DNA of 64,000 nucleotides from an uncultured delta proteobacterium (lineage in GTDB: Bacteria > Myxococcota_A > Polyangia > Fen-1088). Made by a program: the position numbers and the translations under genes. The DNA lies in the NCBI GenBank assembly GCA_963737265.1, contig CAVTRY010000016.1, positions 320,001-384,000 on the forward strand, given 5' to 3'. The notes beneath the pieces are model-generated. The model saw only the letters and a list, made by a program, of their open reading frames with translations, was not told where the DNA came from and made no database searches. This document shows positions 1 to 64,000 of this stretch, piece after piece (the stretch's first letter is position 1; each line of letters opens with the position of its first letter).

Positions 1-23
1 TTCCACGGCCTAGCCCTCGCAAG

Positions 24-39
24 AGCAACACCGGGGCCA
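24..39 (-). promoter_or_regulatory. Putative sigma-54 (-24/-12) promoter for a gene left of the window
   Basis: Minus strand TGGCCCCGGTGTTGCT fits TGGC...TTGCW with GG-N10-GC spacing; IHF-like TTTCAATAGGTTA at 66-78; palindrome TGCCAATTTGGCA at 103-115. Confidence 0.55.
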
Positions 40-119
40 GATCCATGCCGCGGCAAACGTAGCTATTTCAATAGGTTAGCATCAGACCGCGATCGGTTCT
101 TCTGCCAATTTGGCACGGC

Positions 120-1592
120 CTAGACGGTAGGCTCGCCAGCTGCGGAATCGGCCTCGTCACTCGCCGAACGATCTTCGTCGGCCAAAACGCCATCCCGGTC
201 TTCTTCGAGCCGCCGGTAAATGGTTCGGGTGGCGATGCCTAGAAGCTGAGCGCATAGACGTTTGTCACCGCCCACATGGTTCAACGTGGAATGAATCACA
301 CGACGTTCGATCTCGGCCAAGGGCGTGCCGATGGCGAACGTGACGCTCTTGGCGTCGCTCGCGCTGCCCACCCCCGTGCGCACCTCGACCGGCAAATCGT
401 CCAGCTCGACCGCGCCTCCGCGCGACAGGACCACCGCGCGCTCGATGGTATTCTCCAGCTCGCGCACGTTGCCCGGCCATTCGTAGCGCATCAAGGCCTC
501 GGCCGCCGGCCGAGCGAAACCGGACAGGTGACGGCCGTTGCGTTCGCAGAAGAGACGCAGGAAGTGCTCCGCCAGCAAGGGAATGTCGTCGCGGCGTTCG
601 CGCAAAGGTGGCATGCGCAAGGCAATGACGTTGAGACGGTAGAAGAGATCTTCGCGGAAGCGACCTTCTTTGACGGCGGCGCGTAGGTCCTGATTGGTGG
701 CCGAAACCAAGCGCAAATCGACCTTCGTCGTGCGTCCGCCCAAGCGCTCGACCTCGCCTTCTTGCAGGACACGCAGCAGCTTCACCTGAACGTGGATGGG
801 GATCTCGCCGATTTCGTCGAGAAAAAGAGTCCCGCCGTCGGCTTGCAGAAAGCGGCCGTCGTGGCGCTGCACCGCGCCCGTGAACGCCCCGCGCTCGTAG
901 CCGAACAGCTCGGCTTCCAGAATAGTCTCTGGCAAGGCCGCGCAGTTCACCGGCACGAACGGCCCCGACGGACGTTGCGACGAGCGATGAATGGCCCGCG
1001 CAATGAGCTCTTTTCCGGTGCCGGATTCCCCGAGCAGAAGAACGGTGGCCATCGACGGCGCCGCCTGTGCCACGGTCTCCATCAGCCGGCGCCAAGGCAG
1101 CGACTGGCCGACGATAGCCTTGTGCCGCTCGGCCTCAAGCTGGGCGCGCAGCGACCGGTTTTCCTGTACCAGGTTGCGCTTCTCGAGCGCTTTGGTCACT
1201 GCGCGCACGACGGAAGCACGTTTGAGCGGCTTGGTGACGAAGTCGTAGGCGCCGTGCCTCATAGCGTCCACCGCGTTTTCCACGGTCCCGTACGCGGTCA
1301 TTAGAATGGTCTCGGTCTCGGGCGAGACGCTGCGACTGGCTTTGAGCAAGTCAAGGCCAGACATTCCAGGCATCACCAAGTCGGTGAGCAAGACGGACAC
1401 TGGCTCGTGCCGCAAAAGATCGAGAGCCTCGGCGCCGCTCTTGGCCGTCAGAACCCGCAGCGATTCCTTTTCAAAGATCTTGGCAAGGGGCTCCACGATT
1501 CCGGGTTCGTCATCCACGACAAGAATGGTTGGCAAAGGCCGCCCCGCGGCTTGCGCCGCCTGTGTACTATCGCCTCCTTCGTCTTTAGTCAC
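120..1592 (-). CDS. Sigma-54-dependent response regulator (NtrC/AtoC family: REC-AAA+-HTH)
   Basis: REC (ILVVDDE, TDLVMP), Walker A GESGTGKE, GAFTGA, Walker B LFLDEIGE, WPGNVRELEN, C-terminal Fis-type HTH. Confidence 0.95.
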   Translation of the reverse strand: MTKDEGGDSTQAAQAAGRPLPTILVVDDEPGIVEPLAKIFEKESLRVLTAKSGAEALDLLRHEPVSVLLTDLVMPGMSGLDLLKASRSVSPETETILMTAYGTVENAVDAMRHGAYDFVTKPLKRASVVRAVTKALEKRNLVQENRSLRAQLEAERHKAIVGQSLPWRRLMETVAQAAPSMATVLLLGESGTGKELIARAIHRSSQRPSGPFVPVNCAALPETILEAELFGYERGAFTGAVQRHDGRFLQADGGTLFLDEIGEIPIHVQVKLLRVLQEGEVERLGGRTTKVDLRLVSATNQDLRAAVKEGRFREDLFYRLNVIALRMPPLRERRDDIPLLAEHFLRLFCERNGRHLSGFARPAAEALMRYEWPGNVRELENTIERAVVLSRGGAVELDDLPVEVRTGVGSASDAKSVTFAIGTPLAEIERRVIHSTLNHVGGDKRLCAQLLGIATRTIYRRLEEDRDGVLADEDRSASDEADSAAGEPTV

Positions 1593-1775
1593 TCCGCGTA
1601 CCTATCTCAACCTCGATACTTCAACCTTGATGCCAACCCAACGGGCGCAGGCTTCTTGGCTCAACCCTCCGTAATCATTCGATCTGGCAGGTAGAAGGAC
1701 GCGACTAGACATCACGAGTTTGCCATTATGGCACGGACCATGCCGAATTGCTTACGGGATTGACAACATGACAAG

Positions 1776-4215
1776 CTACTGCACGGTCAGGTCAGCTTGA
1801 GCCCGCACGTCGGCGGATGAGCTTCCCACCATGATGTGAACCGTGCCGGGCTGGACCTTGAATGCCTTGCCGTTGGTGTCCCAGTAGGCGAGCTGGCTGT
1901 AGTTGAGCGGCAGCGACACGGTCTGTTTCGCCCCGGCCGCCAGGTTGATACGCTTGAATCCTTGCAGTTGCTTGGTCGGCCTGGGCACGCCCGTCGTGGT
2001 CGGATAGCTCACGTAAAGCTCAACCACCTCGTCGCCAGCGCGCGTGCCGCTGTTGGTGACATCCACGCTGACCGTGACCTGCTGGCCTTGGGAAAGCGTG
2101 GGCGCGCTCAGGCTCGCCGTGGTCGAATAGGTGAAGGTCGTGTAGCTTAGGCCAAATCCAAACGGATAAAGAGGCAACCCTGTGAAATACATATAGGTGC
2201 GGCCCTTGCGAATGTCGTAATCCGTCTTGGCCGGGAGATCGGTCAAGGCCTTGTACCAGGTCACTGACGTCCGGCCACCGGGGTTGTAGGCGCCGAACAG
2301 CACGTCGGCCAGTCCATTGCCCAGCTCTTGGCTGGAATGGGTGATGTGAACGATGGCCGGCACGCTGGCTTGAACCTGGGTGATGGCCTGCATGAAGCTC
2401 GAACATCAACACGACGATGGTGCGCTTGTTGACCGCAAGAACTTGCTGGATGAGTGTCCCTTGCTCGGGCTTGAGATCGATAGCGCCGCGATCCACGGCT
2501 TCCTTGCTGTCGTAGATGCTCGGGCAGTCTTCCCAGGCGGTGGTGCCGCAAATCGGATTGTTCCCGACCACCACAATGGCCGCGTCCGAGCTGGCCGCGA
2601 TGGTGGCGGCCTGGCCCGTGCTGTTGTCGAGGGCATAGCGCACGTTCACGCTGGTACCGACCGCCGCTTTGATCCCGGCCAGCGCGGTAACCGTGTAGGG
2701 CGGCTTGCCGCCGTACCAATCCGAAATATCCACGTCGGCATTGGGGCCTATGACAGCAAGGGACTTCAACGTGGTCTCGTCGAGCGGCAGGGTGTTACCG
2801 TCGTTCTTGAGCAACACAATCGACTCCTGCGTCACCTTGCGCGCCAGCGCCTTGGCCGTGTCGCTGGTCCACGGCGTCGAGCTTCCGTCGACTGTCGAGT
2901 ACGGAATTTGCCCCGCCGGATCGAACTCGCCGAGGCGAAAGCGCATACGAAAGTTCCCGCGGAGTGCGGCGTCCATGTCGGCGGTGACGAGCTTCTTGTC
3001 CGTGTAGGCTTGTTGCATGGCCGTGGCATCGCCGGCCAAGATGACGGCGGTGCCAGCCTTGACCGTGCCCGCGGCAGCATCTTCCACGGTCGGGAAGTAT
3101 TTGTAGCTGGTCGATGCCGCTTGCATCGCGCCCGCGTCCGTGCAGATCATGCCGTCGAAGCCCCACTCGCCGATTACCGTGCTCTTGATGACCGGCGAAA
3201 CGACGGCCGGAACGCCGTTGACGGCATTGTAGGACGTCATGAAGGACTGCCCCTTGGCGTTTATCAGCGTCTCGTAGAAGGGAACCAGGTAATACTCGCG
3301 CAGGTTCCTGTCATCGACGATGACGTTGTTGTCGCCGCGGTTTTGCTCCTGATTGTAGACAAAGAAGTGCTTCATAGTCGCGGCTTCATGCACGTAGGTC
3401 GGATCGCTTCCTTGCAGGCCACGCACGAGCGCCTTGGCCAGCGCGCCGACCAGATAGGGATCCTCGCCCAGACTTTCCTCGGCACGGCCGGCGCGCGGAT
3501 CTCGCGACAGATCCACCACTGGCGCGCGCAGAACCAGGCCGGAGTGTGTCCCGTTGTACTTCTTGTTGTAGACGCGGGCTTCGTTTGCGACCTGAGCGAA
3601 AGCTTGGGTGAGCAAATCGGGATCCCAGGTCTCGCCCAATCCCGACGCCTGCGGGAACTGCGTCGATAAAATGGCCGACTCGTTGGCGGCCCAGCCGAGC
3701 CCGTGGAGGCCTTCGGTGAAAGTCGTGAACGCAGCGATTCCCAGTCGGGAGATGGCGGGTTGGTACTCGGTGAGCAGCGACACCTTCTCTTGATCGGTGA
3801 GCAGGCTCAAGAGATTGGTCACGCGATCCTCAAGAGGAAGGCAAGGATTTAGGAACGGATAGGGATAGGTGGCCGTACCTACACAGCTAGGCGCGGACGA
3901 TCCGCCCGCGCCGTTCACGCTACCTCCACTTGTGCCGCCAGCGCCGAGTGCCGCACCGCCAGCCGCCGGCGTGCCGCCAGCAGCTCTGCCGCCAGCTGGG
4001 TTGCCACCTGAACCCGACGATCCGCCGAACGATCTACCGCCCGTCGCCGATGAGTCGCCGCCGCCGGCGGCGCCGCTGCCACCGGCCGGCGCGTTCTGGC
4101 CCAAGCCGCCGCCGCCGCCAGCACCACCCGTGGCCTTGGTCGTGCCGCCCGAACAACCGAGGCCAGCGAGGACGAGCCCAGACAATAGAATCAAACGAGC
4201 CGACTGCTTACGCAT
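1776..4215 (-). CDS. GH3 beta-glucosidase/xylosidase lipoprotein with C-terminal Fn3-like domain; +1 frameshift at about 2403
   Basis: Lipobox LAGLGC, Gly-rich linker, GH3 motifs (EGLHG, GEDP, KHF, SYN, ICTD, LLKN); ORF 1776..2393 continues the fold (PLYPFGFGLSYTTF, GDEVVELY, KQLQGF); deleting one base restores VVLM-SSFMQAIT. Confidence 0.88.
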
Positions 4216-4330
4216 TCATATCCTACAACTGCTGGGGAACCCGGCGTCCCGACCAGTGTTGCAATGTTCCAATGTTAAACGATGGCTGGAAGCTTCTATG
4301 GGAGCCGAACCGCGCGAGCTCGTCTCGCGC

Positions 4331-5200
4331 CTACGCTTCCGGCACGACGTCGACGGCTACGTGCAGGTCGTGGCGGCCGCCGCCGAGGATCACGCCGCGC
4401 AGGGGGGTGACGTCGCCGAAGTCGCGGCCGATGCCGAGGGTGATGTGGCGATTCCCGACCACGGTATTGTTGGTGGGATCGAGATCCACGAAACCGAAGC
4501 GCGGCGAAAAAACCGAAAGCCAGGCATGCGAGGCGTCGGCGCCCACCAGGCGGGGCTGGCCGGGCGGCGGCGCGGTGACCAGGTAGCCACTCACGTAGCG
4601 CGCGGAAAGGCCGAGACCGCGCAGGCAGGCAATCATCAGGTGGGAGAAATCTTGGCAAACGCCGCGGCGTTTGCTGAAGACCTCGTCGAGCGGAGTGGCG
4701 ATGGTGGTAGCGCGCGGGTCGTAGGTAAAGTCGGCGTGCAGCCGCGCCATGAGCGCAAGACAACTCCGGAGCATGGGCCGTCCGAGGGCAAAGGCATCGC
4801 GGGCGTAGGCGCGCAGTTCCGGCCAAGGAACGACAAACGGGGACGGGAAGGCCATCTCTTGCGCGTGCAGGTCGGCGCGCCCTTGGGCGACTTCGGCCGC
4901 GGCTTCCTCCCACGCCACATCGTCGTCGGCCGAAATCGCGCCTGGCGAGGCCACCACGACGCGACTTTGCGCGACCACGGTGAGGGTCGAATGCGCGACC
5001 GCAAGCACGAGGTGCGTAGCGCGATTGCCGAAGTAGTCCACGCGCTCCTGGCACACGCTGGGCGTGGGGCTGATTTCGAGACCCGACGACAAGCAGCGTT
5101 GGTGGGCCAGATCGCGCGGCAAGAGGTGCAAGTCGTGCTGTGAATTGGTGACGTTCTCGGCGTAGCGATAGCGGGTCACGTGGCGAATGAGGTACTTCAC
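4331..5200 (-). CDS. Transglutaminase-like protein (bacterial N-terminal domain plus catalytic core)
   Basis: GTG start overlaps the upstream stop (GTGA); YLIRHVTRYRY, GVCQDF, RYVSGYL, SHAW, DPTN, GRDFGDV. Confidence 0.9.
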   Translation of the reverse strand: MKYLIRHVTRYRYAENVTNSQHDLHLLPRDLAHQRCLSSGLEISPTPSVCQERVDYFGNRATHLVLAVAHSTLTVVAQSRVVVASPGAISADDDVAWEEAAAEVAQGRADLHAQEMAFPSPFVVPWPELRAYARDAFALGRPMLRSCLALMARLHADFTYDPRATTIATPLDEVFSKRRGVCQDFSHLMIACLRGLGLSARYVSGYLVTAPPPGQPRLVGADASHAWLSVFSPRFGFVDLDPTNNTVVGNRHITLGIGRDFGDVTPLRGVILGGGRHDLHVAVDVVPEA

Positions 5201-7740
5201 CCCGCGCTCCCCTTGGCCAGATCCTCGGCCAGCGGGCGCGCCATGAGCGCGTGGTTGAGGTAGCCGCCGCATAGCTGCTCCGAGAGCAAGGTGAGGTCGG
5301 CTTCGATGTCGCCCAGAATGGCGTGGATCGCGGGACGCTCGCCATCGCCACGCGGCTGGCAGACTGGAATCACGTCGAGCAATTGCAGGCGCGTGAGCGC
5401 GCCCAGGGCGAGGCGCTCTTCCGGCCGCAGGCGCGCCTGGGTGGCCTCGCGAGGCAAGACGAGCAAGTGATCGCGCAGGGCCGCGATCTGAAACAACACC
5501 GCGCGCGGATTGCTGTCGTCGACCAACAATAGGTCGACCACGGCGGCCGGGTGCAGGCCGGCCAAATAGCGGCGCCGGTAGGTGATGCTGCTGTCGGCGA
5601 CGGCAAGCAGGGTCTCCAAGAGCGCGCCATCGCTTTCCGCGCCCGAGGCAAAGGCCGCGCGCAACAGCGACAGCAGTTGCAAGGCGCGTTCGAGGCGGCG
5701 TCCCATGTCGAGGAAACGCCAGCCATGGCCGCGGGTCATGCTTTCCATGGCCAGGCCGGAAAGGGCCGACAGGCTGCTGATGACCCGATCGAGAAACGCG
5801 GTCAGCGTGCCGAGCGAGTGATGCTCGGCCAGGCCCTCGGCGCGCAGGGTCTCGTCGCCGAGGGCGCCCAGCACGCGAAAGGTGTCGGCGGACAGACGAT
5901 CGCGAACCGCCGCCGCCGAACGCACCGCCGCGCGCAGGGTGTTGTGCAGCGATCCCGCCGGCACCGACGAACAGAGGGCGCGCGCCAGCCACGCCATCGG
6001 CGGCGTGGAGGTCACGGGCTCGCTCTCGGTGGCGGTGGCGAGCACGTCGAACAAGGTTGTCAAGGCCGGCGACAGCGGCGACGTGATGTCGGCGCCGCCC
6101 ACGTCGGCCAGCCGCCCAAGCAGGTGGCGCGCCAGCCGAGCCATGGCCTCGGCCCGCTCGGCGTAGCGGCCGAGCCAGAAGAGATTGTCGGCGCTGCGGC
6201 TCGGCAAATCGGCGCCTCCGCGCGACAGCTCGACGGAAAGGGTCGCGGGCGGAAGCAGGCTGAAGTGGCCGACCGGTCGTTCGCTGCGGACCCACAGATC
6301 CTTGGCCAACGCGCCTTGGACCGCGGCGATGACCGGATCGCGCGCGTCGGCCGCGGCTAGCGACAGCCCACCCGGCATGACCAGGTAGTCTTCCCCGGCA
6401 AAGACCGCGTAGCCGCGCACCACGAAGGAACGCGGCACGAGATCGGTTCCCGCCAACACCGGCGCGCATGCGGGTACGAGGTATTCTTGGGCGACGAAAG
6501 ACTCGGGACTGGCACGCAAGCGCGACAGGAAGGTCGCGCGAGCCTCGCCACGCAATTGTTCGCCGACCACCAGGGACGGGCCGGCCCCCGGCCACGCCGG
6601 CCGAATCATCATGCCGTCGAGGTGAGCCTCCACATGCGACAGGGCCGCGGGCTCGCCACACCAGAACGAAGGCGCGCTGGCGAGGCGCAAGTCGTCGCCG
6701 AGGAACAGGCGCGCAATCTTGGGCAGGAAGGGCAGGAACGCGGGCGACTGCAAAAGCCCGGTGCCGAGCGCGTTAGCCACCGCCACCTGACCAGCGCGTA
6801 CCGCCTCGATGAGCCCGGGCACACCGAGGCTGGAATCGGGGCGCAGCTCGAGCGGATCGCAATAGTCGTCCTCGGGCTGGCGAAAGATCACGTCCACCGG
6901 GGAGAGCCCGCCCAGGGTTTTGAGGAACACGCGCCGGTCGCGCACGGTGAGGTCGCCGCCTTCGACCAAGGGATAGCCGAGGTATTGGGCCAAGAAGGCC
7001 TGCTCGAAGTAAGTGGGACTCCATGCCCCCGAGCTTTGCAAGACGATGTGCGGGTTCTCGCGCGCGACTGGTACGAGCGAGGCCAGGGTCTCGCGCAGGG
7101 TGCGGAAGAAGGGCGCCAGGCGCTCGACGTTGCTCTTGCGAAACGGCTCTTCCAGGGCCTGCGACATGACCAGACGATTTTCAAGCGCGTAGCCCGCGCC
7201 GGTGGGCGCCTGCGTGCGATCGCGCAGAACGCGGAAGGAACCCGCCCGCGTGCGAACCACGTCGGCGGCGTAGAGGTGAATGTGGCGTGCAAGGCCAAGA
7301 CCGTGACAAGGGCGCAGGAAGGTCGGGTTGCCGAGAACCAAACGAGCCGGCAACAATCCCTCGCGCAGAAGCCGTTGCGGGCCGTAGAGATCGGCCAGCA
7401 CCATTTCCAGCAGGCGCGCGCGCTGGGCGAGCCCGGTCGCTAGCTCGGCAAACTCGCCGGGGTCGAGCAGCGAGGGTATGGGATCGAGGTTCCACGTTCG
7501 CTCGCCTGCTTGCCTGTCCCCCGGAGCGCTGTAGCTGACGCCGTGATCGCGAACCAGCTGGCGCACTTGTTCGGCGCGCTGGCGCAGCCCCGCGACGCCA
7601 AGACCGTCGAGAAAATCGGTCAAGGTCCGGGCCGGCGGGCGCACCTGGCCGGCTTCGTCGACAAACTCGTCCCAGCGCCCCGCCGGGGGACGGTAGTGAA
7701 CGAAAAATGGACTTGCGGGCGGCGGGGTGACTTCCTGCAT
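5197..7740 (-). CDS. Circularly permuted type 2 ATP-grasp protein fused to an alpha-E domain
   Basis: DRTQAPTGAGYALENR, DPLELRPDSSLGVPGL, MPGGL, KDLWV; then LPSRSADNLFWLGRYAERAE and GWRFLDMGRRLER. Confidence 0.92.
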   Translation of the reverse strand: MQEVTPPPASPFFVHYRPPAGRWDEFVDEAGQVRPPARTLTDFLDGLGVAGLRQRAEQVRQLVRDHGVSYSAPGDRQAGERTWNLDPIPSLLDPGEFAELATGLAQRARLLEMVLADLYGPQRLLREGLLPARLVLGNPTFLRPCHGLGLARHIHLYAADVVRTRAGSFRVLRDRTQAPTGAGYALENRLVMSQALEEPFRKSNVERLAPFFRTLRETLASLVPVARENPHIVLQSSGAWSPTYFEQAFLAQYLGYPLVEGGDLTVRDRRVFLKTLGGLSPVDVIFRQPEDDYCDPLELRPDSSLGVPGLIEAVRAGQVAVANALGTGLLQSPAFLPFLPKIARLFLGDDLRLASAPSFWCGEPAALSHVEAHLDGMMIRPAWPGAGPSLVVGEQLRGEARATFLSRLRASPESFVAQEYLVPACAPVLAGTDLVPRSFVVRGYAVFAGEDYLVMPGGLSLAAADARDPVIAAVQGALAKDLWVRSERPVGHFSLLPPATLSVELSRGGADLPSRSADNLFWLGRYAERAEAMARLARHLLGRLADVGGADITSPLSPALTTLFDVLATATESEPVTSTPPMAWLARALCSSVPAGSLHNTLRAAVRSAAAVRDRLSADTFRVLGALGDETLRAEGLAEHHSLGTLTAFLDRVISSLSALSGLAMESMTRGHGWRFLDMGRRLERALQLLSLLRAAFASGAESDGALLETLLAVADSSITYRRRYLAGLHPAAVVDLLLVDDSNPRAVLFQIAALRDHLLVLPREATQARLRPEERLALGALTRLQLLDVIPVCQPRGDGERPAIHAILGDIEADLTLLSEQLCGGYLNHALMARPLAEDLAKGSAG

Positions 7741-7764
7741 GCAGTTACGTCTCGCTGAACCACC

Positions 7765-10700
7765 TCATCGTCGCAGATCTAGGGTCAACGGGAACAGAGG
7801 ATTCGCCTCCTCCGGCGGCGCGGTACCGGCTCCGGGCGAATGCCCGAAGGGAAAGAAACGTGCCTTGCGGCGGCTTTCGGCCTCAAGCGCATTGCGCGGC
7901 CGCGCGTCGAACGACAATCCGCCGGGGTGAGACACGTGGTAGGTGCAGCCGCCCACCGCGCGGCCATTCCACTCGTCGAAGACATCGAACACCAGCGGCG
8001 CGTGCACGGGAATGTTCGGGTGCAACGCCTCGGGGGGCTGCCAGGCGCGAAAGCGAACCCCCGCCACGAATTCACCTGGCGAGCCGGTGGACGTGAGCGG
8101 CAGCCGGCGCCCATTGCAAAAAAGCACGTGCCGCCCGTCGGTCAAGTTGCGTACGCGGATCTGCAGCCGCTCCAGCGACGAGTCCACGTAACGGGCGGTG
8201 CCGCCCACCGCGCCCTGTTCCGCCAGCACGTGCCAGGGTTCGAGCGCCCGGCGCAATTCGACGTCGAGCGAACGGACGTTGATGGCACCGATGAAGGGAA
8301 AGCGAAATTCGAAATGGGGACGGAACCACTCCGCTTCAAAGCCCAACCCGGCGTTGGCAAGATCCGCGACGACATCCTCGAAATCTTCGTGGACGAAATA
8401 GGGCAGCATGAAACGGTCGTGCAGCGCCGTTCCCCAGCGCACCAGGCGCTGTTGGTAGGGCGTTCGCCAAACCATCGCCACCAGCCCGCGCACCAGGAGC
8501 TGCTGGGCCAGACTCATGCGCGCGTGGGGCGGCATCTCGAAATTGCGCAGCTCCAGGATCCCCTGGCGGCCCGACGCCACGTCGGGGTTGTAGAGCTTGT
8601 CGATGCAAAACTCGGCGCGGTGGGTGTTGCCGGTGACGTCCACCAGCAGGTGGCGAAACAATCGGTCCACCCGCCACGGTACGCAGGTAGCGCCGGGTTC
8701 AATCTGGCGAAAGGCAATATCCAGCTCCGCCAGCGAATCTTGCCGGGCTTCGTCCACGCGAGGTGCCTGACTGGTGGGGCCGATGAACAGGCCCGAAAAC
8801 AAATACGACAGCGATGGGTGGTTGTTCCAGTAGGCGACCAAGCTGCGCAGCAGATCGGGACGGCGCAGGAGCGGGCTGTCCGCTGGCGTGCGCCCACCCA
8901 AGGTGATGTGATTGCCGCCTCCGGTGCCGCTGTGCCGGCCGTCGAGGTCGAATTTCTCGGTCGACAAGCCCACCTGGCGCGCCTCTTCATAGAGCACGGT
9001 GGTGACCTCGGTCAGACCTTGCCATGCGTACGAGGGTTGGATGTTCACCTCGAGCACGCCGGGATCAGGGGTCAGCTCGAACTTCACCAACCGCGCATCG
9101 GCCGGCGGCGGATACCCTTCGAGGCGCACCGGCAAGGAAAGCGCGACCGCCGTGCCTTCGATGGCGCTCACTAGCTCAAGGTAGGCCCCGAGCGCGGACA
9201 CGGGTGGCAAGAACACATGCAAGATGCCGCCCCGGGGCTCCACGCAAAGCGCGGTTCGCAGCAAGGCGGACGCGGATTGTCCCTTGGTGGGCGGCGGATC
9301 GTTGCCGATCCCTTGCAAGGCGGGCGCGGCCTGCAACAACACGCGCGCAGGCAACGGTGGCTGCTGCGCCAGCGGATCGGGATCGTAGATCGCCTCTCTG
9401 TCGCCGGGGGCTACCCACGGCAGGGAATCGAGCGGCAGGCGATAGCCCATGGGCGAATCGCCGGGCAGCAGAAACAGGTGCTCGCGGCGCAGGTGCCAGG
9501 GCCCGCTGCGCCAGCCCCGATCGGCGTCGCGCGCGAGCGGCAGGGCGTAGCCGACAATGGCGCCGAGCGAATTGCCGAACACCTTGGCCAAGCGCTTGCG
9601 TTCGAGCTCGTCGTCCAAACGCGCATCCAAGGGATCGACGTTGACGGGCAGATTGCGCTCGCGCCACAGGTAGTACCAAACATCTTCGTAGCCCGGCAGT
9701 AGGTGGTTCGCGGCCACACCCAGGCGCCGCGCCAGCTCGACCACGAAGGCGGATGCTTCGGCGGCGCCGTGCGCGGGATGCAGGCCATCCTCGGCCACCA
9801 GTAGGCCTGCGTCATCCCAAATCGGGATTCGATCGGTCCGGTAGTAGCACGCAATCGTCCAGCGAGGCAGCGGCTCGCCGGGATACCATTTTCCCTGCCC
9901 GTGGTGAAGGACACCGCCCGGCGCGAAGCGTCCCTTGAGCCGGCGCGCCAGCGTATCGGCGAGGCGAAACTTAGCGCCGCCGAGCGCGGCCGTGTTCCAC
10001 TCGGGCGCATCCGGCTCCGAGCTCGAACACGAAGGTCGGCTCGCCGCCCATGGATAGCCGAACGTCCTGCGCCTCCAGCGCGCGGTCCACGACTTCGCCC
10101 AAGCTCTGCACACGCGCCCAGGCCTCGTCGCTGTAGGGCTTGGTGCTGCGCGGAGCTTCGGCCACCCGCTCCACAGTCATGGCGAAAGAGAACGATTCGC
10201 CGAGCTTGTCGTCCTCGCTTCGCTTGTCCCACGCGAAGGTCCCGGTGATCGGCGCGGCCGAGCCGGGCTCGGGCGTGCAAGCCAAAGGAATGTGCCCTTC
10301 GCCCGCCAGGAGCCCGCTCGTGGCATCGAAACCGACCCACCCGGCACCAGGCAAGAACACCTCCGTCCAGGCGTGCAGATCGGCCACGTCGTCGGCCACC
10401 CCGGCGGGTCCCACCACGGGTTTTTCATCGGGCCGCAGCTGGATCGAATAGCCCGAGGCGAAGCGCGTGGCAAAACCGAGGTGGCGCAGCAGTTGGCACT
10501 GCAGCCAGGCGAAGTCGCGACACGAACCGTGGCCCAAGGTCAAGGTCCGTTCGGGCGTGAACACGCCGGGTTCCATACGAATGTCGTAGCGAAGCGCGCG
10601 CTGAACGTGTTGGTTGATATCGACCAGCACATCGATGGTGCGGCGATCGGCGCGAGCGTATTGGGTTCGACAGTCCCCGATCAAGCCAGCCATGCGCGAT

Positions 10701-11065
10701 TCGACCGGAAGGGTGTCGAAATACGGCTGAAGCTCGCGCTTCAGGGCAGCGTCGTAGCGCAGCGGGTGCTTCTCGGCATCCTCTTCGAGAAAAAAGTCGA
10801 ACGGATTGACGGTGACGAGATCCGCGACCAGATCCACCGCGACTTCCAACGCGGCTGCCGGTTCGAGGAAGACGAGTCGCGCCTGAAAATTGCCAAACGG
10901 ATCTTGCTGCCAATTCAGGAAATGCTTTTCCGGAATTATCTTCAGCGCGTACGCTTCGATGGTCGAGCGCGTGTGGGGCGCGGGCCGAAGCCGGACCACG
11001 TGGGGAGAAAAGGTAACGGGACGATCATACGCATAGCGGGTGATGTGATGTAGGGTGACTCGCAC
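7765..11065 (-). CDS. Transglutaminase N-terminus fused to DUF2126 putative amidoligase; +1 frameshift at about 10027
   Basis: ORF 9971..11173 (LHHITRYAY, GSCRDFA, DLHAWTE, MGGEPTFV) joins ORF 7765..10113 (EWNTAALG, GQGKWYPGEPLPRW, DPGVLEVN, GTGGGNH, NTHRAEF); start codon approximate. Confidence 0.87.
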
Positions 11066-11299
11066 AGTCGAAGGGTAGCCCGGCATCGGTATCCAGGGTG
11101 TTTCCGGCCGGTATGTTCGCGGCGACGAAATGCGCAGGTGATGAGCTTTGGGCGAAAGGCCCCCAACGCCCACGCTCTGAAGACACGAGGCACCTGGGGA
11201 AAACCATTTACCGATATTTCTCGGGCGCGAAACGCCCCGGCAATACGCGAGAGGTAGCCTACATGTGACCTCTTAACTAGACAAACCAGGTTCCCATTC

Positions 11300-12772
11300 A
11301 TGACGCCACCATCGCCTCCTACCCCACCCTTCCTGGATGAAATGTACGGCCCGGGCACCTTGGACGACTTCGCGGGACGTCGGGCATCCGGCCAGGTGCG
11401 CGCCCCTTACCGCCACATCGACGAATGGCTACGGTCCACCGACCAGGCCGACTTCGCCAGCAAAAGGGAGGAAGCCGATCTGATTTTCCGCCGCGTGGGC
11501 ATTACCTTCAACGTGTACGGCGACAACGCCGGTACCGAACGACTGATTCCCTTCGACATCATTCCGCGTGTGCTGGCCGCCGACGAGTGGTCGCGCTTGG
11601 CTGCGGGGCTGGTGCAACGGGTGAAAGCGCTGAATATGTTCCTGCACGACATCTACCATGGGCAGGACGTGGTTCGCGCGGGCGTGGTGCCCGAGGCGCA
11701 CCTGCTGCGCAATTCGCTCTTTCGCCCCGAGATGAAGGGCGTGGACGTGCCCGGCAATATCTACGTGCACATCGCGGGCATCGACATCGTGCGCGTCGAG
11801 GAAGGCACCTTCTACGTCTTGGAAGACAACCTGCGCACGCCATCGGGCGTGTCCTACATGCTGCAAAATCGGGCGGTCATGATGCGCCTGTTCCCGCACG
11901 TCTTCGCCAAGGCGCGCGTGGCTCCGGTGGACCACTACTGCCAAGAACTGCTGCGCTGCCTGCGCTCGGTTGCCCCGGCCAGCACCGAGGGCGAGCCGAC
12001 TGTGGTGGTGATGACCCCGGGCCCCTACAACAGCGCCTATTTCGAGCACACGTTCTTGGCCGAACAAATGGGCGTCGAGCTGGCGGAAGGGCAGGATCTC
12101 TTCGTGCGCGACAATGCGGTCTACATGCGCACCACCTTGGGGCCACGGCGGGTGGACGTGATCTATCGCCGCATCGACGACGACAGCCTGGATCCCCTCG
12201 CCTTTCGCCCCGACAGCATGCTGGGCGTGCCGGGCCTGCTCAGCGTCTACCACAACGGTGGCGTGACCCTGGCCAACGCCATCGGCACCGGCGTGGCCGA
12301 CGACAAGTCGAGCTATCCCTATGTGCCCGACCTCATCAAATTCTACCTCGGCGAAACACCCATTCTCGGCAACGTGCCCACCTATCGCTGTTCGATCGAC
12401 AGCGACAGAGCCTACGTGCTCGAACACCTGCCCGAATTGGTGGTCAAGCAAACCCAAGGGTCGGGCGGGTACGGCATGCTCATCGGTCCGCGCAGCACGC
12501 GCGAAGAGCAGGCCAAGTTTCGTGCGCTCGTCACCGCCCACCCCGATGGCTACATCGCCCAACCCACGCTGGCGCTTTCGTCCTGCCCGACTTTCGTCGA
12601 GGAAGGCATCGCGCCGCGCCACATCGATCTGCGGCCGTTCATTCTGACCGGGCAGAACGGCAGCGTGGTGGTGCCGGGTGGTCTCACGCGCGTGGCACTC
12701 AGCCGCGGCTCCCTCGTCGTCAATTCATCTCAGGGCGGTGGCACCAAGGACACCTGGGTGCTGCGTCCATGA
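11300..12772 (+). CDS. Circularly permuted type 2 ATP-grasp protein (standalone)
   Basis: GITFNVY, ERLIPFD, LEDNLRTPSGVSY, YRRIDDD, GVADDK, GSGGYGM, PGGLTRVAL, VNSSQGGGTKDTWV. Confidence 0.95.
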   Translation: MTPPSPPTPPFLDEMYGPGTLDDFAGRRASGQVRAPYRHIDEWLRSTDQADFASKREEADLIFRRVGITFNVYGDNAGTERLIPFDIIPRVLAADEWSRLAAGLVQRVKALNMFLHDIYHGQDVVRAGVVPEAHLLRNSLFRPEMKGVDVPGNIYVHIAGIDIVRVEEGTFYVLEDNLRTPSGVSYMLQNRAVMMRLFPHVFAKARVAPVDHYCQELLRCLRSVAPASTEGEPTVVVMTPGPYNSAYFEHTFLAEQMGVELAEGQDLFVRDNAVYMRTTLGPRRVDVIYRRIDDDSLDPLAFRPDSMLGVPGLLSVYHNGGVTLANAIGTGVADDKSSYPYVPDLIKFYLGETPILGNVPTYRCSIDSDRAYVLEHLPELVVKQTQGSGGYGMLIGPRSTREEQAKFRALVTAHPDGYIAQPTLALSSCPTFVEEGIAPRHIDLRPFILTGQNGSVVVPGGLTRVALSRGSLVVNSSQGGGTKDTWVLRP

Positions 12773-12809
12773 CGACAATGACGCCCATGAACGGAGAGCG
12801 AGACTAGCT

Positions 12810-13748
12810 ATGCTCAGCCGAACCGCCGACAATCTGTACTGGACCGGGCGCTACATGGAACGCGCCGAGAACCTGGCCCGCGTGCTCGACGTCAGCTACC
12901 GCAACGCCCTGCTCGACCTGGCGGGCTCGTCGCCCGAGAGCGAATGGCGAGATGCCCTGGCGAGCCTCGGCAATCCGCCCCAGTTCACTGCGCGCGATCA
13001 GAAATTGAACGAGGCCGACGTCACGCGCTTCTTCACCCTCGACGTCGAAAGTCCGTGCAGCATCAAGTTCTGCGTGCACGCCGCGCGGGAAAATGCCCGT
13101 GCCTTGCGCGCGGTGATTTCGACCGAGATGTGGGAAAGCATCAACACGACGTGGCTTGCGTTGCGCGATCTCGACGAGACTTCCCTGTACGCGCGCGGGC
13201 TGCGCGAATTTTTCGACTGGGTCAAGGATCGCTCGCACCTCTTTCGCGGCGTCTCGCACGGCACCACCTTGCACGACGACGCCTTCCACTTCCTGCGTCT
13301 CGGAACCTTCCTGGAACGAGCCGACAGCACCGCACGCTTGCTCGACACCAAGTATCAGGCGTTGGCGGGCATGGACGCGGAGGCCGCGGGCGCCACCTAC
13401 TACGCCTGGGGCGCGGTCTTGCGCCAGGCCAGCGCCTTCCGCGCCTATCACCAGACCTACCACGACGTCATCACCCCGCCGCGCGTGGCCGAGTTGCTGA
13501 CCCTGCGCCTGGAGATGCCGCGCAGCCTGCGTTTTTGCGCCAATCAGGTCGTCGAGCACCTGGATTCCCTGGCAGGAAACCGCGACCTCGAAGCGCAGCG
13601 CTTGGCCGGCGAGCTGCACGCGCGCCTGCGCTTTGCCCGCATCGACCGCGTGCTCAGCCAGGGACTGCACGATTTTCTTAGCGAAGTCACCCAGCGAATT
13701 ACCGGTCTTTCCACCCAACTAGCCCAAGACTTCCTCATGACCGTTTGA
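12810..13748 (+). CDS. Alpha-E domain protein (DUF403)
   Basis: MLSRTADNLYWTGRYMERAEN, ARENAR, LGTFLERAD, PRSLRF. Confidence 0.93.
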   Translation: MLSRTADNLYWTGRYMERAENLARVLDVSYRNALLDLAGSSPESEWRDALASLGNPPQFTARDQKLNEADVTRFFTLDVESPCSIKFCVHAARENARALRAVISTEMWESINTTWLALRDLDETSLYARGLREFFDWVKDRSHLFRGVSHGTTLHDDAFHFLRLGTFLERADSTARLLDTKYQALAGMDAEAAGATYYAWGAVLRQASAFRAYHQTYHDVITPPRVAELLTLRLEMPRSLRFCANQVVEHLDSLAGNRDLEAQRLAGELHARLRFARIDRVLSQGLHDFLSEVTQRITGLSTQLAQDFLMTV

Positions 13749-13760
13749 ACGGAGCCCGCC

Positions 13761-14660
13761 ATGCGATTGTCCATCGTTCACGAAACCAAGTACCGTTACG
13801 CCACGCCCGCCAATTACACCATTCAATACGTGCGCCTGTCGCCGCAATCGACGATTCAGCAAAAAGTCCTCAATTGGAAATTGGACTTGCCCGGACCCGC
13901 GCGGCCTTTTCTCGACGGCTTCGGCAACACCGCGCACGTCCTCGTCATCGACAAGCCTCACCAGGAAATTCGCATCCGTGCCCGCGGCGAGGTGGAAGTG
14001 GCGGACGAGCCGCTGACCCTGCCCGACATGGGACCGCACCGGCCCGAGATCTACATGCGATCGACCGAGTTGACCGCCCAGGACGAAGCGCTGATGCGTT
14101 TTTCGGATGGCTTTCGCCGCCAGACGACGAACGATCGCGTCGGCGGGATGGAGTCGCTGATGGCCGCCGTGCGCGAGAAGGTCGACTACCGACCCGGCGT
14201 CACCCAGGTGACGACGCCCGCCGCCCAAGCCTTCGCCCGCGGCGCCGGCGTGTGCCAGGATCACGCGCACGTGTTCGTCTCCTGCTGCCGCCAATTGAAC
14301 GTTCCCGCCCGCTACGTCAGCGGCTACCTGGCGCCCAAGAACCGCGTGACCGACAGCGACGGAAAGCGACAAGAGATGGCCAGCCACGCCTGGGCCGAAG
14401 CGTGGATCGACGGCGTCGGTTGGCAAGGCTTCGACGTGGCCAATCAGGTGCGCGCCCACGGCCGCCACGTGCGCGTGGCCGTCGGCCTCGACTACCTGGA
14501 CGCCTGCCCGGTGCGTGGCTTTCACCGCGGCGGCAGCGGCGAATCCATGGGCGTCGAGGTCCAAGTCAACGAAACCATGTATCGCGAAGACGGACAAAAC
14601 CAGGCCAACGCCGCGGCCGCAAGCGACGAGCTTCAACAACAACAACAACAACAACAGTAG
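13761..14660 (+). CDS. Transglutaminase-like protein with a poly-Gln tail
   Basis: IVHETKYRY, GVCQDHAH, RYVSGYL, SHAWAE, GLDYLDACP; ends in Q8. Confidence 0.92.
   Translation: MRLSIVHETKYRYATPANYTIQYVRLSPQSTIQQKVLNWKLDLPGPARPFLDGFGNTAHVLVIDKPHQEIRIRARGEVEVADEPLTLPDMGPHRPEIYMRSTELTAQDEALMRFSDGFRRQTTNDRVGGMESLMAAVREKVDYRPGVTQVTTPAAQAFARGAGVCQDHAHVFVSCCRQLNVPARYVSGYLAPKNRVTDSDGKRQEMASHAWAEAWIDGVGWQGFDVANQVRAHGRHVRVAVGLDYLDACPVRGFHRGGSGESMGVEVQVNETMYREDGQNQANAAAASDELQQQQQQQQ
14634..14657 (+). repeat. (CAA)7-CAG microsatellite encoding poly-Gln
   Basis: caacaacaacaacaacaacaacag immediately before the TAG stop. Confidence 0.9.
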
Positions 14661-14769
14661 TTCTTTCGGCGCCAGGATTCGTGCGCCGTTCTGATTATGA
14701 CTCAACGCACCTCAACGATGATTTACCGATCGACCTGCCTGGTTCGTTTACGCTCACGCGGTCGGCAAA

Positions 14770-15711
14770 CTAGAGTCCCTCTGTTTTTCGTGTTCGACGA
14801 AGACGCACGGTGAAGACCGCGCCACCAAGCGGCGATGTGCCCACTTCCAGCGTACCGCCTTGCGCCTGCACGGCAGCCCGGACGCTGAGCAGTCCGAGTC
14901 CCAGTCCCTGCGGCTTGCTGGTCTCGAAGGCTGCGAAGATACTCTCGCGCCGGTCGACGGGGATGCCCGGGCCGTTGTCATGAACTTCCAGACGCACGTG
15001 CGTGGAATCGGAAGCCAGCACGAGGCGCAAAACGCCCTTCGTTGCACACGCGTCGGCCGCGTTCAGCACGAGATTCGCAATGATCTGCTCGAATAGGACG
15101 ACGTCGATCTCGGCCACCGCCTCGGAACAAATGTCGGTTTCGATGCGGCGATCGTGAAGGCGGGGAAGCTTGGAAAGTGCGCGAAGCATTGATCGCGCAA
15201 TCGGCACCAAATCGCACTGCTCGGTTTGTAGGAATCGTTCGCCGCGCGCCGTGCGCGCCAAGCGCAGCGCAAGCTCGCGCCCCCGCGCGATGGCCTCTGC
15301 CGCACCCCGAAGTCGCGCTGAAATCGTCTGGGCGTCGGAGCTGCCCTGAACCTCCGTGATGGCGAACGCGGCGACCATGAGCGCGTTGTTGAAATCATGC
15401 GCAACGCCAGCCGCCAGCTCGCCCGCTAGCACCCGGCTCTGCACGCTGATGGTCGCTTGAAACAGGCGTTGCCGCTCCTCGATAGCACGCTGAAGCCGTC
15501 GGAGTATCAACCAAGCTGCGAGAAAGAGCAGCACGGCGGTCGCAAGGACGAACGCCAGTCCCTTGAGCCGCTCGATCCGCGCCAGATCATGGACGTCGGC
15601 CGCGATGCGGGCCGCGATGACTCCGGAAAGCCAAATGTAGGCTGCCGCAGTCAGCCCGTACGCAAAAGCTAGAGCGAAAGCATTGCGAAGCGGCTTGACC
15701 TGCAAATGCAT
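14770..15711 (-). CDS. Membrane-bound sensor histidine kinase with no adjacent regulator
   Basis: Two N-terminal TM segments, H-box GVAHDFNN, N-box NLVLNAADA, DNGPG, GLGLGL. Confidence 0.9.
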   Translation of the reverse strand: MHLQVKPLRNAFALAFAYGLTAAAYIWLSGVIAARIAADVHDLARIERLKGLAFVLATAVLLFLAAWLILRRLQRAIEERQRLFQATISVQSRVLAGELAAGVAHDFNNALMVAAFAITEVQGSSDAQTISARLRGAAEAIARGRELALRLARTARGERFLQTEQCDLVPIARSMLRALSKLPRLHDRRIETDICSEAVAEIDVVLFEQIIANLVLNAADACATKGVLRLVLASDSTHVRLEVHDNGPGIPVDRRESIFAAFETSKPQGLGLGLLSVRAAVQAQGGTLEVGTSPLGGAVFTVRLRRTRKTEGL

Positions 15712-15792
15712 AGTGCCGCCGCGATTCTATCAGCGAAAGGCCCGAAGAAGCGATCATCGCGTCTCGCCGCTCGCACGAGCGATTGGAAAGGG

Positions 15793-16347
15793 TTACTTGG
15801 CCGGCGCGGGCGGCGCGGGCGTTACCCTCTTCCTCGGAATAAATGTCGGCCGCAAGCCCTCGATGATTTGGATCTTGGCGGAGTTGGGATCGCGGCGCAT
15901 ATCCATGTTCTTGATGCGTTCGAGCGTGTTCTTGAGGATGACCATGCGGCCGTGCTCGGCCTCGTCGCAGGGAGCAATCGATCCCGATTCGCACAGGGCG
16001 AGAGCGCGCATAGCCTCGCTGTAGGCGTAGGCCGCCTCGAAATGATCGACGAAGGCCACGCTGCGCGCGTGGTGGAGGCGATGATCGTCGGGATGCGCAG
16101 CAAGCGCCGAATCCAGCGTCGGCAGCGCCCATTCTGGATGGCCGACGTCCATGAAAATGCCGGCGAGGTTGAGCGCCGTCACGGTATCGTCGGGCGTGGC
16201 CATCAACTGGGCCTGAAGCTCGGCGATGCGCTGGCGGGCCGGCGAGTTGTCGGGCACCGCTGGCTTCACCTTCACGTCCGGTCTGGGCATGAGGATCGCC
16301 ACCGCCAGAAGCACTAGGATCGCCAAATCGAGAATGCGAGTGACCAC
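15793..16347 (-). CDS. Hypothetical membrane-anchored protein, TPR-like
   Basis: N-terminal hydrophobic helix followed by helical repeats (PDDTVTALNLA, HPDDHRLH). Confidence 0.6.
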   Translation of the reverse strand: MVTRILDLAILVLLAVAILMPRPDVKVKPAVPDNSPARQRIAELQAQLMATPDDTVTALNLAGIFMDVGHPEWALPTLDSALAAHPDDHRLHHARSVAFVDHFEAAYAYSEAMRALALCESGSIAPCDEAEHGRMVILKNTLERIKNMDMRRDPNSAKIQIIEGLRPTFIPRKRVTPAPPAPAK

Positions 16348-16491
16348 CGTGCCCTACTCGTACCGCAAACCCGCGGCGCGGTCCAGCGACCTGGTCCGTC
16401 CGTAATCCCGCGACAAGCGCAGCGACGTCGCGGAAGGCGGCAGAAAAAGGCGCCTTTCCAGGATGGACGGGCCCCCCAGTTGGAGCGATGA

Positions 16492-16581
16492 ATGGTGGTC
16501 GTAAACGTCGTCGTGGTCGTGGTCGTGGTCGTGGCCCTGGCCGTGGCCGACGAAGATCACTCCGGCCACGGCCACAACCTT
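16492..16581. repeat. Hexamer-based palindromic intergenic element, copy 1
   Basis: (GTGGTC)n arm, GTGGCCCTGGCCG, AAGATCAC core, inverted GGCCAC arm; related to 52981-53073. Confidence 0.7.
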
Positions 16582-16879
16582 CTGCGCCTGTCGCGGGATT
16601 GCGGTCCGCGCATGGTCCGCCCCATTTCTCCCCAGGCTGTGGTAAAAAGCCCCGGTCTCGAAAAGCCTCTATGCCCGAACCAGCGGGATTATTGCCTAGA
16701 CAAGATTTTCTGGCTGTGGCATCTGGAATGCACTCGTACTGCCTGGGCCTATTTGGGTGTGGCGATTACCCCCGGGGCGAACCTAGATTTTCCAACCGCT
16801 TTTCTGTTCTTGTTTGGTCGGTGGTGTGTGGGTGGAAAAGCACTGTCCGCGTCACCGACGAAAGACCGAAGGAGGAACC

Positions 16880-17521
16880 ATGACCGTTTTGAAGCTACTG
16901 GCCGATGCCTTCCACGAAGGCGGGTGGGGAATGTGGCCCATCCTCACGCTCCTCATGATTACGGTGTCCATCATCACCGAACGCGCGGTCGTTCTCCGCA
17001 AGGCAGTCATCGACAAGGACAAACTGCTCGCCCTCCTTCGCTCGCAGATTTCGCAGGGCAACATCCAAGGCGCGATCAAGGTTTGCTCCGGCAACCCGAC
17101 GCCGCTCACCCGCATCGTGCAGACCGGTCTCATGCGCGCTAACCGCTCCGAAGCCGAAATCGTGTCGGCCATGGAAGAGTCTTCGCTGCGCGAGTTGCCC
17201 GCCGTCGAGAAGCGAACGGGCTACCTCGCCATGCTGGGAAACCTGGCGACCCTGGCCGGCCTTCTCGGCACCATCACGGGTCTTATCAAGTCGTTCGCCG
17301 GCGTCGCCGGTGTCGACCCGTCGCAGAAAGCAACCCTGCTGTCGAAAGGCATCTCCGAGGCCATGAACTGCACGGCTTTCGGCCTCGGTACCGGAATCAT
17401 CGGCCTCGCGTCCTTCGCCTGGCTGAACGGCAAGACCCAGGGAATTCTCGACGATATCGCGGAAATGAAGAAGAACGTGGTCAACCTCGTCGCTAGCGCC
17501 AAAGCCGCCAAGCACGGGTAA
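16880..17521 (+). CDS. aglR: MotA/TolQ/ExbB proton channel, AglR-like paralog 1
   Basis: RBS GGAGG; EGGWGMWPI, GNLATLAGLLGTITGLIKSF, GISEAMNCTAFGL. Confidence 0.85.
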   Translation: MTVLKLLADAFHEGGWGMWPILTLLMITVSIITERAVVLRKAVIDKDKLLALLRSQISQGNIQGAIKVCSGNPTPLTRIVQTGLMRANRSEAEIVSAMEESSLRELPAVEKRTGYLAMLGNLATLAGLLGTITGLIKSFAGVAGVDPSQKATLLSKGISEAMNCTAFGLGTGIIGLASFAWLNGKTQGILDDIAEMKKNVVNLVASAKAAKHG

Positions 17522-17564
17522 ACATCAACCAGTTTCGAAACGCCAAGGAAAAGGAGATCTAGCA

Positions 17565-18200
17565 ATGTTTTTGATGGAAGCTTTCAAAGAGGGCGGCTGG
17601 GGCATGTACCCAATTCTTCTGCTCTGCTGCATTACAATCTATCTCACGATCGAGCGCGCCTCGTTCTTGGCCAAGTCCAAGATTGACGTGGACAAGCTGA
17701 TGTCGCTGGTCAAGTCCCAGATCGTCGGCGGCAACCTGCGCGGCGCCATTTCAACCTGCGATGCCACCCCGACGGGCGTCACCAAGATCATCGCGGCCGG
17801 CTTGCGCAAGGCCGAGCAGAATGCATCCGAGCACGAGATCCAGCAGGGTATGGATGAAGAGGCTCTGCGCGAGCTGCCCAAGATCGAGAAGCGAACGGGC
17901 TATCTCGCCATGCTGGGAAACCTGGCGACCCTGGCCGGCCTCCTCGGCACCATCACCGGCCTCATCAAGTCGTTCGCGTCGGTCGCGGGCGTCGATCCGT
18001 CGATGAAGGCGACCATGCTCTCGAAAGGTATCTCCGAGGCCATGAACTGCACCGCCTTCGGTCTCGGCACCGGTATCTTGGGTCTGGCTGCCTACGCCGT
18101 GCTCAACGGCAAGACCCAGCACATCCTCGACGGTGTCAACCAAGCCACGGTTGAGGCGCTCAATCTCGTCGTTGCCGGCAAAGATGCCGGTCGTCGCTAA
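17565..18200 (+). CDS. aglR: MotA/TolQ/ExbB proton channel, AglR-like paralog 2
   Basis: RBS AGGAG; EGGWGMYPI and the same TM2/TM3 motifs as paralog 1. Confidence 0.85.
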   Translation: MFLMEAFKEGGWGMYPILLLCCITIYLTIERASFLAKSKIDVDKLMSLVKSQIVGGNLRGAISTCDATPTGVTKIIAAGLRKAEQNASEHEIQQGMDEEALRELPKIEKRTGYLAMLGNLATLAGLLGTITGLIKSFASVAGVDPSMKATMLSKGISEAMNCTAFGLGTGILGLAAYAVLNGKTQHILDGVNQATVEALNLVVAGKDAGRR

Positions 18201-18262
18201 CATCCGCTGAACAGCAAACGTCCTAGGGGCGGCGCTTTCCGCCCCCAGACCGGAGCAAAACC

Positions 18263-18736
18263 ATGAGCGTTTCAGTCGAATCAGGCAATAAGAGTGGCAA
18301 GAAGTCACTCAACGCTGACCTGAATCTAGTTCCCTACATCGACCTGCTCACCTGCATGGTCGCATTCCTCCTCATCACCGCAGTTTGGACGCAGCTCGCG
18401 CGCCTGCAGACCCAGCAAAAGGGCCAGGGTCAGGCAGGAGAAGAAACTCCGCCAGAGTTGCAGGTCAAAATCGTCGTTTTGGTGAATCAGGAAGGATTTA
18501 ACCTGGTCGTTGGCCAGGATCAAACACCGATCCCCAAGAAGGGTTCGGACTATGACTTCGAACGGCTCGCCGCCGAGCTCAAGAAGGTCAAGGACACTCA
18601 CCCTGACAAGAACGATGCCCAGGTGGCTTCCGAAGACACCATCAAATTCGAAACCTTGGTCCGCGCCATGGACACCGCGATGCAAGCGAGATTCCCTGAC
18701 ATCTCGCTTATCGACACCGGTGCGGCGGGAATCTAG
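18263..18736 (+). CDS. aglQ: ExbD/TolR family protein, AglQ-like
   Basis: LNLVPYIDLLTCMVAFLLITAVW with the essential TM Asp; follows aglR. Confidence 0.8.
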   Translation: MSVSVESGNKSGKKSLNADLNLVPYIDLLTCMVAFLLITAVWTQLARLQTQQKGQGQAGEETPPELQVKIVVLVNQEGFNLVVGQDQTPIPKKGSDYDFERLAAELKKVKDTHPDKNDAQVASEDTIKFETLVRAMDTAMQARFPDISLIDTGAAGI

Positions 18737-18748
18737 CGAGGCCTGACC

Positions 18749-19318
18749 ATGCCAATCGAAGCACCCAAAGCGCACCTTTATCACTCCATCAAGCTCGAGG
18801 TGGCCTCGAACAAACTCGGCCACGGCGGGCGCAAGAGCACCAACTCGGCGCTCAATCTGGTGGCCTACATCGACATGATGACGATGCTCGTTATCTTCCT
18901 CCTCATGTCGTTCTCGGCCTCCGGTGAAATTCTCTTCGTGCAGAAGAACATCACCCTGCCCGACGCGCAGAACTGGAGCGACCTCGAGCGCGCACCCGTC
19001 ATCGGCGTCACCAAGGACGTCGTTACGCTGGACGGTCGGCAGGTCGCCACGGGCGAAGATCTCCTCAAGGACTCCGCCACGGGCGACATGAAGATCACCG
19101 AGCTGCACGACGAGCTCGTCACCGCCAAAAACAACTACAAGCTCCTTCACCCGGCCGAGGACTTCAAAGGCGTTTGCATCATTCAATCCGACAAGAGCGT
19201 CGAATTTAAGATGCTACGCAAGGTGATGTTCTCCGCCGCAGCCGCCGGTTACCAGAACGTGAACTTCGCGGTTCGTCCCAAGGCCAAGGGAGGCGCAGCC
19301 GCGCCAGCCGCCGAGTAG
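18749..19318 (+). CDS. aglS: ExbD/TolR family protein, AglS-like
   Basis: LNLVAYIDMMTMLVIFLLMSFSASGE, ITLPDA, QSDKSVEF. Confidence 0.8.
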   Translation: MPIEAPKAHLYHSIKLEVASNKLGHGGRKSTNSALNLVAYIDMMTMLVIFLLMSFSASGEILFVQKNITLPDAQNWSDLERAPVIGVTKDVVTLDGRQVATGEDLLKDSATGDMKITELHDELVTAKNNYKLLHPAEDFKGVCIIQSDKSVEFKMLRKVMFSAAAAGYQNVNFAVRPKAKGGAAAPAAE

Positions 19319-19366
19319 CGAGAGGCGAGGAAGCCCCTCGCCTTCCTTCGCGCAGTCTGTCTCCTC

Positions 19367-19403
19367 GCGGCCGGCTCCCCAAGGGGTCGGCCGCAGGTTT
19401 TTT
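19367..19403 (+). terminator. Putative intrinsic terminator after aglS
   Basis: GC stem GCGGCCG...CGGCCGC followed by a T run; a second hairpin AGGCGAGG/CCTCGCCT at 19323-19343. Confidence 0.6.
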
Positions 19404-19435
19404 GTGGCGTTTCTCTTTTCTCGGGAGGTGCATTG

Positions 19436-21001
19436 ATGCAGGTCCGAAAGCTAGCCGTACTTTTCGCCATTGCCGGTTCACTGACCGCGGGTTGCACCGG
19501 GGATCCCAACGATCCCATGACCTGGGCGAACAAGCTCAAGAACGTGCGCGAGCAGCAAGAAGCTCTCAATCAGCTAGCCCGCATGGGCGTGGAGCGGGCT
19601 AAGGTCGCTCTTCCTCAGCTCATCGCCCTCTACAAAGAAACCAAGAAGCCCGAGCACCTGGAAGCCTTGGTTCGTTTCAACGACCCAAGCACCATCCCGC
19701 TGCTGATCGAGGCCTTGGATTTCACCGAGGATGACTTCGACCGCTCCATCGTCGCCGCCGGCGCACTCGGCGACCTACGAGAAAAAGCTGCCGACGCGGT
19801 GGAACCGCTGATCAAGGCCGTCAACCACCAGCTCCCCATCAAGTCTCGCGCCAACAACGTGCGCTTGGCTGCCGTGCGTGCGCTGGTAAAGATCGGCGAC
19901 AAGCGTGCCGTTCCGGCGCTGTCGCAGGTGCTCACCACCTCTGCCGATGAGCAGGACTTTTTGCTCAATCAGAAGGCCGCCCTCGGCCTAGCCGAGCTGC
20001 GCGACCCGGAATCCGTGCCCGCCCTCATCAAGGGCATGTTCATGACTGGCCGCGGGGCCAACATCTTCCAGGAATGCCGATTGGCCCTGGTGCGAGTGGG
20101 CGAGCCCGCCATCGCCCCGCTCATCGAGCTGCTCAACGAGAAGAACGCCGACATCAACGCGATGGCCAAGAAGCTCGACTTCGACAAGTACAGCCCGGGC
20201 ATCGTGCCCTTCAAGGCTGCCATGCTGCTCGGCGACCTGCGCGCCGCCAAGGCCGTGCCCGCCCTCGCCGCGCGCCTGAAGATTCCCGCCAAGTCCGGCG
20301 AGCACAAGTCCATCCTGATCTCGCTCGGCTTCATCGGCACCAAGGAAGCAGTGGACGTGCTGCTCGACACCCTGAAGGACAAGAAGGCAGACGCGCCCAC
20401 ACGCTCCGCAGCCGAAGACGGCATTTATCTGTCAGGCGACAAGCGCGCGGTGCCCATCCTGATGGAAACCGCCAAGTCGGGCTACGTCACCGTGGGCGGC
20501 ATGAAGGCTTCCGATCTACGTGCCAATGCCGCCATCGACCTGTCCCGCATCGCCGGCCCCGAAAACTACGACGCGTTCAAGGCGCTGGCTGACAAGGAAA
20601 AAGAAGTCCAGGGCATGTTCGGTGAAGCCCTCGACCGCATGCAGGTCGCCAAGGAATGCGGCGACAAGCTCGAGTGCTACGGCAAGCACCTTAGCGACCC
20701 ATCGTGGACGCGCGCCGAGAAGGCAGCGTTCTACATCGGCTTCTCCGGCGATGCGAAACGGGGCCTGCCGCTCTTGGTCGGCGCCCTCAAGCCCGTGGCC
20801 AGCCTGTCGCCGGATCGCTTCCCCGTGCATCAGGCCCTACTCCAGGCGCTCGCGCGCCTGGCCAACAAGAACGACAAGAACGTCATCGATGCCCTCGGCA
20901 AACAGATCGATCGCGACGAGACGGCGATCCGCATCCCCGGCGCCCGCGACCTACTCGGCGAAACCCGCGTGACCCTCGCGGTGATTCAGAACAAGGGCTG
21001 A
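19436..21001 (+). CDS. HEAT/PBS-lyase repeat lipoprotein
   Basis: RBS GGAGG, lipobox LTAGC, repeated motifs AAVRALVKIGDKRAVPAL, AALGLAELRDPESVPAL. Confidence 0.85.
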   Translation: MQVRKLAVLFAIAGSLTAGCTGDPNDPMTWANKLKNVREQQEALNQLARMGVERAKVALPQLIALYKETKKPEHLEALVRFNDPSTIPLLIEALDFTEDDFDRSIVAAGALGDLREKAADAVEPLIKAVNHQLPIKSRANNVRLAAVRALVKIGDKRAVPALSQVLTTSADEQDFLLNQKAALGLAELRDPESVPALIKGMFMTGRGANIFQECRLALVRVGEPAIAPLIELLNEKNADINAMAKKLDFDKYSPGIVPFKAAMLLGDLRAAKAVPALAARLKIPAKSGEHKSILISLGFIGTKEAVDVLLDTLKDKKADAPTRSAAEDGIYLSGDKRAVPILMETAKSGYVTVGGMKASDLRANAAIDLSRIAGPENYDAFKALADKEKEVQGMFGEALDRMQVAKECGDKLECYGKHLSDPSWTRAEKAAFYIGFSGDAKRGLPLLVGALKPVASLSPDRFPVHQALLQALARLANKNDKNVIDALGKQIDRDETAIRIPGARDLLGETRVTLAVIQNKG

Positions 21002-21012
21002 TGTTCGGGCCT

Positions 21013-21058
21013 GTAGTCGACAGTCTGCCGCGACAGTCGCATGCCGACTGTCGACTAC
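21013..21058. terminator. 13-bp inverted repeat between convergent genes
   Basis: GTAGTCGACAGTC...GACTGTCGACTAC; no clear U-tract. Confidence 0.5.
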
Positions 21059-21417
21059 TTCTTGCCGCCGACGTAGTCGGCGACCACCACGGTGTGGATG
21101 CCGCCGCGAATCTTGAAGTCGCCCTCGATGCGCGCCCGCCGCGGCTTCACGGCGGCGACCAGGTCGTCGAGAATCTTGTTGGTCACGGCCTCGTGGAACG
21201 CTCCCTCGTCGCGATACGACCACAGGTAGAGCTTCCACGATTTGAGCTCGACGCAAAGACCGTCCGGAACGTATTCCACGCGAATCGTCGCGAAGTCCGG
21301 CTGGCCAGTTTTTGGGCAAAGGCAGGTAAACTCGGGACACTCGAAGCGAATGATGTAGTCGCGCTCCGGGTTGGGGTTGGGGAAAGTCTCCAGGCTTTTG
21401 GATGGAATCGATGCCAT
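21055..21417 (-). CDS. queF: PreQ0 (7-cyano-7-deazaguanine) reductase, type 1
   Basis: [32 protein letters not shown]. Confidence 0.95.
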
Positions 21418-21491
21418 GTCGCCCCTAAGCATATCAGGTCGTTGTGAACAGCACGCGTGACACTGAATTCACCCCACGGAGGCCTTGCCGG

Positions 21492-22205
21492 ATGCCGCAA
21501 CCCAGTTCTCGTAGTAGCCTTCTCCAGGCTGTCCTTCTCGTAGCCGCGTTTGGTTTGCAAGGCGTCGCCGCCGAAGGCGCCGCCCTGGCCGAGGCGACCG
21601 TGAAAGGAACGGTCAGCCTGCCCGCTGAGCTCAAGAGCGGCCGCCGCTTTCTCGGCCACTGGCGCGTGGAAAACACCAACCTTGCGGCCCAACCCGCCAG
21701 CTTGCGCGGCGGCACTGTGGTCCTTCTCGTCGGTCTCCAGGCGCAAGCCATTCCGCCCAAGAATGTGTCAGTCGATATCGCGGGCTTGCAGGCCAATCCC
21801 GCCACGGTGGTCATCAGCGAGGGGTCGGTGGTTGAATTCAAGAATGGCGACAAGGTCTCGCACGATCTGTCGACTCCGGATCAACCCCAGGTGATGCCGC
21901 CCGAGCGACTCGGCTCGGGTACCGTACGCAAACAGCGCTTCGCCACGACGGGCGAGTTTCTCGTGCGCTGCGCCGAGTACCCGCACATCGTACTGTCCGT
22001 GATCGTGACCAGCTCTCCGCTGTTCGCCATCGTGGAGGACAAGGGCGGATTCAGGATCTCCGACGTACCCGAAGGTCATGCCACGCTCAAGGTGTGGAGC
22101 AACGGCCGCTGGGTTCACGAACAAGAAGTGGACGTGTCTTCCAAGGGACTGGATCTATCGGTTAAGGTACCGAAGTCGTCCGCCGCCAAAGAAAACGCGG
22201 AATAG
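21492..22205 (+). CDS. Secreted cupredoxin-like / carboxypeptidase-regulatory-like domain protein
   Basis: Signal peptide; GSVVEFKNGDKVSH, RCAEYPH, GGFRISDVPEG, LKVW. Confidence 0.65.
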   Translation: MPQPSSRSSLLQAVLLVAAFGLQGVAAEGAALAEATVKGTVSLPAELKSGRRFLGHWRVENTNLAAQPASLRGGTVVLLVGLQAQAIPPKNVSVDIAGLQANPATVVISEGSVVEFKNGDKVSHDLSTPDQPQVMPPERLGSGTVRKQRFATTGEFLVRCAEYPHIVLSVIVTSSPLFAIVEDKGGFRISDVPEGHATLKVWSNGRWVHEQEVDVSSKGLDLSVKVPKSSAAKENAE

Positions 22206-22219
22206 GGAGTAGCAAAGCG

Positions 22220-23992
22220 ATGTTCCTCTCCAAGATTTGGTTTGTTTTGGTCGGCCTGCTGGCCGGCATCGCCGTTACTGCCGCGTTCGTGGCGCCGCGA
22301 CCTGCCGATCGCCGCATCGAACAACTCGAAGGCCAGCGCCTCGATCGCGCGCAATACGCGGCCGAGCAAATGCTCAAGAACGATGCCCGCCGCTGGATCG
22401 ACTACGTGGCGAAGCTGGGCAGCGACGGCAAGCTTATCGATGCTCTCGATTCGGCCACGCGCGGCGCCGGCGAGCTGCGTCCCCTCCACGATACCGTTCG
22501 CAATCGCCTGCGCGAGCTCGTCCCCGACCGTCAAGCCATCGGCGTGGAATCCATCATCGCCGTCGACGCCAAGGGGCGCGTGGTGGCGCGGGTGGGCGAC
22601 GACGAAGGCGAATTCGGCGAATCCATCGCCGGCGCCGAGGTCGTTGCGGATGCGTTGCGCGGCTACCTCTCGGACGACGTATGGGGCGCCAGCAATCGCC
22701 TGCGCCGCATCGGGGCCGCGCCGGTCTTGTCCAAGTCGCATGATCGCATCGTCGGGGCACTGGTGGTCGCGGTGGAAACCGGCAAGCGCCTGGCCGAGAT
22801 GTGGAAGCAAAACCTCGGCGTCGAAGTCGCCATCGTACTACGCAAGACGGTGTTGTCTTCGTCGTTGCCCGAGGCGTTGCTGACCCAACTTCCCGACTTG
22901 ATCGAAGAGCACGCAACCGAGATTGCCAGCAACCGGCGCTCGCGCGCCCTTCCGCTTTACATGGGTAACGAACGCCTGCTGACAGTGGCGGCCCCGTTCA
23001 GTGGCGAAGCCTCCGAACAGCGCGCGTACTACGTCCTGCTTACCAGGAAGTCCCCGGAATCTAACCCTTGGGCCCTGCTGTCCAGCACCTCGTCCGACGA
23101 TCTCAAGTGGGGGAAGTTCCCGTGGCTTTCCTTGGGCGTGGGACTTTTCGCCGTCATCTTTGTCGGTCTCTTCCTGCAGCGCTTGGAAGTCGAGACGCCG
23201 CTTAAGCGCCTGCGCGCCGAGGTGCACAGCCTGGCCACACAGGAATTGCAGAAGATCGACGACACGAAGTACGGCGGAAAACTGGGCGGAATCGCGCGCG
23301 ACATCAACGCCGCCATCGAACACTATACCCACGCGCCCTTGCCCAAGACCGAAACCGCGAGAAAGGATATCGCCTCCATCCTCGACCCCAAGGCGGCGTC
23401 CGCCGACGGAAAGTCGTTCGATCTTGCCAGCCAGGCGCCGGTCCAACCCGCGCCACCGCCGGCGCCGGCCGCCATGGCGGCTTCGCTTTTCGGTACGCCC
23501 CACGTTGTCCCCGTTCTCGGAGGCCAACCGCCGGCCGTTCCGCCGACACCACCACCCTTGCATTCTGCCTTGCATTCCGCCTCGTATTCTCCACCACCGT
23601 TCGCCGTACCCGCAGCGGCCCCGGCGAGGGCGCTTCCTACGCCCCCGCCAATGCCCGCCGCGCCCTGGCACTCTTCTCCCACGCTACCGCCGCCGGTCTC
23701 CACGCACACCCTGACGCCGTTCCATGTTTTCCCATCGGCGCCCGCGCCAGTCCACGCCAAGCCCGCGCTGGATCCGGACGCCCAACACTTTGGCCTGGTA
23801 TTCGAGGAATACCTTGCCCTCCGGCAGCGCTGTGGTGAATCGATCGCCGGATTATCGCTGGAAAAGTTCAGCGCCAAGTTGCAGAGCAATCGCGAGCAAC
23901 TGGTGGCCAAGTATTCCTGCAAGAGCGCCCACTTCACGGTATACGAAAAGGATGGCAAAGCCGCGATTCGCGCCGTCCCGGTGCGAGAGTAG
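22220..23992 (+). CDS. MXAN_5187-family membrane protein
   Basis: MFLSKIWF N-terminus, periplasmic domain, second TM plus HAMP-like segment, Pro-rich linker, C-terminal FEEYLALRQRCGE...FTVYEKDGKAAIRA. Confidence 0.75.
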   Translation: MFLSKIWFVLVGLLAGIAVTAAFVAPRPADRRIEQLEGQRLDRAQYAAEQMLKNDARRWIDYVAKLGSDGKLIDALDSATRGAGELRPLHDTVRNRLRELVPDRQAIGVESIIAVDAKGRVVARVGDDEGEFGESIAGAEVVADALRGYLSDDVWGASNRLRRIGAAPVLSKSHDRIVGALVVAVETGKRLAEMWKQNLGVEVAIVLRKTVLSSSLPEALLTQLPDLIEEHATEIASNRRSRALPLYMGNERLLTVAAPFSGEASEQRAYYVLLTRKSPESNPWALLSSTSSDDLKWGKFPWLSLGVGLFAVIFVGLFLQRLEVETPLKRLRAEVHSLATQELQKIDDTKYGGKLGGIARDINAAIEHYTHAPLPKTETARKDIASILDPKAASADGKSFDLASQAPVQPAPPPAPAAMAASLFGTPHVVPVLGGQPPAVPPTPPPLHSALHSASYSPPPFAVPAAAPARALPTPPPMPAAPWHSSPTLPPPVSTHTLTPFHVFPSAPAPVHAKPALDPDAQHFGLVFEEYLALRQRCGESIAGLSLEKFSAKLQSNREQLVAKYSCKSAHFTVYEKDGKAAIRAVPVRE

Positions 23993-24014
23993 CCAGCTAC
24001 CTGTGTCAGGAGAC

Positions 24015-24179
24015 TTCAGGCTTCGGATTTCAAGCTTCATCGGTTGGGCATGATGCACGCGAAAATCGCGGCCGCCTTCCTGCACGATGCGGCGATCTTC
24101 TTCGCCCTTTGGAGAAGCCGATCGCCGCTCTCGATCAGACAGCCTGAAGCCTGTGGCCTGTAGCCTGTAGCCTGTAGCC
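24015..24179. repeat. Inverted heptamer arrays (TTCAGGC-like left arm, GCCTGWA right arm)
   Basis: ttcaggc-ttcggat-ttcaagc ... gcctgaa-gcctgtg-(gcctgta)3; followed by hairpin GCGGGCGAAGCCCGC. Confidence 0.65.
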
Positions 24180-24206
24180 GCTTGCGGGCGAAGCCCGCGC
24201 CATGAG

Positions 24207-26078
24207 TTAGTTGTTCACGGTGATCGTGCTGGCGGTGGAGCCGGAGGCCGTCAGCGTATGGCCATTCTTATTGATGGTGCCGGAGCCGGCAAGGCTCGTC
24301 ACGTACGAGTCGCCCGTGAGGTTCCAGGTGCTGCAGTGGTCGAGCGTAAGTGCGATTCCACCCGTGCTCGTGTTGCTCGTGTTGATCTTGCTGTTCAATG
24401 TGGAGCTCGCGAGGGTCAGCGCCAACGAGCTCGTGGAGTCGCAGATCTTGATCTCGCCATTCAGCGTCTGATAGTTCGCAGCGAAGTTCACGGTTCCGCC
24501 AAGACTGCCCCACTGGCTATTGACGTTCGACACGCCACAGTTACTCGCCGCGGCGGCGGTGCTGGCGACCAGGAGAACGTCCGACTTGTTGGCGAGAGTC
24601 ACGTTGTTCAGATTGACAACCGCGCTCGTGTCGCAGACGAAGAACATCGGGCCACTTGCGTAGTTGTTGGTGATGGAGCCGTTGGTCATGGTGAACTTTC
24701 CGGTGCCTCCGCTCGAATCGCCCGACATGCTCTGGTAGATCATGACGCCCCAACTGACGTTGCCGGCGATGACACTGTCAGTGAGGGTGATTGAGTTCAA
24801 TCCCTCGATGACGGCTGCTTCCGAGCCCGAGGCTGTTAGGGTGGCGTGATCGATCGTGAATGTGCCCGTGCAGTAGATGCCAGGCGAGCCTTGTCCCGCC
24901 GTGGTGCCCACCACGTTCGTCGCGTTGATCTGTGGCGCACCTGTCCCTTGGTAGCGGTCGCTGGCGAGCGCGCCACAGTGAGCCCCTTGCGTGCTGATCT
25001 TCGAGTTCTTGATGGTGACGATACCCCCATAGGTTGCATCGACGCCCCGCGAGCTGTCTTGCGTGGTGGCGATGGTGACGTGGTCAAGGGTGACGGTTGC
25101 GTTCTCGCCAAAGGCGAACGCCCCGTTTGCGCCGTTCGCGGTCGTGCTGATGGTGGAGTCCGTCATCGAGAGAGAAGCGGCGCTTGAAGACGAATAGTTG
25201 TTGGCGCTGCTCGAGGATGAAGCGAGGACGCCTGCGTTCATCCCACAGAAGTTGCTGTTGTCATCTGAAGCCGTGTCACCGCCGGTCTTGAGGGCCTTCG
25301 AGCTCGTGAGGGTCAGGCTTCCACCGGCTGCCACCTTGACAGCCGGAGTGTCGGCCGCGGTCGACGTATACGAGTAGGCCGACTCTGTAACGCCGGCGCT
25401 GGCGGACGAATACGGGCCGCCCTGATCCGTGTAGCTGGCTGACGACGCTGTCCTGTCGCCAATCGTGTCCGTGCCGTAGGCTCCGATTCCACCCGTGGCC
25501 GTTGTGGCGCTCCCGCAGGCGGTGCTCGTGGAACCACCAGCTCCGGATGACCCTCCGGTGCTTGTCGTTCCGCCGCTGCCGCCGCTACCGCCGCTGCCCG
25601 TGGAGCCGCCGCTACCGGTACCCGGAGGCACACCCGGACCGCCATCGCCCGTGCCTGGAGGCATACCCGGACCGCCATCGCCCACGCCTGGAGGCACACC
25701 CGGACCGCCATCGCCCATACCTGGAGGCATGCCCGGACCGCCATCGCCCATGCCTGGAGGCATACCCGGACCGCCATCGCCCACGCCTGGAGGCGTGCCT
25801 GGACCGCCATCGATCCCGGGTGGCATGCCACCGCCGTCAAGGCTGCCGGACGGCGGGCCGCTGTCGCCTGCGGTCGTAAGAATCGCGGCATCCGTCGATG
25901 CATCGGCCGCTGAACCGGCTGCGCCGCCAGTCGAGATGGCTCCGTCAAAAGCGGCCGCTCCGCCAGAAGCGGTCGCTCCGCCAGAAGCGGTCGCTCCGCC
26001 GTTGCCCGAGCAAGCGGCAAATCCTGCCGAGAAGAGCAGTAATCCTGTGGTGATGGCCGATCGAAAACTAATTCTCAT
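24207..26078 (-). CDS. Surface lipoprotein with Gly/Pro repeats and a probable beta-helix domain
   Basis: Lipobox FAAC; Thr/Ser/Gly-rich beta-strand repeats; C-terminal WNLTGDSYVTSL resembles autotransporter/pertactin-like passenger ends. Confidence 0.75.
   Translation of the reverse strand: MRISFRSAITTGLLLFSAGFAACSGNGGATASGGATASGGAAAFDGAISTGGAAGSAADASTDAAILTTAGDSGPPSGSLDGGGMPPGIDGGPGTPPGVGDGGPGMPPGMGDGGPGMPPGMGDGGPGVPPGVGDGGPGMPPGTGDGGPGVPPGTGSGGSTGSGGSGGSGGTTSTGGSSGAGGSTSTACGSATTATGGIGAYGTDTIGDRTASSASYTDQGGPYSSASAGVTESAYSYTSTAADTPAVKVAAGGSLTLTSSKALKTGGDTASDDNSNFCGMNAGVLASSSSSANNYSSSSAASLSMTDSTISTTANGANGAFAFGENATVTLDHVTIATTQDSSRGVDATYGGIVTIKNSKISTQGAHCGALASDRYQGTGAPQINATNVVGTTAGQGSPGIYCTGTFTIDHATLTASGSEAAVIEGLNSITLTDSVIAGNVSWGVMIYQSMSGDSSGGTGKFTMTNGSITNNYASGPMFFVCDTSAVVNLNNVTLANKSDVLLVASTAAAASNCGVSNVNSQWGSLGGTVNFAANYQTLNGEIKICDSTSSLALTLASSTLNSKINTSNTSTGGIALTLDHCSTWNLTGDSYVTSLAGSGTINKNGHTLTASGSTASTITVNN
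25621..25812 (-). repeat. 33-bp coding tandem repeat, about 6 copies (GDGGPG[MVT]PPG[MVT])
   Basis: Unit cctggaggca.acccggaccgccatcgccc... starts at 25621, 25654, 25687, 25720, 25753, 25786. Confidence 0.9.
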
Positions 26079-26344
26079 TCTTCTCCTCCGGATTGGTGTG
26101 GGCTGTGGGCTACGCTCGGGTGCTTGAGTCTCGAGCTTCAGTCCAAGGACACCAACCGCAAGGACTTGATTGCGCCATGTGGGGCTTGTCAGCGCTCTTA
26201 TTTATCAGTGTGTCTTGCCCGCTTGCCTCGCCGCCGTCGCGCTCGGATTCCCCGATTCATCGTGCTGGGACATCGTTCCATTTTGTGGCCTCCAGAACGT
26301 GCGTAAAGCAAAAAAGCGGCTGGGCTTTGGCGTAGAATGCCACC

Positions 26345-26731
26345 ATGGCTTCGCAACAAGCGCTCGCCGAGTCTGCCAAAGGGACCGGCATCAAGTTGCT
26401 GGTTCTTTTTGGGTCGCGTGCCCGCGGCGATGTGCACCCGAACTCGGATTGGGATTTCGGCTATGTCGGGAAAGGAGGCCAAGCCGACGAGGATCTCCTG
26501 CGCGACCGGCTCATGACGACTCTGGCAACGGACCGAATCGACCTCGTGGACTTGTCGAGGGCGAGCGCGCTGCTTCGGTTCCAGGTTGGCGCCGCAGGCA
26601 AAGCCATCCTCGAAAGCACTCCCGGGCTTTTTCAGCAGTTCCAAATCGAGACAGCGGTCTTCTGGTGCGACATCGAACCTGTCCTGCGCCGCACCTACGC
26701 GCAGATCCTTGAAAAGGTGAAAGCCGCGTGA
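26345..26731 (+). CDS. mntA: Minimal nucleotidyltransferase antitoxin (type VII TA)
   Basis: LFGSRARGDVHPNSDWD fits GSX10DXD; IDLVDL; overlaps the next gene (GTGA). Confidence 0.85.
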   Translation: MASQQALAESAKGTGIKLLVLFGSRARGDVHPNSDWDFGYVGKGGQADEDLLRDRLMTTLATDRIDLVDLSRASALLRFQVGAAGKAILESTPGLFQQFQIETAVFWCDIEPVLRRTYAQILEKVKAA

Positions 26732-27165
26732 GCCCACAAGTGGCCATCCTGGCGGAGAAGGCAGCGGCAGTTGGGCGTCACCTTGCGCGCGTGGCAGAAT
26801 GCTTGCCAGCAACAGCCGAAGAGCTTCGACCGATGACTGACGCCTCGGATGCGGTCATCCTTCATCTATGGCAGGCCGTGCAGATCGTGATCGATATGGC
26901 CGTTTCAACCTGTGTGAGACTTGGCCACGGGGCGCCCGCGAGCTATGGGGAAGCCTTTCGCAAACTGGCTGCGGCCGGTGTTGTCGATAGTGCGCTCGCC
27001 GATCGCCTGACTCAAGCCGCTGGCTTCCGCAACGTCGTTGCCCACGCCTACGAGGCCATCGACATGACCCGCGTCTTCCAGGCGGCCAAGCAAGGCCCGT
27101 CCGATCTGCGCGCGTTTCTTGCGGCCAGCGCAAGGTTGGCGGAAACGGCGGTTGAGAAGAAATAG
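26728..27165 (+). CDS. hepT: HEPN (DUF86) RNase toxin
   Basis: GFRNVVAHAY fits RX4HXY. Confidence 0.85.
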   Translation: MSPQVAILAEKAAAVGRHLARVAECLPATAEELRPMTDASDAVILHLWQAVQIVIDMAVSTCVRLGHGAPASYGEAFRKLAAAGVVDSALADRLTQAAGFRNVVAHAYEAIDMTRVFQAAKQGPSDLRAFLAASARLAETAVEKK

Positions 27166-27301
27166 GCGCGGCCGGCGGTTGTTGCCGCATTCTCGCCGCA
27201 CCCTCACCACCGTTCCCGGCCGCTTCTCGGTCGCGGCAACAACGTTACTTGCTGACGGTTACTGACACCGACCACGGGCCACGCGAACCATCTCCAGCCA
27301 G

Positions 27302-28111
27302 TTACTTCGCGGCTTCCTGGTCCGACGGGAAGTCGCCGGCGCGCACGTCGGCGACGTATCTCGCGAAGGCGGCGATGGCCTCCGCGCCAAGCTCGGCGTA
27401 GCGGCGTGCGAAGCGCGGCGACCAGTCGGGATTGAGTCCCAGCAAATCGTGCATGACCAACACTTGGCCATCGCAGGACGGGCCGGCTCCGATGCCGATG
27501 GTCGGGACGGAAATAGCCTGCGTGATGGCGGCTGCCAGTGACGACGGAACACTTTCGATGACGATGGCGTAGGCGCCGGCATCTGCCAAGGCGCACGCGC
27601 CAGCGAGAATCGACTGCGCCTGTTCGTCGCTGCGGCCTTGCAGGTTGAAGCCGCCGAGCTTGTGCACCGACTGCGGGGTCATTCCCACGTGCCCCATGAC
27701 CGGAACACCGATCGACACCAGCCGAGCCACGAGATCCGCGACTTCTTCTCCCCCTTCCAGCTTCACCGCTTCGGCCGCGCCCTCCTTGAGTAGACGTCCG
27801 GCCGCACGCACCCCGTCTTCGATCGAGACTTGGTAGCTGAGGAACGGCATATCCGCCACTAGGTGGGCGTGCTGGATGCCGCGAGCCACCAGCCTTGAAT
27901 GGTAGATCATCTCGTCGAGTGTGACCGGCAGCGTGTTCGGCAGTCCTTGCACGACCATGCCGAGACTGTCGCCCACCAGCACCACATCCACACCTGCCCG
28001 ATCCGCCAACCGCGCAAACGCCACGTCGTACGCAGTCACCACCGCGATCTTTTCGCCCCGGGCCTTGTGCTCGCGCACAAGCGTGCTGGTCAGTTTCTTC
28101 ACGGATGGCAT
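27302..28111 (-). CDS. panB: 3-methyl-2-oxobutanoate hydroxymethyltransferase
   Basis: TAYD, LVGDSLGM, ADMPF, VKLEGG, GHVGMTPQ, IGIGAG, DGQVLV. Confidence 0.97.
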   Translation of the reverse strand: MPSVKKLTSTLVREHKARGEKIAVVTAYDVAFARLADRAGVDVVLVGDSLGMVVQGLPNTLPVTLDEMIYHSRLVARGIQHAHLVADMPFLSYQVSIEDGVRAAGRLLKEGAAEAVKLEGGEEVADLVARLVSIGVPVMGHVGMTPQSVHKLGGFNLQGRSDEQAQSILAGACALADAGAYAIVIESVPSSLAAAITQAISVPTIGIGAGPSCDGQVLVMHDLLGLNPDWSPRFARRYAELGAEAIAAFARYVADVRAGDFPSDQEAAK

Positions 28112-28149
28112 GAGGACGCCGATTCTAGCAGGGGTTCCCTATCGAGACG

Positions 28150-28812
28150 CTACCGGCGACTCCAATGATTGATGCCGGCGTGGGTCTGGCCAATCACCTC
28201 CAGCAGGGCCGCGCGGTCGGCCAGGTTGCCGACGAAGTCGATCTCGGAGGCATCGACGATGAGCAGACTGCTCTCGCCATAGTTGAAGAAGAAATCGGCA
28301 TAGGCGCGCGCCACCTCGCGCACGTAGTCGGGCCTGATCGGCTTTTCTTCCGGCCGCTTGCGCTTGTCGATGCGGGACAGGAGCACGTCGGTAGGAGCCT
28401 GCAAATACACCACGAGATCCGGGGTCAGCACGCGCGGCCGCAGCGCCTGGTACACGCGATCGTAGAGCGCGATTTCTTCGGCCGACAACGTCAGCGTGGC
28501 GAACAGGCGATCCTTCGCGAACAAATAGTCGGAAACCACGCCGCCTCGCTCGAACAGCCCGCCCTGCAGAAGCTCCGACTGTTGGCCGTAGCGCTGCAAG
28601 AGAAAGAACAACTGGGTCGACAGGGCAAAGCGTCTGGGATCCCGATAAAACGAAGCAAGGAAGGGATTCTCGGCGGGGTTCTCACAAACCAGGCGCGCTC
28701 CCAGCTCGGCCGACAGAATCTCCGCCAAGCTAGACTTGCCGACGCCAATCGGCCCCTCGACCGCGATGTAGCGAGGCCGATTGCGCTGCTGCTTTGGCTC
28801 CCCAAGTGTCAT
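28150..28812 (-). CDS. Deoxynucleoside kinase
   Basis: IAVEGPIGVGKS, NPFL, TQLFFL, KDRLFA, PDLVVYLQA; next to panB. Confidence 0.93.
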   Translation of the reverse strand: MTLGEPKQQRNRPRYIAVEGPIGVGKSSLAEILSAELGARLVCENPAENPFLASFYRDPRRFALSTQLFFLLQRYGQQSELLQGGLFERGGVVSDYLFAKDRLFATLTLSAEEIALYDRVYQALRPRVLTPDLVVYLQAPTDVLLSRIDKRKRPEEKPIRPDYVREVARAYADFFFNYGESSLLIVDASEIDFVGNLADRAALLEVIGQTHAGINHWSRR

Positions 28813-30107
28813 GGGTGTCTACCTATGGCTAACACAAGTTCGATGCGGGCCGAAGTTCGTCGCATGTTGCTCGGGCGAACGGTACGCAAACCGGTCGCCA
28901 CTCGCCGTTCGACGCATGCGGCGAAGGGGCGCCAATCGCTCGAAAGCCCGAAATCCACGCTGACATCCATCTGAACCTCGGCACGGTGGGGGATACCGTT
29001 GCCGTCGATTTCGAGAAGCAGCGGCACGCGCAGGATGCGCGGTGCATCCGCGGGCAACTGCGCCATGCAGGGTTCGAGCAGCCGCGGGCGACTCTTCCAG
29101 GCGGCGTCGATGAGCGGCGCCGGCAACGGTCCGCGCGCATCCGCGGTGGCGCTCGCCACCACGGTACCATGGCGAAGGTGCGCAAGAGGCACGTCGGCGC
29201 CAGAGGCCGCCAAAGCCAACAGATGATCCTCGGCCCTTTTCCGCCAGCGCGACGCCGCGGCGCTGGAAACAAACTGTTTGAATGCGTCGAGCGCCCCCGG
29301 TGCATCACCCATCACCAGCAAAGCCAGGCCGCGGTAGTAGTCAACCTCGCCGCTCGGCAGGTGATCCATCCCAAGCGCCGCCCCACTCTCGGGCACGAGC
29401 GACGACAGCGAGGAATCCGTGGCCAGCGCCCGCCACATGATCCGGCGCGCCTCCCCGTCGCGGCCAGCGCGATCGCACGACACGGCTTGGCCGAACAGAG
29501 CGCGCGCCAAGATGGTCCACTCTTCCCGCGAGGCTGTCCTTTGGCCGAGGCGGGCAACAGCCTTGGCAAAGCTCGCTTCCGCCTCCGCGAGCCTCCCGAG
29601 CGCCATCAGCAGCTCCGCTCTGCGCACCAGCACCGCCGGCACGATCTGCGCGTCGCCAATTTCAAGCTGGCGGCCGTATTCGGCCAAGGCGTCCTCGTAC
29701 TGGCCGTCGACCGCTCGCGCGTCGGCCAAACGTCTGCCGCAGGGAAAGACCTCCCCGGGCCCGCGCGCCAGCGCGCAGGCGCGCTCGAACGCGGTGATGG
29801 CATCGGCGACGTGCCCCTCGCTCAAAATAACCTCGGCGAGCAGGAGGTGGGCGGCGAAATGGTCAGGTGCCAGCCCCACGGCCTGGCGTAGCCACCCCTC
29901 GACACGCACGAGGCGTTCCGCCCCGGAATTCGCGTCTGGCTGTGCCGGCCGCGCCAGCTCCACGCGCGCGCGTGCCAGCAGCTCCGCAACCGCGGTCGCG
30001 CCCCCGTCGACAGAAGCAGCCGCACCGGTTTCCGCGCGCGCGCCTGGCGTCGCACCCAGCAGGAACACCAACCAGCACCACGGCCCGGTGAAGAATCGTC
30101 GCCTCAT
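28809..30107 (-). CDS. Secreted TPR-repeat protein
   Basis: Signal peptide, several TPR-like helices, C-terminal domain possibly TonB-C/AgmX-like. Confidence 0.6.
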   Translation of the reverse strand: MRRRFFTGPWCWLVFLLGATPGARAETGAAASVDGGATAVAELLARARVELARPAQPDANSGAERLVRVEGWLRQAVGLAPDHFAAHLLLAEVILSEGHVADAITAFERACALARGPGEVFPCGRRLADARAVDGQYEDALAEYGRQLEIGDAQIVPAVLVRRAELLMALGRLAEAEASFAKAVARLGQRTASREEWTILARALFGQAVSCDRAGRDGEARRIMWRALATDSSLSSLVPESGAALGMDHLPSGEVDYYRGLALLVMGDAPGALDAFKQFVSSAAASRWRKRAEDHLLALAASGADVPLAHLRHGTVVASATADARGPLPAPLIDAAWKSRPRLLEPCMAQLPADAPRILRVPLLLEIDGNGIPHRAEVQMDVSVDFGLSSDWRPFAACVERRVATGLRTVRPSNMRRTSARIELVLAIGRHP

Positions 30108-30150
30108 GCCACACGCCCCGCCGTGCGAAATATCACGCGGTCAAACCCCG

Positions 30151-31170
30151 CTACGGCGCCGGCTTCACGTTCCACAGCATGAAAACGTGATCCTGGAAGT
30201 CGCGATCGTTGTCTTCATCGAAAGCCACGACGTACGCATCCTGCACCGGGGTCCGGCCACGGCTGCGCAAGGGATAGACCCGCGCCGCATGCTTTTCGGC
30301 GCCAAGGTTCAAGCTGTCGTCGGAATAGAGCGTCCGTTTGCCCACCTTGAGGTAGAGCCCAAAGGCCGCGTCGCCGGGATCGAAGCTGGTCTGGCTGTCA
30401 CCTTTCAGCTCCGGATTGAGCGTCTGCGGATGCCCCCGGTCCACGCCGCCGATGCCTTTCGCGACCGGCCTTCCGTCCTGGACGAGGTAGTAACCGAACG
30501 CAGAAGCCTCGTCGGCGGTGTAGCGGGCCACAAGGTAGTAGCCAACATTGCCGGGCTTGGCACGCTGGAAGAGAGGCGCCCTCACCTCGTCGCCCGCCAG
30601 CGCCGCGCCCTTCGGCAAGGCCAGCGCCGGGCTTCCGACATCGACCGCATATCCGAGTGCCTCCAGGATCTGCTGCAAGGATGGCTCGTCAGCTTGATCC
30701 TTTCCTCTCGTCACGAGCGCGGACAGATCGCAAGGCGGGCCGTCGTCATCCTCGGTGCGCACGACGCGCACGCGCGCGTGGTGAACGCCGGGCTCGGCGT
30801 CGACGGCCGGCTCGAAGCCAACGGAGAAGGTCAGCGACGCTCCCGGCCGAAGCACCGCCGGCAACAGCGGAGCGTCGACGATGCGAAAGGTCGTCGCGTG
30901 TGTCCCCACGACTCGCAAATCCGAGACTTGAACCATGTCGTTGCCCGCATTCTTGACCGAAACCGACTCGCTGGTCTTGGTCGCCCCACGCCGTCCCGAA
31001 AAAATCAGCTCGAGCGGCGTTACCTCGAGCGGCTCGCGCATCTTCTCCACGCGCGGCGCGGGCAGCGCGGCCTCGACCTTGGCCGGTGCCTGGGCCGGCA
31101 GTTTCGTGGCACAGCCGCAAACGACGAAAACCAAGAGCAATTCTGTGCATCGTGATAACCGAAATCGCAT
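30151..31170 (-). CDS. Lipoprotein with an Ig-like (ASH/choice-of-anchor D-like) domain
   Basis: Lipobox VCGC; VSVKNAG...LRPGAS...VGFEP; C-terminal DEDNDRDFQDHVF. Confidence 0.65.
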   Translation of the reverse strand: MRFRLSRCTELLLVFVVCGCATKLPAQAPAKVEAALPAPRVEKMREPLEVTPLELIFSGRRGATKTSESVSVKNAGNDMVQVSDLRVVGTHATTFRIVDAPLLPAVLRPGASLTFSVGFEPAVDAEPGVHHARVRVVRTEDDDGPPCDLSALVTRGKDQADEPSLQQILEALGYAVDVGSPALALPKGAALAGDEVRAPLFQRAKPGNVGYYLVARYTADEASAFGYYLVQDGRPVAKGIGGVDRGHPQTLNPELKGDSQTSFDPGDAAFGLYLKVGKRTLYSDDSLNLGAEKHAARVYPLRSRGRTPVQDAYVVAFDEDNDRDFQDHVFMLWNVKPAP

Positions 31171-31298
31171 GGGCTCGCCTTGCGACTAGGGTAAGGCCAG
31201 TCGCGACGAACGGCCAGAACAAGCTGACTGGCCTATGCGATAGCGGCCGATTTTGCACGCCACGCGCTGCTCACGCTGGCCATGCGCGCGGTGTCTCG

Positions 31299-32702
31299 CT
31301 AGTTATTCCCGTGCGGGAAGAAGCTGTCGTTGTACGAGAAGACGCCGCCAAAGCGGTCGAACGTAATGGCCCCGAACAAATTCACCGCAATTCCGAAAAT
31401 CACCATGATCTTGAAGAGCCAGGTGAATCTTCGGCCGCCCACGGCCAACAGCATGACCAAGAAGACGATGTAGTCGAGACTGAAGCGGTAACCGAACTGT
31501 AGAAAACCCGAGTTTTGATAAAGCAGCGCTGGAATCGCGGCGGCCAGAATGGACAGCCACAAGCCGCGGGAAAGCGGGCTGCGTTCGGCGGGCGCGACCG
31601 TGTACCCCAACGCGGGCGTCGTCACCAGCATCGACATGCCGTGCTCGCTAACTTTGACAAAGGGGTATTGGGTAAGAATGCGCGGCAAAAGCAGCAGCGC
31701 GCAGGTGAGGTTGCGCGACAGGAAGTGGTAGTTCATCAATCCCCAGCGCTGAATTCGGTCCTGCCAACCAATGTTGAGATACCTATGTCCAAATTCACTG
31801 AACTGCTCGAAGCGCAGGTAATTGTGGACCAGCAGCACCGTAAGCACGGCGCCCGATGGAACGGCGAAGCCAATGAGTTTGCCAACAAGCCCGGGAGGAA
31901 GCCCCTCGGCACGCAGTTTGCGCAGCCTCTCCCAGCCGCCAGTGGCGCGGACGGCTTCCAGAACGAAGAAGGGAAACACAAAGCCCAGCGGCGTTCGCGT
32001 GGCGTAGCCGAGCCCCATGCACAACCCAGCCAGCACGGGATGGGCGGCATCGAGGCTGGCCCAGGCATAGCCAATCGCGCAGGTCACGCCGACGACGTGA
32101 GCCGTGAACCACACCTGCCCAATGACCGACGAAAAATAGTAGACCGACCCCACGCCAAACATCACGGTCAACCACAGGTCGTCGCCGATGCCGCGTTTTG
32201 AGTAGCCGCGCTCTTTCAGCCGCCGCAGCAGCAAGAACAGCAGCACGGGATTGATGGCGGCCCAAATCACCGTGAACAGCACGTCGTTGAATTTTAGGTG
32301 CGCCACGGCCACGAACGGCAGCATCAGCACCGCGGGAAACGGTGGGAAGGAAACATAGCGAATATCCGAGCGCGAAGCGATTTGCTCGTTGTCGATGGTC
32401 AGAGATTTTCCGCGCAAGGGATAGAAACGGTCGGTGGGTCCGGTTTTGCCGAACATGCCCTTGAGCGTCCGCCCGTCCTTGAGGTGCAACACCTCGACGC
32501 GCGCCCAGTCGTTTTCGTTGGGCGGCGGAACCGGCATGTCCAAGCGCCCATGCAGCCAGCCTTCGGCGAGATACACGAAGTGATTGTAGAGCGAGTGCTG
32601 AAGCAAGCGCCCGCCCGAAGCGCCGAGATACGCGCCCAGGAAGACGACGTAGATCACAACCAGCCCCCAGCGGCTTGCGAATAGGCGTTCAAAACGGGTC
32701 AT
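31299..32702 (-). CDS. Polytopic membrane protein, probable GT-C glycosyltransferase
   Basis: Many TM helices; YVSFPPFPAVL, GQVWFTAH, ATR, QFGYRFSLD. Confidence 0.7.
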   Translation of the reverse strand: MTRFERLFASRWGLVVIYVVFLGAYLGASGGRLLQHSLYNHFVYLAEGWLHGRLDMPVPPPNENDWARVEVLHLKDGRTLKGMFGKTGPTDRFYPLRGKSLTIDNEQIASRSDIRYVSFPPFPAVLMLPFVAVAHLKFNDVLFTVIWAAINPVLLFLLLRRLKERGYSKRGIGDDLWLTVMFGVGSVYYFSSVIGQVWFTAHVVGVTCAIGYAWASLDAAHPVLAGLCMGLGYATRTPLGFVFPFFVLEAVRATGGWERLRKLRAEGLPPGLVGKLIGFAVPSGAVLTVLLVHNYLRFEQFSEFGHRYLNIGWQDRIQRWGLMNYHFLSRNLTCALLLLPRILTQYPFVKVSEHGMSMLVTTPALGYTVAPAERSPLSRGLWLSILAAAIPALLYQNSGFLQFGYRFSLDYIVFLVMLLAVGGRRFTWLFKIMVIFGIAVNLFGAITFDRFGGVFSYNDSFFPHGNN

Positions 32703-34552
32703 GGTTCAATGGTCTCCGAGGCAGGAAGGGGCGGAGGAAGGGGCAAAGGCACGGGTGTCTTGCGGCGCTCGTAGGCGACGACGAAGGGAACGCCCTCGTG
32801 GGTGTAAACTTTCGATGGTTGGGTCGTGCCGTAGGCTTCCCACGCCAGGCCTTCATACACAGTGAAGTGCTTTTCGAGAATCACGATTCCCAAATCCGAC
32901 TGCCCGACGACGGGTTCGCCCACGCCCACGTCTCCAATGCCGAGCGGCAGCCGGCCGTCGCGAGAATACATGACGAGGGCGTCGTGCATGACATCGTGCC
33001 AATAGATGCGGTTGGACGGCGGCCGATGCGCGACCAGCCAGGGCAAAATGGGCAGCACGGAATATCCCCAAAACTGCCGGTTCATGCCGATGCTGGCGCC
33101 GCCGGCAAATCCGCCGGCCAGGAGATTGTAGTGGCCCAGGCCATCCGGATGGGAACGCTGGGTTTCGGCCACGGCCGGGGCGCACAGGAGGCCAGCCATG
33201 GCAAAAGGCAGAACGCGGCGCAACCGCGCCGACAGAAACAACCCGGATACCAATTCAATAAGCCACGCGGCCCCAACGCCGGCCACCACGCACAGAAACG
33301 GCATGGCGGGAAGGAAGTGCTTCACACCGCCGAAAATCGGCGTGCTCGGCAGAGCCACCATCAAAATGGGGCCCGCGATGTGTATCGCCAGAAAAGCGCC
33401 CGGGGCGCGATCGACATCCGCACCCGGTCGCGTCCAAGAGGCCTTGGCAGCGGTTGCGGCTTCTTCGAGGAGCACACCGCCAACCTCTCCGCGACGGCGA
33501 CGTCGGCGAACGAACACCAGCGTGCCCGCCGCAGCGAGCACCATCGTGGTCACCGGCAAGGTGAAGGCGGTCGACACGAACGGGAAGGTGACGCGCAGAA
33601 GCTTGCGGCCGGGATCGGTGGGCGGCAGGTTCCAGTTGCGGCCGAGGTATTCGAAATTGTAGTGCTCGTGCTCCGTGTGCCGAAGCACCCAGCCGCGCGC
33701 GCGGTTTACGGGTGAATGCCAAAGCCACGGCCACAGCATGAAAAGCACGACCGGGCCGACGGTCGCCATCGACACGAAGGCAAGCGGAATGCGCGGCGGA
33801 CGGAGCCGACGAAAATCCCCTCGCCGCATCCACAGGTAGTGCGCCAGCAGAAAGATGGGGAATAGCCAGGCGTTGTGCTTGGTGGCAAGCGCCAGCCCCC
33901 AGAAGACGCCACAAAGAATTCCCCAGCGCGGTGAGCGCAGCGATTTCCAGTAAGCCAGCGCAACCAGAACGGCCATCACCGTGATGGGCACATCGAAGCA
34001 GGAGATTTGGGCGTGGAAGAAATAGTGCGGCTCGGCCACCGACAAAACGGCTGCGATGGCGGACGGAATGGGCCGCAGCACGCGGCGCGCGAGCCAGTAC
34101 ACGAGAGCGACGCCCAGCCCGGCGAGCAAGATGGCAGGAAAGCGGAAGGCGCTCGATTCACGGCGAAAGAGCGGCAGGGTCACGTGGCGGCCGGTGATGG
34201 GAATGGGATGCAATCCGCGCTTGGCCGACATGCAGTCGCAGGTGTGGAACAGCCGCCACGAGACGCCGAACAAAACTTTCATCAACGGCGGGTGCTCGTG
34301 ATTGTCGTCCCAAGCGCCGTCGACGGCGGCGCGGGTAAAGGAACGTCCCACGTGTCCCAAGCGCAGGTTGTTCCACACCGATTCAATCCAGCCCCAGTAG
34401 CGTTCGCCCGCGCGAAAATATTGGGATTCGTCGCGCCCGATGCCCTGCCGGCCCTCGACAGCCAGCAACCACGACGAAGCTGCGGCCGCCAGCACGAGCG
34501 GCAGAAGCCATTCGCGCCGCCAACGCGACGGACGTGCCGCCGCCGAGTCCAT
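32699..34552 (-). CDS. GT39/ArnT-like (PMT-family) glycosyltransferase
   Basis: RDESQY after TM1, EHPPLMK, AFRFP, FDVP, GLALATKH, KHFLP; alternative GTG start at 34564. Confidence 0.82.
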   Translation of the reverse strand: MDSAAARPSRWRREWLLPLVLAAAASSWLLAVEGRQGIGRDESQYFRAGERYWGWIESVWNNLRLGHVGRSFTRAAVDGAWDDNHEHPPLMKVLFGVSWRLFHTCDCMSAKRGLHPIPITGRHVTLPLFRRESSAFRFPAILLAGLGVALVYWLARRVLRPIPSAIAAVLSVAEPHYFFHAQISCFDVPITVMAVLVALAYWKSLRSPRWGILCGVFWGLALATKHNAWLFPIFLLAHYLWMRRGDFRRLRPPRIPLAFVSMATVGPVVLFMLWPWLWHSPVNRARGWVLRHTEHEHYNFEYLGRNWNLPPTDPGRKLLRVTFPFVSTAFTLPVTTMVLAAAGTLVFVRRRRRRGEVGGVLLEEAATAAKASWTRPGADVDRAPGAFLAIHIAGPILMVALPSTPIFGGVKHFLPAMPFLCVVAGVGAAWLIELVSGLFLSARLRRVLPFAMAGLLCAPAVAETQRSHPDGLGHYNLLAGGFAGGASIGMNRQFWGYSVLPILPWLVAHRPPSNRIYWHDVMHDALVMYSRDGRLPLGIGDVGVGEPVVGQSDLGIVILEKHFTVYEGLAWEAYGTTQPSKVYTHEGVPFVVAYERRKTPVPLPLPPPLPASETIEP

Positions 34553-34560
34553 GTCGCCGT

Positions 34561-35445
34561 TCACGGGTTGCGCGCCTCCGCGGCGAACGCGAGGTGGCGC
34601 GCGTGGGCCTTGTCGACCGTGATCTCGAAGCGAACATCGGCAGTCTTGCCAGCCAGGGCGGCGGTGTCGAGTCGGCGCAGGGTCCACCCGCTGGCGCTGG
34701 TGGCCTCGACGGCGCCGAGGTCGCGACCATCGACGAGCACGCGCAAGCGCACCTTGCCATCGCCCGACTTGCGCAGCCACACGTTGTGCAGACCCGCGGC
34801 CACCGCGAGCTCGCGCCCGAGCGGAACCCGCGCATAGTCGATCGCGAGGGTCGCATGCTCCCGCGGCTCGCCCCCAAGGGCGTTGCGCAAGGTCGTGTCG
34901 ACCTCCAATAGCGCTGGTTTCACCATTGCTCCATTCGCGCACTGAAAGCGGTCGAGGACAAGGGCACAGGACGATTCTCCGCCATCCGCCGATACGACCG
35001 ACATGGTGGCCTTGCGCCATTCGGCCAAAAAGTCGAACGTCACCGTCGCCGACTTCTTCTCCCACAGTTTGATCGTAAGCGCGCCATGCCGAGAGCTTGT
35101 GGCGACCGACGCACCGGCGGCGTCCTGCGCGCGCGCGCCGCGCTGGGAGATCTCCCAGATGCGGCCAAAGCGGGCGACGTCCATACGGCCCGCTACCGGC
35201 ACTGGGATGAGGTCGCCCAAGTGGAGGCGCATCACCGGATCGGCCCAGGCGGGCGCCGCGACGATGAGATCGCCGGGACGAAAGCCAGCGCGCACCTCGG
35301 CCGCCGCCGCGACCCAATCCTTGTCGGTAGGCGCGCGATACGGCGCCACCACGGCATTCACCGTCTCGACCAGCGCGAACATGACGACGACAGCGGCGGC
35401 GACGAGGGAAATTCGTTGCCGCCGCAGAAAATCACGGTCGATCAA
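34561..35445 (-). CDS. Hypothetical membrane-anchored protein in the GT-C operon
   Basis: TM helix, DWVAAAAEVRAGFRPGDLIV, C-terminal beta domain; start uncertain. Confidence 0.6.
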   Translation of the reverse strand: MIDRDFLRRQRISLVAAAVVVMFALVETVNAVVAPYRAPTDKDWVAAAAEVRAGFRPGDLIVAAPAWADPVMRLHLGDLIPVPVAGRMDVARFGRIWEISQRGARAQDAAGASVATSSRHGALTIKLWEKKSATVTFDFLAEWRKATMSVVSADGGESSCALVLDRFQCANGAMVKPALLEVDTTLRNALGGEPREHATLAIDYARVPLGRELAVAAGLHNVWLRKSGDGKVRLRVLVDGRDLGAVEATSASGWTLRRLDTAALAGKTADVRFEITVDKAHARHLAFAAEARNP

Positions 35446-35549
35446 ATGGGCGGGAAACACAGGCCCGGCAGCGTACCCCAAGTCGACCCAGCGAGGCGAG
35501 CCAGTTTGCTCTAGCCAAGACAAGAGGAACGTCGACGCACGGGGCACTC

Positions 35550-36476
35550 CTACTCCACCGACGTGCACCAGGCGCGGTACTTGGCCACTCGGCCGCGAAC
35601 GACATCGAAGAAAAGGTCGCGCACCTTCTTCGTCAGCGGGCCGATTTGTCCGCCGCCCACGGGACGGTGATCGATGCGCGACACCGCGGTGATCTGCGCC
35701 GCCGTGCCAGTCAGAAAGACCTCGTCGGCCACGAACAATTCGCCGCGCTCGATGGGACGTTCCTCGACCGCCGCATCGAGCTCGTCGCGCAGCAGGGTGA
35801 TGAGCGACCGCCGCGTGATGCCTTCGAGCACGCTCTGGTTGAGCGAGGGCGTGGCCACCACGCCGCGCCTGACGATGAAGATATTCTCGCCCGATCCTTC
35901 GCTGACGTAGCCGTCGTGATTGAGCAGCAGCGCCTCGTCGAAACCGGCCAACTCGGCGTCGCTTTTGGCAAAGGCGCTGTTGGCGTAGCTGCCGGTGATC
36001 TTGCCGCGCGCCGGAATCACGTTGTCCTCGGGCCGCCGCCACGACGAAACCGTGCAGTGGGCGCCGTCGGCCTTGTCGATGTAAAGACCGAACGGAACGG
36101 CGACGATGCCGAGGCACGGCGTCAGACCGTGCAAACGCACGCCTATAACCTCGTCGCTGTAGAAGGCGAGCGGCCGAATGTAGCAATCATCTTTCAGGCC
36201 CTCGGCACGCAGCAAATCGAGAATGGCCCGCGCCGTTGCTTCTTCAGAGAGGGCCAGCGTCATGCGCAGAAGTCGCGTCGATTCGTGCAGCCGGCGCACA
36301 TGGTCGCCAAGACGAAAGACCAGCAGCCTACCTTCATCTCCGTTCCAATAACCGCGAATCCCGGCGAAGACGCCGGTGCCGTAGTTGAGGGCGTGGGTGA
36401 GCAGTCCGACCTGCGCCTCGGCGTAGGGAACGATGCGATCCTTGAAAAACGCCATGCGGGGAAGCTTGGTTGCCAC
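35550..36476 (-). CDS. ilvE: Branched-chain amino acid aminotransferase
   Basis: HALNYGTGVFAGIR, YIRP, GKITGSY, EGSGENIF, LEGITR, EVFLTGTAA; RBS AGGAGG. Confidence 0.93.
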   Translation of the reverse strand: MATKLPRMAFFKDRIVPYAEAQVGLLTHALNYGTGVFAGIRGYWNGDEGRLLVFRLGDHVRRLHESTRLLRMTLALSEEATARAILDLLRAEGLKDDCYIRPLAFYSDEVIGVRLHGLTPCLGIVAVPFGLYIDKADGAHCTVSSWRRPEDNVIPARGKITGSYANSAFAKSDAELAGFDEALLLNHDGYVSEGSGENIFIVRRGVVATPSLNQSVLEGITRRSLITLLRDELDAAVEERPIERGELFVADEVFLTGTAAQITAVSRIDHRPVGGGQIGPLTKKVRDLFFDVVRGRVAKYRAWCTSVE

Positions 36477-36490
36477 GGCAATCCTCCTTC

Positions 36491-36589
36491 AGTCCACTTT
36501 TAAGTCCAATTTGCATCCACTGTACAAACAGGCTTGAAAATGAGCCCACAGCGACCCAGATTCAAGAACCACTTGACCGGAAGTGGACT
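36491..36589. promoter_or_regulatory. Putative MocR operator repeats in the divergent promoter
   Basis: AGTCCAC, AGTCCAA, CATCCAC direct repeats and an inverted AAGTGGACT at 36581-36589. Confidence 0.5.
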
Positions 36590-36602
36590 TAGCGGAGACG
36601 CC

Positions 36603-38066
36603 GTGGACCCCATCGCCAACCTTACCGCAACCCTCGGCACCTTTTCTCGCGGGGACGGGCCGCTCTATCAACAATTGGCTCAGGCCATCACCCTCGCCGT
36701 CGAGCGCAGCGACATTCTCCCCGGCACGCGGCTGCCGCCCGAACGCTCGCTCGCCGATGCGCTCAAGCTGAGTCGTACCACCGTCGTGCAGGCCTACGCG
36801 CGCCTGCGCGAGGCGGGCACGATCGAGAGCCGGCACGGCAGCGGAACCTGGGTGCGGCGCGCGGGCAAGACTGCCTGGCCGAGTCCGCAGGAGCACGAGG
36901 TCTCGTCCGCCTTCCGCCGCAACGTGGTGTTTCGTAGTTTGATCGAACGCTCGGATGACACCATCGGATTCGTCAGCGCCCAACTTCCGCCCCTGCCCGA
37001 AGTAAATGCAGCGGCCAAGGAAGTGGCTCGCCAGGGGGCCAAAAATCCCGGCGACAGTGAAGGCTACATCCCCATGGGATTGCCCGCCCTGCGCCAGGCC
37101 GTGGCCGTCCATCTCGGCCAGACTGGCCTGCCCACCCGCGCGGAGCAGGTTCTCATCACGAACGGCGCCCAGCAGGCCATCAGCCTGGTCGCCGGATTGC
37201 TGGTGGCGCGCGGCGAGTCCGTGATCACCGAGGATCCGACCTACATCGGTGCCATCGACGTGCTGGTTTCGGCCGGCGCGCGCGTGCTGACCCTGCCGGG
37301 CGCGGCGGATGGAATCGATCTCGATCGCCTGCGCGCGCTGCTGGCCGTGCGCCCACGCTTGCTTTACGTCGTGCCGACCTTCCACAATCCCACGGGCGCG
37401 CTCATGCCCGACCACACGCGCCGCGAAATCGCTCGCATGAGCGAAGAATTGCAAGTACCCGTCGTCGAAGACAACACCCTGGCGGGGATTTCTCTCGGGC
37501 GAAGTCCGCCGCCGCCGATCGCTGCCTTTGCCAAAAACGCTCCCATCCTGACCATCGGCTCGCTCAGCAAGGTTTTCTGGGCCGGACTGCGCGTGGGCTT
37601 CATCCGCGGCCCCGAGACCTGGATCGCGCGCCTCGGCCGATTCAAAGCGCTTTCCGACCTTGGCAGTCCGCTTTTCACCCAGGCCATGGCCGTGCTACTG
37701 CTCGAACACATGCCAGCGGCGGAAACAGATCGCCGCCGCGAGGTGAGCGCAAAGCTGGAACTGCAAACTCGCCTGCTCGCGAAGCACGTGCCTGCGTGGA
37801 CCTGGAAGAAGCCGGCGGGCGGCTTGCTACTATGGGCGCGCATGCCGGTTGGCGATGCTGATGAGCTTGCCGAGATCGCCCAGCGCCACGGCGTGACGCT
37901 GGTACCCGGTTCGGCCAACTCGCCCGATCACCGTTTCGCCGACTGCGTCCGACTGCCACTTGTCGCCGACGCCGCTACCATGAAAGAAGGCATCGCCCGC
38001 TTGGGCAGGGCTTGCCGAGAATATCAGCCGCGACCACGGACCGCGGGCTTCGAGGTGGTCGTGTAA
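36603..38066 (+). CDS. MocR/GabR-family regulator (GntR HTH plus PLP aminotransferase domain)
   Basis: PLYQQL, LPPERSLA, SRTTV, GSGTWV; ITNGAQQA, PTFHNPTG, GSLSK, GLRVG. Confidence 0.93.
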   Translation: MDPIANLTATLGTFSRGDGPLYQQLAQAITLAVERSDILPGTRLPPERSLADALKLSRTTVVQAYARLREAGTIESRHGSGTWVRRAGKTAWPSPQEHEVSSAFRRNVVFRSLIERSDDTIGFVSAQLPPLPEVNAAAKEVARQGAKNPGDSEGYIPMGLPALRQAVAVHLGQTGLPTRAEQVLITNGAQQAISLVAGLLVARGESVITEDPTYIGAIDVLVSAGARVLTLPGAADGIDLDRLRALLAVRPRLLYVVPTFHNPTGALMPDHTRREIARMSEELQVPVVEDNTLAGISLGRSPPPPIAAFAKNAPILTIGSLSKVFWAGLRVGFIRGPETWIARLGRFKALSDLGSPLFTQAMAVLLLEHMPAAETDRRREVSAKLELQTRLLAKHVPAWTWKKPAGGLLLWARMPVGDADELAEIAQRHGVTLVPGSANSPDHRFADCVRLPLVADAATMKEGIARLGRACREYQPRPRTAGFEVVV

Positions 38067-38109
38067 CGGACGAGCTTTGTGACGGCTTCCTTTGCCGGCA
38101 GTTCGCCGG

Positions 38110-39147
38110 TCATCGCGCTCGCCGCACTGGCTGCCACTCTTTAGCCGGCGCAACTGTCCGGTTTTCTTTGCGGAACGCGCTGTAGCGAAGGATGTCGCTG
38201 GCTAGACGAGGAATTTCCCGGCTGCCGTTGCCCTTCAGCCTTTCTTTCACGTGTCCAAGGCTGTTGGCGAGCAGGAAGGCAGCGTCCACCGCCATGGCGT
38301 AAAGCAGCCCGTGGTTCTTGGCGAAATACCGTCGCCGCGACTCGAACCAGTAGGCAGGCAATCTCTTGGGTTCTCTTTGCTCGCCCGTCACGCCCGTGCT
38401 CTGCCCGGCAATATGCATGACCCTGCTTTCTGGAACGTACCAGATGGCCCAGCCGGCGGCTTTGATTTTTCGGCAGAAGTCGGTTTCCTCGAAATAGAGA
38501 AAGTAGTTCTCGTCCATGCCGCCAAGGTCTTCGACGACCTTGCGCCGAAGCATCATGGAGGCGCCGGGGAACCAATCCACTTGTTCGCAAACGCTGCCCA
38601 TGGGCCTCGTCACGATGTGGTTGCGCAAAAGACGGCTCACCACGCCCAAACGCAGCCCGTGGTCGACCTCGCTTAGCAAACTAGGATAGCGAAAAGCGAA
38701 CGGCCAAGGCTGCCGGTTCTCATCTTCCAGGCTGCTGCCGACAATCCCGGCATCGGGATGCTGGTCGAGAAAGCGCACCAGCGCACCGATGGCGCCAGCA
38801 CGCACCTCGGTGTCGGGATTGAGCAGAAAGAAGTAGTCGGGCACATCGGTAGACTCGAAGCCGTGGCGAAAACCGAGGTTGTTGCCATAAGCGAATCCGC
38901 CGTTCCTCGGCGCCGCGACGACGGTCACCCAGTCCTGCCACGCGAGCTCCGTCACGGCGCTTTGGATGGGCTCCGCATCCCCCGATGCATTGTCGATCAC
39001 CACCACCCGCAACGAGACGTTGTGCGATGCCTCGGCGTCCCGCTCGTTGGCCAACGTTGCGAGCAGCTTCTTCACCAAGGTCGAGGTCTTGTAGGTGACG
39101 ATCACCGCCAATACGGTCCGCGCGGGGTCGTTTGGCTTTTCATTCAT
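38110..39147 (-). CDS. Glycosyltransferase family 2 (WbbL/rhamnosyltransferase-like)
   Basis: VIVTY, IDNAS, NGGFAYGNN, LLNPD, MDENYFLYFEETD, HIAGQS. Confidence 0.92.
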   Translation of the reverse strand: MNEKPNDPARTVLAVIVTYKTSTLVKKLLATLANERDAEASHNVSLRVVVIDNASGDAEPIQSAVTELAWQDWVTVVAAPRNGGFAYGNNLGFRHGFESTDVPDYFFLLNPDTEVRAGAIGALVRFLDQHPDAGIVGSSLEDENRQPWPFAFRYPSLLSEVDHGLRLGVVSRLLRNHIVTRPMGSVCEQVDWFPGASMMLRRKVVEDLGGMDENYFLYFEETDFCRKIKAAGWAIWYVPESRVMHIAGQSTGVTGEQREPKRLPAYWFESRRRYFAKNHGLLYAMAVDAAFLLANSLGHVKERLKGNGSREIPRLASDILRYSAFRKENRTVAPAKEWQPVRRAR

Positions 39148-39196
39148 CGGAGTCGGGGACCTCTCTTTGCCCACGCTAGCGCCGAGGGTTTCCAAT

Positions 39197-42118
39197 CTAG
39201 GCGGCATCCTTCGGCTCGCTGTTGCTGCTGTCGAAGCTCGCACGCATGCGGGACGCCACACTGGCCACGTACGGCTCGCGCAGAAGCGTGCCGTGTCCCC
39301 CGGGTACATCGACAACCTCGGCCTGGTAGCCAAGGTAGTCCTGCCAACCGAAGAATGGATCCGCGAGGATCTCCACCAGCGGTGCATCGCTGCCTTTGCC
39401 CTCTGTCGCACGGTAGATCACCGCCTGCGTTCGCTGCAGTTTCGCAGGAACGTACTCGCTCTCCGCGAAAGCAAAGACCTCACGCACCGTTGGAGCGGCA
39501 ACGGCTCGGGGCCAATTCTTCCCGCCCGGAAAGACGTGACGAAGAAGGAAAAGCAACGAGCGGACACGGGCCTGCCGGTAACGATGCTCAACCTCGTAGC
39601 CAAGATAGCCGGTCAGTTTCTCCACACCTTTGCGCACGGTCGCGCCAGCCGTGGCGAGCGAAACGTCGCGGAATACTCCGGAAAACCGCTGCCAGCTCCG
39701 CATTCTGGCGGTGGTTCGTTTCTGCGCTTGCGGCGGCGAAGCTTCGATGATGGCCAGGTGTCGGATCTCCTCGCCGTAGCCCTCAAGCTGGCGCGCGACT
39801 TCGAATGCGATGAGCCCGCCCGCGCAGAGCCCGCCAAGGTGGTACGGTCCCGCCGGCTGAAGCTTGCGGATCTCCTTCACGTAGTGGCCCGCCATTTCCG
39901 CGATGCTGGTGTGGGCCATGGCAACCTTGTCGACGGCGAATGGTTCGATCCCGTAGACCGAGACGTGCTTCGGCATGCGCAGGGCGAGGTTGCGATACAG
40001 CAAGGTCTCGCCGTCGCCGTCGTGAATAAGGAACAGGGCTGGCCCCTGGCCGCCCTCTTTGAGTCGCACGACGCAGCTTTCGCGGCTGTGGACCTTTTGT
40101 TTGATGGCCCGCGCGAGCTGGCGCGGCGTACTGGCATCGAGAATGGTGGCCATCGGCAACCGCACCCCGTACTGCTCTTGAATGGCGCCGAAAAGCCGAA
40201 CCGCGATGAGGGAATTGCCTCCTAGCTCGAAGTAGTCTTGCTCGGCGCCGACTGCGGAGAGACCTAGCAACTCTTCGAAGAGAAGGCAGATACGCATTTC
40301 GAGCTCGGTGCGCTTGCCGCCCGGCTTGATGGGATCCGCCTTGGCACGAGCTGCTGCGGCGGCGGGCACCTCGACGAGCGATCCGTCGTGGTGGCAGCGC
40401 GCCTGCACGGTAAGCCGGTCTGGCGATCCGTTGCGCTCGACAACCAAATGCCCCGGGATACCGAATGGTCGCGGTTGGTTTTCTTCGTCGACGACCCGCA
40501 AGGACAGCGGATGTGCGGACGCGCCGCCCGACAGATACTTGGCGACCCAAGCAGGTGGTGCCGCCGAAACCTGGGCGAAGCGGGCCAAGATTCGCTCGCG
40601 CTCGCCACCCAGCAGATCGACCTCCCGCATGGGTTGGGTTGGATTCCTTACCAGCTCGCGAACCAGGTTCTTGTAGCAGCTCGCCCAATGCTCGATGGTC
40701 TCCTCGTCGAAGAGCTCCGTCTTGAACTCCACCGCCCCGGCAATGCGTTCGCCCCAGTCCTTGACCCACAAGGTGATGTCGTTGGTGGCGGCGCCCGATT
40801 CCAGCTCGAGTTGCGACAGCGAGAGATTGCCCATGTGGGAGCCGCGCTGGCTGACCTGCTGAAAGCTGAATTCGATCTGAAAGGCAGGCGCGAAGCCACC
40901 GGCATCGGATGGAGCCGAACGCACATCCAAGCGCTCGAGGGGGTATTCCTGATGTTCGTAGGCCGACAGGCAGAAGTCGCGCAGGGAAACGGCGAATTCG
41001 GCGAAGGTTCGGTCGAGATCGACATGAGTGCGCAGAAGCAGGATGTTGACGACGGGACCTATCAGTCCTTCAAGGCTAGGTTGGGTGCGAGCGTCCACCG
41101 GAGACGCGATGACGATGTCGCGCGTGGTCCCCATTCGCGCCAGCAACGCGTACAGCGAGGCCAGCAGGGTGATTTGCGGAGTGACCGACGCCTGCTTGGC
41201 GAAGCGCCGGATGGCATCCGCGGCCTCCACCGGAATCTCGAAAGGAATGCCCTTGCCCAGCGCCACAGCTACGCGCGGGCGCGGCCGATCGGTCGGCAAC
41301 GGAAGGGGTGGCAATTCTTGCCCGAGCGCGGTCTTCCAGAAGGTCGCCTGGTCGGCTATCTCCTGGGTGACTCGCTTGCGCTGCCACGCCACGAAGTCCT
41401 CGTAGCTAATGGGCAGGGGCGCGGGCGGCCAAGGCTCGCCCTGGGTGATGGCCGCGTAGCCCCCGCGCATCTCCTGCCAGAACACGTCGAACGACCAGCC
41501 GTCGAAGATCAGGACATTGAAAGCCGTGTGCAGCACGTACACTTCGGGGCTCACCCGTACGAGAGTAAAGCGAAAGAGCGGGGGCTGCCGGATGTCGAAT
41601 TCAACGTGGGAAAGATCCGCGAGCAACTCGCGCAGACGTTGCGGCCGCTCGTCGTCGCTGTACCCGGTGAGGTCGGTGGTGGGCAGAGCTAGCGGAACGT
41701 CCGCAAGCACCTCTTGTTCCGCGTTTTCCCCATCGAGGAGAAAACGCGTGCGCAACGGCATGTGGCGCGCGACAATCCAGCGCAGGGATTCGGTCAGCGC
41801 CGAGACATCGAGTGCCCCGCGCAACAAGAACGCAGTCGGTACGGCACTCGAGATTCGGCCGGTAATGACCGCCCTCCGCTGGGTGAAGGACAGCGGGAAA
41901 TGCCCTTTCGCCACGGTACGCGGAATCGCCGAGCCAGCTCCGGATTTCCGCGAGACATCCGCAAGCAGGGTCAAAAGCTCGGCCTTGGCCGCGCGGATTT
42001 GGGCGGCGAGATCGGGTGTCAGCACGCCGGGCGCCGCGATACAACGCAGACGATCGCCGTCGACGACCAGCTCGATCTTTTGCTCGCGAATGACTCCGAG
42101 CAGTTCGCCTACTTTCAA
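39197..42118 (-). CDS. NRPS terminal subunit: TubC-type docking domain, degenerate C, vestigial A, T, thioesterase with Cys nucleophile
   Basis: TTG start overlaps the upstream stop; DGDRLRCIAAPGVLTP; C motif reads FNVLIFDGWS; T YFELGGNSL; TE GGLCAGG and GGH. Confidence 0.85.
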   Translation of the reverse strand: MKVGELLGVIREQKIELVVDGDRLRCIAAPGVLTPDLAAQIRAAKAELLTLLADVSRKSGAGSAIPRTVAKGHFPLSFTQRRAVITGRISSAVPTAFLLRGALDVSALTESLRWIVARHMPLRTRFLLDGENAEQEVLADVPLALPTTDLTGYSDDERPQRLRELLADLSHVEFDIRQPPLFRFTLVRVSPEVYVLHTAFNVLIFDGWSFDVFWQEMRGGYAAITQGEPWPPAPLPISYEDFVAWQRKRVTQEIADQATFWKTALGQELPPLPLPTDRPRPRVAVALGKGIPFEIPVEAADAIRRFAKQASVTPQITLLASLYALLARMGTTRDIVIASPVDARTQPSLEGLIGPVVNILLLRTHVDLDRTFAEFAVSLRDFCLSAYEHQEYPLERLDVRSAPSDAGGFAPAFQIEFSFQQVSQRGSHMGNLSLSQLELESGAATNDITLWVKDWGERIAGAVEFKTELFDEETIEHWASCYKNLVRELVRNPTQPMREVDLLGGERERILARFAQVSAAPPAWVAKYLSGGASAHPLSLRVVDEENQPRPFGIPGHLVVERNGSPDRLTVQARCHHDGSLVEVPAAAAARAKADPIKPGGKRTELEMRICLLFEELLGLSAVGAEQDYFELGGNSLIAVRLFGAIQEQYGVRLPMATILDASTPRQLARAIKQKVHSRESCVVRLKEGGQGPALFLIHDGDGETLLYRNLALRMPKHVSVYGIEPFAVDKVAMAHTSIAEMAGHYVKEIRKLQPAGPYHLGGLCAGGLIAFEVARQLEGYGEEIRHLAIIEASPPQAQKRTTARMRSWQRFSGVFRDVSLATAGATVRKGVEKLTGYLGYEVEHRYRQARVRSLLFLLRHVFPGGKNWPRAVAAPTVREVFAFAESEYVPAKLQRTQAVIYRATEGKGSDAPLVEILADPFFGWQDYLGYQAEVVDVPGGHGTLLREPYVASVASRMRASFDSSNSEPKDAA

Positions 42119-45100
42119 AAATCGACCTCCTCGGTTTCGCCCGCGGCGCGCAGTTGCCCGTCGCCGCCGCTCCGGCCGACAAGCAGCGCCGCCTCGACGT
42201 GCGCCGACAACTCCTCGATGGTCTGCGCGCGGAAGACTGTGCGCAACGGAATGTCCACGGCGAAGGTTTCGCGAATCCGATTCAGCATTCGCACTGCCAG
42301 CATCGAATGCCCGCCGAGAGCGAAGAAGCCGTCGCGCAATCCCACCCGCCCGACGCGCAGAAGATCGGCCCACATCGTCGCCATCTGCGTCTGGATCGTC
42401 GTCACCGGAGCGACGTAGTCTTCCCCGCCCGCCTGGCCGAGCTCGGTCGCGGGTAGCGCCTTGCGATCGACCTTGCCATTCGGGGTTAGCGGCATGGCAT
42501 CGAGCACCACGAGGTGCTGCGGAACCATGTAGGGCGGCAAACGGTCGCGCAGGTGCTTGGTCAACGTGGCGGGGTCGATGGTCTGCCCGGGAGCAGGAAC
42601 GACATAGGCCACCAGCCTGGCGTCGCCGACGGCAATCTCACGAATCATGACAGCGCTTTGGCGAACGCTTGCGTGCTGATCCAAGGCGGACTCGATTTCG
42701 CCGAGCTCGATTCTGAATCCGCGCAACTTGACCTGGCCATCGTTGCGCCGCTCGAAATACAGGCGGCCGTCGCCGCTCCAGCGCACCAGATCGCCGGTTC
42801 GATACATGCGCGCGCCGGGCTCCTTCGCGTAGGGATCGGGCACGTATCGTTCGGCGGTCAGGTCGGGCCGATTGAGATACCCGCGCCCCACGCCAAACCC
42901 GCCGATGTAGAGCTCGCCGGCAGCTCCCGTGGGAACCAGCTGGCCCGCCCCATCGAGCAGATAGACGGTGGTGTTGTCGACCGGACGCCCGATGCTGATG
43001 GGACCATCGGTGGTGTCGATGCGCCCGCAGGTCGACCAGATGGTGGTTTCGGTTGGCCCGTAGAGATTCCACAGACTACCGACCCGGCCGAGAAGGTCAT
43101 TGGCCAGCTCGCGTGGCAAGGCCTCCCCCGTGGACATGGCCTTGAAGTTCTTGCCGCCGACGAAATTCGCCTCGCACAGCAGGCGCCACGTCGCCGGCGT
43201 GGCCTGCAACACCGTCGCACCCACGTCGTGCAGGAATTTCGCCAGCGCCGGGCCGTCCATGGCTACGTCTCGCGAGGCGATGACCGTGCGGCTTCCCACG
43301 CAAAGGGGCAGGAACAATTCGAGCGCCGCGATGTCGAACGAGAGCGTCGTCACCGCCACGAGAACGTCGCCGGCGGAAAGCCCCGGCACGCGCGACGCGC
43401 TAGCGAGGAAGTTGATCACGCCGAGTTGCTCGACCTGCACGCCCTTGGGCTTGCCCGTCGAACCCGAGGTGTGCAGCACGTAGGCGAGCTGATGCGGATC
43501 CGCCCCGCGCGGAGGGGCGTCGTCGCGAGCGCCGTCTTCCTCGTCGATCCACAGGCGTGTCAGCGAGCCCTGCGGAAACACCTCGGCCAGCCCATGTTCG
43601 GTGACCAGCACGCGGACCTTCGCATCTTCGAGGACGAAGGCCAACCTAGCCGGCGGATAGTCCGGATCGAGCGGAACGTAGGCGGCTTCGGCCTTCCACA
43701 CCCCGAGCAGAGCAACCACGAGTCGAGTACCGCGCTCGATGCACAGGCCGACGCAATCGTCTTTGCCCACCCCCAGCTCTTTCAGCTTGTGGGCAACTTG
43801 GTTGGCTCGCCGGTCGAGCTCGAGGTAGGTGAGCGAGCCGCGATCGTCGCGCACGGCCACCGTATCGGGCGTGCGCCGAGCTTGCGCCTCGATGAAATCG
43901 ATGGCGGACGAAACCGCGGGCAGCTCGCGCTGGGTGGCATTCCATTCCGTCAGCAAGCACGTCTGCTCGTCGTCGGGAAGGACGCGCATTCTGCCGAGTG
44001 GCGTGCCGGGCGCGGCGACCACCGCCTGGAGCAACGTGGTCAGCTCGCGCAGCCAGCGCAGAATCGTCCGATGGTCGAAGAGACGTGTGTTGTAGGTGGT
44101 CTCGAGCACCAAGCCGTCGTCGGTCTCGATGCCGTTGAAGAACAGCTCGAAGCGCTCGAAGGCACGCGGGTTGCTGATGAAGGATCCAGTCGCAGCGCCG
44201 AAGCGGACGGCCGGCATCCGCTGATCCAGGTTGAACACCACGGGGATAAGCGGAATCCTGGCCGGGTCGCGGGGAACTTCCAGCTTCTTGAGTAGGGCGC
44301 CGAAGGACAGCCGCTGGTGCTCCGCTCCCTCGACGATTTGCCGTTTCAGCGTGCGAACGTGGTCAAGGAAAGCGGCCTCGGGATCGAGAGTCACGCGCAG
44401 AGGCAACGTATTCACGCAATGCCCAACCAGCCCAGGCATTCCCGCCGCAGCCTGCCCTGCCGCCGGCAGGCCCATGGCGAACTCGGTTTGTCCGGTCAGG
44501 CGATACAGCCAGGCATCGACCGCGGCCATGAGGGTTGCCACCAGGGTGGCCGAAGCCTGCTTCGCTACCCCACGCAAGCCGTCGAGCAGCGCCCGATCGA
44601 GCAACCAGTCCTCGCGCCGTGCATCGAGCTTGAGCTCGCGCGCTCGCGGTCTGTCGACGGGAAGCTCCAAACTGGACGGAGCGGTGCCAAGAACACCGAG
44701 CCAGTACTTCTCAGCCTCCTCCGCATCCGCCCCGTGCATCCCCCGCAGCTCGGTCACCGCGAAATCGGAGAACAGCGGCGCCGTGGCGAGTTTGGCAGAC
44801 CGCTCTTCTTTTAGGGCGGCGTAAAGCTCGCCAAGCTCCGTCAGGACTACGCCTGTCGACCATCCATCGCAGACGATGTGGTGGGCGGTTAGCACCAGTT
44901 CGTACTGCTCGGGTTCTAGACGAATCAGCAATGGGCGAAAGAGCGGCCCGCGCACGAGATCGAAGGGCACGCGCACCTGTTCCGCGACGACTTCCTTGCG
45001 CCTGGCTTCGCGCACCTCGGGGGCCAGCGAACCGAGGTCGATGACCGTCAGCTTCGCGCGTGGCTCCGCCTCCACCAGGTACTGGGTGCCGTCGCCCGTG

Positions 45101-45339
45101 AAGGTCGTGCGCAGGGCTTCGTGGCGGCGGACCAAATCCGCCACGGCATGGTCGAGAATGTCGGCGTCGAGGGGCCCGCGAATCGCCAACGAGACAGACT
45201 CGTTGTAGGCAAGGTTGGCTTCTTCTCCCAACAAGGCAATGGCGAGCCAAATCTCCTGCTGTGGCTCCGTCACCGGAGCGGAAAGAACGATCGCACCGCT
45301 GGCGAAGGGATCGTGGTCGACAAGAGTGGTGCTTTTCAT
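42115..45339 (-). CDS. NRPS module C-A-T (A predicted Gly-like)
   Basis: HHIVCDGWS, HTSGSTGKPKG, NLYGPTE, YRTGDL, PNGKVDR, FFALGGHSM. Confidence 0.93.
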   Translation of the reverse strand: MKSTTLVDHDPFASGAIVLSAPVTEPQQEIWLAIALLGEEANLAYNESVSLAIRGPLDADILDHAVADLVRRHEALRTTFTGDGTQYLVEAEPRAKLTVIDLGSLAPEVREARRKEVVAEQVRVPFDLVRGPLFRPLLIRLEPEQYELVLTAHHIVCDGWSTGVVLTELGELYAALKEERSAKLATAPLFSDFAVTELRGMHGADAEEAEKYWLGVLGTAPSSLELPVDRPRARELKLDARREDWLLDRALLDGLRGVAKQASATLVATLMAAVDAWLYRLTGQTEFAMGLPAAGQAAAGMPGLVGHCVNTLPLRVTLDPEAAFLDHVRTLKRQIVEGAEHQRLSFGALLKKLEVPRDPARIPLIPVVFNLDQRMPAVRFGAATGSFISNPRAFERFELFFNGIETDDGLVLETTYNTRLFDHRTILRWLRELTTLLQAVVAAPGTPLGRMRVLPDDEQTCLLTEWNATQRELPAVSSAIDFIEAQARRTPDTVAVRDDRGSLTYLELDRRANQVAHKLKELGVGKDDCVGLCIERGTRLVVALLGVWKAEAAYVPLDPDYPPARLAFVLEDAKVRVLVTEHGLAEVFPQGSLTRLWIDEEDGARDDAPPRGADPHQLAYVLHTSGSTGKPKGVQVEQLGVINFLASASRVPGLSAGDVLVAVTTLSFDIAALELFLPLCVGSRTVIASRDVAMDGPALAKFLHDVGATVLQATPATWRLLCEANFVGGKNFKAMSTGEALPRELANDLLGRVGSLWNLYGPTETTIWSTCGRIDTTDGPISIGRPVDNTTVYLLDGAGQLVPTGAAGELYIGGFGVGRGYLNRPDLTAERYVPDPYAKEPGARMYRTGDLVRWSGDGRLYFERRNDGQVKLRGFRIELGEIESALDQHASVRQSAVMIREIAVGDARLVAYVVPAPGQTIDPATLTKHLRDRLPPYMVPQHLVVLDAMPLTPNGKVDRKALPATELGQAGGEDYVAPVTTIQTQMATMWADLLRVGRVGLRDGFFALGGHSMLAVRMLNRIRETFAVDIPLRTVFRAQTIEELSAHVEAALLVGRSGGDGQLRAAGETEEVDF

Positions 45340-45343
45340 GGCG

Positions 45344-47518
45344 CTATACCTTCTCAAGAGGAATATGTCTTAAGGGGTTTATGGGATCGGGCACGAACCA
45401 GGCCGGGTTTCCCTTGGCATCTCGGCCCAGGCGCGCGCCCAGCGCGGGCGGTGCATCGGCGCGGATTTGCACCACGGGGCGGGGATAGAAGCCACCCTCT
45501 TGCATCGCCGCGATGGCCTGCTTGAACACCTCAATGACCGCCGCCAGATCTTCTTCCTGATGGGCCAGGCTGACAAAGCACGGCCGCCCATCCCACACGT
45601 GCACGCCGCGCTCTCGTGCGTGGGCGAACAGGATCTCGCCATAGGGGGTCTCGGCGGTCTGCGCGAACTTCATCACGCTGCCAAAATGATGAAGCTCGAC
45701 CGGCGCCTCCTCGGCGCGAAAAAGTTGATTAAGGCTGTCGACGAAGCGCTCGGTCTTCTCGTTGAGCCGCCGTTGCAGATCCGGGCCCTGCTCTTTCATG
45801 TACAGAAGCGCCGCCCTGGCCGCGGCCATCGCGATGGGGTGGCGCACGAACGTCCCGGCGAAATAGGTCACCCCTACCTCGGGCGCCGACGCGTCCCCGT
45901 ACTCCCAGTGTCCGCCATCCAGCGCATCCATGTACGCGCGTTTGCCAGCCACAATCCCGATCGACAGCCCGCCGCCCACTACCTTGCCGTAGCTGCCGAG
46001 GTCGGCCTGAATCCCGAAGTGCTCCTGCGCACCGCCGGGGGCCACCCGGAAACCGCATACCACCTCGTCGAAGATCAGGGCGATGTCGGTCTCCTGGGTG
46101 AGCTGGCGCAGGTCTTTCAAGAACGCAGCCGGCTGAATGTGAGGCGCGCGGCTTTGCACGGGCTCGACCAAGACCGCGGCGATTTCGTCCGCGCGCTGGC
46201 GGATCACGTCGAGCGCCGCCGGATCATTCCATGGCAAAACAAGCATATTCTCGACCGAGGCGCGCGGGATGCCGGGCGCGGCGGGCATGGTTCGCGCCTT
46301 GGTTGCGCGAACGACGACCTCGTCGAAGATGCCGTGGTAGGCACCGGCGAACATCACCACCAGATCGCGCCCGGTCACCGTGCGCGCCAGCCGCAGCGTC
46401 GCCAGCACCGCCTCGGAACCGGTATTGCAAAAGGCGACCCGGTCGAAGGGAACGAATTCGCGAAACAGCGTCGCCACTTCCTCGGCCAGCCAGGTTTGCG
46501 GCCCGATCTCCATGCCAAGCTCCATCTGCTCCGCGATGGCCTTGCGAATGAAGGGCGCGCCGAACCCGAAAAAATTCGACCCGTAGCCGCTCAACAAATC
46601 GATGTATTCGTTGCCATCCAGATCCCAGAGCCGGCAGCCCGACGAGCGCCTGGCCACGATGGGATAGACCAGCTCCTTGAGGCGCGGACGAAAACCGGCG
46701 ACGGTGCGCGGATCGGAGATCTGCTTGCGGTTGCGGGCCGTAAATGCCTTGGACGCCGCGGTCTTCGCCGTGTAGCGCGCGATCAGACGTTCGAGGTGCT
46801 TGTTCTGCGTCGGGGTCAGATCCTTGCCGCTCGTGCGATCGATCACGAGCTGCGGTCCATGCCCACGGGGCGGTTCGCTGGGCTGCGCGGGCGAATTGGA
46901 ATCGACAGCACCCGCAGGCGAGCCGGCGGCGGCCTCGCCGGGAGTGGATGCCCGCGCGACGGTCCCATCCGGCACGGGCAAGGTCTGGCCCGACGCCGCG
47001 CCCGACACCGACTCGGGCACCAGCGCTTGGCCGCCCGAGAGCAACTCGAGCTGACGACGCATAATGGAGAGTTGGCCGCGCACCAACTCCTCGACGGCGG
47101 ACATTCCTGGTGCGGAAAATTGGGAGAGTGCCATCGTCTCACTCCTTTGCAAGCGAACGGGTGCGACCGTCGGGCGAGCGGGCCGCGGCGCCGCGCTCAC
47201 AGATGCCGACGCTTCCGCGGATCCGCCAGGTTTGGTCGCCGGAGCGGCGTCCGCGAAAGCGGAAGCAGGCAAGCTTCCATCGAGGTGCTCGGCCAGTTGC
47301 TGACAACTCGGAAATTCTTCGGCCAGATCCTTTAGCTTGACCTTGACCTTGAATTGCTTGCTCATCGCCAGTGCGGCTTGGGTCAGCAGCAGCGAATCCA
47401 ACCCGAGATCCGAGAAGGTGGCCGAAGGAGCTTCCGCCGAAAGATCGCGCCCCGAGATTTCCTCGAGGACAGCCTGAACACTGCCAACGATACGAAGTAC
47501 ACGGCTTGGTGATGTCAA
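45344..47518 (-). CDS. ACP plus class-III (glutamate-semialdehyde aminomutase-like) aminotransferase didomain
   Basis: FSDLGLDSL carrier motif; DPRTVAGF, WDLDGNEYID, NTGSEA, YHG, LIFDEVV, YGKVVGGG, FAGTF. Confidence 0.92.
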   Translation of the reverse strand: MTSPSRVLRIVGSVQAVLEEISGRDLSAEAPSATFSDLGLDSLLLTQAALAMSKQFKVKVKLKDLAEEFPSCQQLAEHLDGSLPASAFADAAPATKPGGSAEASASVSAAPRPARPTVAPVRLQRSETMALSQFSAPGMSAVEELVRGQLSIMRRQLELLSGGQALVPESVSGAASGQTLPVPDGTVARASTPGEAAAGSPAGAVDSNSPAQPSEPPRGHGPQLVIDRTSGKDLTPTQNKHLERLIARYTAKTAASKAFTARNRKQISDPRTVAGFRPRLKELVYPIVARRSSGCRLWDLDGNEYIDLLSGYGSNFFGFGAPFIRKAIAEQMELGMEIGPQTWLAEEVATLFREFVPFDRVAFCNTGSEAVLATLRLARTVTGRDLVVMFAGAYHGIFDEVVVRATKARTMPAAPGIPRASVENMLVLPWNDPAALDVIRQRADEIAAVLVEPVQSRAPHIQPAAFLKDLRQLTQETDIALIFDEVVCGFRVAPGGAQEHFGIQADLGSYGKVVGGGLSIGIVAGKRAYMDALDGGHWEYGDASAPEVGVTYFAGTFVRHPIAMAAARAALLYMKEQGPDLQRRLNEKTERFVDSLNQLFRAEEAPVELHHFGSVMKFAQTAETPYGEILFAHARERGVHVWDGRPCFVSLAHQEEDLAAVIEVFKQAIAAMQEGGFYPRPVVQIRADAPPALGARLGRDAKGNPAWFVPDPINPLRHIPLEKV

Positions 47519-47817
47519 GGGTAAGGTCCTTGTTAAGTTGGATGCATTTTAAGTTGGTTACGTTCGTCGCACATTGCGATTCTTGTCAAATAATCTAGGC
47601 CAAATTATTCTGCGCCGAAACACTCTACATGCACCTTTTTGGGGGGGTATGGCTGGAAACCCGCCCGACTAGATGCATCACCTCACCTCTTCTCTTCGCG
47701 ATCCTGCGCGAATCCTGTTTCGGCGCTGGGGATAGAGTAGATTTCCTGGCTAGCCTCTCCGATTCAGTTCTCCGTCAACCCAGACAACTGGCGCCAAGAA
47801 GCCAACCGAGAATAGCC

Positions 47818-50800
47818 ATGACCAATCGCACCACGCCGCCCCTGGACAGCGCACAGGCCCACGAGCTCCTCGATAGGTGGAATCCCCGACGGTCGTTTGA
47901 CCCCGGCCCGTGCTTGCACGAGCGATTCGAGGCCGTGGCGACCGCGCGGCCCAATGCGGCGGCGTTGGCCTTCGAGAATGACCGCATGACGTATGCGGAC
48001 CTCAATCGCCGCGCCAACCAGTTGGCCCACACGCTTTTGGCCCGGGGCGTGGGACCGGACGCCTTGGTCGGGTTGTGCGCCGAACGATCCCTCGACTTGG
48101 TGGTGGGTCTGCTCGGCATCCTCAAGGCCGGCGGCGCCTACGTGCCGCTCGATCCGAGCTATCCCGCCGACCGGCTTCGCCACATGCTCGACGATTCGGG
48201 CATCACGGTCTTGGTGACTCAAAAGGGCGCGGCGCCGGATCTTCAGGCCGCGGCCGTCGCCAAGGGCGCGGCGGTCGTGCGCCTCGATGGTGAGCTTTCC
48301 GGCAACACCGCCAATCCCGCCCACCTTACCCGTTCCGAGAATCTGGCGTACGTCATCTACACCTCCGGCTCCACCGGCAAGCCCAAGGGTGCGCCCATCA
48401 GCCACGGCAACGTCACCCGGCTTTTCGCCGCCACCGACGCGTGGTTCGGGTTCAAGGACAGCGACGTTTGGACGCTCTTCCACTCGTACGCCTTCGACTT
48501 CTCGGTCTGGGAATTGTGGGGCGCTCTTCTCCACGGTGGCCGCCTGGTCGTCGTGCCCTATCTCGTCAGCCGATCGCCGGATGCGTTCTACGCCCTGCTG
48601 GGTTCGCAAGGCGTGACCGTGCTCAACCAAACGCCGTCCGCCTTCCGCCAGCTCGTGCAGGCCGAGATCGACGCCCCGGCCAAACAGAACCTCGCCCTGC
48701 GCACCGTAATCTTCGGCGGCGAAGCTCTGGAATTGCAGGGGCTGCGTCCCTGGTTCGAGCGCCACGGCGACGAACGGCCGCGCCTGGTCAACATGTACGG
48801 CATCACTGAAACCTGCGTGCATGTGACCTACCGGCCCATCACCGCGCAGGACGTGCGCGACGGGCAGGGCAGCGTCATCGGCGAGCCTCTCCTCGATCTG
48901 CAAATCTATCTGCTCGACGAAGAACAGCACCTGGTGCCGGCCGGCGAGCCGGGCGAAATCTACGTGGGCGGCGCCGGCCTTGGAAGAGGCTATCTCAACC
49001 GTCCCGAGTTGACGGCCGAGCGCTTTCCTACCTTGTCGCTGGCCGGACGGCCGCCGGAGCGACTTTACCGCAGCGGCGATCTGGCGCGGCGGCTGCCGTC
49101 CGGCGACCTCGAGTATCTTGGCCGCATCGATCACCAGGTCAAGCTGCGCGGCTTCCGCGTCGAGCTGGGAGAAATCGAGTCGGTGTTGGCGCAGGACGCA
49201 GACGTGCGCGAGGTGGTGGTGTTGGCCCGGCAAGACGAACCGGGCGATCAGCGCCTGGTCGCGTATCTGTCCATGCGCCAGCGCGTCGAGGTGGACGAAA
49301 GCGGCGTCATCGAGCGCCTGCGTGCGCTCGCGCGGGCGCGGCTGCCCGAGTACATGGTGCCGTCGGCGTTCGTCTTTCTTGGCGCCTTGCCGCTCACCGA
49401 AAACGGGAAGGTCGATCGCCGCGCGCTGCCCGCACCCAAAAGCTCACGTGGCGATCGGGACCGCCCGTTCGCCGCGCCTCGGTCGGCGACCGAAATCGCC
49501 ATCGCGGAGGTCTGGCGGCGGATCCTGCGCCTCGATCGAGTCGGCGCGGACGAGAGTTTTTTCGACCTGGGCGGCACGTCCCTGCTTGCCGTGCGGGCCG
49601 CGGGCGAGGTGCGGCGGCGCCTGGGCGTGGACGTGCCCGTGGTCAAGATGTTCGAGCATCCGGTCCTGCAAGACCTGGCGCGCGTCTTGGAGGTCACGGG
49701 CAAGAACCACGGATCGGTGGCGCCGAGACCGCGCCGGCGAGCCCTGACGCAGGGCCAAGCCGAACGGGACATCGCGATCATCGGCATGGCGGGGCGCTTC
49801 CCGGGCGCGCCCGACGTGGCGACGCTGTGGCGGCACCTGCTCGATGGTGTCGATTCGGTGACTTTCTTCTCCCCCGACGAGCTGGATCCACGCGAGCGCG
49901 AAGCGAGCACGCTGCCCGACTACGTGCGGGCGCGCGGCATTCTCGCCGACGCGGACAAGTTCGACGCCGAATTTTTCGGCGAGAACGCACGCATCGCGGA
50001 CATCACCGATCCGCAGCAGAGGGTGCTGCTCGAACTAGCGTGGGCGGCGCTGGAAGATGCGGGCGTGGTGCCGGAGCGCTACGACGGTCTTGTCGGTGTC
50101 TACGCCGGCACCGGTCACAACACCTATTTCAGCCGCAACGTCCTGCGGGCTCCCGAGCGCGTCGAGGCCGTGGGCGAGCTGCAAACCCTGCTCGCCAACG
50201 ACAAGGATTTCGTCGCCACGCGAATCGCGCACAAGTTGAACCTGCGCGGACCGGCGCTCAGCCTGCACACCGCATGTTCGACTTCGCTGGTGGCGACGAG
50301 CGTGGCCGTGCACGGCCTGCGCGCCTATGAATGCGACATCGCCCTGGCCGGCGCCGTGTCGGTGACGGTTCCCCAGGCGAGCGGCCACATCTATCAAGAG
50401 GGTGCCATGTTGTCCGCCGATGGTTACACCCGGACGTTCGACGCCAAGGCCACCGGCACCGTGTTCAGCGACGGCGGTGGCGTGGTCGTTCTCAAACGAC
50501 TGGCCGACGCACGCGCCGACGGCGACCGCATCTACGCCGTGATTCGCGGCGCCGCCACCAACAACGACGGCGCCGGCAAGGCCAGCTTCATGGCGCCGAG
50601 CGTGTCCGGACAAGCCGCCGTCATCGCTGCCGCGCAAGAAGATGCCGGCGTCGATCCCGAATCCATCAGCTACGTCGAAGCGCATGGCACCGCAACCCCG
50701 CTCGGCGATCCCATCGAAGTGGAAGCCCTCACGCGCGCGTTCCGGCTGCGCACGGCGAAAAATGGCTTCTGTTCCATCGGCTCGGTAAAGAGCAATCTCG

Positions 50801-52587
50801 GCCACCTGACCGCCGGCTCGGGCGTCACCGGCCTCATCAAGACCGCGCTCTCGCTTTGGTCGCGGACGTTGGTTCCTTCGATCCACTTCGAGTCCCCCAA
50901 TCCCAACATCGATTTCGCGAGCTCGCCCTTCCGCGTGCAGACCGCGCGCGAGCCGTGGACACGCGCGGAAGCAAGCACGCCCCTGCGCGCGGGCGTGAGC
51001 TCGTTTGGCGTGGGCGGCACCAACGCCCACCTCGTTCTCGAAGAAGCACCCGCGGCGCCAGAGGCGGGCCCCCAGCGCGGCTGCCACCTGCTCACCCTGT
51101 CGGCGAAAAGCGAAAGCGCGCTCGAAGAAGCGACCCGCCGTCTGGCAGCGTGGCTCGGCGACAACCCCCAGGCGAATCTGGCGGATGTCGCGTACACATT
51201 GCAGGAACGGCGAGCCGCGTTTCCGCGCCGGCGCTTCTTGGTCGCGAAAGACAGCGCGGATGCATCGGCGTCGCTGGCGAAGCTGCCGCCAGCCCGCTCG
51301 GGCACGCGAATGGCCGAGGCGCGCGCGCCCGAGGTGGCCTTCCTGTTTCCTGGCCAGGGCAGCCAGTATGTCAACATGGGGCGCGGTCTGTACCAAAGCG
51401 AGCCCGTGGTCCGCCAAGCCATCGATGCCTGCGCCGAGATCTTGCGCGAACCACTCGGCGAGGATTTGCGCGGTGTACTTTTCGCCGAACCCGGAACCGA
51501 GGCGGAGGCGCAAGCAAAGTTGCAACAGACGCGCTACACGCAGCCCGCGCTTTTTACCCTCGAATATGCGCTCGCCATGTGGTGGCAAAGCGCCGGCGTT
51601 CGGCCGGCCGGCATGCTTGGACACAGCGTGGGCGAGTTCGTGGCCGCGCATCTGGCTGGCGTGTTCAGCCTGGAAGATGGCCTGCTTCTTGTCGCCGAGC
51701 GGGCCGCGCTCATGCAGTCGATGCCGCCGGGATCCATGCTGGCGGTGCGAGCGCCCGCCGCGCAGATCGAGGCGCGGCTTCCCGAGGAGTTGGCGCTGGC
51801 GGCGAGCAACGGACCCGCGCTGTGCGTGGTAGCGGGCCCGCACGTCGCCGTCGCGGCCTTCGCCAAGGTGCTGGAAGGCGAGCGCATTCCCAGTCGCGCG
51901 CTGCAAACCTCCCATGCCTTCCACTCCCCCATGATGGAGCCCGTGGTCGAGCCACTGGCCGCGGTCGCGCGCAAGCTCACCTTGTCGCCGCCACAAATTC
52001 CCTTTGTCTCCAGCGTCTCGGGCGATTGGATCACCGCCCTGCAGGCCACGTCCCCCGACTATTGGGCGCGCCACCTGCGCGTTCCCGTGCGCTTCGCCGA
52101 GGGATTGCAGACCTTGTGGGCGGATCCCACCCGCGTGCTGCTCGAAGCGGGTCCGCGCGCCACCAACACCACCATGGCCAAGCAGATGGCGAAAGATTCC
52201 GCGCGCCAGCTCGCCGTCGCCTCCCTGTCCGACCAGCCGGAGCTCGAGGTTGAATCGCTCCTGCGCGCCGCCGGAATGTTGTGGAGCGCGGGCGTGGCCG
52301 TGGACTTCCGCGCGCTCAACGCCATCGGCGTTCGCCACCACGTCTCGCTGCCAACCTATCCCTTCGAGCGGCAGCGGCACTGGATCGAGCCCAACCGCGA
52401 GACGGCGACCGCACCATCGGGAGAAGCGGCCGTCCAACCATCGGCCGATGAGGCCAGCCAACCATCGACCGTCCCTGACGCCGTCGCGCCTGCCCCGACC
52501 GGCGAAAGTCTGGCGTGGCTTTTCGACGAACAGATGCAAGTCATGGAAGCGCAGCTAACCTTGCTGGAGGCGAACAGGAAGTCGTAG
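47818..52587 (+). CDS. Hybrid NRPS-PKS A-T-KS-AT with no terminal ACP
   Basis: YTSGSTGKPKG, FDFSVWE, FFDLGGTSL; KS TACSTS, EAHGT, NLGH; AT GHSVG and HAFH; ends after LPTYPFER with no carrier motif. Confidence 0.93.
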   Translation: MTNRTTPPLDSAQAHELLDRWNPRRSFDPGPCLHERFEAVATARPNAAALAFENDRMTYADLNRRANQLAHTLLARGVGPDALVGLCAERSLDLVVGLLGILKAGGAYVPLDPSYPADRLRHMLDDSGITVLVTQKGAAPDLQAAAVAKGAAVVRLDGELSGNTANPAHLTRSENLAYVIYTSGSTGKPKGAPISHGNVTRLFAATDAWFGFKDSDVWTLFHSYAFDFSVWELWGALLHGGRLVVVPYLVSRSPDAFYALLGSQGVTVLNQTPSAFRQLVQAEIDAPAKQNLALRTVIFGGEALELQGLRPWFERHGDERPRLVNMYGITETCVHVTYRPITAQDVRDGQGSVIGEPLLDLQIYLLDEEQHLVPAGEPGEIYVGGAGLGRGYLNRPELTAERFPTLSLAGRPPERLYRSGDLARRLPSGDLEYLGRIDHQVKLRGFRVELGEIESVLAQDADVREVVVLARQDEPGDQRLVAYLSMRQRVEVDESGVIERLRALARARLPEYMVPSAFVFLGALPLTENGKVDRRALPAPKSSRGDRDRPFAAPRSATEIAIAEVWRRILRLDRVGADESFFDLGGTSLLAVRAAGEVRRRLGVDVPVVKMFEHPVLQDLARVLEVTGKNHGSVAPRPRRRALTQGQAERDIAIIGMAGRFPGAPDVATLWRHLLDGVDSVTFFSPDELDPREREASTLPDYVRARGILADADKFDAEFFGENARIADITDPQQRVLLELAWAALEDAGVVPERYDGLVGVYAGTGHNTYFSRNVLRAPERVEAVGELQTLLANDKDFVATRIAHKLNLRGPALSLHTACSTSLVATSVAVHGLRAYECDIALAGAVSVTVPQASGHIYQEGAMLSADGYTRTFDAKATGTVFSDGGGVVVLKRLADARADGDRIYAVIRGAATNNDGAGKASFMAPSVSGQAAVIAAAQEDAGVDPESISYVEAHGTATPLGDPIEVEALTRAFRLRTAKNGFCSIGSVKSNLGHLTAGSGVTGLIKTALSLWSRTLVPSIHFESPNPNIDFASSPFRVQTAREPWTRAEASTPLRAGVSSFGVGGTNAHLVLEEAPAAPEAGPQRGCHLLTLSAKSESALEEATRRLAAWLGDNPQANLADVAYTLQERRAAFPRRRFLVAKDSADASASLAKLPPARSGTRMAEARAPEVAFLFPGQGSQYVNMGRGLYQSEPVVRQAIDACAEILREPLGEDLRGVLFAEPGTEAEAQAKLQQTRYTQPALFTLEYALAMWWQSAGVRPAGMLGHSVGEFVAAHLAGVFSLEDGLLLVAERAALMQSMPPGSMLAVRAPAAQIEARLPEELALAASNGPALCVVAGPHVAVAAFAKVLEGERIPSRALQTSHAFHSPMMEPVVEPLAAVARKLTLSPPQIPFVSSVSGDWITALQATSPDYWARHLRVPVRFAEGLQTLWADPTRVLLEAGPRATNTTMAKQMAKDSARQLAVASLSDQPELEVESLLRAAGMLWSAGVAVDFRALNAIGVRHHVSLPTYPFERQRHWIEPNRETATAPSGEAAVQPSADEASQPSTVPDAVAPAPTGESLAWLFDEQMQVMEAQLTLLEANRKS

Positions 52588-52623
52588 CTGCCATCACGGT
52601 CAGAACGACGATCCTGAGCGGCC

Positions 52624-52980
52624 GTGGTCCAGCGTCAGGTCCACGGCGCGCTATGGCTTCTCTATGCAGCGAAGCGGATACTATCGAAACACGAACAACT
52701 TGCCGAAAAGGTCTTGGCAGCATTTCAAGGGGAAGAGAAGCGGCTGATTCAGCGGCTCATCAGAGCAACAGTTACTGGCCTTCAGGGGGAGCTTGCGACT
52801 ATTCTCGCCTACAATCGCGCGGCGACACTGGCAGAACACTTAGTGCGTGCGTTCGACGCAGAACTGTTGGCACAAGGCATTGGGGCGGTGACGTTGATCT
52901 ACGACGCGCTTGATGTCGGATTTGGCTCTGACGAGAAGTCGATTGAGATGCGCGGCCGATTCGTTAGTGAGGAGCGACGA
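52624..52980 (+). pseudogene. Fragment of a foreign-looking gene, possibly a P-loop ATPase remnant
   Basis: Visibly more AT-rich codons; Walker-B-like VTLIYDALD; no Walker A; protein-like sequence stops at the repeat at 52981. Confidence 0.35.
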
Positions 52981-53073
52981 AAGGTGGTCGTTTTCGTTTT
53001 CGTGATCGTCCACGTGGCAGTGGCCCTGGCCGAGCAAGATCACGCCGGCCGCGACCTCGGCCACGACCACCTT
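52981..53073. repeat. Hexamer-based palindromic intergenic element, copy 2
   Basis: Perfect 10-bp terminal inverted repeat AAGGTGGTCG/CGACCACCTT; shares GTGGCCCTGGCCG and AAGATCAC with 16492-16581. Confidence 0.7.
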
Positions 53074-53115
53074 ATTCATCCAGCGGGTGATGGCTTCGTC
53101 GCACAAAAGGCGGAC

Positions 53116-53706
53116 TTACTCTGCGTCTGCCCCGACCTCGGCCGTCGCCCTGCCAAGGAGATCGGTCACTGCAAGTCTGACGGCCCAGTCGTGCAAGTAG
53201 GCCAGGTCCAGGCTGCCCCGCTGTGCGCGTAGGACGCCGAGGATGTCGCGCCACTGGCGATCCGAGACCTCGCCGCCTTGGCGAAACCAGAGCATCTTGC
53301 GCAAGATGGTGTCTTCGGGTGCCTTGATCATGAGGGTGCGGCCAGCACGAACCACGACCGGCCGACAGCGTGAGAACTCGGATTCATCGTAGGGGCCGTG
53401 GGGGTGCCCGAATAGGTCGATCTTCAACACCAGCGGCAGATAGAAGACGTTTGCAGATCTGCCGTGCAGGATGGCGTCTCGTAGCATGTCGCCGTCGACT
53501 TCGAAGTCCGCGCCAAGCAGTTCACCAAACTCGCGCACTTTCCCGACGGCCATGTCGATAACGAAGTCGATGTCGTTGGTGGCGCGCGGTTCGCCATCGA
53601 TCGAGCTGGCCAGACTTCCGCCAACGAAATAGGACGCGCCAACCTTCTCCAGCACCTCCGCGACCCGCAATGCGATGTCGACGACGTCTTCAAGCCTGTC
53701 GCTCAT
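53116..53706 (-). CDS. Nucleotidyltransferase-fold protein, putative TA component
   Basis: GGSLASSIDGEPRATNDIDFV, KIDLF, PEDTILRK, RQWRDI. Confidence 0.8.
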   Translation of the reverse strand: MSDRLEDVVDIALRVAEVLEKVGASYFVGGSLASSIDGEPRATNDIDFVIDMAVGKVREFGELLGADFEVDGDMLRDAILHGRSANVFYLPLVLKIDLFGHPHGPYDESEFSRCRPVVVRAGRTLMIKAPEDTILRKMLWFRQGGEVSDRQWRDILGVLRAQRGSLDLAYLHDWAVRLAVTDLLGRATAEVGADAE

Positions 53707-53954
53707 GCCGCGCGTCCCGCGAACACGCGCCGAGCCACCTCGGCACCGTAAAGGCGCTCGGCAAGCTTCTGGCGAAGCTCGTCGTCCGAGAGAAGTCGGT
53801 CGGGATGCGACTGTTTGATACCGGCAAGGGCAAGCTCTCGCGTGGCTCGGGACAGGCGGAGGCAGATCGCAAGCCGCCTTTCGGGCCCTGCTTGGCGCAA
53901 GAGCTCGAAGTATCTGGCGTTTGCCTTGGGCGAGGTGTCGCGCACGAGGGCCAA
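53703..53954 (-). CDS. Small helical protein coupled to the nucleotidyltransferase
   Basis: DTSP...LLRQAGPERRL; ATGA overlap with the downstream gene; start could be GTG at 53945. Confidence 0.7.
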   Translation of the reverse strand: MALVRDTSPKANARYFELLRQAGPERRLAICLRLSRATRELALAGIKQSHPDRLLSDDELRQKLAERLYGAEVARRVFAGRAA

Positions 53955-53971
53955 TTTACCACGCGGTGCTG

Positions 53972-54430
53972 CTAGGGATCGTTTTGATGGATGATGGCCG
54001 ACGCGAACACGAGGTCGTGGCCGCCAGGCAGCTCGTCGCTGTAGAAGTCCCCGGAGGCGAGCGTCACCCGATCGAGCACGCCGGCTTCACGCAACCGTTC
54101 GCGCGCCAGCTCGACCACCGGCGCGCGGTCGAAGAGCGTGGCCCGCATTTAGGGCGAGGCCGCGAGGAACGCGAGCGTGTACGTTCCCGAGGCGCCACCC
54201 ACGTCGAGCAAGCGCCTGCTTGCACCGGGCTTGACGATCTCGACGATGCGTGCCGCGAGCGGCGCGGCGATGACATGCATGCCGCCAATGAACGACAGGA
54301 GCGACGGTTCGTCAATCTTCATTTCGGCCTGCGGACCTGCCACCGCGCGCGTGAGCCCGGCCCAGCGGCCCCAGAGGATTGCGTTGTGGCGGACCATGGG
54401 CAAGACGGACCCAGGGCGGCCGCGACCGTC
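53972..54430 (-). pseudogene. SAM-dependent O-methyltransferase remnant
   Basis: FIGGMH, LLDVGGASG, in-frame TAA at 54149-54151, then same-frame ATLFDRAPVV...GDFYSDELPGGHDLVFASAIIH; N- and C-termini missing. Confidence 0.8.
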
Positions 54431-55160
54431 ACTTTCGCCGCAGCCCGTATTTCGTCAAGCAATAGAGCGCGCGGAAGGCATCCTTGAGCCCGACCTTCTT
54501 GCCTTCGTCGTACTTTCGACCGCGATAGGAAATCGGGACCTCGTAGATGCGCACGTCGCGCTGGCGCGAAAGTTTGACGGTGATCTCGGGCTCGAAGCCG
54601 AAGCGGTTTTCCTCAATGGCGATGGACTGGATAACCTCGCGGCGGAAGGCCTTGTAGCAAGTCTCCATGTCACTCAGGTTCAGGTTGGTCACCATGTTGG
54701 ATAGGGTCGTCAGCATTGCGTTTCCAACCGCGTGCCAGTAGTAAAGCACGCGGCGGGATCCGCCCATGAAGCGCGAGCCGTACACCACGTCGGCGTGGCC
54801 CTCGATGATGGGGGCGATGACCTGGGGGATCTCGCGCGGGTCGTATTCCAAGTCCGCGTCTTGCACGATGACGATGTCGCCGGTCGCTTCCTGGAATCCG
54901 CGGCGCAGCGCCGCGCCCTTGCCCTGGTTCTTCTCCTGCAGGAAGATGCGCACGCCGGTCAGGCCCGTCGCTTCGTCGACCAGCAGGTCGCGCGTGCCAT
55001 CGGTGGAGCCGTCGTCGACGACCAGGATCTCCTTGGCGAACGGGGCGGCGAGCACGCTGCGCAGAAGCTCCAGGATCGTCGCCTTCTCGTTGTAGCAAGG
55101 AACGACGACGCTGACGAGAGGGCTCGAATCGTTTGGATTGTCGTTCTTCACCGGTGTCAT
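54429..55160 (-). CDS. GT2 polyprenol-phosphate glycosyltransferase (DPM1-like)
   Basis: [48 protein letters not shown]. Confidence 0.93.
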
Positions 55161-55286
55161 GCTAACTCGATCCAGCGGTCGTTGTCACCGAATCGCCTGT
55201 CGCGGAACCGACTGTCCGAATCGACTTGCCCGGGCCGCTCGCAAACCGTAGAACGCTGGTGAGGTTGGCAAAAACGCCGGTCCAGC

Positions 55287-55919
55287 ATGGAATCCAACGC
55301 AAAGCCCGCGCCCTCGGCGACGCCCGCGCAAGTGACTCGCGGGCACGGCCTGCTCGAAGGCTGGCTGGCGAAAGAGCGCGCCAAGCAGGCGAATCTGCTT
55401 ATCCCAGAGCACTTGCGCGAGGGACGCATCCTCGACATTGGCTGCGGCAGCCATCCCTATTTTCTGGCGCACACGACCTTCCGCGAAAAATACTCGCTCG
55501 ACCAGATTGAGATGCCCGCCGAGACCGCGGCCCAGCATCGCATCACCCACCGCACCCACGATCTCGACCAGGATCCCACGCTGCCGTTCGACGACGGAAC
55601 GTTCAGTGCCATCACGTTACTGGCCGTGATCGAGCACGTTGAGCCCGACATCGCGATCCGCTTTCTGCGCGAGACTTACCGCGCGCTGGTTCCCGGCGGC
55701 CGCCTGATCGTCACCACCCCCGCGGCGTGGACCGACGGGCTGCTGCACCTGCTGGCCAAGCTTCGCTTCGTCAGCCCCGAGGAAATTCACGAGCACGCCT
55801 TCGCCTATACCCTGCCTACGCTCGGCCGCTGTCTGGGCCAGGCTGGATTCGAGCTGAAGCATGTCCGGTGCGGCCGTTTCGAGCTGGGGATGAACTTGTG
55901 GGCCGTAGGAGAAAGGTAG
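55287..55919 (+). CDS. Class I SAM-dependent methyltransferase
   Basis: ILDIGCG, LPFDDGTF, AVIEHV, LVPGGRLIVTTP. Confidence 0.9.
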   Translation: MESNAKPAPSATPAQVTRGHGLLEGWLAKERAKQANLLIPEHLREGRILDIGCGSHPYFLAHTTFREKYSLDQIEMPAETAAQHRITHRTHDLDQDPTLPFDDGTFSAITLLAVIEHVEPDIAIRFLRETYRALVPGGRLIVTTPAAWTDGLLHLLAKLRFVSPEEIHEHAFAYTLPTLGRCLGQAGFELKHVRCGRFELGMNLWAVGER

Positions 55920-55944
55920 CCGTGGAGCTCCTCGCGGCTCGATT

Positions 55945-57411
55945 TCAGGCCTGCTCCACCTTGCCAGCGAACGGTCGCAAGCCGGGTTCAATATCCTCGA
56001 TCGCATCGCCGAAGGAGACCAGCACGCAGGCGAAGGCCACCAGCATCACCCGATCGGCGGAGGCCGAGATCTGCCACCGATAGTCGAACGGGGTCATGAG
56101 GTAGACAAGGCAAAGCAGCGCGAAGTAACAGGTGCCGCAGAGCAGGCACGCGAAGTTCAGAAGCTGAAGTCGCCGACTCGCCACCAAAGCGACCGCCTTG
56201 GCGATGCCCGTCGCGCCGAGCAGCCACAGGAAACGCGTGGTCGCGAGGTCGAACCAGCGCGACCCGGGCGCCAGCAGCGAACTGGTAATGGGGCCGAGCG
56301 CTCCAGCGCGCGCGCGCGACCAAGCGCGCGCGAAGGTCGCGTGATTAATTTGCAGGTAGCTTTGTAGTCCCCAGCGACGCTCGAGGCCACCCCACAACGC
56401 CCATGGAGCAACCGCCAAGGCAACCACGAAGAAGGTGAATGGAGTGCTAAGAGCGGTCTTCGCGTAGGCGCGCACGCGGGAAGAAAGGACCAAGGGAGCC
56501 ACGACCACCAGCAAGGAAAGCGCGAAGAGAAGTCCCTCTTCCTTGGTCGCGAGTCCGAGACCTATCAGAACCAGGGCGTGCTGGGCATCGCGTGGCTCCC
56601 CGTGACGCAGCCAGCGCAGCATCGCCGTAAGCGCCCCGGCGGCGGCCAGCGCCGTGTACACGTCAGTGTATCCGTCGTGGACAATCGCTCCCCCCGCCAG
56701 GAAGGCGATAATCATGACCGCCGCCGCGCCCACCGAAGCCCGCCCGCGCGGTCCGGCTAGCAAGGCGAGCAGATAGCAAGCAAGCGGTGGAACGAAGCCA
56801 AGCTTGGGGAGAAACTCGTTCCAATAGCCGAAACGGACCATCTCGGTGGCGGCCAGAATTGGCATCAACTTGGGATATTCCGGATGGGAAAACGAAATGG
56901 CCGGTTCTAGCCAGCCGGCATCGGAACGCAGCGCCCCTGCGTAGTAGATGATCTTGGCGTGAAAGAACCAAACCGATCGGGCGTCGTTGGCCCACAGCGG
57001 ATCCATGAGCATGACCCACGCCCCAACGCCGGTAACGATGAGACCGAGGAGAATCCAGGCCGCGGGAGCCGGAGCCATGGCGATCCGACCCCGCAGACGC
57101 CACAGCTGGAAGACGCCGAGCCCAAGCCCGATCGCGGCCAGGGCCACGCCGACATCGAGCACCGCCCGCAAGGGCAACCCCGTCATGACGGCGAGCGCGT
57201 GAACGAGAATCCCGAGTCCAAGTCGCAGCGACAAATCCCGCGCGGCCAGGCTCGCACGCTTCGCCCCGGCTTCGTCAACGACCGTACTTGCTCGGCGGCG
57301 AGACCCGCGTTCTAGAATCGCCGCAACGATCGCGGCGACCCCATGTCCCAGGCCCAAACAATAGAGCAGCGAGAGCAAGAGATGAAAGGCGAGAGCGCTG
57401 TTGGGTCCCAT
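55945..57411 (-). CDS. Polytopic membrane protein, possibly GT-C-like
   Basis: Many TM segments; NDARSVWFFHAK, HPEYP, GYTD, TKEEG. Confidence 0.65.
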   Translation of the reverse strand: MGPNSALAFHLLLSLLYCLGLGHGVAAIVAAILERGSRRRASTVVDEAGAKRASLAARDLSLRLGLGILVHALAVMTGLPLRAVLDVGVALAAIGLGLGVFQLWRLRGRIAMAPAPAAWILLGLIVTGVGAWVMLMDPLWANDARSVWFFHAKIIYYAGALRSDAGWLEPAISFSHPEYPKLMPILAATEMVRFGYWNEFLPKLGFVPPLACYLLALLAGPRGRASVGAAAVMIIAFLAGGAIVHDGYTDVYTALAAAGALTAMLRWLRHGEPRDAQHALVLIGLGLATKEEGLLFALSLLVVVAPLVLSSRVRAYAKTALSTPFTFFVVALAVAPWALWGGLERRWGLQSYLQINHATFARAWSRARAGALGPITSSLLAPGSRWFDLATTRFLWLLGATGIAKAVALVASRRLQLLNFACLLCGTCYFALLCLVYLMTPFDYRWQISASADRVMLVAFACVLVSFGDAIEDIEPGLRPFAGKVEQA

Positions 57412-57445
57412 GTCGTGACGGACTCTTTCTGGTGCAAGGGTGCGA

Positions 57446-57925
57446 CTACGGACAAATGAGGAGCTTGTAGCCACTCCCGGTGGCGGGTGCCTCGCGACAG
57501 GAAGGACGGCCAGGTTCCGAGTCAGGCACGAAGGTCGCGCTGGCGGTCGCAACCGCCCTGCGCGGCCACGGACCCTCGACCATGCGCTGCCACAGCTGCC
57601 AGTCGCCGCCTTTCACCAGAATCGGCGCTGCCCAGAAGCGCGTGACTTTTTCTCGCGCCAATACATCGATAAGCGCAGGCACCAGACGTGGCAGGGTCTC
57701 GCGACCCCGGTCGGCGCCGCTTGAGGACTGGAAGATGGGCTTGGCCGCGTGGGCGAGTCGGGTGATGCGTTTCCGGTAGTCCGTGACATAGCGAGAAAGC
57801 GACGGAACCCAGGCGAATACCAGGAAAACAAGAGCCACGGCCGCAGCCTTGCCAGCGACCCAATTGGCGAAATGGGGCAATCGATTGGAAAGGCGCTGCG
57901 GTCTTGGCGCACTCGGCTCGCACAT
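57446..57925 (-). CDS. Hypothetical protein with one TM segment
   Basis: Hydrophobic AVALVFLVFAWV; WQRMVEGPWP; co-oriented with the membrane gene. Confidence 0.45.
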   Translation of the reverse strand: MCEPSAPRPQRLSNRLPHFANWVAGKAAAVALVFLVFAWVPSLSRYVTDYRKRITRLAHAAKPIFQSSSGADRGRETLPRLVPALIDVLAREKVTRFWAAPILVKGGDWQLWQRMVEGPWPRRAVATASATFVPDSEPGRPSCREAPATGSGYKLLICP

Positions 57926-58067
57926 CGCCTGGATAATAGCCTATCCAGCTCCGAGACCGCATCCCGCGCTGCTTTCCGTGCTTCACTCCAAAACCCGGGT
58001 TCATGCAACGTACCCATAAGGGTGCCTTTTGTAAGCTTTCGCAACCGGTTCTGCTAATGTCGCACCG

Positions 58068-60560
58068 ATGACTTCCGAGGAAGAGGGTACGAAGACTGGA
58101 TCCAACCAGGAGATCCCGGACGTTCTTCCTCTTCTGCCGGTGCGCGATTTGGTGGTTTTCCCGTACATGATCGCGCCCTTGCGCGTGTCGCGGCCCATCT
58201 CGCTCGATGCCGTGAACCAGGCGCTGGCCACCGAGCAGCGCATGTGTTTCATCGTCGCCCAGCGCGAATCGGAAGAAGAAGATCCGAAGCCGAGCTCGCT
58301 CTACCGCACCGGAACCGTCGGCATCATCATGCGCATGCGCAAGCTGTCCGACGGTGGCATCAAGATTCTGGTGCAGGGGCTGTGTCGCGCCCGCATCCAG
58401 CGCTTTCTCACCGACGTACCGAATTACAAGGTCCGTCTCGATATTCTCGAGGAAGGCCCGACCGTCGACTCGCGCGAGGTCGAGGCTCTGGTGCGCACGG
58501 TGAAGCTGAACGTGGAGCGCGTGGCGGAGCTCGGGCGCACGGTCCAGCCGGAGCTGGCCTTGGTGCTGCAAAACGTGGACGAGCCGGGCCGCATGTCGGA
58601 TTTGGTGGCGTCCAATCTGACGCTGAAACTGGCGGAAGCGCAGGCCATCCTCGAAACCGAGGACGCGGTGGCGCGTCTGACCAAGGTCAATCTGTGCCTG
58701 GAAAACGAGATCGGGATTCTGGAGGTGCAGAACCGTATCCAAAGCCGCGCCAAGGAGGAGATGTCCAAGACCCAGCGCGACTACTACTTGCGCGAGCAGT
58801 TGCGCCAGATAAGGCACGAGCTCGGCGACGACAATTCTTTCCGCGACGAGATCGACGATTTACGCCGCAAGATCGAGGCGACTGGGCTGCCCGCCGAAGC
58901 GCGGGGAGAGGCCGACAAACAATTGCACCGCCTCGAACAGATGAGCTCGGAAAGCGCGGAGGCCGCCGTGGTGCGCAGCTATCTCGACCTGGTGGTCGAG
59001 CTGCCATGGAAGGACTCGGCGGAGGCGCCCGTGGATCTGGCGACGGCGCGCAAGGTGCTCGACGAGGATCACTACGACCTCGAACACATCAAGGAACGCA
59101 TCCTCGACTACCTGGCGGTGTACAAGCTGCGCAAGGATGGCCGCGGTCCCATTTTGTGCTTCCTCGGCCCGCCCGGCGTGGGCAAGACGTCGCTTGGCCG
59201 CTCCATCGCGCGCGCCCTGGGACGCAAGTTCGTGCGGATTTCCTTGGGTGGCGTGCGCGACGAAGCGGAGATTCGCGGCCATCGTCGCACCTACGTCGGC
59301 GCGCTGCCCGGTCGCATCCTGCAGGGGTTGAAGACCGCGGGAAGCAAGAACCCAGTTTTCGTGCTCGACGAGGTCGACAAATTGGGCTCGGACTATCGCG
59401 GCGACCCATCGGCCGCACTGCTTGAAGTGCTCGATCCGGAACAAAACCACGCCTTCCGCGACCACTACCTCGGCGTGCCCTACGACCTATCGAAGGTCTT
59501 GTTCATCGCGACCGCCAATCTCGCGGACACCATCCCCGCGCCGCTGCGCGACCGCATGGAAACCCTGCGCCTGTCGGGCTACAGCGAGGAAGAAAAGCTG
59601 GCCATCGCCGAAAAATACCTTTCGCCAAAACAGATTCGCGAAGCTGGGCTGACCGACAAGGATTTGGTCGTCGGGCGGCCGGTGCTGCGCAAGGTGATCT
59701 CCGAATACACACACGAAGCCGGTCTGCGCGAGCTAGAACGACAGCTGGCTCAGCTCGCCCGCAAAATCGCGCGGCGAATCGTCGAGAAGGGCCTGGCGGC
59801 AAAGCGCGGCGGCAAGCGCAGCACTCCCCTTTCGCTCGACGATTTGGTGAAGTTCTTGGGCCCGCCCAAATACATTCCCGACGAGCGGCAACGCGCGGAC
59901 GAGGTGGGCGTGGCCAGCGGCCTGGCCTGGACCCAGGCCGGCGGAGAGGTTCTGCACGTCGAGGCGCAGATTATGGCCGGCAAAGGGACGCTCATCCTCA
60001 CCGGCCAACTTGGCGACGTCATGAAGGAGTCCGCGCAGGCCGCGCTCTCGTACGCGCGCGTGCAGGCGAACAGCCTCGGCATCGAGGGGGACTTTTTCGC
60101 CGACCGGCAGATCCACATTCACGTGCCAGCGGGCGCGGTGCCCAAGGACGGCCCATCCGCCGGAATCACGATGGCGTGTGTCTTGGTATCGCTCGCGACC
60201 GGGATCCCGATCCGCCGCGATATCGCGATGACCGGCGAGATCACGCTGCGCGGACGGGTGTTGCCCGTCGGTGGCTTGAAGGAAAAACTGCTGGCGGCCA
60301 TGCGAGCCGGCATGCACAGCGCGATTGTACCCGCGGGAAATCTGGCCGAGCTCAGCGAGATTCCGGACTACCTGCGCCAGCGCATCAAGTTGCGGCCGGT
60401 CCACACGGTCGCCGAGGCCCTTGCCATCGCACTGGCGCGCCCCTTGCCGCAGGGCAAGTGGCACGGCACGGGAGTCCACCACGCGGTGACCGGGCGCCGA
60501 AATCAGCCCCAGAGCCACACCAAGGTCGTTACCCACCATCGCAACGGTGGCGCCGCCTAG
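58068..60560 (+). CDS. lon: ATP-dependent Lon protease
   Basis: LPLLPVRD, GPPGVGKT, RRTYVGA, LDEVDK, PKDGPSAG, GGLKEK. Confidence 0.97.
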   Translation: MTSEEEGTKTGSNQEIPDVLPLLPVRDLVVFPYMIAPLRVSRPISLDAVNQALATEQRMCFIVAQRESEEEDPKPSSLYRTGTVGIIMRMRKLSDGGIKILVQGLCRARIQRFLTDVPNYKVRLDILEEGPTVDSREVEALVRTVKLNVERVAELGRTVQPELALVLQNVDEPGRMSDLVASNLTLKLAEAQAILETEDAVARLTKVNLCLENEIGILEVQNRIQSRAKEEMSKTQRDYYLREQLRQIRHELGDDNSFRDEIDDLRRKIEATGLPAEARGEADKQLHRLEQMSSESAEAAVVRSYLDLVVELPWKDSAEAPVDLATARKVLDEDHYDLEHIKERILDYLAVYKLRKDGRGPILCFLGPPGVGKTSLGRSIARALGRKFVRISLGGVRDEAEIRGHRRTYVGALPGRILQGLKTAGSKNPVFVLDEVDKLGSDYRGDPSAALLEVLDPEQNHAFRDHYLGVPYDLSKVLFIATANLADTIPAPLRDRMETLRLSGYSEEEKLAIAEKYLSPKQIREAGLTDKDLVVGRPVLRKVISEYTHEAGLRELERQLAQLARKIARRIVEKGLAAKRGGKRSTPLSLDDLVKFLGPPKYIPDERQRADEVGVASGLAWTQAGGEVLHVEAQIMAGKGTLILTGQLGDVMKESAQAALSYARVQANSLGIEGDFFADRQIHIHVPAGAVPKDGPSAGITMACVLVSLATGIPIRRDIAMTGEITLRGRVLPVGGLKEKLLAAMRAGMHSAIVPAGNLAELSEIPDYLRQRIKLRPVHTVAEALAIALARPLPQGKWHGTGVHHAVTGRRNQPQSHTKVVTHHRNGGAA

Positions 60561-60643
60561 CGCCCAGCTGTGAGTCTTTTCACCGCGCCGACAGGAGCAA
60601 CAAGCCTCTGGACCACCGTTGCGCTTGAAGGCAGGATGGCCGC

Positions 60644-61351
60644 ATGAGTACGTCGGCCCTGCACTCGGCAACGCTAATCTTGATCTCTTTCGTGTTTCTT
60701 CCTGCCTGTGGCCCTAGCATCGATGCGGCGGCCAAGCTCGACATCGACCGCCGCGTGGCTGCTCTGGTGCCGGCAGGGCAGACATTCTCCCCACCAGCGG
60801 TTGCCGCGCCCAAGCCGCTGCAGGTCGGACAGTGGACCTTGTACAAGTTCGTGAGCGAGAAAGGCGAACCGTCGCTCGTGACGTACAAACTTGTGGGCGA
60901 GGACGGCGGCGCCTATTGGGTCGAGGTCGCCGACGAGAGCTACACGGGCAAAGTGGTAACCAAGATGCTGGTGTCTTTCGGCGATCGGGCGAACCCAAGC
61001 ACGATGGAAGTGCGTTCGATCAGGGTGAAAGACAAGGACGGCAAGATCAGCGAGATCGAAGGGCCGATGATTGAGTCGATGCGAGCCCTGTGGCAAAGCT
61101 CCGCCAGTCTGCTCGCGCTATCCTGGCAGGGCCTTCCCCAGGAAAGTATGGACGTCATCGCTGGTAACTTCGCGGGTTGTTTCAAGGCTCGCACCCCAGC
61201 CGGTTGGGGGCCGCTGCATTCGGCCTCGAACGTGTGGTCGCATCCCTTGGTTCCCCTCATCGGCCTAGTCAAGAGCGCCGGGCTCGACCGTCCCACGACG
61301 ATGGAGCTCATCGGCTTCGGCGATTCGGGCGCAACCAGCGAGATCCCGTAG
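60644..61351 (+). CDS. Hypothetical lipoprotein
   Basis: Lipobox LPAC; VGQWTLY, HPLVPLIGLV. Confidence 0.7.
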   Translation: MSTSALHSATLILISFVFLPACGPSIDAAAKLDIDRRVAALVPAGQTFSPPAVAAPKPLQVGQWTLYKFVSEKGEPSLVTYKLVGEDGGAYWVEVADESYTGKVVTKMLVSFGDRANPSTMEVRSIRVKDKDGKISEIEGPMIESMRALWQSSASLLALSWQGLPQESMDVIAGNFAGCFKARTPAGWGPLHSASNVWSHPLVPLIGLVKSAGLDRPTTMELIGFGDSGATSEIP

Positions 61352-61586
61352 GGCGTGGTGAGCGGCCTTTGAATGCCGACACGACGGGTCTTGCAAGCCT
61401 CGACCTTTCGTCGGGCAGCCCGGCGTCGAACAGCTTCCGTGATTCTGGAGCGACGAAGCCTGATTTTGCGATGCGATCGTCCGCGATATCGCCCTTGGGA
61501 AAGAGGAGTGCTAAGGTATGCAAGGTTCACGCCCCGCGGGCACCGCTGAACGACAACGGCCGGGCCACGGAGTCAGAGGAGGCACC

Positions 61587-62102
61587 ATGACCATCGAAGA
61601 GGCGATCAAGACTGCGATTCAGTTTGAGAAGAAGGTCCACCAGACTTACGTCGTCGCGGCGAAGCGCGCCGAGGACGTGACCGCCAAGAAGGTGTTCACC
61701 ACTCTCGCCGATGAGGAACACGGCCACATCACCTACCTCGAAAGCCGTCTCGGCGAATGGCAAGAGGATGGATGTCTGTCGGGCGAGAAGCTGCGCACGG
61801 TCCTGCCCTCCGCGGAGCGGATCAAGGCTGGGGTAAAGCGCCTTCGTTCTCAAGTGGCGCAGCGGAAGGGAAATCACGCCGCCGAGCTAGACTCGCTGCG
61901 CCAAGCGCTCGCCGCGGAGGACGAAACGTCGACATTCTACCGCCAGATGGTGGCCGAGTTGCCCGCTGATGGGCAGGATCTCTTCTCCCGTTTTCTCGAC
62001 ATCGAAGACGGCCATGCGGCGGTGGTTCAGGCCGAGATCGACAACGTGAATCAGATGGGCTTCTGGTTCGATCTCAAGGAATTCGACTTGGAGCTAGGCT
62101 GA
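61587..62102 (+). CDS. Ferritin-like / rubrerythrin-family protein
   Basis: RBS GAGGAGG; AIQFE, LADEEHGH, AEDE, IEDGH di-iron motifs. Confidence 0.88.
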   Translation: MTIEEAIKTAIQFEKKVHQTYVVAAKRAEDVTAKKVFTTLADEEHGHITYLESRLGEWQEDGCLSGEKLRTVLPSAERIKAGVKRLRSQVAQRKGNHAAELDSLRQALAAEDETSTFYRQMVAELPADGQDLFSRFLDIEDGHAAVVQAEIDNVNQMGFWFDLKEFDLELG

Positions 62103-62235
62103 CGGTATCGAAGCGAGAGTTGGCGAGGAACGCAGTGTGACGCGGAGGCCCAGAAAGGAGATTGACGCGATCCTGGATTGGCAGCCCGCAGCCGGTTCTA
62201 TGGTGCGGGCTTCACCCGCAGGGCTCCACGCGGCC

Positions 62236-62466
62236 TCAAGACGTGTCCATAAATGGACCCGTCTTGAAGATTTTTGAAGGGAGGGCCGCTGCCCTCCCCT
62301 CGTCCGCGAAGTAAATTCGCGGACTTCACCCCACCTGCGGCCGAGCCCTTGGCTCGGCTGCTGAAGAACTGTCCAATTTTTGGACAGTTCTTCAGGCTTC
62401 AGGTTGGCTGGTCAAGAGCGGCGATTGCAATATACCTGCAACCTAACAGCCCGAAGCCTGCAGCCC
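62236..62466. repeat. Dense array of five hairpins followed by inverted heptamer arrays
   Basis: Inverted repeats at 62236-62267, 62279-62298, 62302-62324, 62340-62358 and 62361-62395 (perfect 16 bp). Confidence 0.75.
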
Positions 62467-62690
62467 CATGACGCTACAGCTTGGGCGCGGACGTAGAAGA
62501 CCAGAATCCGACGATGCCAAGTGCCCAGGTCGGAAAAGCGGTCTTGCCAGTCTGACTTCGGAGCCGCGCAAAAAAATACGTGCCCAGGATGTTTTTGCTG
62601 CTCTAGTGTGAAGAATTTCACAACCGACCCCGTGCGCTTGTGGTAAAAGGAATTGTTGGTCTCTTTTGACCAGATTCGAGGGAAGTAGCC

Positions 62691-63140
62691 ATGTCAGCAG
62701 TCTTGCAACAGTCCGATTACGCGATTCGATCCGTCCTCTTTCTCGTCGAGCACCGTGGTCAGCTCGCCACCAAGTCCGAGATCGCCAAGGCCGTCGATGC
62801 CCCTGAATTGTTTGTTGCCAAGATTCTCCAGCGTCTGGTCAAAGCGAGCGTCTTGGTTTCGGTGCGCGGAATCCACGGCGGGTTTTCGTTGGCGCGCGAG
62901 CCCTCCGCTATTTCGCTTTTGGATGTCCTCGGCGCTTCGCAGGCTTCGCTCGCCTTCAGGCCGTGCGTGCTCAATCCTCGAGCTTGTTCTTTTCAGCCCA
63001 GCTGCCCGGCTCGCCCGGTGTGGGTCAAGATTTACGAGACGACCGTCGGCGAGCTGCGCCAGGCGACCTTCGATAAGCTGTCTCGCGAACACAAGACCCG
63101 CCTGCGGGCGTGTACGCGCCGGCTGGGATCGCGCGAGTAA
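62691..63140 (+). CDS. Rrf2-family transcriptional regulator with three Cys
   Basis: DYAIR, KILQRL, SVRGIHGGFSLA, ISLLDV, C-X6-C-X5-C. Confidence 0.92.
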   Translation: MSAVLQQSDYAIRSVLFLVEHRGQLATKSEIAKAVDAPELFVAKILQRLVKASVLVSVRGIHGGFSLAREPSAISLLDVLGASQASLAFRPCVLNPRACSFQPSCPARPVWVKIYETTVGELRQATFDKLSREHKTRLRACTRRLGSRE

Positions 63141-63274
63141 CGAGCAACACGCTTTCTCGCCAGCGCGCCAATCGTTGAGACCCGCGGCCGGATCTGCCCC
63201 AAAATGATCCTCGACAAGTCTTTTTTGCGTCAGTAGCATCCTATCCAGGTACCAACTGAACCTGGAGGTGCGCG

Positions 63275-64000
63275 ATGCCGAATACTGCGGAACTAAAGAT
63301 CAACGGGAAGTCGGTCGAGTTGCCGATCGTGGTGGGAACGGAGGGGGAAAAGGCGATCGACATACGACAGCTGCGGGCGCGGACCGGCTACGTCACGCTC
63401 GACCAGGGTTTCATGAACACAGGCGCGGTGACGAGCGAAATCGCCTTTATCGATGGTGACGCCGGCATTCTCCGCTACCGCGGAATTCCCATCGAAGACT
63501 TGGCCGAGAAATCCACCTTCGTCGAAGTGTCGTATCTTCTCATTTACGGCAAACTCCCGACGTCGGAAGAGCTGGCCCGATTTTCCTCATTGTTGACCCT
63601 CAACTCGGCTTTGCACGAGGACATGCGCCACTTCTTCGACCGCTATCCCATCACGGCGCATCCGATGGCGATCCTCTCGGCGATGGTTTGTTCGCTGTCG
63701 AGCTTCTACCCCGAAGCCCTCAAGGTGAACAATGCGGCGCAAAACGAGGCGACTATCACGCACCTTCTGGCCAAGATCCGCACCATCGCCGCCTATTCTT
63801 ACAAGAAATCGGTGGGCGAGCCATTCGTGTATCCGCAGGACCACCTCAGCTACTGCGCGAATTTCCTAAACATGATGTTCTCGGTCCCGTCGCGACCGTA
63901 CGTCGATCGACGAAGATATCGTCAAGGCTCTAAACCAGATCCTTATTCTGCACGCGGACCACGAGCAAAACTGCAGCACGTCGACGGTGCGCATGGTGGG
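63275..64000 (+). CDS. gltA: Citrate synthase, cut by the window end; +1 frameshift at about 63905
   Basis: Not in the ORF track; RBS GGAGG; manual translation gives [32 protein letters not shown], then after the shift [17 protein letters not shown]. Confidence 0.93.

Follow-up and report, generated by a model that had tools for sequence, protein, structure and literature searches.

A 14.5-kb stretch of the genome of an uncultured soil myxobacterium (positions 38110-52587 of the 64,000 nucleotides analysed here, hereafter the window) holds a five-gene NRPS-PKS line that ends in a GT2 glycosyltransferase. We propose that it is a functional, self-contained hybrid cluster that makes a short glyco-conjugated peptide, and we give this reading a probability of about 0.45, slightly below an even chance. 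Judged by comparison of sequences, the link between GT2 and the line is real. By the same measure the last module is a degenerate module that has been conserved, and the separation of KS-AT from ACP-aminotransferase recurs in relatives, the split forms carrying a duplicated Gln/Leu helix; neither point was made in an initial annotation of this DNA.

Why would so small a cluster matter? If the proposal is true, a portable Cys-TE-GT2 cassette adds sugars to, or releases onto sugars, very different NRPS/PKS products. A conserved 'pass-through' module with neither the C-domain histidines nor an A domain would bear on the role of the second histidine of C domains, and the A-T-KS-AT-ACP-aminotransferase logic would be a route from an ordinary amino acid to a beta,gamma-diamino acid. 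These features would be useful in the mining or engineering of assembly lines. Because the whole cluster is so short, heterologous expression is realistic.

Table 1. Features of the cluster, in window coordinates
Feature	Position	Strand	Basis or remark
GT2 (GT-A fold), 345 aa	38110..39147	-	Pfam; 49 nt after B
Gene B: TubC-type dock, His-less C*, A remnant, T (GGNS), Cys-TE	39197..42118	-	Pfam, alignment
TE nucleophile Cys codon (GGLCAGG)	39824..39826	-	Translation, alignment
A-domain remnant, ~85 aa	40319..40576	-	Alignment by eye against A6-A8 of the full A domain of an Aetokthonos homolog
C3 motif of C*, NVLIFDG	41498..41518	-	Translation, alignment; HHxxxDG expected
Gene C: C-A-T	42115..45339	-	Pfam
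Gene D: ACP + class-III (HemL-like) aminotransferase, 724 aa	45344..47518	-	Pfam PP-binding, Aminotran_3; NCBIfam
Pre-aminotransferase Gln/Leu helix of D, QLSIMRRQLELL	47039..47074	-	Alignment, motif search
Divergent spacer, 299 bp	47519..47817	.	GC 0.508 vs 0.639 for the window
Sigma-70-like site in spacer	47583-47611	+	One site; consensus match only
Gene E, full ORF	47629-52587	+	ORF list
Gene E: A-T-KS-AT, 1589 aa	47818..52587	+	Pfam AMP-binding / PP-binding / KS / AT
Gln/Leu-rich C-terminal helix of E, QMQVMEAQLTLL	52531..52566	+	6 residues before stop

The plan of the cluster is as the initial annotation described it. Pfam finds A-T-KS-AT on the plus strand and ACP-aminotransferase, C-A-T, C*-T-TE and GT2 on the minus strand, in the order and orientation claimed. 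The AT-rich spacer of about 300 bp between the two strands is borne out with the start of gene E placed as in Table 1, and the lowest-GC 150-bp segments of the window lie at 47476-47675. Genes D, C, B and GT2 form a tightly packed operon: a gap of 4 nt separates D from C, C and B overlap by 4 nt (TTGA, the TTG start codon of B overlapping the stop of C), and an RBS-like GAGAGG lies in the same-strand gap between B and GT2. None of the five frames is interrupted in the window, and the GC3 of the coding frames is 0.75-0.82. A KR, an exporter and a PPTase had been reported absent from the cluster, and Pfam indeed finds none at 36.5-55 kb; three PF01648 matches elsewhere in the genome make PPTases available in trans.

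Gene E most likely starts at Met64 of its open frame, because the 189 nt upstream have a GC3 of 0.54 against 0.82 in the gene. By Pfam it has no ACP, no KR and no N-terminal C domain. Its A-domain code is DFWNIGMVHK, which we take to specify Thr by the Stachelhaus code. Read by eye from the translation, the KS has the motifs TACSTS, HGTAT and NLGH, that is, its Cys-His-His, and the AT has GHSVGE (GHSxG) and HAFH, the latter presumably a malonyl signature. In gene D the ACP, with its serine motif LGLDSL, is followed directly by the aminotransferase (PF00202, 1.5e-53), whose PLP lysine, K512 in YGKVVGGG, is invariant in six of six aligned homologs; one scan returned 588 confirmed relatives of this ACP-aminotransferase protein, which marks the underlying logic as widespread, though our searches turned up no characterised product for it. 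Gene C then supplies a canonical C domain (HHIVCDG; PF00668, 2.1e-81) and a second A domain with the code DILQMTLIWK, which agrees at 8 of 10 positions with the Gly code, so that the assignment to Gly is approximate. The assembly logic of amino acid plus malonate, then Gly, as first suggested, fits the Thr code, the HAFH motif, the aminotransferase lysine and the Gly-like code.

The statement that KS-AT-ACP-aminotransferase units are normally one polypeptide was too strong. KS-AT is separated from ACP-aminotransferase in three of the five lines that were read at the E-D junction (G000, G007 and G012). The C-terminal helix of E resembles the helix that precedes the aminotransferase of D, and a tail copy is present in all three of these split lines of the genus. 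Among 24 loci with the helix inside a long open frame (the fused type) none has a second copy, in a survey by a strict regular expression that is too narrow for all split lines (0 matches in G008, for example). The tail helix of E is probably a docking element of the split module. A fusion of E and D in G012, suggested by an open frame of 2313 aa, was rejected: that frame proved to be a shadow frame, and the line of G012 is of the split type. The divergent orientation of E is peculiar to the genome studied here, the lines of G007 and G012 being collinear; the search for inverted repeats around gene E that might account for its inversion gave short imperfect pairs at most, and none was accepted.

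Gene B opens with a TubC_N docking domain (PF18563, 46.1 bits against a cut-off of 26), overlooked in the initial annotation, after which Pfam finds Condensation, PP-binding and Thioesterase domains. Its probable partner is the acidic C-terminal tail of gene C (...TEEVDF), which reads EEV[DE]F in all four genus orthologs. The label C* was apt, as both histidines are missing from the C3 motif; the motif F[NS]xL[IV]FDGWSF, without either His, is found in 4/4 genus orthologs. HH is present in 118 of the 153 C-domain rows of the fetched loci, and the closest relatives of C* that do have HH are C domains from the third module of X-Gly-Gly lines. Pfam finds no AMP-binding match in B; between C* and T there is the A remnant alone, the least conserved part of the protein (it is 45% identical to G011, where C* reaches 73%). 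The Cys at the TE nucleophile is shared by four of four genus orthologs, and the Aetokthonos homolog has Ser. Neither the remnant nor this Cys was noticed in the initial annotation.

The degenerate state of B is kept in every one of the four genus orthologs, down to 47% identity. Also retained are the serine of T, the Cys and His of the TE, and both docking elements. Within B, dN/dS against G011 is lowest in C* (0.15) and T (0.12), rough values with dS saturated, and both domains evolve as slowly as the TE. We know of no mechanism by which a chain passes from the T domain of C to the T or TE of B.

GT2 scores above the Pfam gathering cut-offs for PF13641 (40.6 bits; 27) and PF00535 (35 bits; 23.3). 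Its AF2 model (pLDDT 89.4) adopts a GT-A fold, for which the best Foldseek matches are ppGalNAc-T2 and GlfT2 (TM 0.5-0.6). Scores for more specific models are low: 46.4 bits against a cut-off of 200.55 for the curated rhamnosyltransferase model TIGR01556, and 45 against 280 for the NCBIfam MftF model. A search of the PDB with the GT2 sequence gave no match. The predicted complex of GT2 with the T-TE part of B (residues 600-971) scored 0.00, which speaks neither for nor against binding.

Does GT2 belong to the line? Gene fusions tie the two together. Of 51 long GT2 homologs, 22 also carry a TE (PF00975) in the same protein; where fused TEs were mapped, 22 of 23 have a Cys nucleophile. One frame of 1321 aa in G007 reads dock-C-T-TE-GT2, three metagenome proteins of 1314-1332 aa join the same B-type protein to GT2, and a frame of 1858 aa in G074 is read by tblastn as ...A-T-TE-GT2. 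The fusion also occurs behind single modules (formyltransferase-A-T-TE-GT2 and A-T-TE-GT2), and in G001 the GT2 heads a different NRPS gene string that likewise ends in a Cys-TE. Within the order, 12 of 53 GT2 places have a TE immediately upstream in the same orientation: 9 of the 14 with at least 50% identity versus 3 of the 39 below. In a quick tree the window GT2 falls in a clade of 12 rows with support 100*, of which six are TE-adjacent, three lie near an NRPS and three have neither; its nearest kin inside the clade are the backbone copies of G011 and G012. The Cys-TE-GT2 cassette is rare: 1.84 billion representatives yield about a dozen clusters of it at 50% identity.

The view that GT2 belongs to the line thus stands on the fusions and the recurrent adjacency, but co-conservation is not universal. 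An orthologous E-D-C-B line is present in G007 and G012, and D-C-B in G011. The GT2 orthologs of G011 and G012 (68% and 65% identity; 65-72% among the closest orthologs) lie on another contig than D-C-B; their neighbours are MocR or PMT_2 genes and a TonB/ExbBD/receptor set, and they have no TE upstream. The GT2 neighbourhood in G004 cannot be judged because the contig ends 467 bp upstream of the gene. Across the genus, the co-occurrence of this GT2 clade with a B-like T-TE is suggestive but carries no weight here, the genomes being kin and the Cys having been checked in part of the matches.

The route we propose would begin with E, which would activate L-Thr and, with malonate, extend it on the ACP of D, the paired Gln/Leu helices holding E and D together. 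The aminotransferase of D would turn the 3-keto group into an amine, giving a 3,4-diamino-5-hydroxyhexanoyl thioester that gene C could join to Gly. The chain would move to B through contact of the EEVDF tail with the TubC dock; B may be what remains of a former C-A(Gly)-T-TE module, now non-extending or loaded in trans. Off-loading would fall to the Cys-TE of B, after which GT2 would add a sugar, the simplest sites being the Thr-derived hydroxyl and a free amine. The sequences themselves show which domains are present, the state and conservation of their motifs, and the coupling of TE with GT2. We infer the substrates, the diamine, the passage through B, whether release is by hydrolysis or by lactam formation, and the identity and site of the sugar; the 3,4-diamine in particular would follow on chemical grounds. 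Chemical reasoning also supplies a counter-argument, namely that a gamma-amino thioester whose amine is free should close to a gamma-lactam or tetramate before it reaches C.

Other observations tell against a glyco-peptide as well: C* lacks its catalytic His, B lacks an A domain, the Gly code matches at 8/10 positions, GT2 lies apart from the line in G011 and G012 and has these backbone copies as its nearest kin, no sugar-nucleotide genes or exporter for the cluster are at hand, and gene D of G011 has an in-frame TAG. The separate GT2 genes could mean that GT2 is a resident cell-envelope gene without a role in the pathway, beside which the NRPS-PKS genes landed, and that a small peptide or lactam is released free. 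This would suit their NRPS-free surroundings and what follows the line in relatives (other genes in G012, another NRPS-PKS gene in G011). It sits badly with the short same-strand gap and RBS-like sequence, the fusions in G007 and the three metagenome proteins, the TE upstream at 9/14 close GT2 places and the G001 string, and we think it improbable. More improbable still is a decaying relic whose product is no longer made. A dead C domain, an A domain shrunk to a poorly conserved remnant and a first gene inverted relative to G007 and G012 would be its marks, and the TAG in G011, a gene E that reads in two frames in G012 and the lack of an exporter or regulator dedicated to the cluster are in keeping with it. 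Decay is hard to square, however, with five intact frames of coding-like GC3, with the same degenerate state in four of four orthologs, where no part is better conserved than C* and T, and with the retained catalytic and docking residues.

A further alternative, unlikely in our view though less so than these two, makes glyco-conjugation the release step itself, which sharpens the idea of transfer to a glycan in the initial annotation. Rather than hydrolyse or cyclise the peptidyl chain, the Cys-TE would pass it to an acceptor (a sugar, a glycolipid or a lipid-linked glycan) through a hydroxyl or amine of the latter, GT2 would make or extend that acceptor, and the product would be a peptide-decorated envelope glycoconjugate. 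The fused TE-GT2 cassette recurs behind very different lines, and we count its occurrence behind single modules for this reading since mere hydrolysis there would yield a trivial product. The Cys in nearly all fused TEs, the automatic naming of the GT2 family by source pipelines after a lipid-linked rhamnosyltransferase, the presence of GlfT2 among the best fold matches and the fusion of some GT2 homologs to LmbE-type deacetylases point the same way, as do the flanks of the cluster, where two PMT_2 (GT-C) genes, a polyprenyl-phosphate-type GT2 and a methyltransferase lie. Yet in relatives these flanking genes show no synteny with the line, the operon holds no acceptor, flippase or polysaccharide-export gene, peptide O-glycosyltransferases are also among the best fold matches, and the literature search found no biochemical precedent. 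Slightly more doubtful is that the cassette is an undescribed ending of assembly lines in which the TE hands the chain to a sugar acceptor made or processed by GT2, release and glyco-conjugation being one event. Here a sugar or envelope glycolipid would receive a Thr-derived vicinal-diamine peptide, which might serve as a metal-binding head group, with the His-less C* as a non-catalytic hand-over scaffold, the NRPS counterpart of KS0 modules.

Our preferred reading, a glyco-conjugated peptide, has partial parallels in known systems. PKS modules with an embedded aminotransferase, KS-AT-ACP-aminotransferase followed by a C domain, occur in MycA/ItuA (mycosubtilin, iturin) and McyE/NdaF. The same order is found here, with a class-III HemL-like enzyme that keeps its PLP lysine, and a beta-keto thioester would presumably become a beta-amino acyl unit that is condensed with the next amino acid. 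In contrast to those systems, an amino-acid starter (A-T, Thr-type code) rather than a fatty acid or polyketide feeds the KS, so that vicinal amines would be expected in the unit. The module is also cut into three proteins (E, D and C) with a duplicated Gln/Leu helix, its first gene is divergent, and there is a single extending NRPS module. Terminal modules without an A domain, or without extension, are known from SyrE, whose C-T-TE is loaded in trans, and from the KS0-ACP modules of trans-AT PKSs. B resembles them in that the carrier domain just before its TE has no activating domain to itself; it differs in that its C domain also lacks HH and that no SyrB1/SyrC-like trans-loading enzyme is encoded nearby. 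GT2 shares its Pfam families and GT-A fold with WbbL-type rhamnosyltransferases, GlfT2 and MftF, and to our knowledge no characterised member of that type is fused to an NRPS TE.

Cys-nucleophile NRPS TEs have been described in SulM (sulfazecin) and ObiF1 (obafluorin), where they use a beta-nucleophile of the C-terminal residue to form a four-membered ring and have the catalytic Asp relocated to the loop after strand beta7 (PMC11298585). The TE of B is like them in having Cys for Ser at the nucleophile elbow, by sequence motif, and in being a terminal type I TE of a line for a small product. It differs in that the predicted C-terminal residue is Gly, with no beta-hydroxyl or beta-amine, and in forming a cassette with GT2. 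The myxoglucamide (mxg) cluster of Cystobacterineae sp. MCy9003 is another myxobacterial hybrid NRPS/PKS line, in which several C domains lack the second His and a glycosyltransferase is essential (PMC13638107). The present line is similar in its His-deficient C domain and its glycosyltransferase. The mxg line starts with a FAAL, uses a Glu-derived gamma-amino acid and lacks an aminotransferase, and the part of the report available describes no TE-GT2 coupling (PMC13638107); by starter, amino acid and aminotransferase it is a different cluster, and identity with myxoglucamide was rejected. Flavipulchrin was likewise rejected as belonging to a different cluster.

The initial annotation recognised no characterised product for this layout, and our literature searches agree, having found no description of the layout, of an NRPS TE-GT2 fusion or of a 3,4-diamino acid derived from Thr and malonate. 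Scores against the named NRPS/PKS equivalogs of NCBIfam were all far under their cut-offs. Beyond gene E, the open frames at 52.6-54.4 kb have neither Pfam matches nor counterparts in related loci, and among them a coding look is limited to 53116-53706 on the minus strand. The sequencing-run search listed no RNA run; one soil-metagenome DNA run contained 0.55 of the words, and others contained small shares.

The cluster is an uncharacterised small NRPS-PKS hybrid whose unusual parts are a termination cassette, in which a cysteine-type thioesterase (TE) is paired with a GT2 glycosyltransferase, and a putative pass-through module with no histidines in its condensation motif. None of the NCBIfam equivalogs of named NRPS or PKS proteins comes near its cut-off, and literature searches found descriptions of neither this layout nor TE-GT2 fusions. 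The nearest known logic is that of the MycA/McyE-type aminotransferase module. Here, however, the module is split over several polypeptides rather than contained in one, and the starter is neither a fatty-acyl nor a polyketide chain.

Pfam assigns the domains in the order and on the strands that the initial annotation had proposed; gene E contains neither an ACP nor a KR. We place the start of E at 47818 because GC3 in the preceding 189 nt of the ORF is non-coding (0.54, against 0.82 inside the gene). Genes D, C, B and GT2 are arranged as a compact operon: the D-C gap is 4 nt, the TTG start of B overlaps the TGA stop of C, and GT2 is preceded by a 49-nt gap containing GAGAGG. The AT-rich spacer between D and E, previously put at about 300 bp, measures 299 bp and is where the 150-bp stretch with the lowest GC in the entire 64 kb falls; its GC content is 0.508, whereas the window as a whole has 0.639. 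As had also been claimed, the region 36.5-55 kb contains no KR, exporter, resistance gene or PPTase; PF01648 (PPTase) has three matches elsewhere in the genome. The 6.55-Mb assembly (25 contigs, completeness 99.5%, contamination 7.6%) has only two Condensation-domain matches, those of C and B. Further T-TE proteins are encoded elsewhere in it. Among relatives that carry a name, the closest is a MAG with the label 'uncultured Myxococcales bacterium'.

Genes of the cluster and its surroundings, with positions in the window
Feature	Position	Strand	Content or match
Gene E	ORF from 47629, likely start 47818	+	A-T-KS-AT (Pfam)
Gene D	45344-47518	-	ACP, class-III aminotransferase (Pfam)
Gene C	42115-45339	-	C-A-T (Pfam)
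Gene B	39197-42118	-	TubC-type docking domain, C, T, TE (Pfam)
GT2	38110-39147	-	GT2 glycosyltransferase (Pfam)
MocR/YczR-like gene	36534-38066	+	PLP regulator; divergent, 57 bp from branched-chain aminotransferase
Branched-chain aminotransferase	35550-36476	-	NF005146, 357 bits, above cut-off
ORF of 196 aa	53116-53706	-	coding-like GC3 (0.77)
Flanking locus	32699-35317	-	
Flanking locus	54429-55160	-	
Flanking locus	55287-55919	+	
Flanking locus	55945-57552	-	

What would such a line make? The A domain of E reads DFWNIGMVHK at the ten code positions, which we take to be the Stachelhaus code for Thr; related lines at 15 of the 90 loci examined begin with this code too. Its AT carries GHSVGE and HAFH, the latter presumably marking malonyl specificity, and its KS retains the Cys and both His. 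Gene D keeps its ACP serine and its PLP lysine (K512, invariant in 6/6 homologs). Gene C has the condensation motif HHIVCDG and the A code DILQMTLIWK, which agrees at 8 of 10 positions with what we take to be the Gly code. From what is observed directly (the domains, the states of their motifs, the conservation of these and the coupling of TE to GT2), a route can be sketched. Thr and malonate would give a 4-amino-3-oxo thioester on D, and transamination would convert it to a 3,4-diamine, whose free gamma-amine may lactamise early. Condensation with Gly would come next; the chain would then be handed over to B, off-loaded by the Cys-TE and glycosylated last.

Gene B is the odd member of this line. 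Its C3 motif is NVLIFDG, so both histidines are absent; HH is present in 118 of the 153 C-domain rows from the fetched loci. Between C and T, a segment of some 85 residues can be aligned with A6-A8 of the full A domain of an Aetokthonos homolog, and the TE nucleophile is Cys (GGLCAGG). All three features are kept in 4/4 genes, including the orthologs of the genus relatives G011, G007 and G012 (67%, 48% and 47% identity). In the comparison with G011 the degenerate C domain and T are best conserved (73% and 77% identity, dN/dS 0.15 and 0.12), TE stands at 64% (0.17) and the A remnant at 45%; the dN/dS values are rough because dS exceeds 1. The nearest HH relatives of the degenerate C domain, at about 34% identity, are the xHHxIWDGWSF domains in third modules of X-Gly-Gly lines. 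Our reading of these sequences is that B would be the retained relic of a former C-A(Gly)-T-TE module. With neither a catalytic C nor an A domain, B may let the chain pass unextended, or the A domain of C may load the T of B, giving X-Gly-Gly. Thioesterases with Cys are less common than the other type, and those that have been characterised, SulM and ObiF1, close strained rings on small products (PMC11298585). The predicted C-terminal Gly here offers no such ring, and the TE might hydrolyse the chain, cyclise it or transfer it to a sugar.

In cyanobacterial kin the docked terminal C reads MHCIVCDGASS, with Cys in place of the second His (L077, L081-L083, L085, L086, L088 and L094-L097, from Nostoc, Aetokthonos and other cyanobacteria). 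The third A code in most Nostoc-type loci ends in Q rather than the usual K (for example, DTENMGALTQ). It looks as if the cyanobacterial version of the line carries a conserved odd terminal module of its own. In Aetokthonos, GT2-hexapeptide-GT2-hexapeptide genes also lie upstream.

The GT2 protein is modelled confidently as a GT-A fold (pLDDT 89.4). By fold it comes closest to ppGalNAc-transferases and GlfT2 (TM 0.5-0.6, identity 12-16%); it has no sequence match in the PDB and only sub-threshold scores with the NCBIfam rhamnosyltransferase and MftF models. Source pipelines name its relatives, automatically, after WbbL.

Does the glycosyltransferase belong to the line? A single 1321-aa frame holds both the B ortholog and GT2 in G007, and in G074, a further related genome, tblastn reads a 1858-aa open frame as ...A-T-TE-GT2. 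A thioesterase domain occurs in 22 of 51 long GT2 homologs (at least 605 aa, E <=1e-30), in the arrangements dock-C-T-TE-GT2 (three proteins, 1314-1332 aa), C-A-T-TE-GT2, formyltransferase-A-T-TE-GT2, A-T-TE-GT2, KR-TE-GT2 and TE-GT2; the fused nucleophile is Cys in 22 of the 23 proteins where it could be mapped. When 1.84 billion representatives were searched with a TE-GT2 query, the best 150 rows included nine that span both of its halves and two more that span it partly. Such fusions are genuine, though rare. Across the order (89 genomes, all 53 GT2 places with E <=1e-40 fetched), a same-strand TE lies directly upstream of GT2 at 12 places, four of them with stop/start overlap: 9 of the 14 at no less than 50% identity to the window GT2, against 3 of the 39 below. 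The clade of the window GT2 in a quick ML tree, which excludes G007, has 100* support and 12 rows, six of them TE-adjacent, three near NRPS genes and three neither.

Against this link, the nearest kin of the window GT2 (65-72% identity, in G001, G004, G011 and G012) belong to a conserved backbone, where their neighbours are MocR, PMT_2 and an ExbB/ExbD/TonB/receptor set, and the orthologous D-C-B genes of G011 and G012 lie elsewhere, without GT2. In G001 a different NRPS string stands between MocR and GT2, and it likewise ends in a Cys-TE.

The GT2 ortholog divergently adjoins this conserved set in three genus members (L101/L102 in G001, L106 in G011, L107 in G012). The G001 copy comprises, by Pfam, an unknown, ExbB, ExbD, TonB, another unknown and a TonB-dependent receptor; on the other side of GT2 are the different NRPS, an asparagine-synthase-like gene and an acyl-CoA dehydrogenase. 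This arrangement may point to a system for taking up a secreted product. The set is absent from the window, and this genome's ortholog of the receptor sits on another contig.

Four metagenome proteins (P0129-P0132, about 1750-1810 aa) combine formyltransferase, A, T, TE and GT2 families (Pfam) in a single module. Their TE has Cys and their A code, DLYDMS[LV]IWK, is presumably close to that for Cys. Such proteins would yield a formyl-aminoacyl unit coupled to a sugar enzyme; no described counterpart is known to us. Among related lines, 25 of 55 TE rows have a Cys nucleophile (including L046, L047, L051, L055, L100, L043, L075, L080 and L089), in MAGs labelled Acidobacteriota, Verrucomicrobiota, Nitrospira and Leptolyngbya; Cys-TEs thus have a wider distribution than one would expect from the handful of characterised examples.

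How do E and D find each other when transcribed divergently? In G007 and G012 these genes run collinearly as E-D-C-B, and E is inverted only in the window, with no convincing inverted repeats around it. E is not a simple inverted ortholog, being 47-51% identical to its G007 and G012 counterparts. Those carry Val-like codes; window E is 61% identical to the Thr-type E of an unrelated MAG locus (L057). The C-terminal end of the KS-AT protein is, in 3/3 split lines, a Gln/Leu-rich helix resembling the pre-aminotransferase helix of D (QMQVMEAQLTLL in E, QLSIMRRQLELL in D). The AT-ACP linker of the truly fused G008 and Aetokthonos proteins is without such a helix, and a second copy occurs in 0/24 loci whose helix sits in a long open frame. 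It is plausible that the paired helices bring E and D together. The C-terminal tail EEV[DE]F of C, kept in 4/4 orthologs, and the TubC_N domain of B form a predicted C-to-B contact.

The D ortholog of G011 (L011/L021, contig C9) contains one in-frame TAG; the next gene after this line is of C-A-T-KS-AT type (2051 aa), and the 1 kb upstream of D is free of E-like genes. The E ortholog of G012 (L014, contig C48) reads in two frames near locus position 15054-15118. These features may be assembly errors or decay.

The flanking loci encode two PMT_2 (GT-C type) membrane glycosyltransferases, a methyltransferase and a polyprenyl-phosphate-type GT2, for which the best NCBIfam matches, AglJ and ArnC-like, stay below cut-off; none of these genes shows synteny with the line in relatives. 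The 196-aa ORF has no Pfam or NCBIfam match and no counterpart in related loci, and the remaining ORFs at 52.6-54.4 kb look like shadow frames. The branched-chain aminotransferase and the MocR/YczR-like gene resemble a backbone regulator with its target rather than members of the cluster.
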